In this document: in pieces, positions 1 to 64,000 of the stretch
Numbering within the stretch: position 1 is the first letter of the stretch
How the letters are laid out: each line of letters opens with the position of its first letter
Source of the DNA: Euryarchaeota archaeon UBA19
GTDB taxonomy: Archaea > Thermoplasmatota > Poseidoniia > Poseidoniales > Thalassarchaeaceae
Direction of reading: 5' to 3'
Length of the DNA stretch: 64,000 nucleotides
Assembly (NCBI GenBank): GCA_002502175.1
Contig: DAPQ01000075.1
Location: forward strand, 9,170 to 73,169
The notes under the pieces: model-generated
Databases searched by the model: none
The model's input: the letters and a program-made list of their open reading frames with translations, nothing else
What the model was told of the DNA's origin: nothing
Translations under genes and position numbers: made by a program

Positions 1-1673
1 ATATCCTCGGCCCCGTTAATCAATAATGCCTTGACTAAATCCGAACGCGGCTCAGTAATTCCAACGTCAGTTCTTAGGTATTGGCGGACCATTGTTGCAC
101 CACCTGCTGCGACAGCGGTAGCCATTGAGGAACCATTCAAGGCCATATAGAGAGGAGTTGTGCCATCGGAATGTGTCGTAGAACTACATGACTCGCCTTG
201 GGCACTACTCGCTTCCTCCGCCCTAGCAGAACATAACATAACTCCTGGTGCCACCATATCTGGTTTGATTCGACCATCTAGCGTTGACCCTTTTGAAGAA
301 AAATCAGGCACACTTCCTTCGGGGTCAGACCCCATTGAACCTGTTGTTGAAGCACCGATGGTGAGGACGTTTTTGGCGGAACCAGGGGGAGTCACCGTGT
401 TCGCGCCGTCTTCACCAAGGTCTCCGGAAGAAAAGAGAACCAAGAAACGTGGGTTATCGACAATGAAAGCATCTGCGGAACGAGAATCAGTACTATATTC
501 CCCGACTAAGTTCTCGTTACCCCATGAATTGGTTTGAATCCTTGCAGAATTCTGCCAAGCATGTGAGAACATGTCGTATAGTGAACCCCATCTCGCTAGG
601 ATTCCTGAAGAGTCAACTTCGAGCTGGTAGAAATGGAATGTGGCTGCTGGCACCATTCCTAACGCAGAAACGTCACCAGAACCATCGCCGAGGAGTGTGG
701 CGGCGACGTGAGTACCGTGTCCTGAATTACTGTCTAATGCAGAATTATCGGGTCCAAATTGATTGTATACCGCTCTAACTCTCCCGTCGAAATCACCATG
801 ATCTGCATCTAATCCTGTATCTGAAATTGCAATAACCTCGCCACTTCCGTTTAGAGTATTGGCCGAGTCAACTAGAGCCTGGTTGATTCCTGCAATGTCA
901 CTTGCAACGGAATTATGGATTGTTAATTTTGAAGCTTGATCGATATGTAAAATTCTGCCATCCATGGCGAGAACTGGAATCCAAATTGCATTAACTGACT
1001 TTGGTTGACATAGATGAGCGTCACAAATATCTCTTGGCCCTACCGATTCAGATACAGATTCAAGATCGGATTGTAGTTGCTTGAGTTGTAGGTCCGTTAA
1101 ATCAGGCGCTGGAGTGATGTCAAGATCTACAGTGATTGCATCCCTGCCAGCAATTGAAGCAACCTGAGAACTGACCCTCCATGAAATTGGCAACTCCCCT
1201 GCCCATCTAACCCCATCCATAGAACTCAATTCAACAAGAGTTTTTGCTGAATTGAATTGGATTGGAATTTTGATAATGAAAGTATCATCAGGAATTGTTT
1301 CAATTACCACCATGCCTTTGTCCTGTAAGTTTTGGTGAAGTGATGTCAAGTCGGCTGAATTTGATTGTACAAGAGCGAAACGCGTCCTATCAAGTGCGTG
1401 TAAATCAACGATGTTTTCCGGGCCGAGTGGTATAGGATGTTGAATGGGGTCAAAACTACCGTATGGAGAGTGAATAAATCCAGAACTTTGCTTTATTTGA
1501 TGAGTGCTAGAAGAGGCGCTTGAAAAGGGCTGAAATTTAGGTTCTGTCTCTTCCATTTCGTCATATTCAGAGCCAATTTGAAAGTTTAAATTAGAAGCAG
1601 ATGTGACTCCTATGGACCATCCACTCAATAGGAGCATGAACAGGGTAATTAGTACAAGCCGGCGGTCAGTCAC
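1..1673 (-). CDS. Secreted subtilisin-like serine protease (peptidase S8); 3' end lies beyond the window edge
   Basis: Absent from the ORF track because the frame stays open to nt 1. My minus-strand translation from GTG 1673 (alternative ATG 1637) gives a signal peptide TDRRLVLITLFMLLLSGWSIGVTSAS. The S8 triad motifs follow in one frame: AISDTGLDADHGDF (nt 830-789), HGTHVAATLLG (His codon nt 719-717) and NGSSMATAVAAGG (Ser codon nt 128-126). Confidence 0.85.
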   Translation of the reverse strand, partial: MTDRRLVLITLFMLLLSGWSIGVTSASNLNFQIGSEYDEMEETEPKFQPFSSASSSTHQIKQSSGFIHSPYGSFDPIQHPIPLGPENIVDLHALDRTRFALVQSNSADLTSLHQNLQDKGMVVIETIPDDTFIIKIPIQFNSAKTLVELSSMDGVRWAGELPISWRVSSQVASIAGRDAITVDLDITPAPDLTDLQLKQLQSDLESVSESVGPRDICDAHLCQPKSVNAIWIPVLAMDGRILHIDQASKLTIHNSVASDIAGINQALVDSANTLNGSGEVIAISDTGLDADHGDFDGRVRAVYNQFGPDNSALDSNSGHGTHVAATLLGDGSGDVSALGMVPAATFHFYQLEVDSSGILARWGSLYDMFSHAWQNSARIQTNSWGNENLVGEYSTDSRSADAFIVDNPRFLVLFSSGDLGEDGANTVTPPGSAKNVLTIGASTTGSMGSDPEGSVPDFSSKGSTLDGRIKPDMVAPGVMLCSARAEEASSAQGESCSSTTHSDGTTPLYMALNGSSMATAVAAGGATMVRQYLRTDVGITEPRSDLVKALLINGAED

Positions 1674-1716
1674 GAGTCAATCGGAGAATTGAGGGGCTTT
1701 TGACCGTTCATGTTTA

Positions 1717-1731
1717 TTGACCAATGGTCAA
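1717..1731 (-). terminator. Short hairpin TTGACC-AAT-GGTCAA downstream of gap (candidate terminator or RNA-stability element)
   Basis: Perfect 6-bp inverted repeat with a 3-nt loop, 28 nt after the gap stop codon on the minus strand. Confidence 0.3.
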
Positions 1732-1758
1732 GTCAAATAAAGACGGCCCCGAATCCGT

Positions 1759-2799
1759 TCAAAGATTGTAATATGAATCGATTGCAGCATCGGTTTTAGC
1801 AACCGAAATTTTCCAATCAGATTCAGTTCCCATGAGTGCGCGAATGCAATCGATATTCTCCGGGATAACATCACTTTCCTGATGGATGGCTTGGAAATAA
1901 TACAGGCGATTTCCTACCAATTTAACACCATCTTCCCAAACAAAGATTTCGTGTAAATCCCCCCATTTTCTGCCGATGTCGCGAGCCATTTCCATCACCT
2001 CGGCGGTTGTGGTGATCCTATTCTCTTCTCCATGCATGACGATTACTCGGGGTTGTTCTTTCCACAATTCTATAATTGACTCAGTAGTCAGGCCATGTCC
2101 TTCTGGTAAATCCGCTATAATTGAATGAACATGCATTATTGTGGTAGGGACTGCAACGGCTAGTGAGTTGATTTCAATTTCTGGCTTTACAGTCATTACA
2201 TCAGGACCATGGTGGCTTGGTACTTTTAGGACCGGCTTGATGGCGTTGATTGGACCCTTCTTTGAATCACCAGGATCAGCAGCGCGTCGGACCATTGTGC
2301 ATTCTACCTTTAAGGAGCCACAGTGCTCGTAAAGAGGCACCAAGGTTCGTGAAAGGCCTGTGGTATTGCAAGATACCACTCTTGTTCCTTCAGCATTCAA
2401 ATTTGCTCCATGATTTGCACATGAAGTGTATGAGAGGCCGGTAAGGTCGTGCTTTTCTCCGCCTTGAAAAATATGTTTGACTCCAGCGGCTTTGTATTTT
2501 GCAAGATTACCTGCACCCATCTTTCCAGGGGCGCAGTCGATTACTACATCCGCTACCGATAAAAGATCTGAAAGACCTCCTTTACACTCATAGCCCTGTT
2601 CGGCAAATGCTGCAATTCTTTCGGCATCATCGAATGTACAGTAAAGTGGAAAGCCCTTTTTCACGGCTAAATCGCAGCCGAAGGAAGGGCCTGTTTTGGT
2701 AACCCCAATTATTTCCATGTCGTCCTGTGCATCTACAGCATCCGCGACTCTTTTTCCGATAGTTCCAAATCCGTTAATTGCGACTTTGATTGACCCCAT
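1759..2799 (-). CDS. gap: Archaeal type II NAD(P)-dependent glyceraldehyde-3-phosphate dehydrogenase
   Basis: Rossmann N-terminus MGSIKVAINGFGTIGKRVADAV and catalytic-Cys motif RVVSCNTTGL, typical of archaeal GAPDH. The listed ORF starts at TTG 2868, but ATG 2799 matches the family N-terminus. Confidence 0.9.
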   Translation of the reverse strand: MGSIKVAINGFGTIGKRVADAVDAQDDMEIIGVTKTGPSFGCDLAVKKGFPLYCTFDDAERIAAFAEQGYECKGGLSDLLSVADVVIDCAPGKMGAGNLAKYKAAGVKHIFQGGEKHDLTGLSYTSCANHGANLNAEGTRVVSCNTTGLSRTLVPLYEHCGSLKVECTMVRRAADPGDSKKGPINAIKPVLKVPSHHGPDVMTVKPEIEINSLAVAVPTTIMHVHSIIADLPEGHGLTTESIIELWKEQPRVIVMHGEENRITTTAEVMEMARDIGRKWGDLHEIFVWEDGVKLVGNRLYYFQAIHQESDVIPENIDCIRALMGTESDWKISVAKTDAAIDSYYNL

Positions 2800-2951
2800 G
2801 GTGTAGCCCCATGCGCCCTTTGGGCGGATTGATGCCGTAATCGAACCTCTATCAATGATGCTCTCCAAAGACGCTGCGGAAAATAAACAGAAATATCGTA
2901 ATCTTCACTATCTACTTACCCGTCATAATGAAGACGGTATCCACTCCGTAG

Positions 2952-4508
2952 ATGGCTGGAGATAACATGCGCGACATCACCGCGAAGAGTGTCAAACTCA
3001 ACAGAGACCTCGATAAGATGTTGCAACAAGCACTCGAAAGAGACTTGCTAGTGCGCATCGGATGGGGCAAGCAAGGAGACGAGAAACCCAAGAATGGAGA
3101 GATTGGTGTTATCACCCATCTTCCTGAAAAATCACGAGTATTACTTTTGGGTGATTTGGGAGAATGTGCAGGTGCAATGAATGATGGCGGGACCTTCACT
3201 CTTCAGGGGGGTTGTGGTTCAATGTTGGGCGCCTTCCAAAAATCAGGTAGGATCACTATCGAAAAAGATGCAGGAGACCGGGTGGGCCAGAAAATGGCTG
3301 GTGGAGAGATTATCGTCCAAGGCTCGGCAGGTAATGAAACCGGAGCAGAGATGAATGATGGATTCGTCATTGTCAGAGGCCATGCTGGATCTGCAACTGG
3401 TGCCGCCATGAGTGGTGGTACTGTGGTCATCCTTGGAAATACCGGTAGCGACCCGGGGAGAGGAATGGTTGGCGGCCGTGTGATTATTTCTGGTTCCTGT
3501 CCACCACCGGGAGAAGGCGCTACAATGAGGTCGATTGATTCCAGTGAAGTGGATGAATTGGCGGAACATCTTGAACCACTTGGACTGTACATTGATTCAG
3601 ACGCTTTGGTAATTGTACCAAGCGAAGATGGACCTCCGCAACCCGAGTTACCCGAGATATCCGTTACCGAGGGCTTCGAAGGCATCACCCTAGTGCCATC
3701 TGCAAGGGATAGATTACCCACCCATACCCAAGTAGACACTAGCTCACCAATACACCCTGCTGGTCAAGATGAAAATGCTCTGACGACTCCTCTTCCTTGG
3801 ATAATTAGCACGGAAAACATGACTGGGAAGGTTGGCAGATATTCCACAAATCAACCAGGTTTGGTGACTTCAGAACCTAGGCCAAATGACCTAATTTTAG
3901 TCACCGAAGAAAATCTCTTAGACGTTGTAGGTATAATCAATCAATGTTCTGGTATGGTTCTAGATCTAACTAAGATGCCGGCCATTAACGATGCAGAAAT
4001 CGAAGCATTATTGGTTTCACTTTACAGTAGGATGGCAGACAATTCCCTAGTTTTCCTAAAGGACAGCATATCAAGGGTAGAGCACCTATTCCGCTTAGTT
4101 GTAGATCTAGACCTCGATGGCGCAATAGTTGATGTTGCTTCAGCCGGAGGCTCAAGAGCCGCAGCGGCATTACCCAGAATTGGACTAGTCGCTCAAGCAA
4201 TGAATTTACCAAATCAAGGAAGGAGAATATTACTCCAGATGCACGAGGCCCCTTCTGCGGAAGATCTACTCATCACTATTGGGGCAGGATGTTCTGCAGT
4301 TGTAGCGCCTGCTCCTAATGATGATGTTGAAGCGGCGCTAAATTGGATTGATGGAACATTAAGAGGTTGGATGTTAGAATTGGGACTAAATAATCTAAAC
4401 GAATTAACAAGACGTAATTTACGAGCCCTCGATCATGATACTGCAGCAATATCTGGTCTTCGATTAATAGGATATGACAGGCCGCTTCCGATGTGGTTGA
4501 GAAACTGA
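2952..4508 (+). CDS. Glutamate-synthase-related protein: GXGXG beta-helix domain (GltB domain 3 / FwdC-like) plus a degenerate FMN-barrel-like C-terminal segment
   Basis: Repeated G-x-G-x-G turns (GGTFTLQGGCGSMLGAF, AGGEIIVQGSAGNETGAEM, DGFVIVRGHAGSATGAAMSGGTVVILGNTGSDPGRGMVGGRVIISGS). The C-terminal DLDGAIVDVASAGGSRAAAALPRIG...ITIGAGCSAVVAP resembles the GltB FMN-domain core but lacks a clean GGTGA motif. Confidence 0.6.
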   Translation: MAGDNMRDITAKSVKLNRDLDKMLQQALERDLLVRIGWGKQGDEKPKNGEIGVITHLPEKSRVLLLGDLGECAGAMNDGGTFTLQGGCGSMLGAFQKSGRITIEKDAGDRVGQKMAGGEIIVQGSAGNETGAEMNDGFVIVRGHAGSATGAAMSGGTVVILGNTGSDPGRGMVGGRVIISGSCPPPGEGATMRSIDSSEVDELAEHLEPLGLYIDSDALVIVPSEDGPPQPELPEISVTEGFEGITLVPSARDRLPTHTQVDTSSPIHPAGQDENALTTPLPWIISTENMTGKVGRYSTNQPGLVTSEPRPNDLILVTEENLLDVVGIINQCSGMVLDLTKMPAINDAEIEALLVSLYSRMADNSLVFLKDSISRVEHLFRLVVDLDLDGAIVDVASAGGSRAAAALPRIGLVAQAMNLPNQGRRILLQMHEAPSAEDLLITIGAGCSAVVAPAPNDDVEAALNWIDGTLRGWMLELGLNNLNELTRRNLRALDHDTAAISGLRLIGYDRPLPMWLRN

Positions 4509-4512
4509 GGTG
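4507..4512 (+). promoter_or_regulatory. Shine-Dalgarno-like GAGGTG overlapping the upstream stop codon (TGAGGTG)
   Basis: GAGGTG complements the conserved archaeal 16S 3' end. It is followed by 5 nt (ttaat) and then CTG 4518, which heads the conserved PheT N-terminus PTITL. Confidence 0.5.
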
Positions 4513-4532
4513 TTAATCTGCCAACTATCACC

Positions 4533-6272
4533 TTGAGTCATTCTTTACTTCGCTCCATTCAAGAAAAAAATGGTGCGACTTATGATTCCGAAGATTGGAT
4601 GGAAAGGCTATCTCAAATCGGATGCGTGGTCGAAGGTAGCTGCGATGAATCAATTGAAATTGAGGTTTTTCCAGACCGACCGGACCTTCTGAGCCATGAA
4701 ACCATGGCAAGAGCAGCTAGGGCTTTTCTGGACGGAGATAGTCAAAAACCTACAATTGAAACTAAAGATAGTGGTATCGCTTTGGAGGTTGATTCCAGTC
4801 TTGAATCAGTTCGACCAATCATCATGGGTGCGATTGTAAGAGGAGTAAATAACGGAGATACTGATGAGGAAAAAGACCAATTCATTCAATCCTTAATGGA
4901 CCATCAAGAAAAATTACACCTCAGCCTCGGTCGAAAAAGGCGATTTTCATCTATAGGAGTCCATGATCTGTCGACTTTAAGCCCACCTTTCAGAGTGATT
5001 ACTGTACCAGGAACACACTCTTTTATCCCCTTGGCTATGGATAAAAAAATGTCAATCGATGAGATACTTAGCGAACACCCGAAGGGTGTAGAGTACGCTC
5101 ATTTAATGGAAAATATGGATGTATATCCTGTAATATTAGATTCGAATGATGACATACTATCGTTTCCACCGATAATTAATGGAGAACACACCACAGTTAG
5201 CGAATCTACAAGAGATTTCTTCATTGATGTAACAGGCTGGGACGAAAGAGCCGTAGAAGCTTGTTTATTGCTCGTTTGTCTTGCTTTATCGGAACGCGGC
5301 GGAACAATAGAACAAGTGAAGGTCACTGGTTACGATGGACTGGTTAGAATGACACCAAATATGCAGTCTAAGGAACATAGAGTGTCTGATCGATTGATTG
5401 AAAGAATACTCGGCCTGACTCTTGGCAGTGAAGAAATTGCCTCGTCAATACAAAGGATGGGAGGAAATTTAGTAGCCTCACGCGCGGTTACGGATGGAGT
5501 AAACAAAGCAGAGCGTTGGGCGGACCTCGAAGTAGGTGAAAGAGAGCATGTAATCGCCATGCCTAGATGGCGATCCGACATAATGCATCCCGTGGATATT
5601 GTTGAAGATATTGCAATCGGTTATGGATACGAGAATATGCCCAACATCTTATCATCCGTTCATCTGGATGCTATCCCTTTACCTTCTGCACATTTACACA
5701 GAAGAGTTCGAGAAAGTTTACGCTCTTTGAATCTTCAAGAAACTCAAAGTCTTACATTATCAAACGAAAGAGTTCAATTTGAAAATACACGATGGGCGAG
5801 TTTGGCAACTGCTACTGAATTAGCAAACCCAATTACCATTGACCACACAATGATGAGGCAGAGGATCCTTCCGAGTTTATTGCAGCTACTGGCAGCAAAT
5901 CGTCATCATGAATTACCACAACGAGTTTACGAAATTGGAACGGTTGTATTGGACTCTCATAATGCTACAAGGGCTGCATGGGCTTGTGCTGAAGTTGGAG
6001 GAGGTTTCTCCGCAGCGAAAGGATTCGCACAAGCCCTCCTCAGAGATATTGGAGCAAATCTTGAGGACATAGTTTGGGAATCAACCGAGTTGGACGAGGG
6101 ACCTTGGTTATCTGGAAGGGGCGCTAAGGTCTTTGTATCTGGAGAAGAAATCGGACAAATTGGAGAAATAGACCCTGCTGTTGCTTCTGAATTTGGTCTT
6201 CGGGTTCCAATTCAAGCTGGAGATTTCGACATCGATGCCATAGGCCGCCTTATCCCAGACCCGGTACTCTGA
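4533..6272 (+). CDS. pheT: Phenylalanyl-tRNA synthetase beta subunit (archaeal type)
   Basis: 579-aa ORF with the archaeal PheT layout and B5-region motif RWRSDIMHPVDIVEDIAIGYGYENM. The track start is TTG 4533. SD spacing and the family N-terminus (MPTI...) suggest real initiation at CTG 4518. Confidence 0.88.
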   Translation: MSHSLLRSIQEKNGATYDSEDWMERLSQIGCVVEGSCDESIEIEVFPDRPDLLSHETMARAARAFLDGDSQKPTIETKDSGIALEVDSSLESVRPIIMGAIVRGVNNGDTDEEKDQFIQSLMDHQEKLHLSLGRKRRFSSIGVHDLSTLSPPFRVITVPGTHSFIPLAMDKKMSIDEILSEHPKGVEYAHLMENMDVYPVILDSNDDILSFPPIINGEHTTVSESTRDFFIDVTGWDERAVEACLLLVCLALSERGGTIEQVKVTGYDGLVRMTPNMQSKEHRVSDRLIERILGLTLGSEEIASSIQRMGGNLVASRAVTDGVNKAERWADLEVGEREHVIAMPRWRSDIMHPVDIVEDIAIGYGYENMPNILSSVHLDAIPLPSAHLHRRVRESLRSLNLQETQSLTLSNERVQFENTRWASLATATELANPITIDHTMMRQRILPSLLQLLAANRHHELPQRVYEIGTVVLDSHNATRAAWACAEVGGGFSAAKGFAQALLRDIGANLEDIVWESTELDEGPWLSGRGAKVFVSGEEIGQIGEIDPAVASEFGLRVPIQAGDFDIDAIGRLIPDPVL

Positions 6273-6282
6273 GTCTTCAAAA

Positions 6283-6468
6283 TCAATCATCGCCTAGTAG
6301 CGCCATTGCATCGAGAAAAGATTTGTCTTTCAGGTGACTTTTATCCTCGATTAAATCCTTCTGTTTATCCTCAGACTTTCTCTCATACTCAACTACCTCA
6401 GCCTTCTCTTCTGTAGGCTTTGGTTTGGCGGGGGCGTTCTTCTTACCAAATGGCCACTTCGATGCCAT
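6283..6468 (-). CDS. Small Lys/Glu-rich hypothetical protein (61 aa)
   Basis: It is the only ORF in an otherwise 290-nt spacer of a very compact region, with an ATG start. It has no recognisable motif and no SD, so support is weak. Confidence 0.35.
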   Translation of the reverse strand: MASKWPFGKKNAPAKPKPTEEKAEVVEYERKSEDKQKDLIEDKSHLKDKSFLDAMALLGDD

Positions 6469-6562
6469 AGTCGTCGAACAGCACCCAAGACCATAGTTGC
6501 TTCGTATAAGCGATTCATCGCGAAAGGGTAGGAATCAAAGCCGAGAACGATGAGCGTCTCCC

Positions 6563-9382
6563 ATGCGAGGCAGGGCTTTGGCCATGGCAATGATTCTTGC
6601 ATTGCTATCCGTGTCAGCAGCGCCGAGCCAATTAAATGGGCCTCCGAAATCTTTTGATTCGGCTTCCAATGATTCAACGCTTGACCTATTATTGATCGGA
6701 AATTCATATACTTCCAACAATCAATTAAGTGTAAGAATTGACAATCTACTAACCTCTTCAGGATTTACTCCCGATGTACAGTCGTTAACTAGTGGAGGTA
6801 AGACCCTTGCTTGGCATGGAGAACAAGCTGAAACTGAAGGTTCTGAATGGTTCAGCGCCCTGAGGTCGCCTCACGATTATGTGATATTGCAAGACCAAAG
6901 CCAAGTTCCGGGTTTCCCAACAAGTTCGTCATATTGGCAAGATAGTATGCAAGGGGCTCAAATTATCGATGATTTGATTGATGACAATGGTGGAGATACC
7001 TTCTTTCTAATGACTTGGGGCTACAGAAATGGTGATGAGAGCAATAGTTGGAGATATCCTGACTACGTAACGATGCAACATCATCTAGAAACAGGTTACC
7101 TTGCTTATGCTGAAAACCTATCATCAGAACAAAGGCCTGTTTTCATCGCTCCTGTAGGAATGGCATTTGAGAATATATTTTTCTCCATATCTAATGCTAC
7201 TGATGATGGAACTATTTTCTCCGACCTATACGCTTCAGATGGTAGTCACCCCTCCATTCAAGGGAGTTATTTGGCCGCCTGCGTTATTCATGTATCCGTT
7301 ACTGGAGAACCCTCAGTTGGTCTACCGAGTACTGGCGGAATAAACCAATCTAGAACATTAGAATTGCAACAATGGGCAGACCACACTGTATTCAACACAT
7401 CAGGATTAACCTACCCTTGGCAATTGGAAGATTTAGGAGTTGAATTCGGAGTCTCTTCCGGTTCAATTTTCAATATTGACCCGGGGCTAACTATTGGCGT
7501 AGCAGCCAATTTCACTAATCTAGCAGAGGTCGACACTACTGCGCTAATTGAAATCTCTAGTCCATCTGGTTGGCAAGTATCATGGGATTATCCAACAAGT
7601 CCGGAAGTGGGATTTTCATTTGATGCTCCAAGTGATGTTGTTCAGTGGGTAGAATTTACGGTTACAGCACCTGAAGTAGCCTCCGGTTACCCTCTTGCAG
7701 AATCGATTCATGACTTTAGCGTAGCTTTGGTTGGAGACCATACCGGCAATCAAGATTGGTGGAATTTTTCACTTCGTTATGGTGAATGGAAAGGTATGCA
7801 AGTAATCGAAGGAGGTGGGACTGCTTCTATCGACCCAGGAGGTGTTGTGGACCTAGAATTTGAGTTACAGAATATTGGTAACTCGATTAATTCGCTTGGA
7901 ATAAATATCGCACCAGTTGACGAGAATGGCACTCCAATACAGACACCTAGCCTATCATTTGCATATGATGGATGGACTGCAATAATCTACGACCGTGCTG
8001 GTTTGGAAGATATGAATCCAGGCGAAATCACTACCGTTCGTATGCAGGTGCAATCTCCGATTTTAACCTCTGGGAAATTGGATATGATGATTCAATTTTG
8101 GGCAGATGGTGTAGAAGATATTCAAAGATTAAACCAGACAATTAGCATAGTTCCTCGATCCGGTGGCGACCTAGGATTGACAAATGTAAATTGCAATTTC
8201 GATGTAAAACCAGGAGAAACTTGTTTCGTAGAATTATTTATTGAAAATACAGGAGATGCGGCTTATCTATTCAATCTCAGTGTGTCTGAAAAGCCAGACT
8301 GGTTAGTTGTTAACATTACAGAATATACTCGATTTTTGGGTCCAGGTCAAACCGTCCATGGAATCGATGTTTCTGCTTGGACTGCAATTGGATTAGAGGC
8401 GGGAATTAGCGGAAAAGTGACACTAGAATTAGAGGTCGATGGCTGGGTTCCTGCAGAGGTTAGTTTTGATGTGTCAATCGCAGCTGTTCACGCTTGGGAA
8501 ATTATTCGCTCCGATGCTGAGGTGATTGATGGAAGATTGACCGGATATTGGGAAGTGAAGAATATAGGAAATAGCCCAGACGGATTGGTTGTAAGTGTCG
8601 AATGCACTGATTTTACAGATTTTGGAGTAATCCCTACAAATGAATTAGATTCTTCGACGGACCAAGGCAGATCATTCGAAGTTCTGGATGTTCCAATAAA
8701 TGGAGTCCTAATTTTTGAGGTATGGATGGATGTCCCTAATGAGGCCCCAATAGCCTCAAATGCGATTCTAACAGTCGAAATCAGATCATTTAGAGACCCA
8801 GCAGTTCAACATACTGTAGAACATTCAACTGAAATTGATGGCATGCAACCATCCCAACCGGTTGACCCGGATGAGCCTAGTGTTTTCAGTAATTTTTTGC
8901 AGCGATGGTTGCAAACTATTCTAATCGTAATTGTCAGTATTGTCGGAACAACCGCGGTAGCCTTTGCCATTAGACACAGAATTGAAGCAGACAGGGAACA
9001 TTACAGAAGAAATAACCCTACGGTTGTTGTTGAAGAAGTTGGAGACTGGATGTCAAAATTTGATTCCAGTGAGAAAGAACAACCCAAACTGATAGAGAGC
9101 CCAACAACCGACATAGAGTCCTTCAAGCAGGAATTCATGGAAAAATCAGGAGACCATTCTAGAGAAATTTCACCGGCTCCTGAGGCAGAGGTAATCGACG
9201 ATGCCGGAGATTTGCTTGATGAATCTCAAGCCGAGGATGCCATACTCGATGCAATCGAAATGGCAGAACAATTGCAAGATAGTGATTTAATTCATCCAGA
9301 TAACATAGTGCTGGACTTAGATGATTTTGATGAAAGATTGAATTCGCTTGGCAAAGATTTGCGTGATGATGAAGACCCGTGA
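6563..9382 (+). CDS. Membrane-anchored secreted SGNH/GDSL-like hydrolase with CARDB/Ig-like beta-sandwich domains and an acidic cytoplasmic tail
   Basis: Signal peptide MRGRALAMAMILALLSVSAAP. SGNH block I-like LLLIGNSYTSNN and block V-like SDGSHPSIQGSYLAA. Repeated modules resemble GETCFVELFIENTGDAAY and WEVKNIGNSPDGLVV. TM helix ILIVIVSIVGTTAVAFAI is followed by about 130 acidic residues. Confidence 0.65.
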   Translation: MRGRALAMAMILALLSVSAAPSQLNGPPKSFDSASNDSTLDLLLIGNSYTSNNQLSVRIDNLLTSSGFTPDVQSLTSGGKTLAWHGEQAETEGSEWFSALRSPHDYVILQDQSQVPGFPTSSSYWQDSMQGAQIIDDLIDDNGGDTFFLMTWGYRNGDESNSWRYPDYVTMQHHLETGYLAYAENLSSEQRPVFIAPVGMAFENIFFSISNATDDGTIFSDLYASDGSHPSIQGSYLAACVIHVSVTGEPSVGLPSTGGINQSRTLELQQWADHTVFNTSGLTYPWQLEDLGVEFGVSSGSIFNIDPGLTIGVAANFTNLAEVDTTALIEISSPSGWQVSWDYPTSPEVGFSFDAPSDVVQWVEFTVTAPEVASGYPLAESIHDFSVALVGDHTGNQDWWNFSLRYGEWKGMQVIEGGGTASIDPGGVVDLEFELQNIGNSINSLGINIAPVDENGTPIQTPSLSFAYDGWTAIIYDRAGLEDMNPGEITTVRMQVQSPILTSGKLDMMIQFWADGVEDIQRLNQTISIVPRSGGDLGLTNVNCNFDVKPGETCFVELFIENTGDAAYLFNLSVSEKPDWLVVNITEYTRFLGPGQTVHGIDVSAWTAIGLEAGISGKVTLELEVDGWVPAEVSFDVSIAAVHAWEIIRSDAEVIDGRLTGYWEVKNIGNSPDGLVVSVECTDFTDFGVIPTNELDSSTDQGRSFEVLDVPINGVLIFEVWMDVPNEAPIASNAILTVEIRSFRDPAVQHTVEHSTEIDGMQPSQPVDPDEPSVFSNFLQRWLQTILIVIVSIVGTTAVAFAIRHRIEADREHYRRNNPTVVVEEVGDWMSKFDSSEKEQPKLIESPTTDIESFKQEFMEKSGDHSREISPAPEAEVIDDAGDLLDESQAEDAILDAIEMAEQLQDSDLIHPDNIVLDLDDFDERLNSLGKDLRDDEDP

Positions 9383-9397
9383 CACCACCGGCATCCT

Positions 9398-10135
9398 GTG
9401 GACAGTGACTGGATCATTGGTGTCGACGAGGCAGGCAGAGGACCTGTAATCGGTCCTTTGGTAGTTGCAGCATTAGCAATCCCATCAAATGATATTGAAA
9501 AAATAACTAAATTACAAGTAAAAGATTCAAAGGAACTTTCACACAATGAACGTCTTCGGATTTTCGCAGAAATCAATAGCCACATAGAGGATGGAGGTTG
9601 GAAATCGGGGTTAATTCTCTGTTCCGCGAAAAGAATAGATCTTAACAGCCTAAATTCGGATTTGAATAGTCTGGAAATCAATTTATTTTCTGAGGCGATT
9701 ATTGCTACAGATTTATCAAATGAATCGGGAGTGATTCGTGCAGATGCTTGTGATGTAAATGAAAAGAGGTTCGCAATGAGGCTTGAAACATCATTAGGCG
9801 AGGGCTGGAAAAATTGGAGGATTGAGGCCGAACATGGCATGGATTCAAGAGACCTAGTGACAGGAGGCGCCTCAATTCTCGCAAAAGTATCAAGAGACTC
9901 AGCAATCGAAGAAATCGCTGCACGAACAGGTATAGAAATTGGTTCAGGATATCCTTCTGATAAAACTACACGAGTTGCCGTAGAAAAGATGCTGTCAAAT
10001 GGGAAACCACATGATTCCCTAAGATGGAGTTGGGCAACCGTATCTGATATTTGGCAGGAGTTGCATGGAACCCCTGTTCCAATTCGGTCGGAGCAGGGTG
10101 GACCTGTTGTACAATCGTCACTTGATGACTGGTAA
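9398..10135 (+). CDS. rnhB: Ribonuclease HII
   Basis: IGVDEAGRGPVIGPLVVAA catalytic motif, DSKELS and ADACDV motifs. GTG start. Confidence 0.88.
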   Translation: MDSDWIIGVDEAGRGPVIGPLVVAALAIPSNDIEKITKLQVKDSKELSHNERLRIFAEINSHIEDGGWKSGLILCSAKRIDLNSLNSDLNSLEINLFSEAIIATDLSNESGVIRADACDVNEKRFAMRLETSLGEGWKNWRIEAEHGMDSRDLVTGGASILAKVSRDSAIEEIAARTGIEIGSGYPSDKTTRVAVEKMLSNGKPHDSLRWSWATVSDIWQELHGTPVPIRSEQGGPVVQSSLDDW

Positions 10136-10161
10136 GGTAGAGAAGCGTCAAATGCCTGACT

Positions 10162-10178
10162 TCGGGCCGAAGGCCCGA
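10162..10178 (+). terminator. Hairpin TCGGGCC-GAA-GGCCCGA between rnhB and gltX
   Basis: Perfect 7-bp GC-rich stem with a 3-nt loop. It lies 27 nt after the rnhB stop and ends 5 nt before the gltX ATG. Confidence 0.3.
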
Positions 10179-10182
10179 TAGC

Positions 10183-11898
10183 ATGGTAGATTCCGACTGG
10201 GATTCAGAAACCATAGATACTGTTCGAAAGTATGCTATGCAAAATACCCTGGAGTACGATGGGGCCGGTCAATCTGGTTCTGTACTAGGTCGCTTATTAG
10301 GTGAAAGAGCGGACCTCAGGCCTAGAGCAAAGGACCTGAAATCACTAGTAGAAAAAGAGGTAGAAGCTGCAAATCAAATGGCAAAAGAGAATGGTCTTGA
10401 TGCCGTTAGAGAATCCTTAGCCGCAACAAATCCAGAGGCCTTACAAAGACAAAAACAACAGAAAAGAGTTGGACTAAAACCACTTCCCAATGTGACTGAG
10501 AGGGAAGTGATTTTGCGCTTTGCACCTAATCCAAATGGGCCACTTACTATTGGCCACTCGAGAGGAGTTGTGATTAATTCCGAATTCGCAAAGATGTATT
10601 CCGGTAAAGTTGTCTTGCGTTACGATGATACTGATACTAGAGTAAAACCACCTCTACCAGAAGCCTATGGTTGGATAGAAGAAGAATACGAATGGCTTGC
10701 AGGCAGGCCTGCCGACGTTATTATCCGGGCAAGTGAAAGAATGCCTATCTATCTTGAATATGCCAAACAAATGCTTGAATCCGGATTTGGTTACGTCTGC
10801 CGATGTAGTGCTGGAGAATTCAAAGACCTCAGGGATAATTCACAACCCTGCCCTTGTAGAGGAAAAAATACCGAAAATAATCTCTCAGATTGGCAGGCCA
10901 TGAATGATGGTAGTATAGAGGAAGGCGGGGCGGTTGTAAGGGTCAAAACTGACCTAGAATTACCCAACCCTGCACTTCGTGACTGGCCTGCTTTACGCAT
11001 ACAACACAGTCCACATCCAATGGTCGGAGACCTATACAAAGTCTGGCCACTACTAGATTTCCAAAGTGCAATAGAAGATCATCTTCAAGGAGTGACTCAC
11101 ATTGTTAGAGGTAAGGATTTGATGGATTCTACAAGAAAACAGACTCTATTGTACGACCACTTCGGATGGATATATCCTGAACCACTATATTGGGGTCGAG
11201 TAAAGGTACACGAGTTTGGAGGGTTCTCCACTTCTGGAATGAAAGTCGATATTGCTGATGGGAAATTTGAGGGATGGGATGATTCCCGTTTACCTACTAT
11301 TTCCGCATTGAAACGTCGAGGTTTTGAACCTCAAGCCATCCGAGATTTCTGGTTAGATCTTGGATTAACTCAGAAGGATATTTCAATATCAATGCAAACA
11401 ATTGAGTCATTCAATTCTTCCGTGATTGATTCGGTTTGTGAGAGGAGAACCTTCGTTAGAAATCCAAGAAATATGTCACTTAATATGGACGAGATAGAAC
11501 ACCCGGATAGGTTGCAAATTGCTCGCCACCCACACGGAGAAATTGAAGGAGTTCGTGAATGGATAATTTCCGAGGAATTTGTAATTGAGGATAGGGATTA
11601 TTCCGAAAAATTACGTTTGAAGGACTTCGCAGATGTATCGATAAAGGAAAATCAGGCAAAAGTGAGCACCTTGCAGAGAAGTGACAAGAGAACAATAGTG
11701 CATTGGTTACCGATAAATCAGAGTCGAATGGCTCGTCTAACTACCCCATTAGGAACTGAATTTAGAATCGATGAAGGGCTAATCGAGAATATCGATTTAG
11801 TGGAGGGTGAAATCTTACAGTTAGAAAGGGTGGGTTTCGCAAAAATTGAGAAGGTTCCAGAAAAGGGCCCTGTTGAGTTACTATTTTTACACGGTTAG
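10183..11898 (+). CDS. gltX: Glutamyl-tRNA synthetase (archaeal/eukaryotic type)
   Basis: HIGH-region RFAPNPNGPLTIGHSRG. Conserved body motifs VVRVKTDL and LQGVTHIVRGKDLMDS. Confidence 0.9.
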   Translation: MVDSDWDSETIDTVRKYAMQNTLEYDGAGQSGSVLGRLLGERADLRPRAKDLKSLVEKEVEAANQMAKENGLDAVRESLAATNPEALQRQKQQKRVGLKPLPNVTEREVILRFAPNPNGPLTIGHSRGVVINSEFAKMYSGKVVLRYDDTDTRVKPPLPEAYGWIEEEYEWLAGRPADVIIRASERMPIYLEYAKQMLESGFGYVCRCSAGEFKDLRDNSQPCPCRGKNTENNLSDWQAMNDGSIEEGGAVVRVKTDLELPNPALRDWPALRIQHSPHPMVGDLYKVWPLLDFQSAIEDHLQGVTHIVRGKDLMDSTRKQTLLYDHFGWIYPEPLYWGRVKVHEFGGFSTSGMKVDIADGKFEGWDDSRLPTISALKRRGFEPQAIRDFWLDLGLTQKDISISMQTIESFNSSVIDSVCERRTFVRNPRNMSLNMDEIEHPDRLQIARHPHGEIEGVREWIISEEFVIEDRDYSEKLRLKDFADVSIKENQAKVSTLQRSDKRTIVHWLPINQSRMARLTTPLGTEFRIDEGLIENIDLVEGEILQLERVGFAKIEKVPEKGPVELLFLHG

Positions 11899-11924
11899 AG
11901 ATTATTCAGCCTCGCGTATGCACA

Positions 11925-11941
11925 CGGCGCCTACGGCGCCG
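11925..11941 (+). terminator. Hairpin CGGCGCC-TAC-GGCGCCG downstream of gltX
   Basis: Perfect 7-bp stem with a 3-nt loop, 27 nt after the gltX stop. It is GC-rich in an AT-richer spacer. Confidence 0.35.
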
Positions 11942-12014
11942 GGATAATGAAATCACCAGTAAATGAATCCTACAAGGGTCGCATTCAAGGGTGTAAAGCC
12001 AGCCACTCCGCAAT

Positions 12015-14018
12015 ATGCAGGCACCTCAGAGGGGAGGAGCAGCGCTAATTGTCGCACTACTGATGCTAGTCATAATGCCATATTCACCAGTAGCTGCTGA
12101 GCAAGATGGAGCGTGTTGTATTTCACAAGACTTTGACCTATATTTGACTGGGAGCGCTGATGAGGGATCGCTTTCACCATTTGATTCCGACCTCGATGAA
12201 AAATTCGAGCAATTTGTCACCCCCTCCATTCAAGGATTAGTTGAAATTGGCACGTGGGAAACAACTTGGGGATTGCAGGGGGATTACCCCGACTCAACTT
12301 GGGAATTCCGTATTCCATATGAGGTAGAAGCGGCGGCTGGAATCCAAATAAATGCCACAATTGGAGTCAATATTGGCAGTACTTACTTCGAAGGAGATGC
12401 TGGAGCAGGGTTTTTCCTCACCAATGAGGGAGAAGTGGTGATTCCAGTAGAGGTTCTTGCGGGAGAAGTTCGCTCGGGAGATAAAATAAAATTGACTTTT
12501 TCAGTTAGAAGTTTATCATTTTCCAGCCCTGGTGATGATGCTGGAATTCGCTTTATCTGGGGGACTGATGAGTTCTCTGGAAGAATTTCGATGAAGTTCC
12601 CCTTAGTTAGTATCGACATGAAAGAACCAAGCGTGAATGGAAGATTGGTATACTTCCCAATACTTCTGAAATCTGGATTTGGAGATAGAATGTGGTCCGC
12701 ATCGACCGGAGGCATGGTCGTGGCTAGTAATGCCATTCCCGATAGCCCAATTGCAACACCAACAAATAACGGGGTTGAGGTTACTTTCGCCTGGCAAATG
12801 CCAGAATCCGCAGATTCGGGATCATACATGGTAGCATTCCACCTCATCCCACAAACTGCCCTCAGAATAGAGGCAAATCGCACATACAACATCGTCGCAG
12901 GAGATGGAGGGGGAGGCACAGGTAGTTGGTATCCTGCCGTTGAACCTCTAAGAACTGGTGGAACAAATTTACTCGTTGATGTTAATGCTAAATTTGATGG
13001 AGATATGGTTGAGAGAGAAGTAACAATCGAATTTGATGGTGCAATGTCTCAATGGGTACGATGGGGATTGGACAATATTGGAAACAATAGCCTATCCTCC
13101 AATAGTTGGTGGCGTAATCTACGAACCTACTCTGATAGTATCACCAGTGCTGAATATAATAATGGACAGGTAGATGACTCTGAAATCGCTGCATTAAACA
13201 GCCATCTAGTCGGTTCTGCCTCAGATATGAAATCATTCTTCGCGAATGGCCTGTACCTAGATGCTGAGTCGATTCTAGGAGTTAATCCAGTAAATCTTGG
13301 ACCAACTGAAATAACAATCGATTTGGGCCACACTAGGGCATTTAGCGCCGAGAGCGTGACTATTCGAATTGACACATCCCACAAAATAAATGCCGGTGAA
13401 AGACAACAATTGATCGAATCCTTCATCCGACCAAGTGATGATGATTTGTACACCAAGGTTGAGTTGGGCGTACAAATTCGCTCTACCGCTCTACAAGGCC
13501 TCGGAGGGGTGGCGGCAGAAGACATTGATGCTAAGCATCGAAGATGGATTATTTTTGAAATAGTAACAATAGAGGAGAGCGATTTAGATACAGAGGAATC
13601 ATTCAGAGTTGAGTTTGTACCAACCGGTGGCGCCCTATATTCACCATTAGTTTCAGCGATGGTTTCTGTCTTCATGCTAGTTTTGGCTCTAGGCTTAGGT
13701 ATGGCAATGACAAGGAGGCGAGCAAGGGTCCCTACGATGCTTACGGTTGTGGTTCTTGGTGGTCTTTCCCTAGCATTGTATGTATTGGGCCTTGATATGC
13801 CGTTTGTCCTAGGCGTTGTATCCTCAAGCATGTTACTGGTTTTCCCTGTCGCACTAGTATCCCCAAGGTCTGATTTTTCGGAGGGGCGGGAAACAGGCAA
13901 ACGAGCCATTGCTCATGTTAAATGTCCAAAGTGTGGAGTATCTAATGCCGTAGAGTCAGACGTTAGACCACTAAGGTTGGAATGTAGTGGCTGCGAATCT
14001 ACATTACGGCTAGAATGA
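12015..14018 (+). CDS. Hypothetical surface/membrane protein with C-terminal cytoplasmic zinc ribbon
   Basis: Signal peptide GGAALIVALLMLVIMPYSPVAA, about 530-aa ectodomain, then two or three hydrophobic helices (LVSAMVSVFMLVLALGLGMAM; MLTVVVLGGLSLALYVLGL; VLGVVSSSMLLVFPVALV). It ends in CPKCG...CSGC. Confidence 0.65.
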   Translation: MQAPQRGGAALIVALLMLVIMPYSPVAAEQDGACCISQDFDLYLTGSADEGSLSPFDSDLDEKFEQFVTPSIQGLVEIGTWETTWGLQGDYPDSTWEFRIPYEVEAAAGIQINATIGVNIGSTYFEGDAGAGFFLTNEGEVVIPVEVLAGEVRSGDKIKLTFSVRSLSFSSPGDDAGIRFIWGTDEFSGRISMKFPLVSIDMKEPSVNGRLVYFPILLKSGFGDRMWSASTGGMVVASNAIPDSPIATPTNNGVEVTFAWQMPESADSGSYMVAFHLIPQTALRIEANRTYNIVAGDGGGGTGSWYPAVEPLRTGGTNLLVDVNAKFDGDMVEREVTIEFDGAMSQWVRWGLDNIGNNSLSSNSWWRNLRTYSDSITSAEYNNGQVDDSEIAALNSHLVGSASDMKSFFANGLYLDAESILGVNPVNLGPTEITIDLGHTRAFSAESVTIRIDTSHKINAGERQQLIESFIRPSDDDLYTKVELGVQIRSTALQGLGGVAAEDIDAKHRRWIIFEIVTIEESDLDTEESFRVEFVPTGGALYSPLVSAMVSVFMLVLALGLGMAMTRRRARVPTMLTVVVLGGLSLALYVLGLDMPFVLGVVSSSMLLVFPVALVSPRSDFSEGRETGKRAIAHVKCPKCGVSNAVESDVRPLRLECSGCESTLRLE

Positions 14019-14888
14019 TTATTCGGATTTTGGAGATCTACCGGTCCCCAATAATGAGTCAACAAGAGAATGTGCTGCTAGATTAGCAGAACCTTGTTTC
14101 CAAAGTCTAGCGGCTCTGAGGATTTCCGATGCTAAATCTGAATCCCAATTGGGCCCAATTACTCTATGCCAGCCCAATTCTTCCATTCTAGCCGTTGAGG
14201 GTGTTGAGCGAGAGAGTGCTGGACGCATCAGATGCGAAAGGGCTCTAGCCCTACCTTCCATATCCAAATCTTGCCATTTGGAAGATACAGCCTCTAGAGC
14301 CAATTGTTCTATCCAAGGTGTATTGGATAATTCGATTTGAGGGACCTCGGGCATTGTAGCAATTCTAACACTGCCTTCTTCAACTAAAATATCCCTAAGT
14401 GCGGTGAATACTGGGTCGTAAGTTGTATCTAGCGCTGAATGTAACCAATTACCAGAAATTAACCAGGGACGCAATCTACGAACCCGGGGGCCATCGGGAG
14501 CCAATGATTGAGCAATTGCATGAGCTTGGGCTACTGTGGTCAGTGGCCCTCTTCTAGCGTCCCCTGATGAGGAAACTAAGCCCTCTACTAGGGCCAATCC
14601 AAGACTCAGACGAGGTGGTTCTGAGATGTATTGCGGGCCTGAGTCTTGAGCGGGCCCTAATATGTGAACCCAAGAACCATCGGAGGGAGACTCTAATTTA
14701 AATCGGCGACGATAGGGTAAACCTAGGTCGAGTAAGGCTGCTTCAATGGGTGCAATGGAAAGCGCACCAATAAGAGATGGAGCGGCCAGCAACATCACAG
14801 GACCATTGTGTCCTTTGAAACCAGAAACTGCTCGGTTTAGGCTGGGAGCCACCGATACGAAAGGCTCTGACTCAAGCAGTTGCCGCAT
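14019..14888 (-). CDS. Hypothetical protein; possibly a degenerate (catalytically inactive) DHH/RecJ-like domain
   Basis: 289-aa ORF immediately downstream of rps15. The N-terminal VMLLAAPSLIGALSIAPIEAALLDLGLPY resembles DHH motif I (h-h-h-x-H-x-D-x-D-G-x-x-S) with the acidic residues replaced. No DHH triad is seen. Confidence 0.55.
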   Translation of the reverse strand: MRQLLESEPFVSVAPSLNRAVSGFKGHNGPVMLLAAPSLIGALSIAPIEAALLDLGLPYRRRFKLESPSDGSWVHILGPAQDSGPQYISEPPRLSLGLALVEGLVSSSGDARRGPLTTVAQAHAIAQSLAPDGPRVRRLRPWLISGNWLHSALDTTYDPVFTALRDILVEEGSVRIATMPEVPQIELSNTPWIEQLALEAVSSKWQDLDMEGRARALSHLMRPALSRSTPSTARMEELGWHRVIGPNWDSDLASEILRAARLWKQGSANLAAHSLVDSLLGTGRSPKSE

Positions 14889-14902
14889 CGTACCTGCTTA
14901 CC

Positions 14903-14923
14903 ATGGGGGGTTCAAATCCCCAT
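14903..14923 (-). terminator. Hairpin ATGGGG-(9 nt)-CCCCAT between rps15 and the downstream gene
   Basis: Perfect 6-bp stem. On the plus strand the stem and loop (GGGGG-TTCAAAT-CCCC) mimic a tRNA T-arm, but no full cloverleaf can be built. Confidence 0.25.
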
Positions 14924-14967
14924 CGCTTTGCAATTATGCAATTACTAGATGGAGAAAGAGGTGTATC

Positions 14968-15423
14968 TCACTCGACCATTAGTCGGAGTTGATCTCTCTT
15001 GTATGTCCAATCAGAATCAAGTTTTCCTGTACCGATGTAGTACTTGGCCAAACGACGAATTCTAGATTCGGTTAACTCTAATTGTCTACGATTGTGTAAG
15101 TCTTTGTGATTACTGTTTAGATGGTCAATCATTCTCAATGCCTGGCGCATTAGATTCATCATATCCTCTGGATACTTTCCTCCGACTCCATTTCTCTCTA
15201 AAGTTTCAGAGATTCTCTCACCGGTAACCAACCTAACGTCTGGAACGGCATGTTGGTCACGAAGTATAGTTCCAATCATTGCTGTTGAGTTTCCCTCACC
15301 AGATAACTTGAGGATTAGGTCCTCTACAGCCTTTTTATCGGATTCGGACCACTTTGGAGCATCGGAAACATTCGGCTTATCAGAGCCGCTCTTCCCCTTA
15401 CCTTTACTGTGCATTCGTGCCAA
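14968..15423 (-). CDS. rps15: 30S ribosomal protein S15 (uS15; archaeal S15P/S13e type)
   Basis: N-terminus MARMHSKGKGKSGSDKP and C-terminal HNRRQLELTESRIRRLAKYY are typical of archaeal S15. TTG start preceded by GAGGTGA. Confidence 0.92.
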   Translation of the reverse strand: MARMHSKGKGKSGSDKPNVSDAPKWSESDKKAVEDLILKLSGEGNSTAMIGTILRDQHAVPDVRLVTGERISETLERNGVGGKYPEDMMNLMRQALRMIDHLNSNHKDLHNRRQLELTESRIRRLAKYYIGTGKLDSDWTYKRDQLRLMVE

Positions 15424-15428
15424 TTAGG

Positions 15429-15435
15429 TCACCTC
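15429..15435 (-). promoter_or_regulatory. Shine-Dalgarno GAGGTGA upstream of rps15 TTG start
   Basis: The minus strand reads cttGAGGTGAcctaaTTG. The GGTG core lies 6 nt from the start codon. Confidence 0.55.
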
Positions 15436-15479
15436 AAGCGGCTCGCCGACCTGCTGCCCCTCTTTAATCGCTACGCATG

Positions 15480-15494
15480 CCACCCAAAGGGTGG
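15480..15494 (-). terminator. Hairpin CCACCC-AAA-GGGTGG directly after the arcS stop
   Basis: Perfect 6-bp stem with a 3-nt loop, 5 nt downstream of the arcS stop (15499) on the minus strand. Confidence 0.3.
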
Positions 15495-15498
15495 TTCA

Positions 15499-17304
15499 TC
15501 AAAGACGATGCTTGGCCTTGGCCAATCTACCCGGCCCCCTAGGCCATTCCCAACCAGGTGCTTCGGCCCTTGCACTACCTACCAAAACACCTTCTTGGAA
15601 GACTAGAACTTCATCGCCAGAACGAATATTTGGGTCGGCCTTCACGACATTTGTAGAGAATAAATCTCCACGCCAATCAAAATTAGAAATCAATTCAACC
15701 CTCGGTAAGGCATTGCAGGCTTCTAATATCGGCAATACCGCCTTAGAGAAGGAAAAACGACCCGAACGAGGATTCCATAGTGCAATTTGTAATCCGTCCT
15801 TTTCGATTCTGAAAATTGGCGGTCTACCAGATACTTTTGCGCCTTCCAACCATTCATCGGTACCGTGTTGAAAACGTGATGCTGACTTGAGTTTCTCAAG
15901 TCGGTGAATACTTTCTTTCGGGTTTGGTAATTGATATTCTTTACTTGCATCTTCTATGGCTTTCTGTAGCCTATCGATGGAATTTTGTGAACCAGCAGAT
16001 TCGCCCTGTCTCGTGTCGAGAATCTTGATTGTTGGAATTTCGATCTCTATCCCAGAATGATTAATGATTAACTCAAATTCATTCCTGCTTGCATATTCTC
16101 GGATTATCTCACGAATGACTAGTAACTCATCAACATCCCAATCTCCAGTAACAGGAATGTCATAATGAGCCGCTGGCCAGAAGTCCTCTAATTCTCTTGG
16201 AACTAAACCTAACGGTGCAGTAACCATCACCTCATTTACACCCCTTGTTGGAATAGCTCTTTGAAATCGGCGATGTGATTGTGAAAGACGATATGGTTTC
16301 TGAGCAGAGCAAGGTAACAAGACTAGAACCTTGCTTTGGTGATTTGGAGGGGTATGAACCTGGGAAACTCGCCTTCTCCAATCTTGGATTAATGGGTCCT
16401 CTCTACTTGTATAGGAATGGCAAAGAAGTCTAGTTCCTTCTTTAACTACGCTTTCTAATCCGGCAGAACCAGCATCCACGCTTGCCTTTTCAGACATGAT
16501 TGTATCATGTCTTCGAAGTCTCTCGACAGACCTAGGGCTCGACAGCGCTTGTCGTTCTGCCAGCTGACGAATCGTTCCTTCTCGGATGGCGGAACGTGTT
16601 GCGCCCAGGGCTCTTTTCCATGCATCAATTTGAGTTTGCAAGTCAGATATTTCTCCTGCTGTCGATTCCGGTTCACGTGGACCGTCTTCAGTTAGAATAA
16701 CTCCTCTTGCAACGGCTTCTTTAGATCTTGATAAATCGAACAAATCGACGCCCATCCAGGATAGCAAGGCGCAATTGTCTGGACCACCTATACCCGGGGT
16801 CCAGATGAGAGAGGTAGGGAATCGTCTCCTAATTGCATCAATTGCCTCTACTAGTTTACCGGGCCGCTCTGCAAGTTGGGGCGCATCAATAATGGCAACA
16901 ATTGATGGCTCCAGCGAGTTGTCCAATAATCCCTCATCATGATGTAGGGATTGCCAAGAGACGGGCAATAATTGACCTCCAAGGGATTTTTCTCCACTAT
17001 TCGATTCAACTAGGCTGGAAGGTAAAATGAGCCCTTCTTCTGCATTCCAAATCTCCGATTCACCAAATGGTAGGCAAAAATCACCCAGCACTTCCATTGA
17101 CAATTTTGCAGGGATTGTCTTAGAATCTCGTTGTGTTCTAAACGCAGCAAATTGAAGTGGGATTTCAGGGTCATCTGAAGAAACTACCAGCCCTGGAGTC
17201 CAGGAGGAAGGTGCGGCTCGATCTCCGAGAGAGAAAATACGTGCAAACCGCCCTCTTGCGACTACACTTCGCGCCAGCGGCCGCTCATCAGCACCCTCTA
17301 TCAT
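15499..17304 (-). CDS. arcS: Archaeosine synthase-like protein (ArcS / TgtA2: TGT-like domain + PC-x3-KPY domain + PUA)
   Basis: TGT-like ALLSWMGVDLFDLS. LLPCSAQKPYRLS matches the PC-x3-KPY signature I recall for ArcS. C-terminal PUA-like IRSGDEVLVFQEGVLVGSARAEAPGW. The listed ORF starts at TTG 17382 and overlaps the divergent gene; ATG 17304 is more plausible. Confidence 0.75.
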   Translation of the reverse strand: MIEGADERPLARSVVARGRFARIFSLGDRAAPSSWTPGLVVSSDDPEIPLQFAAFRTQRDSKTIPAKLSMEVLGDFCLPFGESEIWNAEEGLILPSSLVESNSGEKSLGGQLLPVSWQSLHHDEGLLDNSLEPSIVAIIDAPQLAERPGKLVEAIDAIRRRFPTSLIWTPGIGGPDNCALLSWMGVDLFDLSRSKEAVARGVILTEDGPREPESTAGEISDLQTQIDAWKRALGATRSAIREGTIRQLAERQALSSPRSVERLRRHDTIMSEKASVDAGSAGLESVVKEGTRLLCHSYTSREDPLIQDWRRRVSQVHTPPNHQSKVLVLLPCSAQKPYRLSQSHRRFQRAIPTRGVNEVMVTAPLGLVPRELEDFWPAAHYDIPVTGDWDVDELLVIREIIREYASRNEFELIINHSGIEIEIPTIKILDTRQGESAGSQNSIDRLQKAIEDASKEYQLPNPKESIHRLEKLKSASRFQHGTDEWLEGAKVSGRPPIFRIEKDGLQIALWNPRSGRFSFSKAVLPILEACNALPRVELISNFDWRGDLFSTNVVKADPNIRSGDEVLVFQEGVLVGSARAEAPGWEWPRGPGRLAKAKHRL

Positions 17305-17342
17305 CGAGGCCGCTAACGATGCGGTTCGCTTGAAGCATTCTA

Positions 17343-19502
17343 ATGCAGAAGCCGGCCCGAAGGGCCGTGAGCCGGACCTCAAGTGTCATTTTGGTGCTAT
17401 TCATATTCCTAGTTGGAAGTGTTTCTCAAGTTACTGCTCAGGATAGTGAAAATACGGTAACTCTAATCGACAATTCCATTGATTTTGAGGAACCCAGTCC
17501 TATTTTCATCAGAATCTGGTGTCAGAAGTCATCATGCCCTGGAATGGAACTCAAAGTTACAACTCTAGAAGAAAATTATACAATTTCTGACTCAAATAGA
17601 ATTGAGCTATCATTCGAAGCTTCCGGACAGATTGATTTCCAAGTTACCGCCAACAGTGGTACATCATTGGATGATTTGAGATTCGAGATGAGTGAATGGG
17701 TAAATGCCGATTTCTCTTCGATAATTATTGAAGATGAGGATTGGTTAGATAATGTCCCCAGTCCAGGCATTACCGTTAACCAAGAAATTGTAGACCCCAT
17801 CTGGGATTGTCCCATCGATAATTGTCAAAAAATTGAGCCTTCGGGGACTCATTTGATAGTTGGATCACTTAATGATGGAACGGATAAAGATTCAATCCAA
17901 ATTGTTGGCAATCCAGGCGATATTATCGAAATGCCGTGGCCATTAATGCCTGAATCTGTAGAAATAGAATTTTGGCTTAGAAACGATTCCTCCAAGACTC
18001 TCCTAGAGGCCTTTGAAATCGACGATGACGGTTGGTTCCGGTTCGAATATCCTCAGGACGGAAATCTTTGGCTACGAGTAAAGCAACTGCCTGAAAATGA
18101 ATTGGCCGTTTATGAGTTGTACATTTTACGCCACCCTCCTAATTTAGAGGCTTCATGGGGGGAATTATCTGCCGACTGGGGTGAGTACGAACCATTGCCA
18201 TTCCCAACCGAGGCACAGACCCTTATCGGTTGGATTTCTCCAAGTGACTCAGAAGGGGACACTATTCGAGTAAAATCTGCGAGTAGAATGGAAATTTCAC
18301 CGAATTGTTGGGATAGGTTTGATGAAGTAAATTTCGAAGTATTCTTGATTTCTTCCAATGGGACTCTATCTGATGTAGAGGGCAATTGCGCAAATGCAAT
18401 AACGACTGATGTTGATACGGTGGCTTTGGAGTTTCGAATGACTTCAGAAAGTCTTGCAGAATGGAATATCGCCCTAACAGAGTATCCTAAGGGGGATGCA
18501 GGGGCGATGGGTGACGCCCCTGACAGACTATGGTTGGATTCTGAAGAATTAGGGAGTTGGCCTCAGATTTCTTTCAATGAAACCATTAATGCAAGGATGT
18601 CAGGGGATGAATTTGTTGATGTTTATTCCTTTGAGGTAACCTCTGCGAATGGCTCTAGATTACATATTGACGCAGATCTTACGCAACCAGTTAGTTACCA
18701 AATTTTTGTCCTTAATCAAGAAACATGGTCGATTCAGAATGCCTCAGATGGAGGATTAATCGATGCGCCCTATGGCGTCCATGCGATTAGGGTTGAGAAA
18801 ATAGGCGATGCTAGTTTGACATATTATGATTTTAAACTTGTAAATGGGGGGGAAGTTATCGATATTGATCCTGATTTATTCACCGACCAATCAAACCTGT
18901 TTACTGATTACTATATCTTTGCAGGGATTTTTCTTCTCGCCCCTGCTTTACTAGTCATTTTTTGGAATAGAAATCGTTGGAGAGACGGGCTCGGCCCAAT
19001 CGATATCGAACAGCATGAATTACGTAGATTAAGGCGATTACGTGAACGTCTGACTGCATTACTCGCAGAAGAAGATACCAATGAACAGGTAATCGATTCA
19101 GCCCTCCATCAACTAGGAGATAGTCCTTGGCGGGCTGTAGTTGAAGACTGGGGTGAGCCTTTACTCAGACATAACACAGAACAAGTAGAAATTTGTGCTT
19201 GGAGAATAAACGATGAAAGGGCCACGATGCTGATTGGAATTCATGTCTCGGACACCCCTTGGGAATTGGCTGCAATGCGAGTTTATGCACCGGAAGGATC
19301 GAGTGTAAATATTGCAGAAGTATCACCTAGGCACCTCTTCAATGGTGATGAGATATTCTTGGACACATTATCTCCTCAAACCAGCACATTCCTCAGATTA
19401 ACCATCTCAGGAGAACCTTCGAATATTGGCTTCCACCTTTCCGGATTGGTAAACGGAGAGCCCTTGGCAGCAGTACCTAACAGAGCGATAGACTGGTCAT
19501 GA
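17343..19502 (+). CDS. Hypothetical single-pass membrane protein with PPC-like (pre-peptidase C-terminal) ectodomains and a roughly 190-aa cytoplasmic domain
   Basis: Signal peptide VILVLFIFLVGSVSQVTAQ. Segments such as GTDKDSIQIVGNPGDIIEM and SGDEFVDVYSFEVTSANGSRLHIDADL resemble PPC domains. TM helix YYIFAGIFLLAPALLVIFW. The start could instead be GTG 17367. Confidence 0.65.
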   Translation: MQKPARRAVSRTSSVILVLFIFLVGSVSQVTAQDSENTVTLIDNSIDFEEPSPIFIRIWCQKSSCPGMELKVTTLEENYTISDSNRIELSFEASGQIDFQVTANSGTSLDDLRFEMSEWVNADFSSIIIEDEDWLDNVPSPGITVNQEIVDPIWDCPIDNCQKIEPSGTHLIVGSLNDGTDKDSIQIVGNPGDIIEMPWPLMPESVEIEFWLRNDSSKTLLEAFEIDDDGWFRFEYPQDGNLWLRVKQLPENELAVYELYILRHPPNLEASWGELSADWGEYEPLPFPTEAQTLIGWISPSDSEGDTIRVKSASRMEISPNCWDRFDEVNFEVFLISSNGTLSDVEGNCANAITTDVDTVALEFRMTSESLAEWNIALTEYPKGDAGAMGDAPDRLWLDSEELGSWPQISFNETINARMSGDEFVDVYSFEVTSANGSRLHIDADLTQPVSYQIFVLNQETWSIQNASDGGLIDAPYGVHAIRVEKIGDASLTYYDFKLVNGGEVIDIDPDLFTDQSNLFTDYYIFAGIFLLAPALLVIFWNRNRWRDGLGPIDIEQHELRRLRRLRERLTALLAEEDTNEQVIDSALHQLGDSPWRAVVEDWGEPLLRHNTEQVEICAWRINDERATMLIGIHVSDTPWELAAMRVYAPEGSSVNIAEVSPRHLFNGDEIFLDTLSPQTSTFLRLTISGEPSNIGFHLSGLVNGEPLAAVPNRAIDWS

Positions 19503-20639
19503 ACGGCGCCTATCTCTTGCTTCATTGATGATGTCATCAGTGATCGATACGCCGCTAGCCAAATCTTCCTTCAATTCATTTAGTTGCTTTTTGGTAGAGC
19601 GCGATAGCTTATTCGGCATTGAGAGTTTTAACAGAACCATTACCGCACCTCTTCCTCTGCCACCTCTTGGATAAGGTAAGCCTCGATTTGGTATTGTAAC
19701 AGTCTCTCCTGGTTTTGAACCTGGGCTAATACTAACAGTTAGATTTGAATCATCGATGTGTGGAATTTCAATATTTGTCCCTAACACAAGGTCAACATAA
19801 CTTACTGGAAGAGCCATCAACAAATCCGAACCATCTCTTTCAAACCAATCATGCTCTTCTACCTCAATTTCAATGTACAAATTACCTGGTTTTCCATTTT
19901 GATGCCTAGGAGATTCTCCGTGCCCACTCAATCTCAATCTAGTTCCACTCTCAATACCTGCAGGGACACTAAATTTGACTTTCTTTGGTTGTTCGGCTCG
20001 TCCTTCCCCATTACAATTTTTACACGGATTTTGGATGATTTTACCATCGCCTCCACATGCTCTGCAATCCTGGGTTACTTGTTGTTGGAAAGGACCTATT
20101 CTTTCTATCCGAGTTAGCCTCCCTCTTCCATCACAAGTTGGACAAACCCTGACACCATCAGGCGTTTGGGAACCACTTCCCTCACAACTATCACAACGAT
20201 TCAATACGTCGATTTCTATTTCGTCATCAAGTCCAGTAAAGGCATCTTGGAAACTAATCACATGGCGAATCAGAAGGTCGGCCCCTCGTGAAGATCGTTG
20301 TCTAGAACCGCCGCCGAAAAGAGATGAGAAAATCGAGTCAAAACCACCTCCGAATAAGTCGTCGATACTGATATTGACACCTTGGAACCCTCCTGCCCCC
20401 CATGGTGATCCACCAGGGCGATCATGGCCGAACATGTCGTACTTTCTTCTTTCATCCGGATTAGATAGAATAGCGTATGCTTCCTGTACTTCCTTGAAGC
20501 GGGCTTCCGCCTCAGGGTCATCTGGATTCTTATCCGGATGAAATTCTCTAGCCTTGGAGCGGAAGGCTTTCTTGATATCAGAGTCAGACGCTTTCCGGTC
20601 TAACCCTAATACCTCATAGTAGTCTCTCTTCTGACTCAA
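19497..20639 (-). CDS. dnaJ: Chaperone DnaJ (Hsp40, type I)
   Basis: J-domain DYYEVLGL...FHPDKN, a G/F-rich linker and four CxxCxGxG knuckles (CDSCEGSG, CPTCDGRG, CRACGGDG, CKNCNGEG). TTG start with an SD core. Confidence 0.92.
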   Translation of the reverse strand: MSQKRDYYEVLGLDRKASDSDIKKAFRSKAREFHPDKNPDDPEAEARFKEVQEAYAILSNPDERRKYDMFGHDRPGGSPWGAGGFQGVNISIDDLFGGGFDSIFSSLFGGGSRQRSSRGADLLIRHVISFQDAFTGLDDEIEIDVLNRCDSCEGSGSQTPDGVRVCPTCDGRGRLTRIERIGPFQQQVTQDCRACGGDGKIIQNPCKNCNGEGRAEQPKKVKFSVPAGIESGTRLRLSGHGESPRHQNGKPGNLYIEIEVEEHDWFERDGSDLLMALPVSYVDLVLGTNIEIPHIDDSNLTVSISPGSKPGETVTIPNRGLPYPRGGRGRGAVMVLLKLSMPNKLSRSTKKQLNELKEDLASGVSITDDIINEARDRRRS

Positions 20640-20644
20640 GCGAC

Positions 20645-20650
20645 CACCAC
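20645..20650 (-). promoter_or_regulatory. Shine-Dalgarno-like GTGGTG upstream of dnaJ TTG start
   Basis: The minus strand reads ttgtGGTGgtcgcTTG. The GGTG core lies 5 nt from the start. Confidence 0.45.
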
Positions 20651-20692
20651 AACCAATGCTCCAACGCGCCTGTTTTCAACCCATTGGAATGC

Positions 20693-21556
20693 TTACAGAA
20701 AAGCGCCGCAACTACTACAGTATGCAGTGCCGCTATTGTTTACCGCTCCGCACTCTTGGCAGGAAATTACAGATTGTGCAATGGATGAGGGAACTGCGGG
20801 CTGCCATTGAGAGTCTTCCATTGCATCCCAGTTAGTTTCTGAAGAGGGTGATTTTGATTTCTTTGCTGCAGCTTTTTCAGCTTTGGCAGCAGCCTTTGCG
20901 GCTATTTTCTCCGCTTTAGCAGCAGCCTTTGCTTCCTTCTTAGCTTGTTTTATTGCCCTCTTTTCGTCTTTTGCAATCTGCTTTTCTCGGCGGGCTAATT
21001 CTTTTGCAAGGCGTCGTTGAGCGGAAGCTTCTGCACTGGCTCCTAACGCTCCCGCAGGCTTGTTGTCTTCTTCTGATTGAGTTGCGTTCGTATCGGAATT
21101 ATATGATACACCTTCCACTTGTACATCTACATCCATCCGCGAATCTTCCGAATCTAGTTCGAGTTCGGAGCCTTCTTTATTCAAATCCGATATTCTACCA
21201 CTCATTCTCTTTTGAAATCTTAAGCCCGCTCTCCCTCTAGGTTCACTACGGGCTTGAGCCTCCAATTTTTCCAATGCGGAATCCCCACGACTCCACAGAC
21301 CTTTATCCTCAAGTCGGTACATACTTGATAGCCCCTTGATTGCACTAGAACGATGATATTCGTGGTCCTCAACAACTCGATACTTTAGATACATGATTAT
21401 TCCTAAAATTACCGCAATCGTGTGAATAATCGCTTGGGCGATTAAGTCTTGTTTGAGTAATTCCTCGATGTTTGGTAGCCCAAACCTAAGCGCTACCACA
21501 CATATTGTAGGCGCTAGAAGCAACCCCGCGCTAATCAACGGAGAACGCTGTGCCAT
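20693..21556 (-). CDS. Hypothetical membrane protein with Lys/Ala-rich repeat region and C-terminal zinc ribbon
   Basis: Two N-terminal hydrophobic helices (LISAGLLLAPTICVVALRF; IIHTIAVILGIIMYL). K/A-rich low-complexity tract AKKEAKAAAKAEKIAAKAAAKAEKAAAKK (about nt 20855-21016). C-terminal CQECG...CSSCG. ATG 21556 is preferred over the listed 21622. Confidence 0.6.
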   Translation of the reverse strand: MAQRSPLISAGLLLAPTICVVALRFGLPNIEELLKQDLIAQAIIHTIAVILGIIMYLKYRVVEDHEYHRSSAIKGLSSMYRLEDKGLWSRGDSALEKLEAQARSEPRGRAGLRFQKRMSGRISDLNKEGSELELDSEDSRMDVDVQVEGVSYNSDTNATQSEEDNKPAGALGASAEASAQRRLAKELARREKQIAKDEKRAIKQAKKEAKAAAKAEKIAAKAAAKAEKAAAKKSKSPSSETNWDAMEDSQWQPAVPSSIAQSVISCQECGAVNNSGTAYCSSCGAFL

Positions 21557-21651
21557 AGACGCGCCTCGCAAATCAATGGTTTGAATTATTCGTGAACATG
21601 GGAGGCGGATTATCCACAGCAATCATGACCTATGCACATCCTCGGTTAGGT

Positions 21652-22170
21652 ATGGAACCGGAGATTACTGTCTCCACCATAGTCAAAACCCATGAAAATT
21701 TCACACTTGTCAAGAAGGCAATTAAGTCACTATTTCCTGATTGGGATTGCGAAATTACGGCGGAGGGTGAAAGTTATCCAGTCACCAGAGAGGATTCCAA
21801 ACTTTCTGGAAATTCTCAATCTTTAACTGGTATAATCGAATATTGCTCAACTAATCGGATTTTAGATACTGCATTTGATGCTATGACGATGAACCTACAG
21901 GGAGATTCCACTCATTTTCAATTATCTAGACAGGCTGCATTTGTAGGCAAGGTTGCATTTGTAGTAGAGGAAGTGCCTCTCGGAGGAGTTATGAAAGTAT
22001 CATTACAAGGTGAAGACCTGGGGTTGTGGCTTGAGCAAGCTACCTGGCATGAGGGCAGAAATAACATACCAAGAAGTCTAGGCGATGACCTCAGTATGGA
22101 CGAGGATGGAACTCCTGTAGAATGGTTTGATAATAAGGGCAATAGAACCATGAATTCAAATCAAGAATAG
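21652..22170 (+). CDS. Possible UPF0201-family (COG1931-like) RNA-binding protein
   Basis: The N-terminus MEPEITVSTIVKTHENFTLVKKAIKSLFPDWD resembles the UPF0201 pattern (M-x-V-x-V-x-A-x-V-x-P-T-E-D-x-E-K-V-x-x-A-I-x-N-x-F-P) from memory. The listed ORF starts at 21592 and overlaps the divergent gene. Confidence 0.45.
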   Translation: MEPEITVSTIVKTHENFTLVKKAIKSLFPDWDCEITAEGESYPVTREDSKLSGNSQSLTGIIEYCSTNRILDTAFDAMTMNLQGDSTHFQLSRQAAFVGKVAFVVEEVPLGGVMKVSLQGEDLGLWLEQATWHEGRNNIPRSLGDDLSMDEDGTPVEWFDNKGNRTMNSNQE

Positions 22171-23159
22171 GGAATTCCTGATTCCATCCACTCCTCAATC
22201 AAAGGTTCATCGGCTGGAAGCCACTTTACACTATTGAGTGAAGATTGGTCTAACCACGAAATCAAATCGTGTTCTTTTGCAACAATAGATTCCTGATCAA
22301 CAACTCCACAATCCCAGATAGACAATGAAATGAATCGATCCTCGTACTCATATTCAAGAGATGCAACTCTACTTTTTGGGTTAACAATGATTCCTAATTC
22401 TTCGATGATTTCCCTCCGTAATGCCTCCTTCTCAGTTTCACCTTCATCGATCTTACCTCCTGGAAATTCCCACCAACCAGCCCAAACATCTTGGGGCGGT
22501 CTCCTACAAGCTAAAATACGCCTTTCAGAATCAAACAAGAGAGCACCTACGACTTCTAACTTAGGTTTAGATGCCAGTGTTTTGATAATACGAGAAATGA
22601 CTTCCATTTGCCTTGTATGTGAAATCTCAGATTCTGGCGGCAAATGGATAAAAATTGCTGGTGTTTTTTCACCCATTAATTCTATCGAATTTAATGTCCT
22701 GTAGATTGTTTCGTTACAGACAAATTGACCAGCAGAATTGCTCCAAACTACATCTTCATCATTTTCAAATTCCTCATCCAAAATATGCTTTGAAACCGTT
22801 GTTTGGTACTTTTCAGGCCCTAGCTCGAGGATGATTTCTTCGACCATTCTTCCCGAGTTATCTGGAATCCTAAATTTAGAGTAATTATGAGCCCACCTTT
22901 CCAATGAAATTTCCTTTCTAGATTCGGCCAATCCTAGTTGGATGATTGCGTCATATTTCTCTCCATGCTCAATTAGGTTGGATACTCTTCGTGAACCCTC
23001 TTCATCACATGTCAATAATTCAGTTTCTAATTTTATTCCATTAATTCCAGTAGATTCGAAAGCCAACATTATTTTCTTTGACATATTCTCATCGTGTCCT
23101 CCAAATTCTGGGAATGATGTAAGCAGAACTCTGGGTTTCACGTGCCACCGAAGGGCCAT
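22161..23159 (-). CDS. Fusion protein: pyroglutamyl-peptidase I-like (C15) N-domain + Nudix (MutT-like) C-domain
   Basis: C15 hallmarks LGLAESRKEISLERWAHN (Glu), SNSAGQFVCNETIY (Cys) and PAIFIHLP (His). Nudix box GGKIDEGETEKEALRREIIEELGI in the C-terminal 130 aa. Confidence 0.75.
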   Translation of the reverse strand: MALRWHVKPRVLLTSFPEFGGHDENMSKKIMLAFESTGINGIKLETELLTCDEEGSRRVSNLIEHGEKYDAIIQLGLAESRKEISLERWAHNYSKFRIPDNSGRMVEEIILELGPEKYQTTVSKHILDEEFENDEDVVWSNSAGQFVCNETIYRTLNSIELMGEKTPAIFIHLPPESEISHTRQMEVISRIIKTLASKPKLEVVGALLFDSERRILACRRPPQDVWAGWWEFPGGKIDEGETEKEALRREIIEELGIIVNPKSRVASLEYEYEDRFISLSIWDCGVVDQESIVAKEHDLISWLDQSSLNSVKWLPADEPLIEEWMESGIPYS

Positions 23160-23226
23160 CCATAGTTGTGTCTTGCGTGGTCAAAGAATCGTCATATTCA
23201 TTCGCCAAAGGCCTGACCATGGGGTA

Positions 23227-23556
23227 ATGACTGCGGATTACGTCGTTGAGGTTGTCGACGATGAGGTGGATGGCGCAGGTCCATTAGGCGTCGTCAGAGT
23301 GATCTGGTACGAAATTAGTGGTGGCATAGGTCCATGGGGTGCATTGAGGCCATTAATCGCCATCGCTTTGGCATTGATACCTTTCTTATTCATTGGCCAA
23401 CATTTCAATAGACAACATCGAAAAGCCGCTAGTTGGTTTGCAGTTCAATTTCCACTAATCCTTACCGTTGTATTATGGCCTGTACTCTACATTTGGTCTA
23501 TTGGCGATGCCTGGTGGGTTTCAAGCGGAATAGTCGCACGGGCCGAATCGAGTTAG
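23227..23556 (+). CDS. Small hypothetical two-TM membrane protein (109 aa)
   Basis: The ATG 23227 portion of the listed ORF lies outside the antisense gene. Two hydrophobic helices (LRPLIAIALALIPFLFIG; WFAVQFPLILTVVLWPVLYIW). Its stop codon is embedded in the SD of trhO (TAGGTGATC), suggesting translational coupling. Confidence 0.5.
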   Translation: MTADYVVEVVDDEVDGAGPLGVVRVIWYEISGGIGPWGALRPLIAIALALIPFLFIGQHFNRQHRKAASWFAVQFPLILTVVLWPVLYIWSIGDAWWVSSGIVARAESS

Positions 23557-23562
23557 GTGATC
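23555..23562 (+). promoter_or_regulatory. Shine-Dalgarno AGGTGATC upstream of trhO
   Basis: Eight-nt match to the GGAGGTGATC consensus. The GGTG core lies 5 nt from ATG 23565 and overlaps the upstream TAG stop. Confidence 0.6.
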
Positions 23563-23564
23563 GA

Positions 23565-24386
23565 ATGACTGCTGAAATCGTCAATATTGCCGGATATCGC
23601 TTCGTTGACCTTCCAGATCGAGACAAGCTTCGTGCCCCCTTCAAATCAACTTGTGATGAACTAGGTTTACTAGGTACAATTTTGTTAAGCCATGAAGGAA
23701 TCAATTTCTTCCTCTCTGGAAAACAATCCGCAATTGACCATTTTTTGAAATACCTAGAATCTGATAACAGGTTCAAGGGAATTCCAATTAAGATATCCTA
23801 TAGTGATAGGATGTCATTTAGAAGGATGAATGTTAGATTGAAGAACGAAATTATTTCCCTTGGTCTAGATTCTATACGCCCTGCAGAATCAACTGGTGAA
23901 TCGATCACACCTCATGAATTCAAAACATGGTTGGACCAAGGTAGAGAAATTGTTGTTCTAGACACTAGAAATGATTACGAGGTTCGATTAGGTACATTCG
24001 AAGGAGCAATCGACCTCAATTTATCCACTTTCCGTGCCTTTCCCGATGCTGTTTCAGAGGCTGAAATTGACAAAAATGAGACTGTGGTAATGTTCTGCAC
24101 AGGCGGCATCCGTTGTGAAAAAGCTAGTGCGGTTATGATGCAACAGGGATGGTCGGACGTCAGACAATTGGAGGGAGGTATACTCGGCTACTTCGAAGAG
24201 GTCGGCGGAGACCATTGGAATGGAGATTGTTTCGTATTTGATAGAAGGGTTGCTGTAGATCCAGCATTAGAAGAGACCACAACTCAGATGTGCTGGGCTT
24301 GCAGAGAACCACTAACCGAAGAAGAAATGCAAAGCGAACAATATGTTGTTACCAAATCTTGCCCGTATTGTATTGTGGAAAACTAG
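23565..24386 (+). CDS. trhO: Rhodanese-domain tRNA uridine(34) hydroxylase-like protein (UPF0176 / YceA-TrhO family)
   Basis: Closely parallels E. coli YceA from memory: LSHEGINFFLSG, VMFCTGGIRCEKASAVM (active-site Cys loop), GGILGYFEE, CFVFDRRVAV and a C-terminal CWAC...CPYC. ATG 23565 is preferred over the listed 23433. Confidence 0.85.
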   Translation: MTAEIVNIAGYRFVDLPDRDKLRAPFKSTCDELGLLGTILLSHEGINFFLSGKQSAIDHFLKYLESDNRFKGIPIKISYSDRMSFRRMNVRLKNEIISLGLDSIRPAESTGESITPHEFKTWLDQGREIVVLDTRNDYEVRLGTFEGAIDLNLSTFRAFPDAVSEAEIDKNETVVMFCTGGIRCEKASAVMMQQGWSDVRQLEGGILGYFEEVGGDHWNGDCFVFDRRVAVDPALEETTTQMCWACREPLTEEEMQSEQYVVTKSCPYCIVEN

Positions 24387-24868
24387 AATCCTTCAGGCAA
24401 CTCCATCGGACTAAACAGATGACCTGGGCTTGTTGCTTCGGCCATTTGAATTCTCAATCTCATTTCCCAATCTCGAAGTAATGTCAGAGCAGAAGAAAAT
24501 GGAATCTCTGCACCGTTGATGATCACTCTCATCATAGTATCCAAGATATCCATTCTATCTTCATCTAGTGTCCCAAGCAGTTTATCCAACGGAAAAGAAT
24601 CTATTGTAGGCACAGTCAAATCTGTATCTATCTTCCACGCTTCAGAGATATTTTTTGGGATTTGTTCCCCACTTGCAGATGCCGCCCGTTCAAGTGATTC
24701 TAATAGTGCTCGAATGTATTTTGAGACAACTAAGGATACTTCAATCACAGGTAGGTTATACTGTTTGACGAAATTTACCATGTTTTCTTGCAGAAATAGC
24801 AATCTTTCCTCGATTGGGGCATCAACCCCTGGTATCTTGGCATTCTCGTCCACAGTCAATCCTCGCAA
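24383..24868 (-). CDS. Hypothetical protein (161 aa)
   Basis: ORF with no recognisable motif. TTG start, with alternative in-frame TTG/GTG starts nearby. It fills the gap between trhO and the giant TSP3 gene. Confidence 0.5.
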   Translation of the reverse strand: MRGLTVDENAKIPGVDAPIEERLLFLQENMVNFVKQYNLPVIEVSLVVSKYIRALLESLERAASASGEQIPKNISEAWKIDTDLTVPTIDSFPLDKLLGTLDEDRMDILDTMMRVIINGAEIPFSSALTLLRDWEMRLRIQMAEATSPGHLFSPMELPEGF

Positions 24869-24883
24869 ACCTTACTGATGAAA

Positions 24884-24898
24884 CAACCGAATAGGTTG
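24884..24898 (-). terminator. Hairpin CAACC-GAATA-GGTTG just after the stop of the 1917-aa gene
   Basis: Perfect 5-bp stem with a 5-nt loop, 4 nt downstream of the stop at 24902. Confidence 0.25.
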
Positions 24899-24901
24899 CC
24901 C

Positions 24902-27900
24902 TCAATTTGTTGTTCGGTCATCATATCGAATTGGCGAACCCGAATTTCCACGAACTCCATCTAACATATCGTCTTCGATTTCGAAGAAATCGTTAGCCCA
25001 ATCGCCATCTGTGTCCCAATTGGTGGGGTCGGTTCCATCGGCAATTTGATCTCCATCAATATCAATGATCCACCAACCCCATACAAATTCACCCAATCCA
25101 GTGTTTGGATAGTGATATCGATCTCCAGCAAAGCGTTGGTAGTTATCAGTCCAGGCACCATTAACGTGTACCTCGTCATCAGATTCGTCTAGGTATTGAT
25201 AATCCACATCATTATCATTTACGATGTGTGCATAGAGTAAATCGTCATTATTTATTTTGTACATCCTCATGTAATTGCTCTGTAAGGCAGCAGCTCCTCC
25301 ACAAGTTCCTAGCAGAGATTCCCTTAGTTGCCACCACTCCTGAACAATATTTCCTGAACAGTCGTATAGATTCGCCTGCCTTACCAAAGTTGGAGATGAG
25401 AGTGTTGCATTTACTACTCCGTAGTATTCTTGGAAGTTATTATAGGGCACGTAGACACAATTCCCTCCAGTACAATCCCAACCTCCATCGTTATCTGCGT
25501 CTTGTCCGGCATCGTTAGGGTCAGTCGCATCGTGAGTGAACCATGTATACTCTAAATCAGGTCTAGCAATGGTTCCCCCATTTACCTTCACAGGTTTCAG
25601 AACATTCGGAGTAACTTGATGCCAGACTACAGAGATTTCTAGATAAGACGACCAATTATCATTAGTCTCATTCCAACCTCGATAGTACTCGTAAAAGTCA
25701 GGCATCATATCTCCATCGGTATCATTGTCAAGGGGATTTGTTCCATATTTGAATACCTCGCGGCCATCTGAAAGATTGAGATTCTGTACATAATCAACCA
25801 CAATACCTCCACTAAATACTGGCTCCATTACCATGGAATCGTCATCGCTATCCAATTCCAACGGATGAGTTCCGTTATTGTATTCCATTAGGTTCGTGAA
25901 GTATAATTCAGAGTTAGAAGGAATAATTTGTTGATTGGCGCGAGCGGGAGTAAATTCTCTATTTTCCCAAACTCCTTGTTCTGCAGGGATGTCGAAAATT
26001 GTCCTGTCATACCAACCATCAGCATCTGGATCGTAATCAATATCCAACGGATTTAGTGGATTCAATGACCAACGATAGTCGTTGACTGGTAACCATTCCC
26101 CGTATATTGAGTAGCAAAATTCCCAACCATCTGGTAAACCATCGCTATCCGAATCTGAATTTGTTGGGTCTGAAACACCTGCGAGACTGAAATTAAAATT
26201 ATCAGGATCTATTGCGTTAATCAGACCAGCCCTATCACTTGATTCAATGTCCTTGGTCGAAAATAGAATCCACAATTGATCTGCTGCCGCCTGCTCGGAC
26301 ATACCTCTTTCTTGCATGTATGCGGTGATGGTATCCTGACCGTACGAAACCAACCCTGTTCCATTGGGAATTGTGTCGATAGCCGAGCGCTTACCGTATA
26401 CACGAGCATCATACTCAGCTAGGTTATCGAAGGATTCAGAATCTGAAATATACCCATCCCCATTACAATCGAACGAGTCATCATCACTATCGACATTGAT
26501 ATCGGTGTCTGTGAGTGGATTCATCGTCCAGATGTTATCCTCCAAATCCCATTCCGTGAACCAATATTCATATCCATCACTCATACCATCTCTATCGGTA
26601 TCATCAGAATTAGGATCTGTGATACCAAGTAAAGCAAGGAGAAGTGGTTTAGCGGGCTCTCCGTTTTGCCAATCATCGAATTGCTCTAGTGCGATTTCCG
26701 CTCTACCTTCCTTGTTGAATAGAATACGATAGACTCGATTTACTGCTTCATCCGGGTCTAGAGATTCTGCTTCTTCCCATAATCTAGGTGCGTCAGGAGG
26801 AGAAAGGCCTCCGTTCTGTGGATTTTTATTTGTAAGGTTCAATTCGACTAAATCCGTGATGCCATCTCGATCTGAATCATAATTACCATCACCTGCGATA
26901 AGCGGGTTAAGAGTCCATGTTTCATCCGTCGCATTCCATCTTGTGAACATTAATTCAATCCCATCAAGTAACCCATCTCCATCGGTATCAGGCTCATTGG
27001 GGTCTGCGGTATAACCTCTGAGTTGTATGTCTTCTTCACTGAGGAAAGTTCCGAAAGAGAGTGTCGATTCCGCCGACAGCCAAGGGGTAGCAAGTAATTC
27101 TCCTCCCACATGAAGTAAGTAAAATTGAGGGACTGTTGTAAGATCGTCTATTTCACTCAAATTGCCGTCAATTACGTTATACTCTTCCCAATTATTCATC
27201 CCATCTCCATCGGGGTCCCCGACTTGATCACCTTCGTTGACAGGATTTAATGTCCAGGATTCATCGAATAAACTCCAACGCGCGTGATAGAATTCCCATC
27301 CGTCTGGAATGCCATCCCTATCAGAATCAGAATCAAGTGGGTTAGCGGCGCCGACATCCTCACTCGTCGTACCATTGACTAGGCTACGATATGCAGTACT
27401 TGTTTGGTCACCGAATGAATCGCCTGCAAATCCTAACCAAGATTCATGAGTAAGTAAAGTTGTGAAGTTTTCAGGGAAAGCAAGTCCCGAATCAGTAGAA
27501 TCTGAATAGATGATTTGGTCCTTAAGGTGGTATTCAAGCCAATTTACAAGGCTCTCGTTGAGGTCAAGTACTCCATCGTGGTTAACATCAAATCCATCTC
27601 CATCTGGATTATTAAGAGCATCCGAGCCATTTAGAGGATTTATACCGCGATTATTTCTACCCCATGAACATTGATAGCGAGCTTCCCAGCCATCTGGTAA
27701 AGAATCACCATCTGAATCAGGATTGTTTGGATCTGTCTTCGTCCAAGTCAAGGCAGCACTAGCATTTTCTCCATGGGTTGGTAAACCCTCTAATGCAACA
27801 CTTTCTACATATAGACCCCATTTGTATTCACACACATTATCCAAGCCATCTCCATCAGCGTCCATAGTTGCATCGGATGGGTCTCTAGGGTCTAATGTCC

Positions 27901-30655
27901 ATAGGTTGCCACCTGTATACACGTCGCCAATCCAGCGGCGGTGTTCGATTTCCCAGCCATCCGGCATTCCATCTCCGTCGCTGTCTAAACTGGTTGGATC
28001 GGTAGGCCCGTCAGTGCCTCCTCCTGCACCAGAATTCAACCAACCGGATAGGTGTACATCTAAGGCGTCCTCTCCAACTTCATCATCACAAATATACTCA
28101 TCATTTAGGTAATGGCAAGAGAAGTCTGTAGAATCTGCAAACCATCCCCAATATTCCTGTCCATCAGTCAGACCATCGCCATCGGTGTCGATATTTCTCG
28201 GATCTGTTCCATTGAACCCTCCTTCACTTGTATTGACAAATCTATACTCGTCAAGGTTAGACCATTCTCGGTTAAAACTAACCCCATCAATGTCGAAGAA
28301 TACTCCATCGGCATCTGCATCCCTAAATCGGTCGTAGGGGTCTGTAGGATCTAGTCCGTAAACAAACTCCCAGCCATCCGGCATTCCATCTAAATCAGAA
28401 TCCATAGATTGCGGATTTATTGGCATGATGTTCATGTATTCGCCCGGAGAAACTCCAGCGAACAAATACTGCTTTCCATCATGAATGAAAGTTGTAAGGG
28501 AAGTCACAAGACCTGGCATCCTCGTTTGGTTTTCATCAATACCCAGAACTCCCTGTGAACCTCCTTCGAGGGCCCATGTTCCATCCCTTGAGCCCAACAA
28601 TATCTGTCCATCAATTGTATGGATTGAGTGGATGTCGTTAGCTCCTTCTTCCCAACGATCAATGTTGAACATCCTGTCTGTGTTGAATGCCTGTTTAGGA
28701 AGTCCAACAAACAAATCTAGGTCAATAAGGTGAAGTCCTCCAGGGGTACCCAACCAAACCCCAGTCACTTCCTCTAATGACCCGTCAGTGGCTACTGGAC
28801 CGGCTAACTCCATGACATTGACTACAGCCGACTTTGATTGATTCAGCAAGTCAGCGAATTGCACGTATTCTTCTGCATCCTCTGTGGTGTATATCCAGAA
28901 TGGTTCCCCTATGGAAGACGTACCATCTGTCGTATCCCATCGAATCATTCCACTATCGGTTCCGACAATCAACATTGGACCTCTGCCGGGCATTGGAACG
29001 TGAATGACTTCGGTGAGTGATGCACCAACTGGGTCCAACATTTCGGTTAGTTCTTGTATCGCAATCGCTTCACTAAAGTCAGGGTCACCAGATCCCGAAG
29101 ATGGCTCAGAGATTGTAATTCTCCAAGCATTTGAACCGTATCCGAGTAAAATTAAATCCAAATCTCCGCTACCTGTTTCTAAGTGTTCTATCACTTGAAT
29201 AGACCCTAAGTTTGAATCAGACAATGTATCCATCTGTGGTAATCCATTTTCAAGGATTAGAGAATGTATCCCATGATTAGTCCCCAAAATAAGGTAATCT
29301 TCGGAAGATGGATTCCAACGAATCATAGTGAATAATTCCATGCCACTCGGCAAATCAAAAGTCGAAGAAATGCCCTCAAAAGGATCTATCGCTGTTATTC
29401 CATATGCTGAACCTACGAGTAGACGATCTCGAGGATTATCCGGTAGAACGGTATGTACCCTTCCATCAACCAACATTGGATTTGTTCCTTGGTCGAATAG
29501 CATTACTTCATCCAATTGGTGAGTCAACATGGTCCCCCTTAATCCAGGACGAACCCAGTGGCCACTGTCCATGTGAATCAAATATTCTTCATAATTGCTG
29601 AACGCCTCACCCCAACGAGCTGTCGCAATTGATGAATCAGGAATAATAAATCCGTCTCTATCGATATCCCAACCGTCTGAATCAGAATCTAGGGTCGCAT
29701 CACTTGCATTTCTTGGGTCAAGTCCGTAGTATGCCTCCCAACCATCAGGAATACCGTCTCCGGGCACTGCTAAACTGGTTGGAACTATTTCACTCCAAGT
29801 ATAATGATCAGAGTCCATACGACGAGGGTCACTTCCCAACCATCCATCGTCACCTGTAGGTCTCTGAATCTCATCTTGACAGGCATCAGGGTGCAGGTTA
29901 GGCATTATTCCAGAACACCACAGACCGTCCCTTTCTGTTAGCCAATCTGAAGGTGTACCGAACCAATATTCTTCAGAATTAGTGTATCTTTCATCTAGAT
30001 CAATTTCCCCGTCTCGATTTACGTCAAATCCATCCCCACAACCCCATTCACTGGCCTGTTCAATACAGAGGTCTGCATCTTCAATTGCGTCTGAATCATC
30101 TAAGGGGTCAAAGTATAGACAAGTCCATTCACTAGTTGCAGGATTTTGGTAACCAGCACCTCCTTCGGTACACATGTAAATTTCATACCCATCTGGAAGA
30201 CCATCTCCGTCTGTATCAGATTCACGTGGATCTAAATACTCTCTAAATCCAGATTCTGTTTCATCTGGAGATTTGCCGGTTAGTGAAAGACGCTCCGTAA
30301 AGCAGGTTTCCAAAGTCCACGGCCAACAATATTCCATCAATGCGCTAGCGCCATCTCTATCAAAATCGGTGATATTATCCGAACCATTCATTGGGTCTAG
30401 ACCTTCAACCACTACAACTCCAAAGGGTGTATCGATATGTCTAGATTCACTAAAAATCACCTCATGGATATCAGGGATTAAGTCTTCGTCTTGGTCAACG
30501 GCCATAGGCCCTGAACCTGGCACATCTGGTGGGTCGACCGATGACACTGGTGCCTGTGGTCTAGTTTGAGAAACGAACACAAGGCTACTCAAAATCAACA
30601 ATGTAACGAGAAACGCGGTTTGCTTCCGTCGCATGGTATGACCTCTGGTGGACAT
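24902..30655 (-). CDS. Giant secreted calcium-binding protein: about 20 thrombospondin type-3-like repeats flanking a beta-propeller-like region
   Basis: Signal anchor MRRKQTAFLVTLLILSSLVFVSQT. Many D-x-D-x-D-G-x-x-D-x-x-E units (DTDGDGLPDGYE, DSDLDGMPDGWE, DSDGDGMPDGWE, DADGDGLDNVCE, DTDGDGLLDGIE, DSDSDGLPDGWE and others). Residues about 400-740 carry repeated h-h-h-G-T-x-x-G motifs (LILGTNHGIHSL, LIVGTDSGMIRW, VWLGTPGGLHLI, ILLGSRDGTWAL). M8 (ATG 30634) has GAGGTC 5 nt upstream and may be the real start. Confidence 0.8.
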   Translation of the reverse strand: MSTRGHTMRRKQTAFLVTLLILSSLVFVSQTRPQAPVSSVDPPDVPGSGPMAVDQDEDLIPDIHEVIFSESRHIDTPFGVVVVEGLDPMNGSDNITDFDRDGASALMEYCWPWTLETCFTERLSLTGKSPDETESGFREYLDPRESDTDGDGLPDGYEIYMCTEGGAGYQNPATSEWTCLYFDPLDDSDAIEDADLCIEQASEWGCGDGFDVNRDGEIDLDERYTNSEEYWFGTPSDWLTERDGLWCSGIMPNLHPDACQDEIQRPTGDDGWLGSDPRRMDSDHYTWSEIVPTSLAVPGDGIPDGWEAYYGLDPRNASDATLDSDSDGWDIDRDGFIIPDSSIATARWGEAFSNYEEYLIHMDSGHWVRPGLRGTMLTHQLDEVMLFDQGTNPMLVDGRVHTVLPDNPRDRLLVGSAYGITAIDPFEGISSTFDLPSGMELFTMIRWNPSSEDYLILGTNHGIHSLILENGLPQMDTLSDSNLGSIQVIEHLETGSGDLDLILLGYGSNAWRITISEPSSGSGDPDFSEAIAIQELTEMLDPVGASLTEVIHVPMPGRGPMLIVGTDSGMIRWDTTDGTSSIGEPFWIYTTEDAEEYVQFADLLNQSKSAVVNVMELAGPVATDGSLEEVTGVWLGTPGGLHLIDLDLFVGLPKQAFNTDRMFNIDRWEEGANDIHSIHTIDGQILLGSRDGTWALEGGSQGVLGIDENQTRMPGLVTSLTTFIHDGKQYLFAGVSPGEYMNIMPINPQSMDSDLDGMPDGWEFVYGLDPTDPYDRFRDADADGVFFDIDGVSFNREWSNLDEYRFVNTSEGGFNGTDPRNIDTDGDGLTDGQEYWGWFADSTDFSCHYLNDEYICDDEVGEDALDVHLSGWLNSGAGGGTDGPTDPTSLDSDGDGMPDGWEIEHRRWIGDVYTGGNLWTLDPRDPSDATMDADGDGLDNVCEYKWGLYVESVALEGLPTHGENASAALTWTKTDPNNPDSDGDSLPDGWEARYQCSWGRNNRGINPLNGSDALNNPDGDGFDVNHDGVLDLNESLVNWLEYHLKDQIIYSDSTDSGLAFPENFTTLLTHESWLGFAGDSFGDQTSTAYRSLVNGTTSEDVGAANPLDSDSDRDGIPDGWEFYHARWSLFDESWTLNPVNEGDQVGDPDGDGMNNWEEYNVIDGNLSEIDDLTTVPQFYLLHVGGELLATPWLSAESTLSFGTFLSEEDIQLRGYTADPNEPDTDGDGLLDGIELMFTRWNATDETWTLNPLIAGDGNYDSDRDGITDLVELNLTNKNPQNGGLSPPDAPRLWEEAESLDPDEAVNRVYRILFNKEGRAEIALEQFDDWQNGEPAKPLLLALLGITDPNSDDTDRDGMSDGYEYWFTEWDLEDNIWTMNPLTDTDINVDSDDDSFDCNGDGYISDSESFDNLAEYDARVYGKRSAIDTIPNGTGLVSYGQDTITAYMQERGMSEQAAADQLWILFSTKDIESSDRAGLINAIDPDNFNFSLAGVSDPTNSDSDSDGLPDGWEFCYSIYGEWLPVNDYRWSLNPLNPLDIDYDPDADGWYDRTIFDIPAEQGVWENREFTPARANQQIIPSNSELYFTNLMEYNNGTHPLELDSDDDSMVMEPVFSGGIVVDYVQNLNLSDGREVFKYGTNPLDNDTDGDMMPDFYEYYRGWNETNDNWSSYLEISVVWHQVTPNVLKPVKVNGGTIARPDLEYTWFTHDATDPNDAGQDADNDGGWDCTGGNCVYVPYNNFQEYYGVVNATLSSPTLVRQANLYDCSGNIVQEWWQLRESLLGTCGGAAALQSNYMRMYKINNDDLLYAHIVNDNDVDYQYLDESDDEVHVNGAWTDNYQRFAGDRYHYPNTGLGEFVWGWWIIDIDGDQIADGTDPTNWDTDGDWANDFFEIEDDMLDGVRGNSGSPIRYDDRTTN

Positions 30656-30725
30656 ACGTAAGCGCTCTTGTTTGACTTATGACGGTGATGGAGCGTCGTT
30701 CGGACATACTCCCCATATACTTGTC

Positions 30726-30742
30726 CGACGGCTACGCCGTCG
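30726..30742. other. Hairpin CGACGGC-TAC-GCCGTCG in a divergent intergenic region
   Basis: Perfect 7-bp stem with a 3-nt loop. It overlaps by 3 nt a second potential hairpin, TCGGACA-(15 nt)-TGTCCGA (30700-30728). Confidence 0.3.
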
Positions 30743-30833
30743 CGTACGTGAGAGGGCTAGAGAATTAGTGAATTTGATTTCAGTTCTGGGGTTGCATTGA
30801 AGACCTTACAGCCTCGCCCCATCTACTGATTGA

Positions 30834-31643
30834 ATGACCTTAGACATAACTCACCTTGGAAGTGGTAGCCGTGGTAATGCCACACTACTTTCTACTGGTG
30901 ACACAAGGGTGATTGTTGATTGTGGATTTTCATTAAAAAAAATGGAAGAACGATTGAATTTAGCAGGAGTAAAAGCGAGTTCCATCGATGCAATAATTGT
31001 AAGTCACCATCACTCTGATCATTCCAATTCAGCTGCTAGGGCCTCAAAAAAGTGGGGTGCACGGTTGTACGCTAATTTGGAGACAACCATGAGGTTGGGG
31101 CTAGAGCCTATTTCTCAGGTTAGAACTTTTGAGGGGCTAGAAAGATTGCATATCTCTGACGATTTGAGTTTGCTTCCTGTTCCCGTGCCACACGATGATG
31201 CAGATAATGTCGCAGTAATTGCCAGTAACGGCGACGGAAGACGAGCGGCTATTGTCACTGATTTAGGCGAGCCAACTATTGAATTAATGAAGCATTTATC
31301 TGGATGTGAACACATCTCTATTGAGGCAAATTATGATTTGAATAGACTGATTTCTGGCCCATATCCACCGTCCCTAAAAAAACGTATTTCGGGAAGAGGA
31401 GGTCACCTTTCAAATCAACAAACTGCTGATATTTTAGCAGAGATTTTACATCCGAAATTGACTAGCATAGTACTTTGCCATTTGTCTGAGAAAAATAACG
31501 CACCTCATTTAGCAGAATCTGAGGTATTACACCAAATTGGTGAAAAATTCAACGGGGTTCTTTCTATCTCTAAACAAGAAGGGCCAGAGTTTTCCAATAG
31601 GCTTGGACAGGGTGAGTTAACAAAAATCAACCCTATTCTTTGA
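30834..31643 (+). CDS. Metallo-beta-lactamase-fold hydrolase (YycJ/PhnP-like)
   Basis: H-x-H-x-D-H motif in IIVSHHHSDHSN. N-terminal HLGSGSRGNATLL strand typical of this MBL subgroup. Confidence 0.75.
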   Translation: MTLDITHLGSGSRGNATLLSTGDTRVIVDCGFSLKKMEERLNLAGVKASSIDAIIVSHHHSDHSNSAARASKKWGARLYANLETTMRLGLEPISQVRTFEGLERLHISDDLSLLPVPVPHDDADNVAVIASNGDGRRAAIVTDLGEPTIELMKHLSGCEHISIEANYDLNRLISGPYPPSLKKRISGRGGHLSNQQTADILAEILHPKLTSIVLCHLSEKNNAPHLAESEVLHQIGEKFNGVLSISKQEGPEFSNRLGQGELTKINPIL

Positions 31644-31651
31644 ACTTCAAT

Positions 31652-34180
31652 TCAATGACCCATGATTGCTCGATGTACTGCAGTTTGAACATCCCTCATT
31701 CGATCAACGGCACCTAACTCACGGAATACTGTAAGGGAGCGTTGTAGGTAATTCATTCTAGCAGAACGATCGCTCTCAACCTCACCTAACCTTGCAAGTA
31801 ATTCACCTTGTAATAATCTGAAATCATTGGCTTCAGCGACCGCAAGACCATCCAAGTAACGTTCTGCGGCCTCCGATTTCCTGCCAGCATCGCTTAGGAC
31901 TTGGCCTAGCAACATTTCAACCTCTACAGCACTGTGAGGATCTGTTGCCTCAGATAATATTTCCAACGCTGCCGAATAGTGAAGTAAAGCCAAATCGTTA
32001 TCTTTCATCCTAGCATAATATCTGCCTAAAACTGCCCTACTGCGAGCATGTAGGGCATCTAATCCATTGTCCTTTGTACCGTCGTGAGCCGCCATCGCAT
32101 GATCTCTAGCACGATCTAACTCACCCATCTCTAGGAAGGCTGATGCTAGCCTCACTCTGGCATCCATCAAACTCGGATCGGTTTCTGCGTCTAGCAACTC
32201 CTCGACGTTCCCATATACTTCCAGAGCGTGTCTAGTGTCTCTACGTCGGCGGAAAATATATCCCATGTTGATGTAGGATCTCGATGCGCCAACAGCATCT
32301 CTTTTTGCTATCTGAATTTCTAATGCTTGACGGTGCAATTCTAAGGCGTCATCCATAGCACCTCGCTTTATAGCGATGTCAGCACGAGCTGAAAGTAACC
32401 GGGCAAGTATCTCCGCCTCCTTGTGTTTCTTGGCGGTTGGAATAGCCGCGGCGTATTCTTCTTCTGCCTCATCCCATCGGCCTTGGATGGAGAGAATATC
32501 TCCTCTAAGTTCTCTAATCAAGCCCCATTGAATGGCGCTAAATCCATCCGATTCTAAGCCTCGGAGAATACCTAGGAGTTCGATATGACCAGACTTAACC
32601 AATTCTCTTCCATCTCGTTGCAATACCTCGGCAAGTGTATCCATATTTCCGGATGCATTTAGATGATGGATGAATTCTATCTTCTCAACAGCAGTTTCGG
32701 TTCTTGTTCTGTACCATTCTACTGCATTATTGTGTAACTCAGCTTTCAATGATTCATCCATTGACCGAACAAGGAATTCTCTTACTAAATCGTGAACATC
32801 ATAGTTGTCAGAATCAATCCTTCTGGCTAATCCTTTCTCTACTAGATCGTCTAGTAAATCCAAGTCAGCATCTAATGTACTCAGTGAGGCCAATGGCATT
32901 GGCTCACGGAATACTGCAATGGCCCCCAGAAGGCGCTTTTGGGGCCCTGATAATTTACTGAAAATTTCCTTCTCGACAAAGGCCTCTAAGGTTGAGTGGA
33001 AGGTTTCCCCAACACTACCTCGATTTATCAATTCAAGGACCAATGGATGTCCTCTTGAAAGAGTATAGATGTGAAGGAATTGTTGTAAATCAATATCTGG
33101 CATCGCAGTTAGAATTTGCCTGCTAGAATCTTGGTCTAGGCCCTCTAATGGTAGGAAATGCGCCACTGTATTACCACTAGAATCATTTTCTGGAACCACC
33201 ATTCTAAATGATCTAGAGAACATAACTAGTCCTAATTCATCCGCCTCAGGTATGCGAAGGGTTAGCCCTCTAAGAATTGCTACAAAGTTCTCATCGGCTA
33301 CCTTGTGCAAGTCATCTACGACAATTAGGGCAGGGGAATTTTTCAGTCCCTCGATAATTATGTTTACTGCCATTGTTACCTGTGGCACTGGGGTTGAGGA
33401 AACGTAATCGCTCAAGTCGTTGTTTCCAATCATTGCAAGCCATTCCGAACAAGCCTCTAGAAACGCTCTCGAACCTTCCCAGTCTTGACACCGGTGATAG
33501 AGTAGATTTCTTCGATGGGTAAAACGCTCGAGTAATTTTGCCGATAAGGCGGTTTTGCCTATTCCTGCAATTCCTGGCACTAATAGTGTTGTAGATTCAG
33601 ATTCTAAGATTTGGGCCATTTTGGTAATTTCATCATCACGTCCAAAGAATCGGCGTAATCTAGGTAAATCATTCAGGGAATTTACTAATTGCTTCTCGAT
33701 ATGTTTAGAAAGATCTCTTTCAATTAAGTCGGGAGATAATGTTGACAAGTCTAGGGTACCGGAATCATCTAGATATCTCAGAATATCTACGTGTCTCAGT
33801 GGGAGTTCGGTTTTCTCTAGGGCTGTTTGTAGATCTAGATTTTCAGCTCGTCCGTCCGAGTGAATTAATCGAACAGGTTGTTCACATACCTTATCCCAGA
33901 TACTGTCTGCAAGACTAACTCCTTCTGTAGTTAGGAAGTAGGCTTTCCTTTTTCTCGAAACACCCGTGACGTGAGCTTGTCGCTCAATTAGATGACCTGA
34001 TTCTTTCATCCCAGAAATCGCACGAGGTACATTTGACCTTGCTATTGATACAGCATTTGCAATACCCATTTGAGAAATCGCAAAAGGCACCTCTACCTTG
34101 TCCGCGTAGTCAACATAATCACGGAGATGAAGTAAAATGCGTTCCTGAACGCCAGGACGTGTAGTAGCCATGGACGCCAT
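31652..34180 (-). CDS. STAND-type NTPase regulator: wHTH + P-loop NTPase + TPR repeats
   Basis: N-terminal wHTH-like FAISQMGIANAVSIARSNVPRAISGMKESGHLIERQ. Walker A VPGIAGIGKT (nt 33551-33580) and Walker B-like ALIVVDDLH. The C-terminal 300 aa or so hold TPR-like repeats (e.g. WDEAEEEYAAAI, DDALELHRQALEI, HALEVYGNVEEL, LDRARDHAMAA, DLALLHYSAALEIL). Confidence 0.75.
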   Translation of the reverse strand: MASMATTRPGVQERILLHLRDYVDYADKVEVPFAISQMGIANAVSIARSNVPRAISGMKESGHLIERQAHVTGVSRKRKAYFLTTEGVSLADSIWDKVCEQPVRLIHSDGRAENLDLQTALEKTELPLRHVDILRYLDDSGTLDLSTLSPDLIERDLSKHIEKQLVNSLNDLPRLRRFFGRDDEITKMAQILESESTTLLVPGIAGIGKTALSAKLLERFTHRRNLLYHRCQDWEGSRAFLEACSEWLAMIGNNDLSDYVSSTPVPQVTMAVNIIIEGLKNSPALIVVDDLHKVADENFVAILRGLTLRIPEADELGLVMFSRSFRMVVPENDSSGNTVAHFLPLEGLDQDSSRQILTAMPDIDLQQFLHIYTLSRGHPLVLELINRGSVGETFHSTLEAFVEKEIFSKLSGPQKRLLGAIAVFREPMPLASLSTLDADLDLLDDLVEKGLARRIDSDNYDVHDLVREFLVRSMDESLKAELHNNAVEWYRTRTETAVEKIEFIHHLNASGNMDTLAEVLQRDGRELVKSGHIELLGILRGLESDGFSAIQWGLIRELRGDILSIQGRWDEAEEEYAAAIPTAKKHKEAEILARLLSARADIAIKRGAMDDALELHRQALEIQIAKRDAVGASRSYINMGYIFRRRRDTRHALEVYGNVEELLDAETDPSLMDARVRLASAFLEMGELDRARDHAMAAHDGTKDNGLDALHARSRAVLGRYYARMKDNDLALLHYSAALEILSEATDPHSAVEVEMLLGQVLSDAGRKSEAAERYLDGLAVAEANDFRLLQGELLARLGEVESDRSARMNYLQRSLTVFRELGAVDRMRDVQTAVHRAIMGH

Positions 34181-34185
34181 TATCG

Positions 34186-34191
34186 CACCTG
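34186..34191 (-). promoter_or_regulatory. Shine-Dalgarno-like CAGGTG upstream of the STAND gene
   Basis: The minus strand reads aaatcgCAGGTGcgataATG. The GGTG core lies 5 nt from the start, within a small ATCGC/GCGAT hairpin (34182-34195). Confidence 0.45.
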
Positions 34192-34238
34192 CGATTTCTA
34201 TTATTCAAGAAATTAACCGTATGGTGGGCTTTATTGCT

Positions 34239-37200
34239 TCACTCACCAATATGGTCGGGATCAGGTACCCATTCTTCCTTTTCAGGGTCCCAAAGCCAAC
34301 CTGGATGGTCATCGCTTCTAAGTCCCTTTGAATCGTCTGTTTCTACCTCATCGTATTCTTCGTCATCTTCTTCTAAGGCAATTACACCGCTGAAGAAAAG
34401 TGTACCAGCCAACAATGCAATGACTACGAAAACTATGGCAATAATCATCACAAAACTAATTCCTCCCCCACTAGATGGTGGTGAGATCTCTTCCCCTTGG
34501 ATTGATTCTGAACCGCTTATGGAAAATACTGGGATTACTGGTTTACTTAGCATGGCTCCAGAGATGCCTAATTCCCATGTGGAATCCTCGAGTACTACGG
34601 TAGAATTTACTTGAATTCCACCCAATGTGACTCTAACTGTCTTTCCAGGCAAGCCAGAACCACTGAATATGATTAATTCATCATCGCTTGCTGTGGTTTG
34701 GTCAGGCGGGCCTACATAGAATTCGATTGGGACCACATTGAAAGACACAGGGGTGGAAATTTCCTTTGAACCAAATGGATCAGTCGCTACGAATATTACA
34801 TTACTCAGCGACCAAGTATCCATGTCTTCATTGTAGAATCCCATTGACTTAGGGTCGTAGAAGGCGACACCGTCAATACCTATGTTGATGACCAGTCCGA
34901 ATTCATCATCTGAACTTCTAGCAGGGTCATCATAAACAGAAAGAATCAATGAATTAACTCCATCTACATCATCAAAGAACTCTAACAAATCAATTTCTAC
35001 TGTTGTGCAAGGGTTTTGTGATGTAGTATCAAATTCGCAATATAGAGTAATCTCTGTCTGCCAGTTTGTGGAATCAAAGGTTGGTCTATTATTATCGGCG
35101 TCTGGTGGATTATCTGCAATTACCTGTGTTTCCATCCAATCGCTGAACTCGTATCCATCATAGGATCTTGCTTTGATTAGATATTGCATGTTGTGAGTCA
35201 ATATTCTTGAATCCCATTCTAACTCCCAATAACCATTAGATTCTATCTCGGTGACTGCACCTGTGAAGACATTCAGATATCCATTTGATACATCAAAGAC
35301 TTCAACATCAACACGAGTAACATCTCCATCATTATCTCTTGCGACTCCACTAATAATTGATTTTTCATCAACGGCATATATCTGTCCGCTCTGAGGAGAT
35401 GTTAGGCTCACAAATGGGCGGGAATTTTGATTGTCAATTTGCAAATCGATAACTACTGCTTCACACTCATCGATATCTCCCTTGCAGAAATTGGAATCTG
35501 ATGCCCATATGGTGAATGTGTAGGTTGCTAAATCACGAGGTAGTCCACTGAAATCCCAAGTCCATGACCAATCTGTACCGCCTTCCGTGGAAGTAACTAC
35601 ATTGTAGTTCGGCCCCTCGATTTGGAAATATATCTGGTCTATATCTGTCCCACAATCGATAGGGCAGCCGTATGGGTCATGTGCGGTTCCTTCGAAAGTC
35701 ACAGTCCCATCTGTGTGGGTCGATTGTGTACTCGGAGAAGTAACCGAGACAGTTGGGGCCTCAGTATTGACCTTAATTGTCCTAGTTAGAATCGGAGAAT
35801 ACTCTAAACCATCAAAGGCTCTGAATTCGAAAGTATAGTCGCCTTCTTGCCTGCCTGACATGTCATATTCGTAATACCAACTACTGAATGGATGGTTGTT
35901 ACGGGAGACGTAACCTGGTTCTGCTCCAGAAGAATCGGTTGCATATCCAGCAGCAGCCCAGTCGCTTGTGAATGGGTCTTTGATCTCCACAGCATGAACA
36001 AAACCTTTCTGATCCCATTGGGCTAACTCATCAGTTTCGTAAATTCCTGCCCATGTTCCATCATGTGCAGAACCGGTCAAATTAACCACTCTTCTGAAAG
36101 ATTCACCGTCATTTTGTATTACAGAGACACTGGGAGGGTCATTGTCTAGGAATAGAGTATCTTGATAGGTAGTATCTGAAAGAGTGAACTCCCCACTATC
36201 TAGGCCATAACCGAATTTGTAGGCGGTGTATCTGTAGAGAGATAGTTCTCTTGTTCCAGCTGAATAATCACAGTCTGGGTCATCTGTATCAAGAAGTAAA
36301 TCGCCATCATTGTCCTCTCCATCTGAGCAAGAATCTTCGAATTCGTCATCTGCAAAACCGTCTGGATTATCACCTCCAGCCAAACCTCTGAAATCAAGAT
36401 GGAAATTAGATGCAAGAGAGAACCATGGTGTATAGCCATCGGAGTCAGTTTCGAGGCTGTATAGGTCATTCCCTAGTGCGTCTTCAATCAATACATTCGC
36501 ATTTTCGACCCTTTGGCCGTTTACCAGAGTTTGGAATCTTACTAGTTCAGCCCTCTGTACCTGGACGGCATATTTTGTTGGTTGAGTTTCGATTTTCACC
36601 TTTGATAAATCCAAGTTTGAAAGATTAGAGAAGGTGAAAACTGTGGAATTATTGTCCATATTAATTGCCAAAGGGAAATTGTAGGGGGTGAAATCGTCAC
36701 AGGTATCACAGGCCCTAACTTCGTGTGGTATGACTCCGTTTTGCCATCCATTTTGCACCCAAGCTTCTTGATCCGACCAGCTGAGGAGAACAGGATGTTC
36801 TCCCGGTGGAGGGCTTGGTATGTATTCTGATTGAACAGTAACTGAGGACTTAGATACATTGTAGGTTACACTGACTCCATTCCATTCATTATTGCTGAAG
36901 AAAGCCAGCGTCCCATATTGTTGAGAATCTGCGAATCCGCTATCATAATGTTGCAATATTGCACCGGATCCTTGAACATTGAAGATATTTCTGCGAACAT
37001 CTAGCAAGGCTCCGGTTGCCCTAATTCCATCTGCACTTCCACCTGCATTAATTTCGTTGTCTACAATTGTAACTCCTGATCTATGCGCCATTATAGCTGG
37101 GCAAGTGAAAGAACCACCCCACCACTTTTGCGATGAGCATTCCCCACTACCTTGAGTCGAGATTGTATTGTTAGCCAAGTAAAGTCTTGCAGGTGTAGGA

Positions 37201-38468
37201 GAAGGTGCTTGAGTTCCATATTCTCCAGCAAGAATAGGTTCCTGTGCGGTTTCTGAAATTGAATTGTTTTCTGCCCTTACATCAAAACTTCCCAATAGCC
37301 ATAGTCCATTCCAACCACCAATAGGTCCAATGTCGTTATTGTGTATTTCAGCTTTGGATGAATATACTGCTATTCCAGAACCTTCCCCTGCTCCGGATAG
37401 TTCGTTATTGTGAATTCGCACGTCGGCTCCAGCGTAAGCAGTAATTGGAGTTCGTTGAGTAGTTGTGATTACATTATTTGCTATTTCAACATCATATTCG
37501 GTATTTCCAATTGCCTTTAGGCTATTCACATCAATACCATTGCAAGTGACTGAAATGGTAGAATCAATCACCTTTCCAGCTGAATTCCTGATACTAATCC
37601 CGAAATCACCACCGGCAAAATCTGAGTTTTCGACTCGAATAAATGTCTGAGAGGCCCAAATAGCAGACCTTCCTCCATCCCTATTTCCACAACCCTTGTT
37701 TGTTGATTGGAAAGTAGCATCCTGGAAAACCATCGGGGAAATTGGTGTGCCTCCGCCATAAATTTGCACTGCCTGACCTGTGACGCCGCTTTCTTCGTCA
37801 TTGCCTGCAACATATTCACCGCCAATGAAAGTTGGTTGGGCTAAATTGGCTGCGAGTACACTGGAAGTATTGATATCTTCAAATCTCATATCTCGCAGAG
37901 TCGGGCTTGCTCCGTCAAGAACTAATACTCCATATCGATATTCATATTCCAATTGAACATAGAATGGGACACCCCATGCGCCTTCAAAATGCATACTCCT
38001 CATTCCCGATTGGGACAAATCCATTGTATCTCGAAGAATTACACCCTCTCCACAGGAGGGGTCTTCAATCCATATTTGTGAGCTCCCAGTACCCAATCCG
38101 TAACATTCTCCTGTTGCATTGGAATTCCCTGGTTCTGACCATGTTAGAGTAATTGGGTTTCCAGAAGCAGCATTGCCGCTAGAACCACAGGATGCAACTC
38201 CTGCACACAGGTTACCACGGACGTCAAGCATAGTCCCGTTTGGTAATAAAATGTCAGTTCCGGGGTCGATTATCAGTTTGGCACCTGCGGCAATTGTAAC
38301 ATCTCCTGTGAGTTGATGTGTTCCACTCCATCTCTCGAGTCCAGTAATGGTTCCACTGGTAGTTTCATTATTTGCAGATACTGTTGAGGCTGGGCCAACT
38401 AAGGCCAACATAGTGCTAGTCAGCATCAAGAATACTAGGAACTGGCTTCTTACTCGGGTGCCGGTCAT
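34239..38468 (-). CDS. Giant surface protein: parallel beta-helix (PbH1-like) repeats + Ig-like domains + C-terminal TM anchor with acidic tail
   Basis: Signal peptide FLVFLMLTSTMLALVGPASTVSA. Beta-helix turns (VEIANNVITTT, VRIHNNELSGAGEGSGIAVYSSKAEIHNNDIG, AENNSISE, LYLANNTIST, VTIVDNEINAGGSADGIRA). Ig-like modules begin PPSVSV, APTVSVTSP and RPFVSLTSP. TM ISFVMIIAIVFVVIALLAGTLFF is followed by EEDDEEYDEVETDD. Confidence 0.8.
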   Translation of the reverse strand: MTGTRVRSQFLVFLMLTSTMLALVGPASTVSANNETTSGTITGLERWSGTHQLTGDVTIAAGAKLIIDPGTDILLPNGTMLDVRGNLCAGVASCGSSGNAASGNPITLTWSEPGNSNATGECYGLGTGSSQIWIEDPSCGEGVILRDTMDLSQSGMRSMHFEGAWGVPFYVQLEYEYRYGVLVLDGASPTLRDMRFEDINTSSVLAANLAQPTFIGGEYVAGNDEESGVTGQAVQIYGGGTPISPMVFQDATFQSTNKGCGNRDGGRSAIWASQTFIRVENSDFAGGDFGISIRNSAGKVIDSTISVTCNGIDVNSLKAIGNTEYDVEIANNVITTTQRTPITAYAGADVRIHNNELSGAGEGSGIAVYSSKAEIHNNDIGPIGGWNGLWLLGSFDVRAENNSISETAQEPILAGEYGTQAPSPTPARLYLANNTISTQGSGECSSQKWWGGSFTCPAIMAHRSGVTIVDNEINAGGSADGIRATGALLDVRRNIFNVQGSGAILQHYDSGFADSQQYGTLAFFSNNEWNGVSVTYNVSKSSVTVQSEYIPSPPPGEHPVLLSWSDQEAWVQNGWQNGVIPHEVRACDTCDDFTPYNFPLAINMDNNSTVFTFSNLSNLDLSKVKIETQPTKYAVQVQRAELVRFQTLVNGQRVENANVLIEDALGNDLYSLETDSDGYTPWFSLASNFHLDFRGLAGGDNPDGFADDEFEDSCSDGEDNDGDLLLDTDDPDCDYSAGTRELSLYRYTAYKFGYGLDSGEFTLSDTTYQDTLFLDNDPPSVSVIQNDGESFRRVVNLTGSAHDGTWAGIYETDELAQWDQKGFVHAVEIKDPFTSDWAAAGYATDSSGAEPGYVSRNNHPFSSWYYEYDMSGRQEGDYTFEFRAFDGLEYSPILTRTIKVNTEAPTVSVTSPSTQSTHTDGTVTFEGTAHDPYGCPIDCGTDIDQIYFQIEGPNYNVVTSTEGGTDWSWTWDFSGLPRDLATYTFTIWASDSNFCKGDIDECEAVVIDLQIDNQNSRPFVSLTSPQSGQIYAVDEKSIISGVARDNDGDVTRVDVEVFDVSNGYLNVFTGAVTEIESNGYWELEWDSRILTHNMQYLIKARSYDGYEFSDWMETQVIADNPPDADNNRPTFDSTNWQTEITLYCEFDTTSQNPCTTVEIDLLEFFDDVDGVNSLILSVYDDPARSSDDEFGLVINIGIDGVAFYDPKSMGFYNEDMDTWSLSNVIFVATDPFGSKEISTPVSFNVVPIEFYVGPPDQTTASDDELIIFSGSGLPGKTVRVTLGGIQVNSTVVLEDSTWELGISGAMLSKPVIPVFSISGSESIQGEEISPPSSGGGISFVMIIAIVFVVIALLAGTLFFSGVIALEEDDEEYDEVETDDSKGLRSDDHPGWLWDPEKEEWVPDPDHIGE

Positions 38469-38510
38469 ATTCTTCCGGTATCTAGAAGTGATTTAATCAT
38501 AGGGTTTCAT

Positions 38511-38525
38511 CGAGCCGTAGGCTCG
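38511..38525 (-). terminator. Hairpin CGAGCC-GTA-GGCTCG downstream of the S8 protease gene
   Basis: Perfect 6-bp stem with a 3-nt loop, 27 nt after the stop at 38552 on the minus strand. Confidence 0.35.
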
Positions 38526-38551
38526 GTTGAGGAAAATTGGGAAAATGATAA

Positions 38552-39790
38552 TCATGAATTTAGATTAAACTCAGTTCTAATCTCTTCTAGCCATGCTTCT
38601 GCATTCAATTCACCATATCCTGATTTGTTTGAATGAATCGCATCAATATCTTGTGTCTTTAGGGATGAATTTGCGAGGGCCCCCTTCACCATATTCATCT
38701 CTTCAGAATCAAATTTATTGTCTTCCCCTCGCATTTCATCTCCATGAATTTGTAGAATTAAAGCAAGAGCTCCTACAACGATTACGGTTGAATCGGAGGT
38801 TCCTGTTGAATATGCATAAGGTGAGGAGAGTTCTGTCGATGCTGTAGAGAACATTCTGACTCCTGGTGCGGTAACTTCTGGCTTTTGATTAGGAAATTTT
38901 CTCTCCTCACTCGAATAAGGATCTATGTTGGAACCTACAGAACTATTTGCCCAAATTTTCCCATCCACTGTGGAGGCACCAACCGAAATTACCCCCGGGA
39001 TATTCGCTGGTATTGATACATCGTTAATATTCGCCTTATTGCCATTATTTCCAGCAGCGGCCACGACAAAAATTCCTGCATCCAATGCCTCGTTTACCGA
39101 CTGTACAGTTTCAGATTGTAGATTACTCATTCCACTTCCTGGGTCGCCACCTAAACTTAGACTAATGATATCAACATCTTGAGAAATTCTACACCACCTA
39201 ATCGCCAATGAGACTCTGTCCGACTGGCCTGCCTCTCCTTCAGGACCAAGGGCTAAGGCTACGGATATTGAAACGCTAGGGGCTGCCCCGACATATGTGC
39301 CATTGGCAATTAATAATCCAGCCATCAAGGTGCCGTGATAATTTTCTCCTATGTCACGGATATTTTCGTGCTCTCCAGAGTAAAAATCTCGAAATCCGAC
39401 TAGATTACTATTTTCGAAATCAGGGTGAGAATAATCAATTCCAGTATCCACTATGCAGACATGGACCCCATCCCCGAAGTAGCCCTGGTTTTGCAAATCC
39501 CTAATTCCTGAAGATTGATACGCCCACTCTGAATCAGGAAGGTAAGATATCAATAAAGGTTGAATCGATGACCACGTCATTAACAACAGAACCGTTCCAA
39601 TAGCGAAACTGGCAGCACCCCACGGCCATAGAAACTCCTTCATCGGCCCTAATGGCCAACGAAGCTCTCGTGCTTCTTGATCGGTTAAGCCATAGTCAGA
39701 GCCGGGATATCCCGGTGCCTGAGGGTCGACAGCGGTGAGCAACCTGCTATCTTCAGGTTCAGGCATTAACTCAAGGTCCTCGAGAGTCAT
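38552..39790 (-). CDS. Membrane-anchored subtilisin-like serine protease (peptidase S8)
   Basis: VCIVDTGIDYSHPDF (Asp), YHGTLMAGLL (His), STGTSDSTVIVVGALALI (Ser). N-terminal hydrophobic anchor AASFAIGTVLLLMTW. Confidence 0.82.
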   Translation of the reverse strand: MTLEDLELMPEPEDSRLLTAVDPQAPGYPGSDYGLTDQEARELRWPLGPMKEFLWPWGAASFAIGTVLLLMTWSSIQPLLISYLPDSEWAYQSSGIRDLQNQGYFGDGVHVCIVDTGIDYSHPDFENSNLVGFRDFYSGEHENIRDIGENYHGTLMAGLLIANGTYVGAAPSVSISVALALGPEGEAGQSDRVSLAIRWCRISQDVDIISLSLGGDPGSGMSNLQSETVQSVNEALDAGIFVVAAAGNNGNKANINDVSIPANIPGVISVGASTVDGKIWANSSVGSNIDPYSSEERKFPNQKPEVTAPGVRMFSTASTELSSPYAYSTGTSDSTVIVVGALALILQIHGDEMRGEDNKFDSEEMNMVKGALANSSLKTQDIDAIHSNKSGYGELNAEAWLEEIRTEFNLNS

Positions 39791-39871
39791 TGGCTAATCA
39801 ACAGCCTATTCTATCCGCTTTTCACCTATGAGGTCTTGTCTTGACCAAAGTTGCAAACGGGGTTATTCAGG

Positions 39872-42800
39872 TCAGAATGGCGCACCGGGTCTTCTCGAAC
39901 CTGATCTTGTAAAGTACCAAACAACAAACACTAGGATAATTGCCAAAATTATTCCAATAACTGTGGTTGGTGTTGAATCATCTACTGCTTGAGCCTTGAG
40001 TGAGTATCTCTTGCTCACAGTCTCGGGTTCTTCACCAAACTCTTGGCCTTCTGTTGAGATTTCAAAGTCAAACCATTCCTGTGAAGGCCCATCGAAATCT
40101 GTCAAATTTATGTCGATTAGATAGGTTACCGAGTCCCCGGACAGAACATCTTGGGTGACGCTTGAGCTTACATTCTTTCCACGAACCGTTCCAACCAACT
40201 TGACCTTCTCAGCGTCAACTAATCCAGTATTTTCTACAACCACAGTAAAGGTGTGGATTGTTCCGAATAATGGATCTCCATTGGAATAAACATTGGAAAT
40301 CTCAAGAACTGGAAGTGATGTCTTCACTCTTATGACTAATGGAGGATAGGTTCCATTATTCTTGTCTGTGACTGAAATTGTAATGATGAAATCTTCAGTT
40401 CCTGTTGCATTCTCTGGTGCAATAACCTTGATTGTGTGAGTTGTGTCTACAAATGCACCTACAGTGTGTGATGTGGCACCTGTTCGTTGCCAATCTGGTG
40501 GAAGTTGCGTGTCATCAAATACAAATTCGAATCTCTCATCTCCATTACCACTATTGGTGAATAATAGAGGTATTGACAATTCCTCACCGGGGCGGATTCC
40601 ATAGACATCCAAGAGTGGCTCCCTTAATTCGAAATCATGGAATTGAGGAATTCTAACAATTACTTCTTGTTCAAACTGATAACCATCCGCTGAAGTGAAT
40701 CTAATATCTACAGTGTGACCATTGGTCAGTGACTGAGCCGTAGATTGATTGGCTGGAGTTATTCGAAGTAGTAGATTGTCGTAGGTTGTGCTATTGTTGC
40801 TATCTAAACCAAACTCAAAGGTGAAAGGAGAAGTCCAATTTTCAACAGACTGATCCCATACCTCTACACTCCAATACTGACCATCGGTACCTGCGACATT
40901 TCCTGATACGGTGTAACTAGACACCGTCTCATGTCCAAGATAATCAAGTGACATTGTGAACTCGATTGAATCATATTCACCTTCATCTCCAAGGGTGGCT
41001 TGAACATCATCGAACTCACCTTCATCAGTTAGTTCTCCACCAGTTACTGATACTATTGTAGCACTAATTGTATGGTTGGAAATTCTGTCGAAGAGTATGT
41101 CCTGAGTAACCGATGCGGTCAAATCCGTTCCAGAACCTGGTACGTTGATTGACTTGCTTGTGGAATATTCCATTACACGGTCCATTTGATCGACAGAGAA
41201 GCTTCCTTCAACCCCAATCATGCCTGTAGGCATCAGGATTGATATTTCACCAGCCTCAGTCAACATTGCATCCCATCGGACACCTGCTCCTGAAGACAGA
41301 ATGAATTCCACCTCATCAATAATCTCTGCACCTTGTATTTCGGATTCAGAAGCATGATGCTGTGTTCCATTAAAGTCAAGCCATTGAGTTGCAAGATATA
41401 GCCAACCACCATACAATAGATCGATGTCAACATTTCCGCCATCACTAATGTCTGCATCAATACTGGCCATTCCTACTAGATTAGATGATTCCAATGTTGC
41501 TCTAATTATCCAACGACCTGGTTCTACAGAAGCGGTCCATTGACCGTTCCATACTCCATCCTCGAATACCTTGTCAGGAACTACTCTATCTCGAACCATG
41601 CCATGTGAAGGAATCAAGATTAATTCGACTTGCTCACCAATGTTTGACAGGTCAGAGTGACTTACGTTTCCAAAAATGTTCACATATCCAGCGGTTAGCT
41701 CTATTTCTACCGAGTTTGGAGCGTTCATAGCAATGGATTCCATTTCTTGGTCGAATCCTTCTCTAAATGTTGAGACTTGCCAAGTTGTGTCTGCGGGAAC
41801 AAATACACTCCATTCGCCAGCGGCGTTGGTAATTTGGGAAATATTATCATGGCCTTCGCTGGTCATTAGAATTTCTACATCGGGTACGCCCTCTCCAACG
41901 TCAGCATCATCATCGTCATCATGATCCCAGAATATTGTTCCAGACATCTCATAGTGTGTTGATGCAATAATATCGATTAAATCATTCTCACCAGCAACTA
42001 AACCTCCATCTAACAATTCGATTGAAGAGATAACGTATCGAGTTCTATCTACGGTTTGGTTTAGTTCAATATTCCATGAACCAGATGAAATAATTCCTGA
42101 TGTTTGTCCAGATTCATCGGTACTGTCAAGATATACAGTTCCTAATCCATCATTAGAAGTTAGTTTCAAGTCCATATCTTGAAGATAAATTCCATTTGAA
42201 TCAGAAATTCTAACTGAGAATGAAGCAAGTTCACTGGTTGAAATGGTCTCAGCGTTGTTAGCGTTTTGCTCGGATACGGTAATCGTTGTTCGAACTCCTT
42301 CAATAACTCCGGTGTCTGTCTCTACAGAATCGATTACAACAATCCACTCTCCATCTGCCAAGTGGTCAATTAGTGTACCATTCATATCGGTCTTTCTAGT
42401 GATAACTTCACCACTGTTTTCCGGATTGATGAATCTAACTAACTGATCAACTAGTGGCCCACCACTTTCATTAGTAAATGTCAGGTCTACCTTCCATTCT
42501 GGATCAAAACCAATACTTCTGCTAACTACTTCTCCACCGAAGCCGACCTCAAAGTAGGCATCGCCTGTCATTATTCGAGTTCCGAAAATATCTCCGGCAC
42601 GAGCATTTGAGAGTTCTACATTGATTCGGTATGAACCCGCTTCTACAGGTACTCTTGCAAATCCTTGTGAAATCCATTCTTCACCATCTTCTGCTACATT
42701 AATCGTTAATCCTGCACTATTCTCGAGTGGGACAATGGAGAATTGGTAATTGACTAGCGTGCCATTGGTAACACTATTGTCGCCGGTGTTATCCAAGAAG

Positions 42801-45800
42801 AAATCTATCTCAAGGAAGGACATAGCAGGGTAAACGTACATCTCTACCGTATCATTTTCACCATCAACCATCAGAGTTGCTTCAGTTGCATTTAGCCACT
42901 CTAAATCGGTTGTAAATGTCCAGTTACCTTCGGGCAAAATTGTGTTAAATGTACCAAATTGGGTAACGTCAATATGCCACACAGCATCAATATCATCATT
43001 GGTCGCAAATACAGTAACCTGCTCCCATCCTTCTAGATTTGATGAGTAATAATTTCCTAATCGATTTAGATTTAGGTTTCCATTAACATCGTAACCCGGA
43101 CGTGCGACCATTGTGATATTTTCCATACCCTCTTCGACTGTGAATCGGGTACCATTAACCACATTCAGGACACTACCAAACACTGCAGCGTCAACTACAG
43201 AACCAATCGGCAATACGACGTTGAATACACCATTTGCGTCGGTAGTTTCGGTTGTTGTGAAATTTTCCCAATGGAAAATCACCTGAGTAAAGTCAACAAC
43301 CTCAGCTTGGATCGTGGAATTGGTGACTTCTGCATTTGTATCATAGTAAACTGTTCCAATTACATTCATTGATTCCCTGAAAGTAAAGGAAGTCGAAATG
43401 TCTGATTCAAGGTCAATTTGTTCCCATAATTGCTCGGAATCACTCAAGTCATGGCTGAGGATCCATTGACCTTGAGATAATTCCGCCAAGTATTCTCCAC
43501 TGACGTTATCGAATACAGCAATAACTGGTGCTGCTGAATTATCACTCTTTACCAGAGTCAAATTTTCGAGACCCTCAACAGATGTTTGTGAACCATCAAC
43601 GATTTGACTTAATGAGAATCTCAAATCGAATACAGTAGGTATTGGAGTTGGGAATTCAACTTGCGAATCCATTTCAGCATCGAATTCATGCCTCAACTCA
43701 ACTTCATTGAAGCCGTCTTCATCCATATCCAAAGCAAAGGTATACTCTCCTGGCATGATAGGACCGAACTCGAAAGAACCGTTCTCATCTGCGGTTAACA
43801 TACATGGCGCGTACATTACTTCACTACATTCTCCGAGAATAGTATCATTGTCAGATTCGGAGTGAACCATAGTTACAAAACCAGCCAAAGTATTGCCATT
43901 TTCATCGGTTAATGTTCCGGAAATGGATCCACCCGCAACATCGATTTGATGAAGTGACGGCACCCCTCTGAAAGGAACGTTAAATCCATCAATAATTTCG
44001 ATTCTAGTGCCATCGTTGAAGATAACTGCTACGTTGTAATTTCCAGGTATGGCGTCGATTAGGTGGAATGTTCCAGCTTGAACCATAGGCCCACTGAACT
44101 CACCCTCTCCGCTGAAAGTACCCGTGCCGTTTAGGGTTCCATAGGAATCTAGTTCTTCATTACTGGCGTCTACGGTGAATACACCTGCTCCAATTAGAGA
44201 CGAACCATTGTGTTCTTGTGAGAATGAGGATGTACCGTTTGAAGTAAATCTACCAGTTGCATTAACTGCACCCTCAATCAAGAAGTCTCCATCTGATAGG
44301 GAACAAACCGAGTAGTTCTCTGGCATTGTTCCATTTTCGTTACAATCTCCATCAACAATGTCCTCTCCATCAATTACTCCGGAGAGGGTTCCACGGCCGG
44401 TAAATTCACCGGATCCTGCTAGACTGTGCCCGTGAAGAATAGTCTGTGTGTGAGTCCCCACGAAATCATTGACTGTCATCAGACCATTGCTGATGACTTC
44501 TCCTTCACCAGTAAATGTCACTTGACCGATTCCTTGGAAAGCAAGGTCGGGGCCGTTTACGCTACCTGTAGAAGTTTCCAACATAATTGGTTGCATCTGA
44601 ATTTGATCCCAAGCAGGCGACAATTCAACAACAGCATCGGTGATTGCTTGACCACTGAACGAACCGGCGCCATTCCAAATTAATCGACCTGTAGAGAATG
44701 ATGGTTCTACGATGATATCCCCGTTAATTAGAGCTTGACCATTGGAATGGCCATCTTCTCCGGAGACATTAATGATAGTCTCGGATAACCACTGAGAGCC
44801 GGATACATTACCCAATATTCCAGTGATAAGGTTGACATTTCTTTCACCAATTGTTGATTCGGTTGCTACATCTTGAAGCATACCTCCACCACCGCTTGCT
44901 AATTCATCACGAGCCGCCCTTAGATCAGACTCGCCAAAGAAGGCTGAAACTCTTATCTTCCCTGCTGGAACAGTGAATGAATAATCTCCGTTTTCATCTG
45001 CATCTACTGTACCAATAGGAATCCAATAAGTTCGAGGGTCTTGATCAGTTACAGTGCCATTTTCATCGGGGACCTCTTCGCCACTAAAGGCGTCCCTTTC
45101 GATTAATATTCTAGCATTAGGGACAGGACCTATTCCGTCTAATTCAACTGTACCTTCTATAGTCGCACCGCTGTAGTATTTGACGACCTTAACATTTGAA
45201 TTTGCTCTACCGATAGCAGCATAGCCACCATCGAAAATATCTGGAACGCTGTTATTGTCTTCATCGGGTGAGTCTGAACCGTCATCGTACCAATTTGCGA
45301 TGACGAAGTGATTCATCATTGCACCAGGAAGCGGGAAGGCGTTCTCTAGTGGGGAACCGGGGGTTCCGCTGATAGCCCATGTTGGCCCTGGTTGTGATGG
45401 GTCAACTGTTAATCCCAAGCTTGAAGTTCCATATCCAACATAGATTCTTGCAACCATAGTTTCGAAGAAAGATTCGGTTTGCTGATACTGTATATCGACA
45501 AGCTGAATCATGTCTGTGGAATCTTCCATTGCTCCAGACTGCTGCTTGACAACATCCGACATATACTCCTGTTCATAGCGCTCAGCACTCATGAAGACAG
45601 TTGGTCTATCTCCTCGCTGAGTCTCATAGACCGATTCAATGTAATGATTCGGATCTAGACCAGAAAGGGTAGTTGGCGCGTAGAAGATTCCAGTTGTTTG
45701 ACCTCTGTGGTAACTTTGATCCGCGTAATACGCTCCACCAAGCGGATACAATCTATCGTCTATTGCGAAGTAGCGAATCTCATTATTTCGTTCGATAGTT

Positions 45801-48800
45801 TCTCCCAAACTACCTTGATAATCCTGAACTTCGTAGACAACTTGAGAAGAAATATCATGGTACATTTCCACTAATTCATCTAAGGTAAGTGCAGTGGTCA
45901 GGAAAGCACGTGATAGACCTAACTTAGCATTAGCACGATGTAGGTTTGTTGAAACGTCATCATAACTTTCGATTAAGTCGGCAGTGTATCTGTAACCACC
46001 AATTTCGTAATGCGTTGTTTGCTCCTCATAGGGTTGGCTAGAGCCACGTGCTTGGTCGAAGATCGATTTAGCCTCTGTCTCATTTGTGGTTGCATTTCCA
46101 ACTTGCTTTCCATCCTTGAAGACGAACCACATTGGTTCGGTTGGAAGTCCATTTTCATCAAGTATGGTACCGTGCATCAAATCTGTAGTAATCTTCAGGT
46201 TTCCAGCTGTAAAGGAAGAATCTTGTACCTCCTGTACATTTTGATAGATTAGTACCAAAGAACGATCGATTACGAATTGCTTTTGACCTGGTCCAAGTGA
46301 TAGAATATCATGGAACTCCTCAACTTGTTCTGTTGTTAGGTGGTTCTGAATGGCTTGGGTAAATTCCTCGCCAAATTCTCCGTTTCCGGAATATTGCCTA
46401 TCTCCTTGAGCCAGTGTGGCGATAAACATAGCAAGTGTATCTTCTTGACTGGAGGATAGTAACATTCCACCACTATGAGGAATACCGGACTGGAAGTTAT
46501 CAGCAACGGTAGGGTGCTCTCCCGAATCCAATGCTTGGAATCCATAATCCCACCAAGAGACGAAAGCGGGTCTTTGGCCAAAGTCCTCATCAGAATCTTG
46601 TTCTGAAAGCCATTCATAGGCCATATTCCAACCTCCGCCGTTGAATCCAGGGCCGAATGTTCCCATGTACCAACAACCATTTCCACAATTTGCTGTTGGA
46701 TTGTATGAACTGCTGTCTAGAAGTGAAAGCCCTCCGATATCGAATCTCATTACGTCTGGAGTAATATCGTAAATTACCTGATCTACATCTCCCGAAGCAG
46801 TCTCACCTCTTGGAATACCTGAATCGATACCGTAGGTTGCATGTTGAGTTGCCACCAGCATGAATACTAGCACTAAGGCTGGAATCATCGGCTTCTTCAT
46901 ACTAGCAGTTCTAGCAGAACGGAAGCGAGCTCTTGGAGTTCCAATTCCTGCGCGACGCCATTCTTTGATGAAGCCGGAGAAATCAGCCATATTCCAAAGA
47001 GCGGCGATTCCGATAGCCCCAACAACGGCCATTGCAGGAGTTGCGTTTAGAATGAATCTACCAGCGGTCCAAGCCATGTATGAAGCGATTAGAACCCACA
47101 AACCAACGAGCGAAAGGCCTTGCTTTTCTTCTCTGGCCCCTCGCCAAAGTAGGATGAATGCATAACCTAATGCAATCAGTGTAACAATCGGGCCGAAGGA
47201 AGCGAATAGTACACCTCTACTCGGGGCCTGAGCCTCACCGATTGTTCCGAATATCTTGTTCTTTGAGAAATAGAATCCACCAGTGAATAAGATGTCCCAG
47301 CCGTCGTAATATTCAGCGGTTTGTAGAATCCACAATGCCGATAGAATACCGCCAAATAGCAAGCCACCGCTTCCTAATACCAATAGCCAAGGTTTGTCGC
47401 GGAAGCTAGATGCGACCCAACCTAATGCGATTGTAAATCCAACAATGTAGAACATAGGTTGGAATCCACTTGGGGCCCATAGTAGGTTAAGTCCAGGCCA
47501 TATGTAGAATGGTAATGGGATTAGGAATGTTGTGAACATCATCTGCAAAGCGGCCGAGGTAAGCGGTAGGCTGTCACGTCGGCGGAACATATTCAGAACT
47601 ATTTGGAAAGCAAATGCGAGGAAAAGAATACCAGGACCGTAAACGAATCCTTTCCAACCAAGCGCTACTGTAGAGAAGCTAATACCTGCTAGTGTCGCAT
47701 AGGACATCATAACTGGATTTCGATTCCACATCTCGCGAATTCCAGCAACCAAGTAAAGTGGATTGGCGCTTGGGTCGCGGAATACCCTTTCACTACCAAT
47801 TTCTCCTAATGCTCGAACCCAGAAGTAGATGGCTAGGGTTAGGAAAAGAAGTGCAAAGGAGTCGTGGTCTGCTAGACCAAACGTTGAGTGGCTAATGTGC
47901 CCGGGCATCAATGCCATGAGCCATGCAGCGAATATTCCTGCCTGTGCGCTGTGAAGGCGGTTTGCAATTCCAGCAACTGGCAGAACAATCAATGCTCCGA
48001 AGATGGCTGGCAAACCTGCAACGGACCACCAAACGACTTCTTCGGCTGCGATACCAGTTAGCCATTCAAGAGCGAGGCCACCTAATGCTAGGCACCACGA
48101 AAACAGTGGGGGTCGAGGATTGATTCCTCCACTAGGGTAGGATCGGTCAGCATCGAAAATGAAGTGTGCATGCTCAGCTACAATGTAATCTACAACCCTC
48201 TTCATGTACCAAGGGTCTGAACCTCCAGTCATATCCCAAAGCCCTGTTATGTTTGCATTCATTGCAGGAAGGACGTTCCAACCGGTTCTAATCAAGAGAC
48301 CAACAATTACTGCAGAGCCAACTAGGATGGAATAGGAATTATCTCTCCACCATAAGCGGAACTGACTAGGTTCACGACGAGGGGCAATATCCCCGAACCT
48401 TCCACTAGATGCAAGGATGATTGCAAGTACATTCAACCAGAACGTAATGAAGAACCAAGAGAATGCACCACCGAAGTCATTACCGGCTAGGAATTCTAAT
48501 TGTTCAGGGAGGCTAACTCCGATCTCAACCAAGTGAGATAGAGTGTAAATTAGCCAATTTACCGCAACTACTGCCCCTAGAACGTGCCATCTCTCAGCAC
48601 GACAGAAGGCTACAAACATCACTACTACTGAGGTTACTAGAGCCCACACCCCTCCAAGGTAATGGTGTTCCTCAAAGGTAGCAGCATCTGAGATAGTTGC
48701 TATTGAATAGAGTGGAATTAAGTTAACAATCAAGAGAATGAATGAAGTGATTAGTATATCACGATGCTCTGAGAAATCTATTTTCTTTGGAAGCCTATCG

Positions 48801-49408
48801 AACAAAGATCCATTTCCACCATCATACAAAACTCCCCTGAACAATACAGCAAAAATTGTTCCAAGCATCAATGATGCAGCATAGAAAGAAAAGAAATTAG
48901 CGGCTATACCGGCCCTTTGGACATCGATTAATAGATTCTGTAAACTATCTCCTTCAGATAGTGCCAATTCCGGCATAGAGGCGGCATAGGCCACAGAAAC
49001 GTGAAACCCAGCGACCATAGAGAATAGGATTGTTGCTTCCTCATTTCTATTCGATTTTACAAGAATGAGTGTTGACATAGCCACGAATGCAAAAGTAGTT
49101 GCTAGTATGGCGTCAATAAATCCGAGTATTTCCAGGGCTATCGGTCCGACTGCAAAGAGTAGTACGAATAGCGAGTTTCGGTTTAATGGTGAATCTTCTG
49201 GAAGGGCAGATACCCAAAACCTTCCCATTACAGCCGCTAACGCGGCTGCGACGGGGAGGATAACCAACTTTCCTGTGTCAATCATCGCATCATCAGAGAG
49301 GGATGTGGCAGCGAAGAGTAACAGAAGTAATCCTGCTAACACCGCTGGTGCCGAAACCAGTCCATTGTACTGGCCGACGTCCCTCGTTTTCCCGTTTTCA
49401 TAAGACAT
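39872..49408 (-). CDS. aglB: Giant (3178 aa) oligosaccharyltransferase AglB/STT3 fused to an extra polytopic N-domain and a roughly 2100-aa extracellular repeat region with C-terminal TM anchor
   Basis: STT3 signature in canonical order: GGSDPWYMKRVVDY, GLADHDSF, FGTIGEAQ (TIXE) and WWDYG (nt 46541-46555), followed by TVADNFQSG. About 9-10 extra hydrophobic segments (by eye) precede the core. Repetitive beta-sandwich-like sequence follows it. Terminal TM IGIILAIILVFVVWYF. Confidence 0.85.
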   Translation of the reverse strand: MSYENGKTRDVGQYNGLVSAPAVLAGLLLLLFAATSLSDDAMIDTGKLVILPVAAALAAVMGRFWVSALPEDSPLNRNSLFVLLFAVGPIALEILGFIDAILATTFAFVAMSTLILVKSNRNEEATILFSMVAGFHVSVAYAASMPELALSEGDSLQNLLIDVQRAGIAANFFSFYAASLMLGTIFAVLFRGVLYDGGNGSLFDRLPKKIDFSEHRDILITSFILLIVNLIPLYSIATISDAATFEEHHYLGGVWALVTSVVVMFVAFCRAERWHVLGAVVAVNWLIYTLSHLVEIGVSLPEQLEFLAGNDFGGAFSWFFITFWLNVLAIILASSGRFGDIAPRREPSQFRLWWRDNSYSILVGSAVIVGLLIRTGWNVLPAMNANITGLWDMTGGSDPWYMKRVVDYIVAEHAHFIFDADRSYPSGGINPRPPLFSWCLALGGLALEWLTGIAAEEVVWWSVAGLPAIFGALIVLPVAGIANRLHSAQAGIFAAWLMALMPGHISHSTFGLADHDSFALLFLTLAIYFWVRALGEIGSERVFRDPSANPLYLVAGIREMWNRNPVMMSYATLAGISFSTVALGWKGFVYGPGILFLAFAFQIVLNMFRRRDSLPLTSAALQMMFTTFLIPLPFYIWPGLNLLWAPSGFQPMFYIVGFTIALGWVASSFRDKPWLLVLGSGGLLFGGILSALWILQTAEYYDGWDILFTGGFYFSKNKIFGTIGEAQAPSRGVLFASFGPIVTLIALGYAFILLWRGAREEKQGLSLVGLWVLIASYMAWTAGRFILNATPAMAVVGAIGIAALWNMADFSGFIKEWRRAGIGTPRARFRSARTASMKKPMIPALVLVFMLVATQHATYGIDSGIPRGETASGDVDQVIYDITPDVMRFDIGGLSLLDSSSYNPTANCGNGCWYMGTFGPGFNGGGWNMAYEWLSEQDSDEDFGQRPAFVSWWDYGFQALDSGEHPTVADNFQSGIPHSGGMLLSSSQEDTLAMFIATLAQGDRQYSGNGEFGEEFTQAIQNHLTTEQVEEFHDILSLGPGQKQFVIDRSLVLIYQNVQEVQDSSFTAGNLKITTDLMHGTILDENGLPTEPMWFVFKDGKQVGNATTNETEAKSIFDQARGSSQPYEEQTTHYEIGGYRYTADLIESYDDVSTNLHRANAKLGLSRAFLTTALTLDELVEMYHDISSQVVYEVQDYQGSLGETIERNNEIRYFAIDDRLYPLGGAYYADQSYHRGQTTGIFYAPTTLSGLDPNHYIESVYETQRGDRPTVFMSAERYEQEYMSDVVKQQSGAMEDSTDMIQLVDIQYQQTESFFETMVARIYVGYGTSSLGLTVDPSQPGPTWAISGTPGSPLENAFPLPGAMMNHFVIANWYDDGSDSPDEDNNSVPDIFDGGYAAIGRANSNVKVVKYYSGATIEGTVELDGIGPVPNARILIERDAFSGEEVPDENGTVTDQDPRTYWIPIGTVDADENGDYSFTVPAGKIRVSAFFGESDLRAARDELASGGGGMLQDVATESTIGERNVNLITGILGNVSGSQWLSETIINVSGEDGHSNGQALINGDIIVEPSFSTGRLIWNGAGSFSGQAITDAVVELSPAWDQIQMQPIMLETSTGSVNGPDLAFQGIGQVTFTGEGEVISNGLMTVNDFVGTHTQTILHGHSLAGSGEFTGRGTLSGVIDGEDIVDGDCNENGTMPENYSVCSLSDGDFLIEGAVNATGRFTSNGTSSFSQEHNGSSLIGAGVFTVDASNEELDSYGTLNGTGTFSGEGEFSGPMVQAGTFHLIDAIPGNYNVAVIFNDGTRIEIIDGFNVPFRGVPSLHQIDVAGGSISGTLTDENGNTLAGFVTMVHSESDNDTILGECSEVMYAPCMLTADENGSFEFGPIMPGEYTFALDMDEDGFNEVELRHEFDAEMDSQVEFPTPIPTVFDLRFSLSQIVDGSQTSVEGLENLTLVKSDNSAAPVIAVFDNVSGEYLAELSQGQWILSHDLSDSEQLWEQIDLESDISTSFTFRESMNVIGTVYYDTNAEVTNSTIQAEVVDFTQVIFHWENFTTTETTDANGVFNVVLPIGSVVDAAVFGSVLNVVNGTRFTVEEGMENITMVARPGYDVNGNLNLNRLGNYYSSNLEGWEQVTVFATNDDIDAVWHIDVTQFGTFNTILPEGNWTFTTDLEWLNATEATLMVDGENDTVEMYVYPAMSFLEIDFFLDNTGDNSVTNGTLVNYQFSIVPLENSAGLTINVAEDGEEWISQGFARVPVEAGSYRINVELSNARAGDIFGTRIMTGDAYFEVGFGGEVVSRSIGFDPEWKVDLTFTNESGGPLVDQLVRFINPENSGEVITRKTDMNGTLIDHLADGEWIVVIDSVETDTGVIEGVRTTITVSEQNANNAETISTSELASFSVRISDSNGIYLQDMDLKLTSNDGLGTVYLDSTDESGQTSGIISSGSWNIELNQTVDRTRYVISSIELLDGGLVAGENDLIDIIASTHYEMSGTIFWDHDDDDDADVGEGVPDVEILMTSEGHDNISQITNAAGEWSVFVPADTTWQVSTFREGFDQEMESIAMNAPNSVEIELTAGYVNIFGNVSHSDLSNIGEQVELILIPSHGMVRDRVVPDKVFEDGVWNGQWTASVEPGRWIIRATLESSNLVGMASIDADISDGGNVDIDLLYGGWLYLATQWLDFNGTQHHASESEIQGAEIIDEVEFILSSGAGVRWDAMLTEAGEISILMPTGMIGVEGSFSVDQMDRVMEYSTSKSINVPGSGTDLTASVTQDILFDRISNHTISATIVSVTGGELTDEGEFDDVQATLGDEGEYDSIEFTMSLDYLGHETVSSYTVSGNVAGTDGQYWSVEVWDQSVENWTSPFTFEFGLDSNNSTTYDNLLLRITPANQSTAQSLTNGHTVDIRFTSADGYQFEQEVIVRIPQFHDFELREPLLDVYGIRPGEELSIPLLFTNSGNGDERFEFVFDDTQLPPDWQRTGATSHTVGAFVDTTHTIKVIAPENATGTEDFIITISVTDKNNGTYPPLVIRVKTSLPVLEISNVYSNGDPLFGTIHTFTVVVENTGLVDAEKVKLVGTVRGKNVSSSVTQDVLSGDSVTYLIDINLTDFDGPSQEWFDFEISTEGQEFGEEPETVSKRYSLKAQAVDDSTPTTVIGIILAIILVFVVWYFTRSGSRRPGAPF

Positions 49409-49490
49409 TATTTTCTCACCGTCTATTTGCAGCCTAAAGGCTCAGCGTCGCGGCGACCCAAACTTCTGTTATAACCGTTCTCGGAGTTTA

Positions 49491-49525
49491 CGCTACGTAG
49501 TAGCGAGCCTAGTTTTCAAAAAAAA
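49491..49525 (-). terminator. purD terminator candidate: T8 tract followed by hairpin CGCTAC-GTA-GTAGCG
   Basis: On the minus strand a run of 8 T (nt 49525-49518) starts 3 nt after the purD stop. The 6-bp, 3-nt-loop hairpin lies at 49491-49505. Oligo-T tracts are the established archaeal termination signal. Confidence 0.5.
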
Positions 49526-49528
49526 CGG

Positions 49529-50797
49529 TCAAAGTGCCCGATATGCAATATCTCTCCGATAATGTGAGCCGGCCAAATTGATTTCTTCGATAATGGCGTA
49601 GGCAGCGTTTACTGCAGTTGGAAGATCAGATGCCACAGCGGTTGCCGATAGGACTCTTCCCCCACTCGAAAGAAGTTTTTCTTCTTCATCCCGAAGGGTG
49701 CCGGCTTGGTGTACAAATGCGATAATTTCACCTTCTTCGATTCGAGTATTTTCGCCGGTAATTTCTCTACCGGTCTTTGAAGGACCTGGGTATCCTTCAG
49801 AGGCTAAAACTACAGTGACTGCGGACTTGTCAGAAAATATCGGATGATAACTCTCAATCCTACCCTCAGCAGCTGCTAGAAGCATTTCACCAAGGTCACT
49901 TTCTATCAGTGGAATTGTGACTTGAGTTTCTGGGTCTCCGAACCTAACATTGTATTCGACTACGCTCGGAGCACCTTCATCATTAATCATAAGCCCGACA
50001 TAGAGAACTCCTCGATATGGAATTGGTTGATTGCGCAAATGATGATGCATTGGATTGACTATTTCCTGAATCACCCTTTGCCTCACTGATTCGGTTACAA
50101 CAGGAGCTGGAGCATATGCACCCATGCCGCCAGTATTTGGCCCAGTGTCTCCATCTCCGACTCTCTTGTGATCTTGACTTGCGGGTAGGCAAATGTATCC
50201 GGATTCATCCATAATTACCAACATAGAAGCTTCCTCCCCTGCGAGGAATTCTTCTAAGAGTACAAATCCATCAGTCGAAATCGATTCTCGGATGAAAACG
50301 CTAGCCTCCTCAAAATCCTCAGTTACCACCACGCCCTTTCCGGCAGCTAGTACATCTCGCTTGATTACCCAGGGTGGTGAATATCGAGATAGGGCGCTAT
50401 CGATGTCGGAATCTGACTTCAAAATTTGCACACCTGCTGTGGGTATTCCTAATTCTTCCATCACCTGCTTTGCGTAAATTTTGGAACCTTCTAATTCGGC
50501 ACCTTCCGAATGAGGTCCAAAACTCGGTATCCCCTTTTCCCTTAATGAGTCTGAGAGTCCAGAAACCAACGGGGCTTCGGGGCCAACTACAACTAGGTCA
50601 ACCGATAATTCAATTGCAAGTTCAACCACTGTGTTTACATCGGTAGCAGAAACATCATGATTGACTCCTAACATTGAGGTCCCTGCATTACCAGGACATG
50701 TATGAATTGAGTCGACTGAGGGGCTTTCCGAGAGCCCGATTGCGAGGGCGTGCTCTCTTCCTCCGCTTCCAACTATCAGCACCCTCAATCCGGCCAT
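49529..50797 (-). CDS. purD: Phosphoribosylamine-glycine ligase
   Basis: N-terminus MAGLRVLIVGSGGREHALA and an ATP-grasp body (PWVIKRDVLAAGKGV, GPNTGGMGAYAPAP). ATG 50797 is preferred over the listed 50836. Confidence 0.9.
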   Translation of the reverse strand: MAGLRVLIVGSGGREHALAIGLSESPSVDSIHTCPGNAGTSMLGVNHDVSATDVNTVVELAIELSVDLVVVGPEAPLVSGLSDSLREKGIPSFGPHSEGAELEGSKIYAKQVMEELGIPTAGVQILKSDSDIDSALSRYSPPWVIKRDVLAAGKGVVVTEDFEEASVFIRESISTDGFVLLEEFLAGEEASMLVIMDESGYICLPASQDHKRVGDGDTGPNTGGMGAYAPAPVVTESVRQRVIQEIVNPMHHHLRNQPIPYRGVLYVGLMINDEGAPSVVEYNVRFGDPETQVTIPLIESDLGEMLLAAAEGRIESYHPIFSDKSAVTVVLASEGYPGPSKTGREITGENTRIEEGEIIAFVHQAGTLRDEEEKLLSSGGRVLSATAVASDLPTAVNAAYAIIEEINLAGSHYRRDIAYRAL

Positions 50798-50869
50798 ATT
50801 ACATTCGCAATCGACTAGCAAATTAATGCATTGCAATAGTAAATCTCTTGCAACTTGGTGGTTGGAAGA

Positions 50870-51568
50870 TCAATATGGAACAGACTTCAATCCGAGTCTG
50901 TAGCCTATTATATTGAACGAGCGATGAATTATTGGGGTCAAAACAATGATTGCAATAATTGGTGGAGTTAAATCAGAATGCATCATTATCTGGTCTCTGA
51001 ATAAAATTGCAGCAGCTAGGAATATGAAAATTGCAAAGGGAAGAGTGTCTAATAGAGGGGCTTTTGAACTAACTTCTCCTTCCCTTTTCAGCCCCTGTCT
51101 GCGTTTTACAAAAGAACCCGCCATATCACCCAACATACAGGCTAACCCTAGGGTGAATCCAAGCACAAATGCAGCGCTCCATTCATTCCCAATCCAAAAC
51201 CAATCCGAAGGTTCAGAGATTAACAATGGGTCGATGAATGGCCGGTTTGAGGAAGGAGTATTTCCTTCCCAAATGTAATGCGAAATCATAACCAGTATTC
51301 CAGAAAAGACGCCCCCTCCAATAAGCCCCTCCCAAGACTTACCATCACCTAGTAACCTATTCCCATCAGAATGAATTTTACCTCCATCGATCTTGTGGTT
51401 TTCAAAGCCGAATTTATCAGGAATCCATTTTCCAAAAAGCATTGCTCCTGTATTTGCTAAATATGCAGGCCCGTATAGAATTAAGACGGTTAGCACGTTA
51501 ATCGCAAAATCTCCGGCTGTAGCATCGGGGAAAGCAAGGTCCGCCATGCTTGACATTAGTCCCGCCAT
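50870..51568 (-). CDS. carS: CDP-archaeol synthase
   Basis: Matches the A. fulgidus CarS pattern from memory: LGDGKSWEGLIGG (vs LGDGKTWRGFVGG), GDMAGSFVKRRQG (vs GDLCGSFIKRRFG) and C-terminal GYRLGLKSVPY (vs YRLNLKEVPW). The start is uncertain (51568, 51556 or 51622). Confidence 0.88.
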   Translation of the reverse strand: MAGLMSSMADLAFPDATAGDFAINVLTVLILYGPAYLANTGAMLFGKWIPDKFGFENHKIDGGKIHSDGNRLLGDGKSWEGLIGGGVFSGILVMISHYIWEGNTPSSNRPFIDPLLISEPSDWFWIGNEWSAAFVLGFTLGLACMLGDMAGSFVKRRQGLKREGEVSSKAPLLDTLPFAIFIFLAAAILFRDQIMMHSDLTPPIIAIIVLTPIIHRSFNIIGYRLGLKSVPY

Positions 51569-51647
51569 ATACTCATGCGAGAAGAACTCTCGGTTTCTTG
51601 CACATGCCGCCGATTCCTTCATTGATTACTTATTGTACGCGTCATCG

Positions 51648-53339
51648 ATGAGTAAATCGAAGACTATGCTATTGGCAACATTTTTGCTAACCGCTTTAGC
51701 CACAACAACCTCCCTTAACGTCGTAGCACAACCATCCGAAATTATCATTGATTCAAGGGTTGAATGGATTGAAGATCGCTCACTAGAGGTCGATTTACGA
51801 ATCGTTTCCGGAGGTGATTTAACGCTTAATGGACTTACTCTCGATATAAACGACAGAGTGAATATTTACGTGGAATCTGGCGGTATACTAAACGTCCAAA
51901 ACTCACATATCCAAGATAATAATCCTCCGACTGGATTAGCAGGTTACGGATATTGGGATGAAGATAATCGTTCGGCTGTATTAATCCCTGGTTCAGATTA
52001 TGATGGAGCGTTCGATGCCACATTTTATTCGGGAGAAACTAGCACATTTTACGGAGGTCAGGCTATCATCGAAGGGCAAGACCCCATCGATCTGAACGGT
52101 AGTGAATTTACCCTCTCTTTCGATTCCAATACAGACGATGTTTGGGTTGATTTAGTTGGATATGGACATCAATCAGTTCATCTTGCTACAGTAACCATGA
52201 CTCCTGATGTAGGATCGGCCATTACCTACAACGCTATTGAATTAGAACATCGCAATATGATGGGCTTAGATCAGGATAGTGATACCTGTGTGTTAAATGT
52301 CGCCGGAACTGCTGATTTTGATGAGGCTTCAATTCTAGGGTGCATGGTGGTTGTTGATGGAATGATGACCTTGCATTCAACCACAATAGACAGAACAGGA
52401 CCAATCATTTCCAACAAGGATGCTGAACTTATTCTCAGTGGTCAAACTACATTCTCTATGAGTAAAGATGACCATGATGTGCGTGCACATGCAAATTCAA
52501 GGTTGCATTGGGGAGAATATGTGTTAGGAAGTGGCGGCCACACAGACCGCTGGGAGAAAATCATGGATTCTCAAGAAGTTCACTTTGATGCTGCTGGAGT
52601 TTTATTCAGGATTCTGAATTTTGGTCAATACGAAATAACTTCATCAACATATTTCAGCGATGAAAACGGAGTGGGTCTTATTGACTCAGGCGATACTCGA
52701 ACCGTTGAGATAGGTTGGGCAGATGGAAGTGTTTGGACTGAATCCGCGAGCATAGAAATCATTGAATATCGAACTGGATGGAATATGGATGAAACACTGG
52801 ACGATTATGGCGGTGGAATAATCCCATTGACTTGGGATGAAATAATCGTAATCGACGGAAATACGCCACAAATTGAATTTGTTTCGCTTGATTATCAAGA
52901 ACCAACCGAGAGCGTTTCAAGAGGAAGTAGTGGCGTTGGCTTGATGGCAAAAATAGCAAATCGTGGAACTGCTCCTGCCATTGTATACTTCACATGTGAT
53001 GTTACTGAAACTGGAGCCGCGGCGCAAATGACAAGTTATCCAGGCGGTTTGGTGGAAGCAGGAGAGGAAGTCACAATTCAATTCTCTTGGATGAATAGCG
53101 ATGTGGACAATGCAAGCTTGACCTGCGAGATACTTACACCTACCCAATTGGTAGATGAAGATGCATTTGGAGGCGGTACCGCTTCAAGCGAGCAAATTAC
53201 CTGGGTTGATGCAGAAGATGATGAAGATGGTTCAATTCTACCTGTTGTTGTTGCGTTTGCAATAGCGGTTGTAGCAATGGCAGCGTTCTTCTTCAGGATG
53301 ACAAAATCATCTGAAGAGGATGAAGAAGAATTGTATTAG
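51648..53339 (+). CDS. Hypothetical secreted protein with C-terminal TM anchor and acidic tail
   Basis: ATG 51648 gives the signal peptide MSKSKTMLLATFLLTALATTTSLNVVAQ. The upstream part of the listed ORF is antisense to carS. TM ILPVVVAFAIAVVAMAAFFF is followed by SSEEDEEELY. Confidence 0.7.
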   Translation: MSKSKTMLLATFLLTALATTTSLNVVAQPSEIIIDSRVEWIEDRSLEVDLRIVSGGDLTLNGLTLDINDRVNIYVESGGILNVQNSHIQDNNPPTGLAGYGYWDEDNRSAVLIPGSDYDGAFDATFYSGETSTFYGGQAIIEGQDPIDLNGSEFTLSFDSNTDDVWVDLVGYGHQSVHLATVTMTPDVGSAITYNAIELEHRNMMGLDQDSDTCVLNVAGTADFDEASILGCMVVVDGMMTLHSTTIDRTGPIISNKDAELILSGQTTFSMSKDDHDVRAHANSRLHWGEYVLGSGGHTDRWEKIMDSQEVHFDAAGVLFRILNFGQYEITSSTYFSDENGVGLIDSGDTRTVEIGWADGSVWTESASIEIIEYRTGWNMDETLDDYGGGIIPLTWDEIIVIDGNTPQIEFVSLDYQEPTESVSRGSSGVGLMAKIANRGTAPAIVYFTCDVTETGAAAQMTSYPGGLVEAGEEVTIQFSWMNSDVDNASLTCEILTPTQLVDEDAFGGGTASSEQITWVDAEDDEDGSILPVVVAFAIAVVAMAAFFFRMTKSSEEDEEELY

Positions 53340-54538
53340 CAGCTCGAGACTTGAGTCCAAGACTCATCTGTATCTGAGCCATCATCTCCACCACCAAATT
53401 CTGCAAGTTCGTAATATGTGGTTGACACGTGGGCGGTACGATCTCCCCACGGTGGCCCTTGAGTTGCGGATACGGTGAACTCGTAGCAGCCGAAATCAGA
53501 CTCTTCCCAATCTTCTCTGGGTATGAATTGCATGTTAATTGCGATATCTTCTACGGAGCCATCGAGAACTATCTCTGAACCGAAATCCCCCACAACTGCC
53601 GAACCAGAACCATATTCTCCATTCATTGAATCCCATGTGGCATCACCGTTGATTACTGTCACCGTAGGATAAGAAATAGCAGTCACCCCATCCTTGGATA
53701 GGGTCGCAGTAAGTTCGAAATTAGCGTGGGGCAAGGGCGCGGGAGGATTTCCTACGTTAGTTTGTAATCCGACCCATGCTTTCAGACCTACACCGATAAC
53801 ACAACTGTCTTTATTTCCTGAGCAATCATTCCCTTGACCCATTGCGCCAACCGCGAGATTTTGTGTTGTGTCAACAGTTCTTGCCAAGTGACCAGAATTC
53901 AATATAAAAGAGTCCGAAGAACTACCTGAATCTACAGTTACGATGTAACGAGAATCGGTAGCCGCATTACCAGAGTAGAATTCATCTATTGGAAGAACCA
54001 ATCTGCCGTATTTTCCGTTTGCATCATTGAGGTTTATTGACAAGGGCATGACTGATTCCCAGACTTTTTCTCCACCGTAGGTTATCGACACATCAGCATC
54101 ACCTGAAGATCCGCCGAAAAATCCGCCCGATTCTCGGATAGTGAGGGTTATTGTTTCAGCGTCTGATGATAAATCGCTGTCCGTAATCGTAAGTGAGCTG
54201 GAAAAGAGACTACTGGATATGAATGGTGAAGCAAGTAGAAGCAAGATTGTTACAGAAATAACTTCGGTAAATTTCCTATTTACTCCATCCCAAATAAGGA
54301 ACCACCCCGCTCCCGCTAATAGAATTGGCACTATAATTGCCAAGGCATATTCACTCTGAATTGATGGGAGTGAGTATAACCACATCGATACTATTGACAC
54401 TACTGCCAAACCAATTCCGATATAGAGGGAGTTAGGTACTAAGGTCTTTTTTTCTGCTTCAGGGGCCGCTACAGCGACTATCTCATCTGCTGGTTGTTGA
54501 ACGTCCATAGCCTTCTTCAGCAATCCGCCATCACTCAT
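53336..54538 (-). CDS. Hypothetical membrane protein with extracellular C-terminal domain
   Basis: Three hydrophobic helices near the N-terminus (LYIGIGLAVVSIVSMWLY; LAIIVPILLAGAGWFLIW; VISVTILLLLASPFI), then about 280 aa rich in Ser/Gly/Asp. GAGGTT lies 6 nt upstream of the ATG. Confidence 0.65.
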   Translation of the reverse strand: MSDGGLLKKAMDVQQPADEIVAVAAPEAEKKTLVPNSLYIGIGLAVVSIVSMWLYSLPSIQSEYALAIIVPILLAGAGWFLIWDGVNRKFTEVISVTILLLLASPFISSSLFSSSLTITDSDLSSDAETITLTIRESGGFFGGSSGDADVSITYGGEKVWESVMPLSINLNDANGKYGRLVLPIDEFYSGNAATDSRYIVTVDSGSSSDSFILNSGHLARTVDTTQNLAVGAMGQGNDCSGNKDSCVIGVGLKAWVGLQTNVGNPPAPLPHANFELTATLSKDGVTAISYPTVTVINGDATWDSMNGEYGSGSAVVGDFGSEIVLDGSVEDIAINMQFIPREDWEESDFGCYEFTVSATQGPPWGDRTAHVSTTYYELAEFGGGDDGSDTDESWTQVSSC

Positions 54539-54591
54539 GTCAGTAACCTCTCAATTGAGCAAGGCGTCCCTAGCGTCGGTTATCAACCCAA

Positions 54592-54608
54592 TGCCACCAT
54601 AGGTGGCA
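54592..54608 (-). terminator. Hairpin TGCCACC-ATA-GGTGGCA between two minus-strand surface-protein genes
   Basis: Perfect 7-bp stem with a 3-nt loop, 20 nt after the stop at 54628. Confidence 0.35.
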
Positions 54609-54627
54609 GAGCACAGATTATCGATGA

Positions 54628-55569
54628 TTAGAACAAACGTGCATCTAGAGGTTCTAACTCATCTGATTCCTCATCATTGGTTAGCCTTGAAGATCTACCT
54701 GCAAATGCTGCTGCTGCTAGAGCTGAAATCATCAATGTACCAATCAATTCGAAGCCAGGAAGGTAAACACCTCTAATGTAAATCGTCATGGTTTGAATTT
54801 GGTAATTCGGGATACCTTCCGTTCTCACCGAATATTCAGACGTGGCTTTGAATTGTAATGAGAAATAAGTATCCGTCCAACCTTGGTTCTTTGGAGTTCT
54901 CATCTGAACTCTAATCTTCTCTGGAGGAGCCATAGATTCGATTTCTACACTGACCAATGGAATGCTTAGTTGGAATCCATCATCATTCAACTGATCATAA
55001 TTTTCAATTTCAATATTGAATCGGTCCAGAGCATTGCCATCGTTATAGACATCGAAAACCAAGTTGTAATCGACCTTCGGACGTAATTGCAAGAAAGCGA
55101 CTTCAGATGCTACTCGAAGTCGGCTGAACTGGCGAATAATCGCCATTACGTTAGCAGCTGATGGTTCGCTGGTAACAGGGACTCCATTAGCCATTGTCAC
55201 CTCGGCACTGACCGTTACTTGGTGCTGTCCTTCAGGCGCTCTAAGTTCAGCCCTAACTAGAACTTGGAAGGACACCTCAGAGCCTCCTCCAATAGACATA
55301 GTAGCGGGTCCGGAGAAGGCCAATACGCCGGCTTGAATCTGAATCCTAACCTTTTCTTGATGAACGGTTGGATTCTCAATTCGGCAATTGATAATACTCG
55401 ATCTAGTTGCACCCGGATATACATCAATTGGTTGCGGTTGGTCGCATGTCAGGGTGATGTCAGGAACTGCACCTTGAGCCTGAACAGGTGTTGCTGCAGC
55501 CCATGTGCTTAGGAAGTACACTAGCAGTATCATTAGGGCAGGTCGAACCTTGCTTGCAGTGCTCATCAT
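54628..55569 (-). CDS. Hypothetical secreted beta-sandwich (CARDB-like) protein with C-terminal TM anchor and acidic tail
   Basis: Signal peptide RPALMILLVYFLSTWAAATPVQA. Modules such as RSSIINCRIENPTVHQEKV and YNLVFDVYNDGNALDRF. TM LIGTLMISALAAAAFA is followed by NDEESDELEPLD. Confidence 0.65.
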   Translation of the reverse strand: MMSTASKVRPALMILLVYFLSTWAAATPVQAQGAVPDITLTCDQPQPIDVYPGATRSSIINCRIENPTVHQEKVRIQIQAGVLAFSGPATMSIGGGSEVSFQVLVRAELRAPEGQHQVTVSAEVTMANGVPVTSEPSAANVMAIIRQFSRLRVASEVAFLQLRPKVDYNLVFDVYNDGNALDRFNIEIENYDQLNDDGFQLSIPLVSVEIESMAPPEKIRVQMRTPKNQGWTDTYFSLQFKATSEYSVRTEGIPNYQIQTMTIYIRGVYLPGFELIGTLMISALAAAAFAGRSSRLTNDEESDELEPLDARLF

Positions 55570-55712
55570 CTCGGGGCCGACTTAGGCCGTATTTAGGGGT
55601 TAGCACCGTCGGCTTCGCTGTATTCCATTTTCTAACCACTAATTCTTGTTTGAGATTACAGTTTGATTCAGATATTTTTTGACCGTGATTAATCAGCGAA
55701 ATTAGGATAATT

Positions 55713-55789
55713 TGGTGGACCCGACCGGATTTGAACCGATGGCCACTCGGTTATGAGCCGAGCGCTCTAACCAACTGAGCTACGGGTCC
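55713..55789 (-). tRNA. tRNA with CAU anticodon (elongator Met, or Ile2 if C34 is modified), CCA encoded
   Basis: The reverse complement folds as a cloverleaf: GGACCCG-TA-GCTC-AGTTGGTTA-GAGC-G-CTCGG-CTCATAA-CCGAG-TGGCC-ATCGG-TTCAAAT-CCGGT-CGGGTCC-A-CCA (77 nt). G1:C72 argues against an archaeal initiator. Confidence 0.9.
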
Positions 55790-55943
55790 TAACTGACTCT
55801 CGACAGCATCAGCGAGATGAACCTTATTCTCCTTCAGCAAGAAAATTTCAGTCAAAAAAGCCCTAAGTTGATTCAGAATTATTGACGAATATCTCTGTTT
55901 CCAAACACTGAATATTCAAGCATTAGAAACCTGTCGGCAACTC

Positions 55944-57497
55944 ATGGCGAAGCTTTGGGTGATGTTCTTCACATCTCTTTTGCTAGTATCAGCAATGAAT
56001 TTCTATGCAGTAATTCGAGAACCCGATTTGATTGAAATTGACGAGATTCATGAATATCCAAGGGAATCTGTGAAGGTCAAAGGAGTGCTAACTAGCTTCG
56101 TAGTAGACCCATATGGTGAACAAGCGGACAGAATTGATCTGCAAGTTCGAGAAGTGGATGGTCACTCGGTAGTCGAGGTTCGATGGTTTGTAGACCGAGA
56201 TAATGAGATTCCTCCCATTGGAACCATAATTACTGTAGAAGGTGAAGTCACTGAATGGAACGGTCGAATTTGGTTGTCATCAAATGGATACGGTGCAATA
56301 GTGTGTGCTGATTCCGATTGTGACTCTGTAGAATACACTGCTATGCAATTGGTCGAAGTTGCAATGAATCCACAGAACTTTGCTAACATGTCGGTAAAAG
56401 TAGATGGTTATTTGTCTGAATCTCTTGAACCGGATGTAACATATCATTCATTGAGCCTAATGGATAACCCATCCTATGGAAATGCAGACCATTTATTGTA
56501 CATGCAAGTGGAAGGGAGAGTAATCGATTGGATAGAAGCAGGAAGTCATGTGGAAGTTTCTGGGTGGCTACAATATGATCAGCGTTCCCTTCGCTGGAGA
56601 TTACTAGTGCAAGCAACCGCAATCGAAGTCCTAAACGAGGGATCGGTTGTTGACTTGTCATGGGAATTAGAACCCTACACACTGACCTATGAAGTTGGAA
56701 AGAATGTATCAATTGAAGGAACCGCAACCCAATCATCCGGCACTTGGTGGTTAATCGGAGATGCTCCGACTGACCGGCTCTGTTTACTGCCATCACAAGA
56801 AGATGTAGATGCAGGATTGGAGGGTATCGAACGGAAATGGTATGGTCGATTGGTCTGGTCAACAGATGAAGCAACCATCTGTCTTAGAGCGGATGGATAT
56901 ACGGCGGAAAATAACGCAGGTAATTTTGGAGATGACGTAACTCCTCTGCTAGATGTTGCTGAGAATCCATTTGATTATCTTAATCAGAACCATACATTCG
57001 AAGGATGGATAACTGACCCTATATCTCCAGATTATGACAAAGGATACGTCGGGGACGGCCCAGATTACTTCGCTCGCCAAACCAAACTGAGAATTCACCT
57101 AATTGGCGAGCATGCAGAATATATCGAAGGTGGTCAATCAATACGATTCAATGCGACAATCATTTGGTCAGAAAGCGAAGGACGAGTCATTCTTGAAGCC
57201 CGTTCTTGGACTCTAGGTCAGCCGCCATCGCCAAACACTCTGAACTGGGGGGATGGTTACAACTCCTGGAAATGGGATATTGGAAAGCTCGTTGTAATTA
57301 ATGGAGAGGCGATTATGGACGAGGACGGAAACCAATGGATTCAGAGATCTGGATCTGAAGAAAGGGTCTGTTTACTTGGGGACGGAACTGAGGCAAGTCA
57401 AACAGAGGGGCAAGGGCCTCTAGATTGGACTGGAAGATTATCTACCACAGAAGATTCTGTTGGGAATACAATGCAATTCTGTATAGATGTCAGATGA
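55944..57497 (+). CDS. Membrane-anchored protein with about five tandem OB-fold-like modules
   Basis: N-terminal anchor LWVMFFTSLLLVSAMNFYAVI. Five recurring units with a strand pattern like VKVKGVL...ITVEGEVTEWNGRIWL, VKVDGYL...VEVSGWLQYDQRSLRWRL, VSIEGTA...YGRLVW, HTFEGWI...FNATIIWSESEGRVIL and VVINGEA...WTGRL. Confidence 0.6.
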   Translation: MAKLWVMFFTSLLLVSAMNFYAVIREPDLIEIDEIHEYPRESVKVKGVLTSFVVDPYGEQADRIDLQVREVDGHSVVEVRWFVDRDNEIPPIGTIITVEGEVTEWNGRIWLSSNGYGAIVCADSDCDSVEYTAMQLVEVAMNPQNFANMSVKVDGYLSESLEPDVTYHSLSLMDNPSYGNADHLLYMQVEGRVIDWIEAGSHVEVSGWLQYDQRSLRWRLLVQATAIEVLNEGSVVDLSWELEPYTLTYEVGKNVSIEGTATQSSGTWWLIGDAPTDRLCLLPSQEDVDAGLEGIERKWYGRLVWSTDEATICLRADGYTAENNAGNFGDDVTPLLDVAENPFDYLNQNHTFEGWITDPISPDYDKGYVGDGPDYFARQTKLRIHLIGEHAEYIEGGQSIRFNATIIWSESEGRVILEARSWTLGQPPSPNTLNWGDGYNSWKWDIGKLVVINGEAIMDEDGNQWIQRSGSEERVCLLGDGTEASQTEGQGPLDWTGRLSTTEDSVGNTMQFCIDVR

Positions 57498-57501
57498 GGT
57501 G
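57496..57501 (+). promoter_or_regulatory. Shine-Dalgarno GAGGTG overlapping the upstream stop (TGAGGTG)
   Basis: GAGGTG is followed by 5 nt (ttgaa) and ATG 57507. This indicates translational coupling of the OB-module gene and the TctA-like gene. Confidence 0.6.
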
Positions 57502-57506
57502 TTGAA

Positions 57507-59162
57507 ATGGACCCTTGGTTAATCGATTTTGGTTGGTTAATTGGGTCATTTATTTTTGGAATATTCCTTGGTTGTTTAACGGGCTTAATCCCTGGATTCC
57601 ACGTAAACAACGTCGCTCTGATTGCTTTGTCACTATCACCTGTTGCTGTCGGAATTGGTATCCCCTTAGATGCAGTAGCAGGAATTATCGTTGCCTGTGG
57701 AACTGTTCATACATTCCTCAACTACATTCCAAGTGCATTGGTAGGAGCACCTGATGACAATATGGCACTAGCCTTGCTTCCAGGCCACAGGATGTTGATT
57801 TCTGGCCAAGCCTCACAAGGCGTTGCATATTCCGCTCGCGGCTCCCAAATGGGTATGCTGATGTCAATCCCTCTGCTAATTGTTGCGCGCTTACTTTTCG
57901 GAGAAAATCCCGGATTGGGTTTGTATGAAGCAAGCCGTGAACAATTACCATGGATTCTATTATTCATCTCCATATTCCTAATTTTGACTGAAACAACTCG
58001 ATTACCATGGCCAGTTTGGTCGCAAAAAATAACTCAGAAGCTAAAATGGCCATTGAAAAAACCGCTAGAATTTACTATACCAATGGGTAGACTCAGTATT
58101 CGAAGACGATATGATGCGATTGATTTCCGACTTGGAGAAAGTTCTAGAGTCGCTGGAATACTTGTTGCTACAGCCTATTTCTTACTTACCGGATTCTATG
58201 GCTGGGCGGTATTCGAATTACCCGCTAGATCACCGGTTGGCATCCCATCTGCTTCCTTGTTATTCCCAAGTTTAGCAGGATTATTTGGGATTGCAAACCT
58301 CATTGACATCTATGTAACAACAAGCGAAATCCCACCCCAAGAACAAAATTGGGAAATGCCAGACCCTAAACCCCTAGCAGTTCCAACATTCCTTTCAGCC
58401 GTGGTTTCATCTGTTATGGCAATTCTTCCTGGAATGACTGCAGCACAGGCAACTGTCGTAGTCATGAGTGCTCGAAACTTTTGGGGTAAACTTACCGATC
58501 CCAATTACATTCCAGCAGATTTCGAGCATGGGACTCAACCTGGATTTGAACAGATGCCACAGATGATGGTGTTTGAGGGCATGGAAGACCTAGAAGATGA
58601 GGACCGTTTATTATTCCAAGAGGCACTCTCCGAAGCAGGTGCTACACCAGACTTGGATTTGGTGAATAATAATCAACAAAGAGATCTAGAGATTATCGCG
58701 ATTCTTTCGTCTGTTAATACCGCTGTTACAGTCATGGTTCTGGGTTTCCTATACATGGTAGGAAGGCCACGTTCTGGAGCCGCTCTAGCATTGAACATGA
58801 TGTACCCAATCGATATCTGGAATGCTGTTGAGCCGCCTGCCGATTTCGTTAGACTGCTCGCTATTACAGTAGCTTCAGGATTATTTGCTGTCCCAGTAAT
58901 GATTGAGGTCGGAAAGGGTATGTTGAAAATGCACGAATTAGTACCTCTCAGAAACCTAGTGATTTCTGTTAGTGCTTTCATTACCATTCTAGTTTGGATC
59001 TCCACAGATTGGATTGGAGTGGGAACTTTAGTTATTGGTACAATGATTGGCCTTATGGCACCTAGGATAGGTATCCGGAGGTCACATGGAATGGGTGTAA
59101 TTCTAGTGCCAATTATGATGTATACCTTCGCAAGGGAATTAGATGCATTCGGCTTTGCTTGA
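57507..59162 (+). CDS. TctA/DUF112-family polytopic membrane protein (putative permease)
   Basis: GCLTGLIPGFHVNNVALIAL and YIPSALVGAPDDNMALALLPGHRMLISGQASQGVAYSARGSQMG follow the TctA pattern (G-x-x-x-G-x-x-P-G ... P-G ... L-x-G ... G-x-A ... G-S). Many hydrophobic helices and an acidic loop EGMEDLEDEDR. Confidence 0.55.
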   Translation: MDPWLIDFGWLIGSFIFGIFLGCLTGLIPGFHVNNVALIALSLSPVAVGIGIPLDAVAGIIVACGTVHTFLNYIPSALVGAPDDNMALALLPGHRMLISGQASQGVAYSARGSQMGMLMSIPLLIVARLLFGENPGLGLYEASREQLPWILLFISIFLILTETTRLPWPVWSQKITQKLKWPLKKPLEFTIPMGRLSIRRRYDAIDFRLGESSRVAGILVATAYFLLTGFYGWAVFELPARSPVGIPSASLLFPSLAGLFGIANLIDIYVTTSEIPPQEQNWEMPDPKPLAVPTFLSAVVSSVMAILPGMTAAQATVVVMSARNFWGKLTDPNYIPADFEHGTQPGFEQMPQMMVFEGMEDLEDEDRLLFQEALSEAGATPDLDLVNNNQQRDLEIIAILSSVNTAVTVMVLGFLYMVGRPRSGAALALNMMYPIDIWNAVEPPADFVRLLAITVASGLFAVPVMIEVGKGMLKMHELVPLRNLVISVSAFITILVWISTDWIGVGTLVIGTMIGLMAPRIGIRRSHGMGVILVPIMMYTFARELDAFGFA

Positions 59163-59235
59163 AACCAGAATATTTTCTGAAACTAGGCGGTGTGCTCCGT
59201 AACACTAGGTAACACTAGAGTCGAATCGCTTATTT

Positions 59236-59253
59236 CCCTCGTGCATGCGAGGG
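59236..59253 (+). other. Hairpin CCCTCG-TGCATG-CGAGGG upstream of the CD36-like gene
   Basis: Perfect 6-bp stem with a 6-nt palindromic loop. It lies 74 nt after the TctA-like stop and 18 nt before ATG 59271. Confidence 0.3.
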
Positions 59254-59270
59254 GGGGCTAGAGTGATACC

Positions 59271-62024
59271 ATGGACAACCAACAGAAGGCAAGCGCATTA
59301 TTAGTAATCGGACTTGTATTAATTGGAATTAATTTTCTAGCATTAGCACCCTTTGTAGCAGGGCAAGTAGAGGCTGGAGTTCAGGACGTTGTAGCCGATG
59401 GCTACGACGGCTATGATGACGACGGAAACAAAAACTACACAGCAGATTATGACGATGAATGGTTAGTCTCGACCTCGGAGAGAGTATACTTCGCATACTC
59501 TCTAGATAACCCTGAGGGTGTTGATGCGGGAGAAGCTCATGAATTTACGAAAATGGGACCTTTCATCTACGAAGTCACAACAACTAGAGAAATTCTAGAT
59601 TTTGATTATGATGCTGGAGAAATCACTTATTCTGAATTTGATAGTTTTGAGTGGTGCGAGGATTGTACCTGGACAGATGACAATGGAGATTCACACAACT
59701 CTGTACCTGGTTCAACCAATATAACCCAAGTAAATATCCTTTGGAACACTCAAAGAATCGCTGGAATTTCAACTGGAATAACCTATGGTGAAGTGTTCGC
59801 TAAGGCTGGATTCGTTAACAATATGATTGCCAATGATTTGCAAAACCGAGCGCCTTCAATTTGGGCCTCAGAAGACATTTCTGGAATGGTAGATACATTC
59901 TCTCTAAGTTTGCAAGCAACGGGTATGGACGAGGTTAACGCGTCGATTTTGGCTCCATCAGGAGTTCTTTCTGGAGCATATGTTTCTGCAACTGGAGGAG
60001 GGACAACCAGTGACATACTGAACAACACTCAGACATTCTTCCCTTATGCAGACAGCATTCTATACGGGGCGCAAGATCCTTCGACTGGTATTTGCATTGC
60101 ATTAACTTGTGACATTGGCCCAATGCTAGTAGCAGGTATGGGCGCTCCTGACGGAGGGGTGGTTACTCAAACTCGTGCTGCGCTATACGGTTATGCAGAT
60201 GCAGGAGATGATATGGCAGCAATTGACCTCGCTGTATTTGCACTTGCAGGCAATACCTTCCTAGCCCATGGTGGTGGTGCTGACCTGACTCAAGTTACCG
60301 ATCTAAGACAGAGATTGGACGAAGTCAGTGGAGTTGACATTACCAACCCAGATGTCTTGAATGGTGTAATTTTTGGAACACCAGACGCTGAAATTCCAAA
60401 CGGACTTCTTTCGGTTTCGGACTACAGTGGCATCCCACTAAATGGAATTGCCCTCTTCCTATTAGGCGCACAAGGTGACCTATTTGGTACAATGACCACT
60501 TATGGAATAGGACTCACTCAACTGCTAGGGCTTTCAGATTATGGAGGAGAATGGATTGGTCTAGTTGGCACCCCGACTGAATTTGAGATGATTCTCGCAG
60601 GTGGCCAAGGTACAATGAATGCCGATGATTGGTGGCAAATCTCCTTCGGAAGTGAAGAGCCTATTGCTGGCGGTTACATACCAATTGGCTTGAACAGAGC
60701 TGAATTTGAAGGCACAATTGATATGGATGTCGCTAAGGTACAGGAGATCCTTTACACATCTCCTTATGCATTGACTTCTGACTTTGCTAGTATTTTCATG
60801 TATGGTGAACTATCAGGAAGCACTCTCCCTGCAGAAGAAGGGGGTGCAACAACTGATTGGAACGATGCTTATGTTGCTGGGTTGTATGATATCTCAGAAA
60901 GTGACGCTGCTGCGGTACGTAGTTGGGTCGCAGACTTCATGTTCGACCAAGTTATTGGCGCGCTATTGGGCTTCCAATACGGCGGTTCTGCTTACATCAC
61001 CCAGCCAGTCGATAACTGGTTGTTTGGTTGGAGAGATATTATCGTAGCCGATGTTGTTTACGCAGAACCCGACAATATGGCCTTGGGTTGGGTAAGTCTC
61101 GAAACAAATGAAACATACTTCGGCTCGGATAGCGTTACTACTGGAGATTATGATGTCTATGTCGCAAGTACAGAGGGCGATGATATGGGTCAAAGATTAC
61201 GTCAAGGTTACATTAACTCCGACGGAGATGGACATTGCGATTTCAAGTTGAATTCCGATGGAACGATGGCAGATGCAGACTCAAGTGGAATGTACCCATG
61301 TGGAGATGGCGAATTGTACGGATTCACCGAGCACCTCCCATGGAGAGCACCGCATAGGGAGACTTCCACTCTTGGATTACTATCAGCCCATGTGGGTAAC
61401 GACAACACCGTAGTTGCTGGTGCTGTTGGCGGTATCGCAGATAGTGAAAATTCGTTCAAGGTCAACCTTGTAGGATATGCAATGGCTGAATCAGTACCTG
61501 GAGATATGGAGACATACAAAGGAATTGAAATGAGGGCGCACACCGTAAACCTAGACCCTTCACAAAACCAAATTCAAGCCAAGCTAATCGGCTCAGGCTC
61601 GTTTGTTGATGTACTTCCAGGTGCATTACCTGTATACTTTGGTTCAACTGTAGACATCAAGGTAGAGCCAGTTACCCAAGTAGCGATGTACGGGAAATCC
61701 GTCTCGATGTTCCACCTAGACCTAAGAGGCCCTGGAATGCTAAATCCAGAGATGGATGTAGACACACATCCGGTATTCGAAATTCACACCTTCTCAGAAA
61801 TTGCGGATGAAGATGCTGAAACCTTCCGGTGTCGAGTTCTGGACAATATGGAACCTATGTACTGGACTGATTTCGGCGGAAGCGGGGATTGTGAATTAGA
61901 AGGAACTGCAACAATTGATCGTGTGACTGCTGTATTGTACCTCGCAAGCATAGCCATGATTGCTATTGGTGCTCTAGGGTTCGGCGGCATAGGACCTATT
62001 GCTGTATCAAAAGACGAAGATTGA
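59271..62024 (+). CDS. Two-TM hairpin ectodomain protein with CD36/LIMP-2/SR-B-family-like N- and C-proximal blocks
   Basis: N-terminal TM ALLVIGLVLIGINFLALAPFVAG and C-terminal TM VLYLASIAMIAIGALGFGGIG. VYFAYSLDNPEGVDAGEAHEFTKMGPFIYEV...ITYSEFDSFEW (nt 59484-59651) and HPVFEIHTFSEIADEDAETFRCRV (nt 61767-61838) resemble conserved CD36-family blocks recalled from human CD36. Confidence 0.55.
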   Translation: MDNQQKASALLVIGLVLIGINFLALAPFVAGQVEAGVQDVVADGYDGYDDDGNKNYTADYDDEWLVSTSERVYFAYSLDNPEGVDAGEAHEFTKMGPFIYEVTTTREILDFDYDAGEITYSEFDSFEWCEDCTWTDDNGDSHNSVPGSTNITQVNILWNTQRIAGISTGITYGEVFAKAGFVNNMIANDLQNRAPSIWASEDISGMVDTFSLSLQATGMDEVNASILAPSGVLSGAYVSATGGGTTSDILNNTQTFFPYADSILYGAQDPSTGICIALTCDIGPMLVAGMGAPDGGVVTQTRAALYGYADAGDDMAAIDLAVFALAGNTFLAHGGGADLTQVTDLRQRLDEVSGVDITNPDVLNGVIFGTPDAEIPNGLLSVSDYSGIPLNGIALFLLGAQGDLFGTMTTYGIGLTQLLGLSDYGGEWIGLVGTPTEFEMILAGGQGTMNADDWWQISFGSEEPIAGGYIPIGLNRAEFEGTIDMDVAKVQEILYTSPYALTSDFASIFMYGELSGSTLPAEEGGATTDWNDAYVAGLYDISESDAAAVRSWVADFMFDQVIGALLGFQYGGSAYITQPVDNWLFGWRDIIVADVVYAEPDNMALGWVSLETNETYFGSDSVTTGDYDVYVASTEGDDMGQRLRQGYINSDGDGHCDFKLNSDGTMADADSSGMYPCGDGELYGFTEHLPWRAPHRETSTLGLLSAHVGNDNTVVAGAVGGIADSENSFKVNLVGYAMAESVPGDMETYKGIEMRAHTVNLDPSQNQIQAKLIGSGSFVDVLPGALPVYFGSTVDIKVEPVTQVAMYGKSVSMFHLDLRGPGMLNPEMDVDTHPVFEIHTFSEIADEDAETFRCRVLDNMEPMYWTDFGGSGDCELEGTATIDRVTAVLYLASIAMIAIGALGFGGIGPIAVSKDED

Positions 62025-62039
62025 GGCTGCCCTATACTT

Positions 62040-62058
62040 CGGCTGGCAGAGCCAGCCG
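62040..62058 (+). terminator. Hairpin CGGCTGG-CAGAG-CCAGCCG downstream of the CD36-like gene
   Basis: Perfect 7-bp stem with a 5-nt loop, 16 nt after the stop. A second small GC hairpin CGCG-CTTG-CGCG lies at 62063-62074. Confidence 0.35.
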
Positions 62059-62109
62059 TGGGCGCGCTTGCGCGAAGGGTTCAACCGTTGACCGCGAGAC
62101 GTAAGGTCA

Positions 62110-64000: not shown

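What the first reader, a model, noticed from the sequence alone, without database searches (positions are those of the whole stretch)
39872..49408. 3178-aa oligosaccharyltransferase: AglB/STT3 core sandwiched between an extra polytopic domain and a giant extracellular repeat scaffold
Seen in the sequence: one uninterrupted 9.5-kb ORF. Residues about 390-1000 carry the STT3/AglB catalytic signature in canonical order: GGSDPWYMKRVVDY (loop-1 acidic motif), GLADHDSF (second DxD-type motif), FGTIGEAQ (TIXE) and WWDYG (nt 46541-46555). About 340 aa with roughly 9-10 additional hydrophobic segments (by eye) precede the core. About 2100 aa of repetitive beta-sandwich-like sequence follow it, with an acidic run DHDDDDDADVGEG and a terminal TM helix IGIILAIILVFVVWYF plus a basic tail.

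Established knowledge: characterised AglB/PglB/STT3 catalytic subunits are roughly 600-1000 aa with a modest soluble domain.

Inference: here the N-glycosylating enzyme is anchored at both ends and carries a huge ectodomain. It might double as an envelope component or hold substrates near the active site. The neighbouring giant secreted proteins contain many N-x-S/T sequons.
Basis: partly seen in the sequence, partly recalled or inferred. Interest (0 to 1): 0.75.

Follow-up and report, generated by a model that had tools for sequence, protein, structure and literature searches.

The report
Giant three-part AglB of Poseidoniales archaea
The abundant ocean archaea of Marine Group II carry their protein-glycosylating enzyme (AglB/STT3) as one 3,178-residue chain, with an unknown 10-helix membrane module in front and a long sugar-site-rich surface stalk with its own membrane anchor behind, and no paper I could search describes this build.

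Summary
Window 39872-49408, minus strand, is one 3,178-aa ORF.

- **Catalytic core.** Residues ~349-995 are an STT3/AglB (GT66) core. All catalytic motifs are present and invariant in 112 homologs.
- **N-terminal module.** Residues 1-345 form a confidently modelled 10-helix membrane domain (pTM 0.83). It has no Pfam, PDB-sequence or PDB-fold match. Among 1.84 billion representative proteins it occurs only at the N-terminus of these ~3,150-3,230-aa proteins.
- **Ectodomain.** Residues ~996-3148 comprise a family-specific alpha/beta region, then divergent beta-sandwich domains resembling pilin and adhesin stalks. They are not a recent repeat array.
- **C-terminus.** A TM helix is followed by an invariant RRPxAPF tail.

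The architecture is not an assembly artefact. At least 585 stretches in species-representative genomes encode it, and the 80 retrieved are all Poseidoniales, matching over the whole length wherever the contig allows, down to 35% identity. PurD lies upstream and an S8 subtilase downstream wherever flanking DNA exists.

The ectodomain has 1.9-fold more N-x-S/T sites than expected, about 20 of them at conserved positions.

A published genus-O1 genome table lists the 9.5-kb gene as its only aglB and reports transcripts. No searchable paper discusses the architecture.

Verdict: a real, order-wide new variant of a known enzyme. The roles of the added modules are inferred, not shown.

The parts
39872..49408 (-). 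Whole gene: 3,178-aa giant AglB (stop codon 39872-39874)
   Evidence: ORF list and translation. Full-length collinear orthologs of 3,122-3,337 aa at 43-99% identity. At least 585 genome stretches.
48374..49408 (-). aa 1-345: lineage-specific N-terminal membrane module of 10 TM helices. The invariant residues are R165, P232, W255, E272, W274, W285, E295, G297, W318, F323, W324, G336, G339, P343, R351, W353, W354 and Y359; the last three lie at the start of STT3 TM1. D340 is nearly invariant. The conserved residues cluster from TM8 onwards.
   Evidence: AF2 model with pLDDT 85.5 and pTM 0.83, helices 11-37 to 312-334. No PDB fold match: best E 0.31, TM-score at most 0.23. No Pfam or PDB profile hit. 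No internal duplication and no similarity to the STT3 TM region. Found only at the N-terminus of ~3,150-3,230-aa proteins among 1.84e9 representatives. Invariant residues.
46799..48373 (-). aa 346-870: STT3/AglB (GT66) transmembrane catalytic domain. It carries D398 (GGSDPWY), D514-H515-D516 (GLADHDSF) and T722-I-G-E725 (TIXE).
   Evidence: PF02516 E 1.5e-18; TIGR04154 E 1e-45. Aligns to A. fulgidus AglB-L 3WAJ residues 16-291 and to eukaryotic STT3A/B. The motif residues are invariant in 112 homologs, and this is the most conserved part of the protein at 70-88% identity.
46424..46798 (-). aa 871-995: external central-core segment with WWDYG (aa 952-956, nt 46541-46555). This is the last stretch with detectable AglB homology.
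   Evidence: A profile of aa 925-1420 matches the A. fulgidus AglB-S C-terminal domains 3VU0 and 3VGP only over aa 926-993 (E 2.4e-6). Weak PF22627 AglB_core-like at 949-989. WWDYG is invariant.
45167..46423 (-). aa 996-1414: family-specific alpha/beta ectodomain region. aa 1200-1250 is 81% conserved.
   Evidence: AF2 model of aa 860-2059 gives helices plus strands with pLDDT 76-92 over aa ~989-1209. No PDB sequence homology. Conservation profile.
39965..45166 (-). aa 1415-3148: stalk of divergent beta-sandwich domains (CarboxypepD_reg / CnaB / SdrD-B / DUF11 / CARDB-like). It includes a G-rich long-strand beta region (aa ~1616-1772), DxDxDG acidic loops at 1894 and 2495, invariant Cys pairs 1689/1702 and 1861/1869, and most of the 39 ectodomain sequons.
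   Evidence: PF13620 is found in all 15 scanned homologs (best 2.3e-18); DUF11, SdrD_B, SpaA, NPCBM_assoc and CARDB appear in subsets. Foldseek hits to TIE, BcpA, SpaD, SdrD and RrgB pilin/adhesin stalks (E 1.8e-10 to 1e-6) and to Sulfolobus SlaB (5.9e-6). No tandem repeats and few profile self-matches. Sequons.
39875..39964 (-). aa 3149-3178: C-terminal TM helix plus a short basic tail that ends in the invariant R-R-P-x-A-P-F
   Evidence: Hydropathy peak 2.65 at 3149-3167. R3172, R3173, A3176, P3177 and F3178 are invariant in 15 diverse sequences and nearly invariant (at least 90%) in 58.
38552..39790 (-). Conserved downstream partner: 412-aa S8 subtilase with an N-terminal hydrophobic anchor, 81 nt after the AglB stop
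   Evidence: PF00082 E 8.8e-39. It lies directly downstream of the giant gene in every related locus that has flanking DNA, at 37-96% identity.
34239..38468 (-). Conserved neighbour: 1,409-aa signal-peptide protein with a right-handed beta-helix, Big_7 domains and a TM helix near aa 1336
   Evidence: Orthologs of 1,414-1,424 aa sit in the same position in L001, L003 and L004.
31652..34180 (-). Conserved neighbour: 842-aa cytoplasmic STAND-type ATPase with TPR repeats
   Evidence: Conserved position.

Best explanation
This is most likely the working, and probably the only, N-oligosaccharyltransferase (AglB, GT66) of Marine Group II archaea (order Poseidoniales). The window comes from an MGIIb genus-O1 (Thalassarchaeaceae) genome. 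In this order the enzyme is built as one chain of about 24 membrane helices and about 2,280 external residues.

**Shown**
- The STT3 core (aa ~349-995) has every catalytic motif intact. It is the most conserved part of the protein.
- A 10-helix N-terminal module is found nowhere else.
- A family-specific alpha/beta region and a long stalk of beta-sandwich domains follow the core.
- The chain ends in a TM helix and an invariant tail.
- Length, domain order and the PurD / AglB / S8-subtilase neighbourhood are conserved across the order.
- The gene is transcribed in the sea.

**Inferred**
- The core transfers a dolichol-linked glycan to N-x-S/T sites of proteins emerging at the outer face of the membrane.
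- With an even number of extra helices in front, the N-terminus is cytoplasmic.
- The ectodomain is therefore outside and tethered at both ends, forming a loop or arch.
- That ectodomain is itself heavily N-glycosylated, probably by the same enzyme, and is stabilised by Ca2+ loops and disulfides.
- It acts as a surface or glycocalyx stalk that keeps the active site within a layer of surface proteins. The co-conserved beta-helix protein and the membrane-anchored S8 protease encoded next to it may belong to that layer.
- The conserved TM8-TM10 and cytoplasmic linker of the N-module probably pack on the STT3 domain. They may play an accessory role comparable in principle to the extra subunits of eukaryotic OST, such as lipid-linked glycan handling or partner docking. 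Its actual activity is unknown.
For: **Enzyme identity**
- PF02516 at 68 bits against a 24.5 cut-off; TIGR04154 E 1e-45.
- Alignment to AglB-L 3WAJ and to STT3A/B.
- D398, D514/H515/D516, E725 and WWDYG are invariant in 112 homologs, and the core is 70-88% identical to its homologs against 30-55% for the additions.

**Real, conserved fusion**
- More than 120 full-length clusters.
- At least 585 genome stretches; the 80 retrieved are all Poseidoniales and match residues 1-3178 wherever the contig allows, down to 35% identity.
- The divergent members keep N-module + STT3 + stalk at 3,146-3,185 aa and are named Poseidoniales.

**N-module**
- Confident 10-helix model. It is an orphan by Pfam, PDB sequence, PDB fold and self-comparison. 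It occurs only in these proteins.

**Stalk**
-.

**Glycosylation of the ectodomain**
- 39 sequons against 21.4 +/- 4.1 in shuffles, z 4.3, 0 of 5,000 shuffles reaching the observed count.
- Ratio 1.89 across 44 non-redundant homologs, against a reverse-motif control count of 24.
- About 20 positions are conserved, and N1547 and N2215 are present in all.
- Five cytoplasmic proteins in the window show no enrichment.

**Neighbourhood**
-.

**Expression and sole-copy hint**
- In Damashek et al. 2021 (PMC9723583), supplementary file 4, genus-O1 MAG gene 305 (27778-37315) is annotated AglB/GT66 and is followed by 'Halolysin'.
- It has transcript coverage and log2FC 2.05 (padj 0.06) in O1-active samples. 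Gene 307 is also listed with a positive fold change (log2FC 1.9), but it is not significant (padj 0.27).
- K07151, COG1287 and aglB occur only in that gene within the MAG's ~1,250-gene table.
Against: - No biochemical or proteomic evidence was available. Activity, self-glycosylation, topology and the envelope role are all inferred.
- The score against the curated archaeal STT3 subfamily model is far below its cut-off (156 against 450 bits).
- The position of the DK/MI motif, which forms part of the Ser/Thr pocket in characterised enzymes, reads N-S-G-G-M-L-L, which fits neither canonical form.
- The AF2 model of the segment around WWDYG had low confidence when cut away from the membrane domain.
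- The stalk-fold matches are generic beta-sandwich similarities with low global TM-scores.
- A second STT3 paralog cannot be excluded. The only evidence is a single MAG's annotation table, and the MAG may be incomplete.
- aa 2060-3148 were not modelled.
Confidence: 0.6

Rival explanations
1. Precursor polyprotein. The chain is cut after the AglB part, for example by the S8 subtilase encoded next to it. This would give a normal-sized enzyme and a separate, C-terminally anchored surface glycoprotein. The fusion would then serve co-translation, co-localisation and immediate glycosylation of an envelope protein that has no signal peptide of its own.
For: - The S8 subtilase is directly downstream in every locus with flanking DNA, across the whole order.
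- It has a hydrophobic N-terminal anchor.
- Other surface proteins in the window also end in a TM helix plus a short tail, so the C-terminal half resembles a typical surface protein of this organism.
- aa 1001-1100 is the least conserved and most gap-rich stretch after the core: 29-42% identity and 26% gaps at 1051-1100.
Against: - No cleavage motif was identified.
- aa 1100-1500, just after the variable stretch, is highly conserved (up to 81%) and continuous with the core. That fits an integral enzyme domain better than a linker.
- The protease may simply be one of the many extracellular peptidases of these protein-degrading archaea.
- There is no proteomic evidence either way.
Confidence: 0.15
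2. Substrate-handling platform rather than envelope structure. The ectodomain and the N-module act like the accessory subunits of eukaryotic OST. They would bind unfolded acceptor proteins or the lipid-linked glycan, or dock the enzyme to the Sec translocon, and so widen or tune site occupancy.
For: - The added modules are under purifying selection and keep constant length.
- The most conserved additions lie next to the catalytic parts: TM8-10 with the linker, and aa 1100-1500.
- The luminal domains of eukaryotic OST subunits are also beta-sandwiches with single TM anchors (my own knowledge, not tested here).
Against: - The top 50 of 152 Foldseek matches for the N-module were all non-significant. 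None was an OST chain, although the PDB library contains yeast and human OST complexes.
- There are no Pfam hits to OST subunit families.
- A 1,700-aa stalk is far larger than any known substrate-binding accessory.
Confidence: 0.15
3. Catalytically inactive relic. The STT3 part serves only as a membrane anchor for a giant adhesin, and glycosylation is done by another enzyme.
For: - The DK/MI position is non-canonical.
- The score is below the cut-off of the curated archaeal subfamily model.
Against: - All metal-binding and catalytic motif residues (D398, D514, H515, D516, E725, WWDYG) are invariant across 112 homologs.
- The core is the most conserved region of the protein.
- No other AglB is annotated in the O1 MAG table.
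Confidence: 0.03
4. Assembly or gene-calling artefact: a chimeric contig, or a missed stop or frameshift that joins separate genes.
For: None found.
Against: - The same uninterrupted architecture appears in hundreds of independent assemblies: single-cell genomes (AG-404-A19), long-read MAGs with contigs of 0.7-1.6 Mb (LRMED-021 and LRMED-022), and short-read MAGs from many oceans.
- Length stays within 3,122-3,337 aa.
Confidence: 0.01

Closest known systems
Archaeal AglB, e.g. Archaeoglobus fulgidus AglB-L (PDB 3WAJ/3WAK/5GMY/7E9S); family GT66 / Pfam PF02516
   Same: - Homologous membrane domain from TM1 onwards.
- GGxDPWY-type first acidic motif, D-H-D second motif, TIxE motif and WWDYG in the same order.
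- An external domain follows the last TM helix.
   Different: - 3,178 aa against 875 aa for the crystallised chain.
- About 345 extra residues (10 TM helices) precede TM1.
- Homology to the AglB external domain ends about 40 residues after WWDYG.
- About 2,150 further external residues and a second membrane anchor follow.
- The DK/MI position is non-canonical.
- Scores only 156 bits against the 450-bit cut-off of TIGR04154.
Eukaryotic multi-subunit OST (STT3A/B with ribophorins, OST48, DAD1, OST4, TMEM258 and others; PDB 6S7O, 6FTI, 6EZN)
   Same: - The catalytic STT3 subunit is homologous: hits at E 1e-6 to 2e-3 over aa ~397-534.
- Conceptually, extra TM helices and beta-rich extracytoplasmic domains surround the catalytic subunit.
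   Different: - Here the extras are in the same polypeptide.
- They show no sequence or fold similarity to any OST accessory subunit.
- The analogy is functional speculation only.
Stalks of Gram-positive pilins and MSCRAMM adhesins (BcpA 3KPT, SpaD 4HSS, RrgB 2Y1V, SdrD B-domains, B. anthracis TIE 6FWV) and the Sulfolobus S-layer anchor SlaB (8QOX_B)
   Same: - Tandem CnaB / prealbumin-type beta-sandwich domains: Foldseek E 1.8e-10 to 6e-6, probability about 1.
- Pfam CarboxypepD_reg, SpaA and SdrD_B hits.
- DxDxDG-type acidic loops.
- A C-terminal membrane anchor, as in SlaB.
   Different: - About 10% sequence identity.
- No sortase or archaeosortase signal.
- The stalk is covalently continuous with an enzyme.
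- The domains are mutually divergent rather than repeated.

Membership tests
STT3/AglB/PglB oligosaccharyltransferase (CAZy GT66, Pfam PF02516) | Significant match to the family profile over the membrane domain | tested here: met
   PF02516 E 1.5e-18, 68 bits against a gathering score of 24.5, aa 383-608. All 15 scanned homologs match. 3WAJ E 2.4e-11.
STT3/AglB/PglB oligosaccharyltransferase (CAZy GT66, Pfam PF02516) | First acidic (DxD-type) motif in external loop 1 | tested here: met
   GGSDPWY aligns with GGNDPWY of AglB-L. D398 is invariant.
STT3/AglB/PglB oligosaccharyltransferase (CAZy GT66, Pfam PF02516) | Second acidic motif (DxD / DxH) | tested here: met
   GLADHDSF aligns with GFNDHH of AglB-L. 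D514, H515 and D516 are invariant.
STT3/AglB/PglB oligosaccharyltransferase (CAZy GT66, Pfam PF02516) | TIXE/SVSE motif in external loop 5 | tested here: met
   T722-I723-G724-E725 are invariant, in the most conserved 50-aa block of the protein at 88%. Its position relative to the other motifs is canonical.
STT3/AglB/PglB oligosaccharyltransferase (CAZy GT66, Pfam PF02516) | WWDYG motif at the start of the external domain | tested here: met
   W952-W-D-Y-G956 are invariant. The motif aligns with WWDYG of AglB-L and AglB-S.
STT3/AglB/PglB oligosaccharyltransferase (CAZy GT66, Pfam PF02516) | DK or MI motif (DxxKxxx[MI] / MxxIxxx[IVW]) completing the Ser/Thr pocket | tested here: inconclusive
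   In the HMMER alignment to 3VU0, the D-A-A-K of AglB-S falls on N978-S-G-G981, followed by M-L-L. S979, G980, M982, L983 and L984 are invariant. This fits neither canonical form, and the alignment is short and may be shifted.
STT3/AglB/PglB oligosaccharyltransferase (CAZy GT66, Pfam PF02516) | Transfer of a lipid-linked glycan to Asn of N-x-S/T | not testable with these tools
   No biochemical test is possible. The only indirect signs are sequon enrichment in the protein's own ectodomain and transcription in situ.
NCBIfam TIGR04154 archaeo_STT3 (archaeosortase A system-associated subfamily) | Score at or above the curated cut-off (450 bits) | tested here: not met
   156.5 bits, covering model positions 3-575 of 831 only. 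The C-terminus has no PGF-CTERM-type motif before the TM helix.
CarboxypepD_reg / CnaB-type beta-sandwich stalk domains (Pfam PF13620 and relatives) | Profile match above the gathering score, and fold similarity | tested here: met
   PF13620 at 34.5 bits against 32.3 in the window protein, aa 1828-1893. All 15 homologs match, best 2.3e-18. Foldseek hits to pilin and adhesin stalks.
Accessory subunits of eukaryotic OST (ribophorins, OST48, DAD1, OST3/6, OST4, TMEM258) | Sequence or fold similarity of the N-module or ectodomain to any subunit | tested here: not met
   No Pfam hit in aa 1-372 in any of 15 homologs. The best Foldseek PDB match for the N-module has E 0.31, and no OST chain is among the matches shown.
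Archaeal S-layer / envelope glycoproteins | Lattice-forming abundant surface protein | not testable with these tools
   Only a generic fold match to SlaB (8QOX_B, E 5.9e-6) and sequon enrichment. No abundance or imaging data were available.

The most novel reading that the evidence does not exclude
Poseidoniales have compressed an entire 'OST complex plus envelope protein' into one gene.
- The orphan 10-helix N-module would be a new kind of membrane machine that feeds the enzyme, for example by handling, flipping or recycling the dolichol-linked glycan, or by docking to the translocon.
- The 2,280-residue self-glycosylated ectodomain would be a principal building block of the still-unknown MGII cell envelope.
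- The invariant cytoplasmic RRPxAPF tail would be read by the co-conserved TPR/STAND ATPase.
- The enzyme that glycosylates the cell surface would then itself be the cell surface.
Probability: 0.12. Interest if true: 0.85.

Novelty: new variant of a known kind. Interest (0 to 1): 0.6.

Why it matters
[quoted passage not shown] 2018, PMC6461757). They are still uncultured, and none of the MGII papers I searched describes their cell envelope or N-glycosylation system.

This gene gives a concrete, order-wide and transcribed handle on both questions. It also enlarges what a GT66 enzyme can look like: roughly three times the length of the characterised AglBs I know of. It adds a membrane domain that has a confident predicted fold but no counterpart among solved structures.

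The conserved AglB / S8 protease / beta-helix protein / TPR-ATPase gene string defines a candidate surface-biogenesis module. It could be tested by metaproteomics, heterologous expression or cryo-ET of enrichments.

The length and sequence of this gene would also serve as a diagnostic marker for Poseidoniales contigs.

Tried and rejected
1. **Misassembly or frameshift: rejected.** Hundreds of independent collinear orthologs.
2. **Recent repeat array: rejected.** No tandem repeats. A sliding 110-aa profile self-comparison found only three or four weak domain pairs: 2306-2369 with 2396-2457, 2015-2078 with 2487-2551, and 1929-1985 with 2397-2448.
3. **N-module as a duplicated or degenerate GT-C/STT3 membrane domain, or an internally duplicated transporter-like fold: rejected.** hhalign probabilities below 1%.
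4. **N-module as a known family: nothing found.**
   - No Pfam hit.
   - No PDB hit by sequence or profile.
   - No PDB fold match.
   - Archaeosortase was considered because of the TIGR04154 name. There is no matching profile, and the only Cys of the module (C269) is not conserved.
5. **N-module as a stand-alone protein elsewhere: rejected.** The short hits (for example P0124, 359 aa) are fragments on 1-4 kb contigs.
6. **Extending AglB homology into aa 996-1420: failed.** The profile search against PDB stops at aa 993.
7. **Occurrence outside Poseidoniales: none found.** All named members are Poseidoniales, MGII/III or Thermoplasmatota MAGs. One very divergent 3,146-aa member (P0158) has no name.
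8. **Literature: no description found.**
   - Seven full-text searches found no paper holding both AglB and any MGII term, and none discussing a giant STT3.
   - Nikolayev et al. 2020, on AglB phylogeny, is not held in the library, so I could not check whether it mentions length outliers.
9. **Glycosylation gene island: rejected.** The window is a housekeeping region (GAPDH, PheT, RNase HII, GluRS, DnaJ, S15, PurD, CarS) with no glycosyltransferase cluster.


Full report
**1. Observation**

The window holds one uninterrupted ORF at 39872..49408 on the minus strand, 3,178 aa with an ATG start.
- GGSDPWY at 395
- GLADHDSF at 511
- TIGEAQ at 722
- WWDYG at 952 (nt 46541-46555)
- DHDDDDD at 2495
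- IGIILAIILVFVVWYF at 3151, followed by TRSGSRRPGAPF

Upstream, the PurD stop codon is followed by a T8 run. A TTATAA element sits about 60 nt before the ATG, and GGTGA sits 8 nt before it. The gene therefore looks like it has its own start signals, although this is read by eye only.

**2. The enzyme core**

Pfam STT3 (PF02516) matches aa 383-608 at E 1.5e-18. NCBIfam TIGR04154 (archaeal STT3) matches aa 362-990 at E 1e-45, but at 156 bits it is far below that subfamily's 450-bit cut-off.

Against solved structures, the best hits are the A. fulgidus AglB-L entries 3WAJ and 5GMY, followed by eukaryotic STT3A and STT3B. The alignment starts at residue 16 of AglB-L and at aa 366 of the query. GGSDPWY aligns with GGNDPWY, and GLADHD aligns with GFNDHH.

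I aligned the query with 111 full-length homologs and profiled conservation:
- The core (aa 350-1000) is the most conserved part, at 70-88% mean identity to the query.
- D398, D514, H515, D516, T722, I723, G724, E725 and W952-G956 are all invariant.
- This is the pattern of an active enzyme, not a relic.

A profile of aa 925-1420 matches the minimal AglB-S external domains 3VU0 and 3VGP only over aa 926-993. Detectable AglB homology therefore ends about 40 residues after WWDYG. At the position of their DK motif the family reads N-S-G-G-M-L-L, which fits neither the DK nor the MI form.

**3. The N-terminal module**

An AlphaFold2 model of aa 1-372, built on a 58-sequence alignment, is confident: pLDDT 85.5 and pTM 0.83. 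It shows ten membrane helices (11-37, 50-68, 78-94, 100-118, 122-143, 160-189, 216-237, 253-271, 275-296, 312-334), then a loop, then helix 349-371, which is STT3 TM1.

An even helix count keeps the N-terminus on the cytoplasmic side, as STT3 TM1 requires. It also puts the R-rich linker GRFGDIAPRRE on the inside.

The module is an orphan by every test available:
- no Pfam hit in any of 15 homologs
- no PDB hit by sequence or profile
- no Foldseek PDB match (best E 0.31, TM-score at most 0.23)
- no internal duplication and no similarity to the STT3 membrane region (hhalign probability below 1%)

I ran an exhaustive hmmsearch of its profile against 1.84 billion representative proteins:
- It found only 56 proteins.
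- Every complete one is 3,146-3,228 aa with the module at residues 1 to about 370.
- The rest are contig-end fragments.

Conservation is uneven. aa 1-250 are about 35-45% identical, and aa 251-350 are about 56-64% identical. Invariant residues (W255, E272, W274, W285, E295, G297, W318, F323, W324, G336, G339, P343, R351, W353, W354) and the nearly invariant D340 cluster in TM8-TM10 and the linker to STT3 TM1.

**4. The ectodomain and second anchor**

An AF2 model of aa 860-2059 (pLDDT 73, pTM 0.55) shows four regions:

| Residues | Model result |
|---|---|
| ~860-985, around WWDYG | Low confidence, as expected for a piece cut away from the membrane domain |
| ~989-1320 | Alpha/beta region, pLDDT 76-92 over aa ~989-1209 |
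| 1415-1510 | Beta-sandwich |
| 1539-2019 | High-confidence all-beta stretch with very long strands in the G-rich GxGxFxGxG part |

Foldseek against PDB returns stalks of Gram-positive pilins and adhesins (TIE 6FWV at 1.8e-10, then BcpA, SpaD, SdrD and RrgB) and Sulfolobus SlaB (5.9e-6). Global TM-scores are low, as expected for multi-domain chains.

Pfam finds CarboxypepD_reg in all 15 scanned homologs. DUF11, SdrD_B, SpaA, NPCBM_assoc, Big_1 and CARDB appear in subsets.

The region is not a recent repeat array. There are no DNA tandem repeats, and only a few weak profile self-matches.

Several features fit an extracellular, Ca2+-stabilised and disulfide-bonded stalk, by inference:
- The 'acidic run' at 2495 and a second motif at 1894 have the DxDxDG form, with conserved flanking residues.
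- The Cys pairs 1689/1702 and 1861/1869 are invariant.

The chain ends with a strong TM helix (3149-3167) and a tail whose last residues R-R-P-x-A-P-F are invariant in 15 diverse sequences and nearly invariant in 58.

**5. Sequons**

The window protein has 42 N-x-S/T sites (x not Pro), 39 of them after aa 1050.

For the ectodomain:
- 39 are observed against 21.4 +/- 4.1 in 5,000 shuffles (z 4.3; none reached 39).
- Across 44 non-redundant homologs the observed/expected ratio averages 1.89 (range 1.19-2.86).
- The reversed motif, used as a control, averages 24.
- About 20 sequon positions are shared by at least 60% of sequences, and N1547 and N2215 are shared by all.

Five cytoplasmic proteins in the window show no enrichment. 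The two big neighbours are only mildly enriched or not at all: 23 against 14.7 expected, and 12 against 13.2.

The protein's own ectodomain is therefore the clearest predicted glycosylation target in the region.

**6. Distribution and context**

The protein search returned more than 120 clusters of 3,122-3,337 aa at 43-99% identity. Source names include 'uncultured marine group II/III euryarchaeote' and 'Thermoplasmatota'.

The scan of one genome per GTDB species gave these results:
- The 80 retrieved are all Poseidoniales. Where the contig allows, they match residues 1-3178 down to 35% identity.
- The closest is 99% identical (WTHI01000035.1).
- MGIIb-O1 / Thalassarchaeum genomes are 90-95% identical, which places the window in genus O1.

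Divergent clusters are also named Poseidoniales.

Gene order CarS, PurD, giant AglB, S8 subtilase, ~1,420-aa beta-helix membrane protein, STAND/TPR ATPase and ~1,900-aa secreted protein is kept in orthologs at 74%, about 53% and 44% identity. A metallo-beta-lactamase gene lies between the ATPase and the ~1,900-aa gene in two of the three.

In all 80 genome loci, PurD precedes and the S8 subtilase follows wherever flanking DNA exists.

The rest of the window is ordinary housekeeping.

**7. Prior knowledge**

Seven full-text searches found no paper that combines AglB with any MGII term or discusses a giant STT3. The main MGII comparative papers do not mention oligosaccharyltransferase or glycosylation.

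One paper, Damashek et al. 2021 (PMC9723583), lists an 'oligosaccharyltransferase' among genes enriched when genus O1 is active. Its supplement shows the following:
- This is gene 305 of MAG SIMO Bin 19-2, coordinates 27778-37315 (9.5 kb).
- Prokka names it AglB, and the GT66 match has E 9.3e-75.
- It is followed by 'Halolysin'.
- Transcript coverage is non-zero, with log2FC 2.05 (padj 0.06).
- K07151, COG1287 and aglB occur only in that gene in the MAG's ~1,250-gene table.

The gene is therefore annotated and known to be expressed, and is probably the sole AglB. Its architecture has not been described in anything I could search.

**8. Interpretation**

*Shown:*
- an intact GT66 core
- two lineage-specific additions under purifying selection
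- order-wide conservation of length, order and neighbourhood
- sequon enrichment
- transcription

*Inferred:*
- the topology (24 TM helices, with the ectodomain outside and tethered at both ends)
- self-glycosylation
- a structural or surface role for the stalk
- an accessory role for the N-module
- a functional link to the S8 protease, the beta-helix protein and the TPR ATPase

*Rivals:*
- The main rival is that the chain is a precursor cut by the adjacent protease.
- A substrate-handling role for the additions is also open.
- An inactive relic or an artefact is very unlikely.

**9. Verdict**

This is a real and unusual variant of a known enzyme family, and it is universal in a globally abundant uncultured order. 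It contains a membrane module with a confident predicted fold and no known relative.

It is not a new kind of system, and the function of the additions remains unproven. Interest is 0.6.

Noticed in passing
window 24902-51622 (minus strand) and loci L001, L003, L004: A conserved gene string: CDP-archaeol synthase, PurD, giant AglB, S8 subtilase, ~1,410-aa beta-helix/Big_7 membrane protein, STAND ATPase with TPR repeats, a metallo-beta-lactamase on the opposite strand, and a ~1,900-aa acidic secreted protein. It is kept in orthologs at 74%, about 53% and 44% AglB identity, although the beta-lactamase is absent from L003. The PurD / AglB / S8 core holds in all 80 genome loci with flanks. It may be a surface-biogenesis module.
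   Followed up: partly
window 39875-39964 (aa 3149-3178) and 31652-34180: The cytoplasmic tail after the last TM helix ends in R-R-P-x-A-P-F in nearly all homologs. A TPR-containing STAND ATPase is a conserved neighbour, and TPR domains often bind C-terminal peptides. A tail-TPR interaction is an untested idea.
   Followed up: no
window 30834-31643 (+): In orthologous loci, the 269-aa metallo-beta-lactamase-fold protein next to the STAND ATPase also carries precomputed hits to PF23023 (Anti-Pycsar Apyc1). This is an unexpected label for a chromosomal archaeal gene, and its meaning is unclear.
   Followed up: no
window 24902-30655 (-): A 1,917-aa signal-peptide protein, very acidic (D+E 19.5%), has no Pfam hit. 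Its C-terminus reads like thrombospondin type-3 Ca-binding repeats (DTDGDWANDFFE), and one ortholog has a faint TSP3_bac hit. It has 23 sequons against 14.7 expected.
   Followed up: partly
window 59271-62024 (+): A 917-aa membrane protein (N-terminal and C-terminal hydrophobic segments) has a borderline Pfam CD36-family match: 30.1 bits against a 26.5 cut-off, with no single stretch passing. CD36 is a eukaryotic scavenger-receptor and lipid-transfer family, so a hit in an archaeon is worth a second look.
   Followed up: no
window 22161-23159 (-): A single 332-aa ORF combines a pyroglutamyl peptidase (Peptidase_C15, aa 10-179) with a NUDIX hydrolase domain (aa 203-321). This is an unusual fusion.
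   Followed up: no
window 46466-46486 (aa 975-981 region): Where characterised AglB and PglB carry the DK or MI motif of the Ser/Thr-binding pocket, this family has an invariant P-x-S-G-x-M-L-L. This could mean a different way of reading the +2 position of the sequon.
   Followed up: partly
window 47045-47053 (aa 788-790): The sequon N788-A-T inside the STT3 membrane domain (FILNATPAMA) is present in all 44 non-redundant homologs. It may be a conserved glycosylation site of the enzyme itself or simply a structural motif.
   Followed up: no
window 51393-53339 (+) versus 50870-51622 (-): The mechanical 648-aa ORF (TTG start) overlaps the CDP-archaeol synthase gene by about 230 nt. The called gene in the corresponding position of ortholog locus L001 is 542 aa, so the true start is probably further downstream. 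The protein ends in a TM helix plus an acidic tail, as several other surface proteins in this window do.
   Followed up: no

Follow-up and report, generated by a model that had tools for sequence, protein, structure and literature searches.

A divergent CD36/scavenger receptor class B family protein with a large apex domain in Marine Group II archaea

Introduction

Proteins of the CD36/scavenger receptor class B (SR-B) family have key roles in lipid uptake, innate immunity and lysosome biology. The described members (Pfam PF01130) are those of eukaryotes, namely CD36, LIMP-2/SCARB2, SR-B1, the insect SNMPs and LmpA-C of Dictyostelium, and are built as a two-TM hairpin with very short tails and an ectodomain that forms an asymmetric beta-barrel. 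The survey of Boohar et al. 2023 (PMC10715195), the most complete evolutionary one found, covers Eukarya only, with 279 SR-Bs, and places the origin of the family at or before LECA. It treats disulfide conservation as metazoan, and identifies the apex of the ectodomain as the part that individual eukaryotic lineages have expanded in their SR-Bs and that is tied functionally to ligand sensing.

The other described system that bears on the present locus is LmcA/PgfA (MSMEG_0317, Rv0227c; DUF3068/PorA, PF11271), a prokaryotic, membrane-anchored extracytoplasmic protein with an elongated beta-barrel and internal cavities, implicated in lipid and lipoglycan trafficking (PMC9678360). CD36 with palmitate, and LmcA with its cavities, have both been described (PMC8972800). 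In Marine Group II (MGII) archaea fatty-acid degradation is a common and transcribed trait, and the accessible parts of the genome and transcript surveys reporting this (PMC6336850, PMC9723583) name neither a fatty-acid uptake protein nor a lipid-uptake component.

The gene and the topology of its product

The gene occupies 59271..62024 on the plus strand (as do all features given below) of the window, which is the whole 64,000-nucleotide stretch of DNA analysed, and encodes 917 amino acids from an ATG start, the stop codon being included in these coordinates. Its host, Ca. Thalassarchaeum (Poseidoniales), belongs to the archaea of Marine Group IIb. The open reading frame, the Pfam CD36 match and a dN/dS of 0.06-0.12 against orthologues mark it as a complete CD36-family gene. 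A scan for promoters and terminators around it was uninformative because the models are of the bacterial type and the host is archaeal.

Strong hydropathy peaks (Kyte-Doolittle, 19-residue window) occur only at residues ~5-35 and ~880-913, and AlphaFold2 (AF2) places long helices at residues 3-40 and 879-904, bearing out the hairpin with one TM helix at either end that the original prediction had put forward. The N-terminal TM helix (residues ~8-30, 59292..59360; peak 2.55) is probably an uncleaved signal anchor and aligns with TM1 of Asgard CD36 proteins. Conservation within it of Asn21, in 15 of 16 family representatives, argues for a helix that is retained and functional. The C-terminal TM helix (residues ~882-904, 61914..61982) peaks at 2.14. 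A weaker third peak at residues 272-292 (TGICIALTCDIGPMLVAGMGA), where Asp, Pro and Gly occur, is non-helical in the AF2 model. The cytoplasmic tails are short, at ~7 residues N-terminally and ~10 C-terminally, the latter ending in ...SKDED, and such a two-TM, short-tail topology is the one by which Boohar et al. (PMC10715195) define SR-Bs operationally. The loop of ~840 residues between the terminal helices lies on the outside. An acidic juxtamembrane linker (residues 41-61, 59391..59453; 33% Asp+Glu, GRAVY -1.65, pLDDT <50) varies from 10 to 24 residues across the family.

Evidence for membership of the CD36 family

The window protein is a genuine, highly divergent member of the CD36/SR-B family, and its similarity to CD36 is well beyond chance. 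Against PF01130 it scores 30.1 bits (gathering cut-off 26.5, E=2.4e-7), residues 73-187 being aligned to profile positions 54-150; by itself it is only 3.6 bits over the cut-off, and alone against the PDB (phmmer) it gives only E~1.2. The family as a whole gives stronger signals. PF01130 is matched by 16 of 16 divergent representatives (best E=1.3e-19), and a family profile searched through the sequences of the entire PDB recovers LIMP-2 (E=7e-8), which matches as two collinear segments, along with CD36 (E=4e-4), and nothing else. Profile-profile alignment (hhalign) of A1 positions 530-860 with Asgard CD36 positions 472-799 reaches a probability of 99.3% (E=8e-21), and over its whole extent, residues 7-860, the alignment stays collinear from TM1 to TM2. 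Both halves of the CD36 domain are therefore present and collinear, beyond an N-terminal fragment alone.

These results support the original prediction of a prokaryotic CD36 homologue, as do the Foldseek matches given below, and the profile search proposed with it has returned a score above the curated threshold. The prediction had been built on two blocks aligned by eye with human CD36. The N-terminal one (59484-59651, residues 72-128) is the very stretch that Pfam CD36 aligns, and HMMER aligns it to LIMP-2 also (window side YFAYSLDNPEGVDAGEAHEFTKMGPFIY). The C-terminal one (61767-61838, residues 833-856) is reproduced within the Asgard alignment just described, the Asgard consensus opposite it being MPILWLE..GEI.E.LA..FK.LV., the counterpart of CD36's own block.

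A coincidental resemblance, or a eukaryotic contaminant, would have in its favour the narrow margin by which the lone protein passes the Pfam cut-off and its poor phmmer value, but five independent lines concur on the CD36 family. The flanking genes, one of the TctA family and one for CDP-archaeol synthase (50870-51622), are archaeal, no introns occur in the window, and 79 of the 79 best loci come from Poseidoniales MAGs or other assemblies of many studies, some of them named like single-cell genomes. Either event is very improbable indeed, and the reading can be regarded as effectively refuted.

The barrel core

The AF2 model of the whole protein (pLDDT 78.7, pTM 0.68) was compared with known structures by Foldseek, as the original prediction had suggested, and the best PDB matches are indeed LIMP-2 and CD36: the top 13 are all LIMP-2/SCARB2/CD36 (E=6e-6 to 1.7e-3, probability 1.00), with 340-364 aligned columns, and the alignment covers 353 columns of the 392-residue LIMP-2 ectodomain. 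The TM-scores are only 0.37-0.43 (target-normalised) at an rmsd of 7-9 A, so the fit is a moderate one that, with a Foldseek probability of 1.00, supports the fold class. The ectodomain is thus modelled, at that moderate fit, as the family's asymmetric beta-barrel, composed of residues 62-157 and 546-857, and sequence identity to LIMP-2/CD36 over the fold is only ~11-12%.

The N-terminal half of the barrel (residues 62-157, 59454..59741) contains the Pfam match to profile positions 54-150 and the model strands at 66-154. A1 profile positions 26-135 match LIMP-2 chain positions 4-114 here, and this half holds the first of the two blocks together with an invariant GP.Y motif (G96, P97). The equivalent of LIMP-2 helix alpha5 follows the apex insertion, as a helix at 543-570 that is present and aligned, with a helical domain of 388 residues inserted before it. 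The region of this helix and of an invariant W-L-x-G-W-x-D motif spans residues 546-600 (60906..61070); TQPVDNWLFGWRDIIV aligns there with LIMP-2 THTVDELLWGYKDEIL, and W583, L584, G586, W587 and D589 are invariant. A variable loop region (residues 601-690, 61071..61340) is poorly modelled (pLDDT 47-58). The C-terminal half of the barrel (residues 691-857, 61341..61841) is delimited by hhalign and by model strands at 730-843, and includes the second block. In common with eukaryotic SR-Bs the protein has the N-terminal block N.[ST]NP...GP.[TI]Y, the C-terminal block P[IV][LF]...[DE]..A..F and, after helix alpha5, the motif W/L-[WF]-G-[WY]-.-D.

Eight cysteines form four local pairs (129/132, 275/280, 656/677 and 854/874) that are conserved only within MGII sub-clades, Cys656 and Cys677 being present in the closest relatives only, and family-wide disulfides were rejected on this ground. 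Cysteine conservation across the MGII family shows that the metazoan ectodomain disulfide pattern is absent from the window protein, which differs from eukaryotic members also in being strongly acidic as a whole (pI 4.05). Since the disulfides are metazoan and not family-wide, as Boohar et al. treat them, the missing pattern has no bearing on membership.

The next-best Foldseek match after LIMP-2/CD36 is LmcA (E=0.07-0.16, probability 0.92-0.99). It differs in belonging to a separate Pfam family, in its size (~250-270 residues in the solved chains), in having a single protruding helix where the others have an apex bundle or domain, and in being restricted to Actinobacteria. The window protein has no PF11271 match even at E<=10, and a shorter MGII-type paralogue, P0151, has a sub-threshold one (E=0.0038, 17 bits against a cut-off of 29.5). 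The window protein is a structural cousin of LmcA/PgfA and not a member.

The apex insertion domain

At about twice the usual length the protein had been expected to carry large insertions, and this is correct: the profile and hhalign alignments attribute the extra length to one main apex insertion of ~390 residues and a small clade-specific loop. The latter, at ~645-685 within the variable loop region, is an insert relative to the family consensus and contains Cys656 and Cys677. The apex insertion (~388 residues, 158-545; 59742..60905) sits at the membrane-distal end and is all-alpha, Gly/Ala-rich and relatively hydrophobic. It falls between LIMP-2 chain positions 114 and 127, where LIMP-2 has ~12 residues within a three-helix bundle and the MGII protein has a conserved, all-helical domain. 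The 14 other aligned representatives of the long type have 365-468 residues here, and P0151 has 246. Length variation focused at the apex is also seen in non-metazoan eukaryotes, with ectodomains of up to 2,294 residues (PMC10715195).

Modelled alone, the apex domain is predicted with a pLDDT of 89.9 and a pTM of 0.87, and Foldseek finds no match for it in the PDB or in BFVD (best E=1.1 and 0.21, probability <=0.15), nor does Foldseek of the whole model find an apex-domain relative in the PDB. A phmmer search of 1.84 billion representative proteins encountered it only in MGII-type proteins or fragments. It is unusually hydrophobic for an extracellular domain, with a GRAVY of +0.18 versus -0.56 and -0.05 for the core. 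Its dN/dS is about 0.05, and identity across the order is 36%, against 42-44% for the barrel; in the close orthologues L003 and L007, apex dN is 0.12-0.16 and barrel dN 0.02-0.045. On the strength of the models, the domain is a candidate new fold at the ligand-selection site of the family.

Distribution, selection and gene neighbourhood

The gene occurs in at least 221 GTDB species representatives, and the best 79 of the 221 loci all belong to Poseidoniales, with both families represented. These 79 include a 1.6-Mb single-contig genome as well as AG-404-A19 and AH-287-P07, whose record names are like those of single-cell assemblies. The dN/dS is 0.05-0.12 in every region of the gene, and the pattern of substitution indicates a functional gene under strong purifying selection. 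Two apparent bacterial members, in Pedosphaera ARS72 (L025) and Gemmatimonadetes RS373 (L032), were rejected as mis-binned contigs, because L025 has the same MGII neighbours. The prokaryotic family to which the window protein belongs is monophyletic-looking and confined to Poseidoniales.

Upstream TctA-family and OB-like genes, and a downstream gene for a secreted protein with LTD and phospholipase-D-like (PLD) domains, directly adjacent, are syntenic among close relatives only. All-against-all clustering of called ORFs of at least 100 residues around the 79 loci gave no neighbour family common across clades; each clade has its own neighbours and no conserved partner, and gene neighbourhood was rejected as a functional clue. 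Judged by eye, the neighbours particular to each clade resemble housekeeping genes (xanthine-dehydrogenase-like subunits, ArgRS-like, aRF1-like). Among the window ORFs scanned, no beta-oxidation gene adjoins the CD36 gene.

At the P0151 locus the CD36 gene overlaps the start of an ABC ATPase gene by 8 nt, and a gene for an 808-aa FtsX-family permease follows; the arrangement looks operonic, and the ATPase and permease make up an exporter of the MacB/Lol type. Near the long-type genes tblastn found no FtsX, and the ABC matches there are distant and non-adjacent, with none in the window. ABC/FtsX was accordingly rejected as a partner of the window gene, being seen beside P0151 only.

Asgard and eukaryotic relatives

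The only matches of the window protein outside Poseidoniales, among the 1.84 billion representative proteins, are CD36-domain proteins of Asgard archaea (Hodarchaeota, Hermodarchaeota and Lokiarchaeota/Promethearchaeota MAGs), all annotated 'hypothetical protein'. Like the window protein these are archaeal, 700-980 residues long, bear a TM helix at each end and carry an insertion at the same point of the apex, but their inserts are not detectably homologous to the apex domain of MGII (hhalign, probability <1%). They score 246-306 bits on Pfam CD36 versus 30-67 bits for the MGII proteins scanned, and an Asgard profile gives 206 bits on springtail LIMP-2 and only 25-53 bits on MGII proteins. By these scores the Asgard proteins are far more eukaryote-like than those of MGII. 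The searches returned P0321 as the only eukaryotic sequence, and the PDB members are vertebrate only.

The original prediction was aware of no described archaeal member. In the databases this does not stand, as a protein 95% identical to that of the window carries the NCBI name 'CD36 family protein [Candidatus Thalassarchaeum sp.]' and, among the 120 closest relatives, nearly all have PF01130 precomputed. In the searchable literature it does: a search on CD36 or scavenger receptors in archaea, MGII, Poseidoniales and Asgard found no relevant paper.

Proposed function and its alternatives

Unlike the hosts of the eukaryotic SR-Bs, the archaeal host has neither an endomembrane system nor lipoproteins. 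The reading that we lean towards, by a little, is that this divergent CD36/SR-B member with an apex domain acts as a conduit for hydrophobic molecules between the exterior and the membrane. The protein is anchored in the cytoplasmic membrane by its two terminal helices, with the long loop outward, and capture or selection of the ligand would fall to the apex domain. As CD36, SR-B1, LIMP-2 and mycobacterial LmcA/PgfA suggest by analogy, hydrophobic molecules would pass through the barrel, on a route linking the membrane's outer leaflet with the exterior or outer envelope. The cargo might be lipids that phytoplankton-derived particles release, whether long-chain fatty acids or others, and once imported could feed the fatty-acid beta-oxidation common in Marine Group II. 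Relatives with solved structures bind or carry lipids, and one LIMP-2 structure among the Foldseek matches is 5uph, 'Lipids bound LIMP-2'. From the lipid-carrying relatives, MGII catabolism, the hydrophobic apex and the PLD-like neighbour we infer a link to lipids; a tunnel, its cargo and the direction of transport would likewise follow from analogy.

The same family and fold could have an outward job, in envelope biogenesis or in lipid export, in which hydrophobic cargo taken from the membrane, whether lipids, glycolipids, lipid-anchored proteins or pigments, would be delivered to the S-layer or the exterior, an outward role of the kind proposed for LmcA/PgfA. In bacteria LolCDE-LolA moves membrane-derived hydrophobic cargo outward, and SR-B1 mediates bidirectional flux, which counts on this side. 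The operonic-looking association of the P0151 CD36 gene with a MacB/Lol-type exporter also points this way, as does the place of LmcA, with its part in lipoglycan and lipid trafficking, as next-best structural match. However, that association belongs to one paralogue cluster only and is absent beside the long-type genes, the window gene included, and MGII physiology points to lipid consumption (PMC6336850, PMC9723583), so export is an unlikely role here. Quite unlikely, too, is a protein of this family that serves mainly for adhesion or as a receptor at the surface, the apex binding a macromolecular partner and the barrel being a stalk and not a conduit; partners proposed are a particle or algal surface, an S-layer component, another cell or an exploiting virus. 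CD36-family proteins are multi-ligand receptors, and their apices do bind proteins, as CD36 does PfEMP1 (5lgd) and LIMP-2 does glucocerebrosidase (9fjf); ligands are sensed at the apex (PMC10715195), and MGII are linked to particle attachment (PMC6336850). The far greater divergence of apex than barrel in L003 and L007 is a mosaic typical of exposed recognition surfaces. Set against this, the apex overall is under strong purifying selection (omega about 0.05) and, across the order, conserved to roughly the same degree as the barrel, its hydrophobic, Gly/Ala-rich composition is not adhesin-like, and no recognisable binding-domain fold was found in it by Foldseek of the PDB and BFVD.

Implications

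It is clear that the 'eukaryotic' CD36 family exists in archaea too. Genuine members in two archaeal lineages put the family's origin up for debate again, and the Asgard members especially make it directly testable by phylogeny. A tentative and somewhat unlikely scenario is that the CD36/SR-B lipid-tunnel family arose in archaea and is no eukaryotic invention, the eukaryotic copy having come from an Asgard ancestor; the Poseidoniales proteins would then be an old, fast-diverged branch with an orphan-fold apex, and could be MGII's missing gate for fatty-acid and lipid uptake. Inheritance from an Asgard ancestor is suggested by the scores that Asgard proteins reach on a Pfam model built from eukaryotes. 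The apex domain of ~390 residues, confidently predicted and unmatched in the PDB and BFVD, may represent a new fold.

Among the archaeal groups of the surface ocean, Marine Group II is one of the most abundant; its members are uncultured photoheterotrophs believed to subsist on proteins and lipids. For their biology a strongly constrained and conserved surface protein of a lipid-conduit family is a concrete lipid-uptake candidate, one that can be expressed and assayed.

Membership of the CD36 family

The ORF at 59271-62024 (+ strand, ATG start) encodes a very acidic protein of 917 aa (pI 4.05) for which a hairpin with one N-terminal and one C-terminal hydrophobic helix had been predicted, and in a 19-residue Kyte-Doolittle scan residues ~5-35 and residues ~880-913 indeed stand out as strongly hydrophobic; a third segment (272-292) is weaker, has Asp, Pro and Gly, and is non-helical in the AlphaFold2 model. 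The sole Pfam family matched is PF01130 (CD36), at E=2.4e-7 and 30.1 bits, above the curated cut-off of 26.5 bits, with residues 73-187 on profile positions 54-150. By single-sequence phmmer LIMP-2/SCARB2 is the only PDB match, weak (E~1.2) and in two collinear stretches, and just 116 relatives turn up when 1.84 billion representative proteins are searched exhaustively with phmmer. When the protein is aligned with 15 full-length relatives, 25-67% identical to it, PF01130 is matched individually by all 16 sequences (best E=1.3e-19), and the profile of this alignment recovers LIMP-2 (E=7e-8) and CD36 (E=4e-4) from among all PDB sequences, with no further significant match there. The AlphaFold2 model built on the same alignment is usable (mean pLDDT 78.7, pTM 0.68) and has the fold expected from the original prediction, in that the 13 PDB entries ranked highest by Foldseek are LIMP-2, SCARB2 or CD36 without exception (E=6e-6 to 1.7e-3, probability 1.00), with ~350 of ~390 target residues aligned and target-normalised TM scores of 0.37-0.43.

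The C-terminal half goes undetected by Pfam, and aligns to Asgard CD36 proteins with 99.3% alignment probability (E=8e-21); at a relaxed threshold the Asgard alignment is collinear from TM1 through TM2. Both blocks that had been matched by eye to human CD36 were recovered in place, the first (nt 59484-59651, residues 72-128) corresponding to the HMMER alignment with LIMP-2, and the second, PVFEIHTFSEIADEDAETFRCRV (nt 61767-61838, residues 833-856), pairing with the Asgard consensus MPILWLE..GEI.E.LA..FK.LV. in the alignment of the two. Boohar et al. 2023 (PMC10715195) define class B scavenger receptors (SR-Bs) operationally by a CD36 ectodomain with a TM helix on either side, and the protein falls under this definition. 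That it belongs to the CD36/SR-B family is highly probable.

That no archaeal member had been described holds for the literature searched, in which no paper was found on CD36-family proteins in Poseidoniales, Asgard or other archaea, and in the dedicated evolutionary study (PMC10715195) "archaea" and "prokaryot" are absent and bacteria occur only in the reference list. It does not hold for the databases, where the NCBI name "CD36 family protein" and precomputed Pfam matches already exist. What sets the protein apart from described members is that it comes from an archaeon, has diverged to an extreme degree and carries a conserved apex domain for which no relative could be detected.

Architecture and the apex insertion

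TM1 (residues ~8-30), whose internal Asn21 is kept in 15/16 family sequences, is followed by an acidic, disordered linker (41-61), N-terminal barrel strands (62-157) and an all-helical insertion (158-545). Thereafter come an alpha5-equivalent helix with the invariant WL.GW.D motif (546-600), a variable and poorly modelled loop with a clade-specific insert (601-690), C-terminal barrel strands (691-857) and TM2 (~882-904). The eight cysteines make up four local pairs.

On the LIMP-2 chain the insertion point is between positions 114 and 127, at the membrane-distal apex, and in eukaryotic SR-Bs all major length variation is concentrated at the apex, which mediates ligand recognition (Boohar et al., PMC10715195). 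It measures 365-468 aa in the 14 other aligned representatives of the long type and 246 aa in a shorter paralogue, P0151. Its mean identity (36%) is about equal to that of the barrel (42-44%), and with a dN/dS of about 0.05 it is under purifying selection as strong as on the barrel. Modelled alone it gives a confident fold (pLDDT 89.9, pTM 0.87), for which neither the PDB (best E=1.1) nor BFVD (best E=0.21) offers a significant structural match, and no homology to the apex inserts of Asgard CD36 proteins is detectable. Its sequence is rich in Gly and Ala and, with a GRAVY of +0.18 versus -0.56 and -0.05 for the barrel halves, comparatively hydrophobic. When the window gene is compared with two close orthologues (loci L003 and L007), the apex (window 59742-60905) has a dN of 0.12-0.16 versus 0.02-0.045 for the flanking barrel, which suggests recombination or a faster evolution of the exposed apex.

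Host, distribution and genomic context

The host is a Marine Group IIb archaeon (Thermoplasmatota, Poseidoniales, Thalassarchaeaceae), and archaeal origin is secure because the window also codes for CDP-archaeol synthase, for PurD, for a subtilase and for a giant protein containing STT3/AglB. The closest proteins (85-100% identical) derive from marine metagenomes, and one that is 95% identical is named "CD36 family protein" by NCBI, with Candidatus Thalassarchaeum sp. as organism. A GTDB scan with one genome per species gave 221 relatives, the best 79 of which are all Poseidoniales, from both families; among these 79 are a genome in a single contig of 1.6 Mb and records with names in the style of single-cell assemblies (AG-404-A19, AH-287-P07). 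Two contigs with the Marine Group II (MGII) gene carry bacterial labels, L025 (Pedosphaera sp. ARS72) and L032 (Gemmatimonadetes RS373); since L025 also has MGII-type OB-like and TctA neighbours, both are probably archaeal contigs that were mis-binned in public MAGs. In some Thalassarchaeaceae genomes a spacer of ~120 bp separates two divergently transcribed, full-length paralogues of ~870 and ~840 aa (L038 5260-10535; L044 5263-10511; L045 4671-9911; also L043, L047 and L062).

Upstream of the gene lie a protein of 517 aa that has a hydrophobic segment at its N-terminus and matches the OB fold weakly (55944-57497, +) and, 9 bases after its stop, a 551-aa TctA-family (PF01970) membrane protein (57507-59162, +), both syntenic with the CD36 gene where the CD36 protein is at least 44% identical to the window's. 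The ORF directly downstream (62110-64000, +, running past the window end) specifies a protein, secreted or anchored, in which two lamin-tail domains (PF00932, E=1.7e-31) are combined with a phospholipase-D-like domain (PF13091, E=5.6e-15) bearing HSKVAVRD, a motif of the HKD type; because its adjacency to the CD36 gene is kept only in close relatives, this neighbour lends weak support to a lipid role. Further away, conserved ORFs of 648, 400 and 313 aa (51393-53339, +; 53336-54538, -; 54628-55569, -) have no Pfam match at E<=0.001 and are syntenic over many Thalassarchaeaceae loci, and since the first overlaps the opposite-strand CDP-archaeol synthase gene (50870-51622, -) its TTG start may be miscalled. 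The STT3/AglB ORF (39872-49408, -), at 3,178 aa of unusual length for AglB, joins the N-terminal domain of an oligosaccharyltransferase (residues 382-607) to a CarboxypepD_reg-like domain, and an 842-aa STAND-type NTPase (AAA_16/nSTAND6) at 31652-34180 (-) is fused with TPR repeats, an architecture typical of signalling or defence proteins.

Relation to Asgard and eukaryotic proteins

Outside Poseidoniales only four matches to the protein were found among the 1.84 billion representatives, all from an Asgard group. One of these as query gave 38 proteins (P0218, P0220, P0231, P0232 and P0286-P0320 among the Asgard set), 38/38 with PF01130. NCBI assigns the set to Hodarchaeota, Hermodarchaeota, Lokiarchaeota and Promethearchaeota, each one that it names being a "hypothetical protein". 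They are 700-980 aa long, each with its own apex insert, and two of their contigs (L080 10001-11631 and L081 6525-8726) carry Arf/Ras/Roc GTPases, with a TBP gene additionally on L081.

On Pfam CD36 the Asgard proteins reach 246-306 bits, and a profile made from them gives springtail LIMP-2 206 bits and MGII proteins 25-53 bits; the MGII profile scores 51-76 bits on full-length Asgard proteins and 43 bits on springtail LIMP-2. By these scores it is the MGII family that diverges from the others, lying marginally closer to the Asgard proteins, which themselves are strongly eukaryote-like and a candidate for an overlooked eukaryotic signature protein. Poseidoniales may have inherited the gene, or may have acquired it from Asgard archaea or from eukaryotes.

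Possible functions

The protein forms a hairpin with two TM helices and, outside the cell, a large barrel of the CD36 type that bears a conserved orphan apex domain; its gene is constrained and occurs widely in the order. After LIMP-2 and CD36 the next-best structural match to the model is mycobacterial LmcA, for which its authors describe a CD36-like barrel with lipid-sized cavities (PMC8972800), and the LmcA orthologue PgfA coordinates lipid trafficking (PMC9678360); LmcA/PgfA are of a different Pfam family (DUF3068/PorA), to whose profile the window protein has no match. With CD36, SR-B1, LIMP-2 and LmcA/PgfA taken as analogues, the barrel would be a passage for hydrophobic molecules between apex and outer leaflet, and ligand selection or capture would fall to the apex domain. 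Family membership and such a conduit taken together, with cargo and transport direction left open, are somewhat favoured. We infer that uptake of fatty acids or other lipids is the most economical physiological role, with inward lipid uptake specifically put forward tentatively. In their MGII passages, PMC6336850 has fatty-acid degradation shared by all MGII families and PMC9723583 reports high in situ transcription of 3-hydroxyacyl-CoA dehydrogenase, and these passages name no lipid-uptake protein.

A CD36 likeness by chance, or through contamination, is effectively excluded. Outward transfer of lipid or envelope components is a rival suggested by the short paralogue P0151 (730 aa), which at L082 and L083 (6001-11311) overlaps the start of an ABC ATPase gene by 8 nt, an 808-aa FtsX-family permease following, so that it is apparently co-transcribed in an operon with a MacB/Lol-type ABC-FtsX transporter, but this pairing was not found beside the long-type genes. 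A receptor or adhesin binding a macromolecule through its apex would fit the raised apex divergence in the two close orthologues, a hint of mosaic evolution at an exposed surface, although overall the apex domain is strongly constrained.

The MGII protein is a concrete candidate for lipid uptake in an archaeal group that ranks among the most abundant in the ocean. A medically important "eukaryotic" family now extends into archaea, and with the MGII family and the Asgard proteins in hand the origin of the family is therefore testable.
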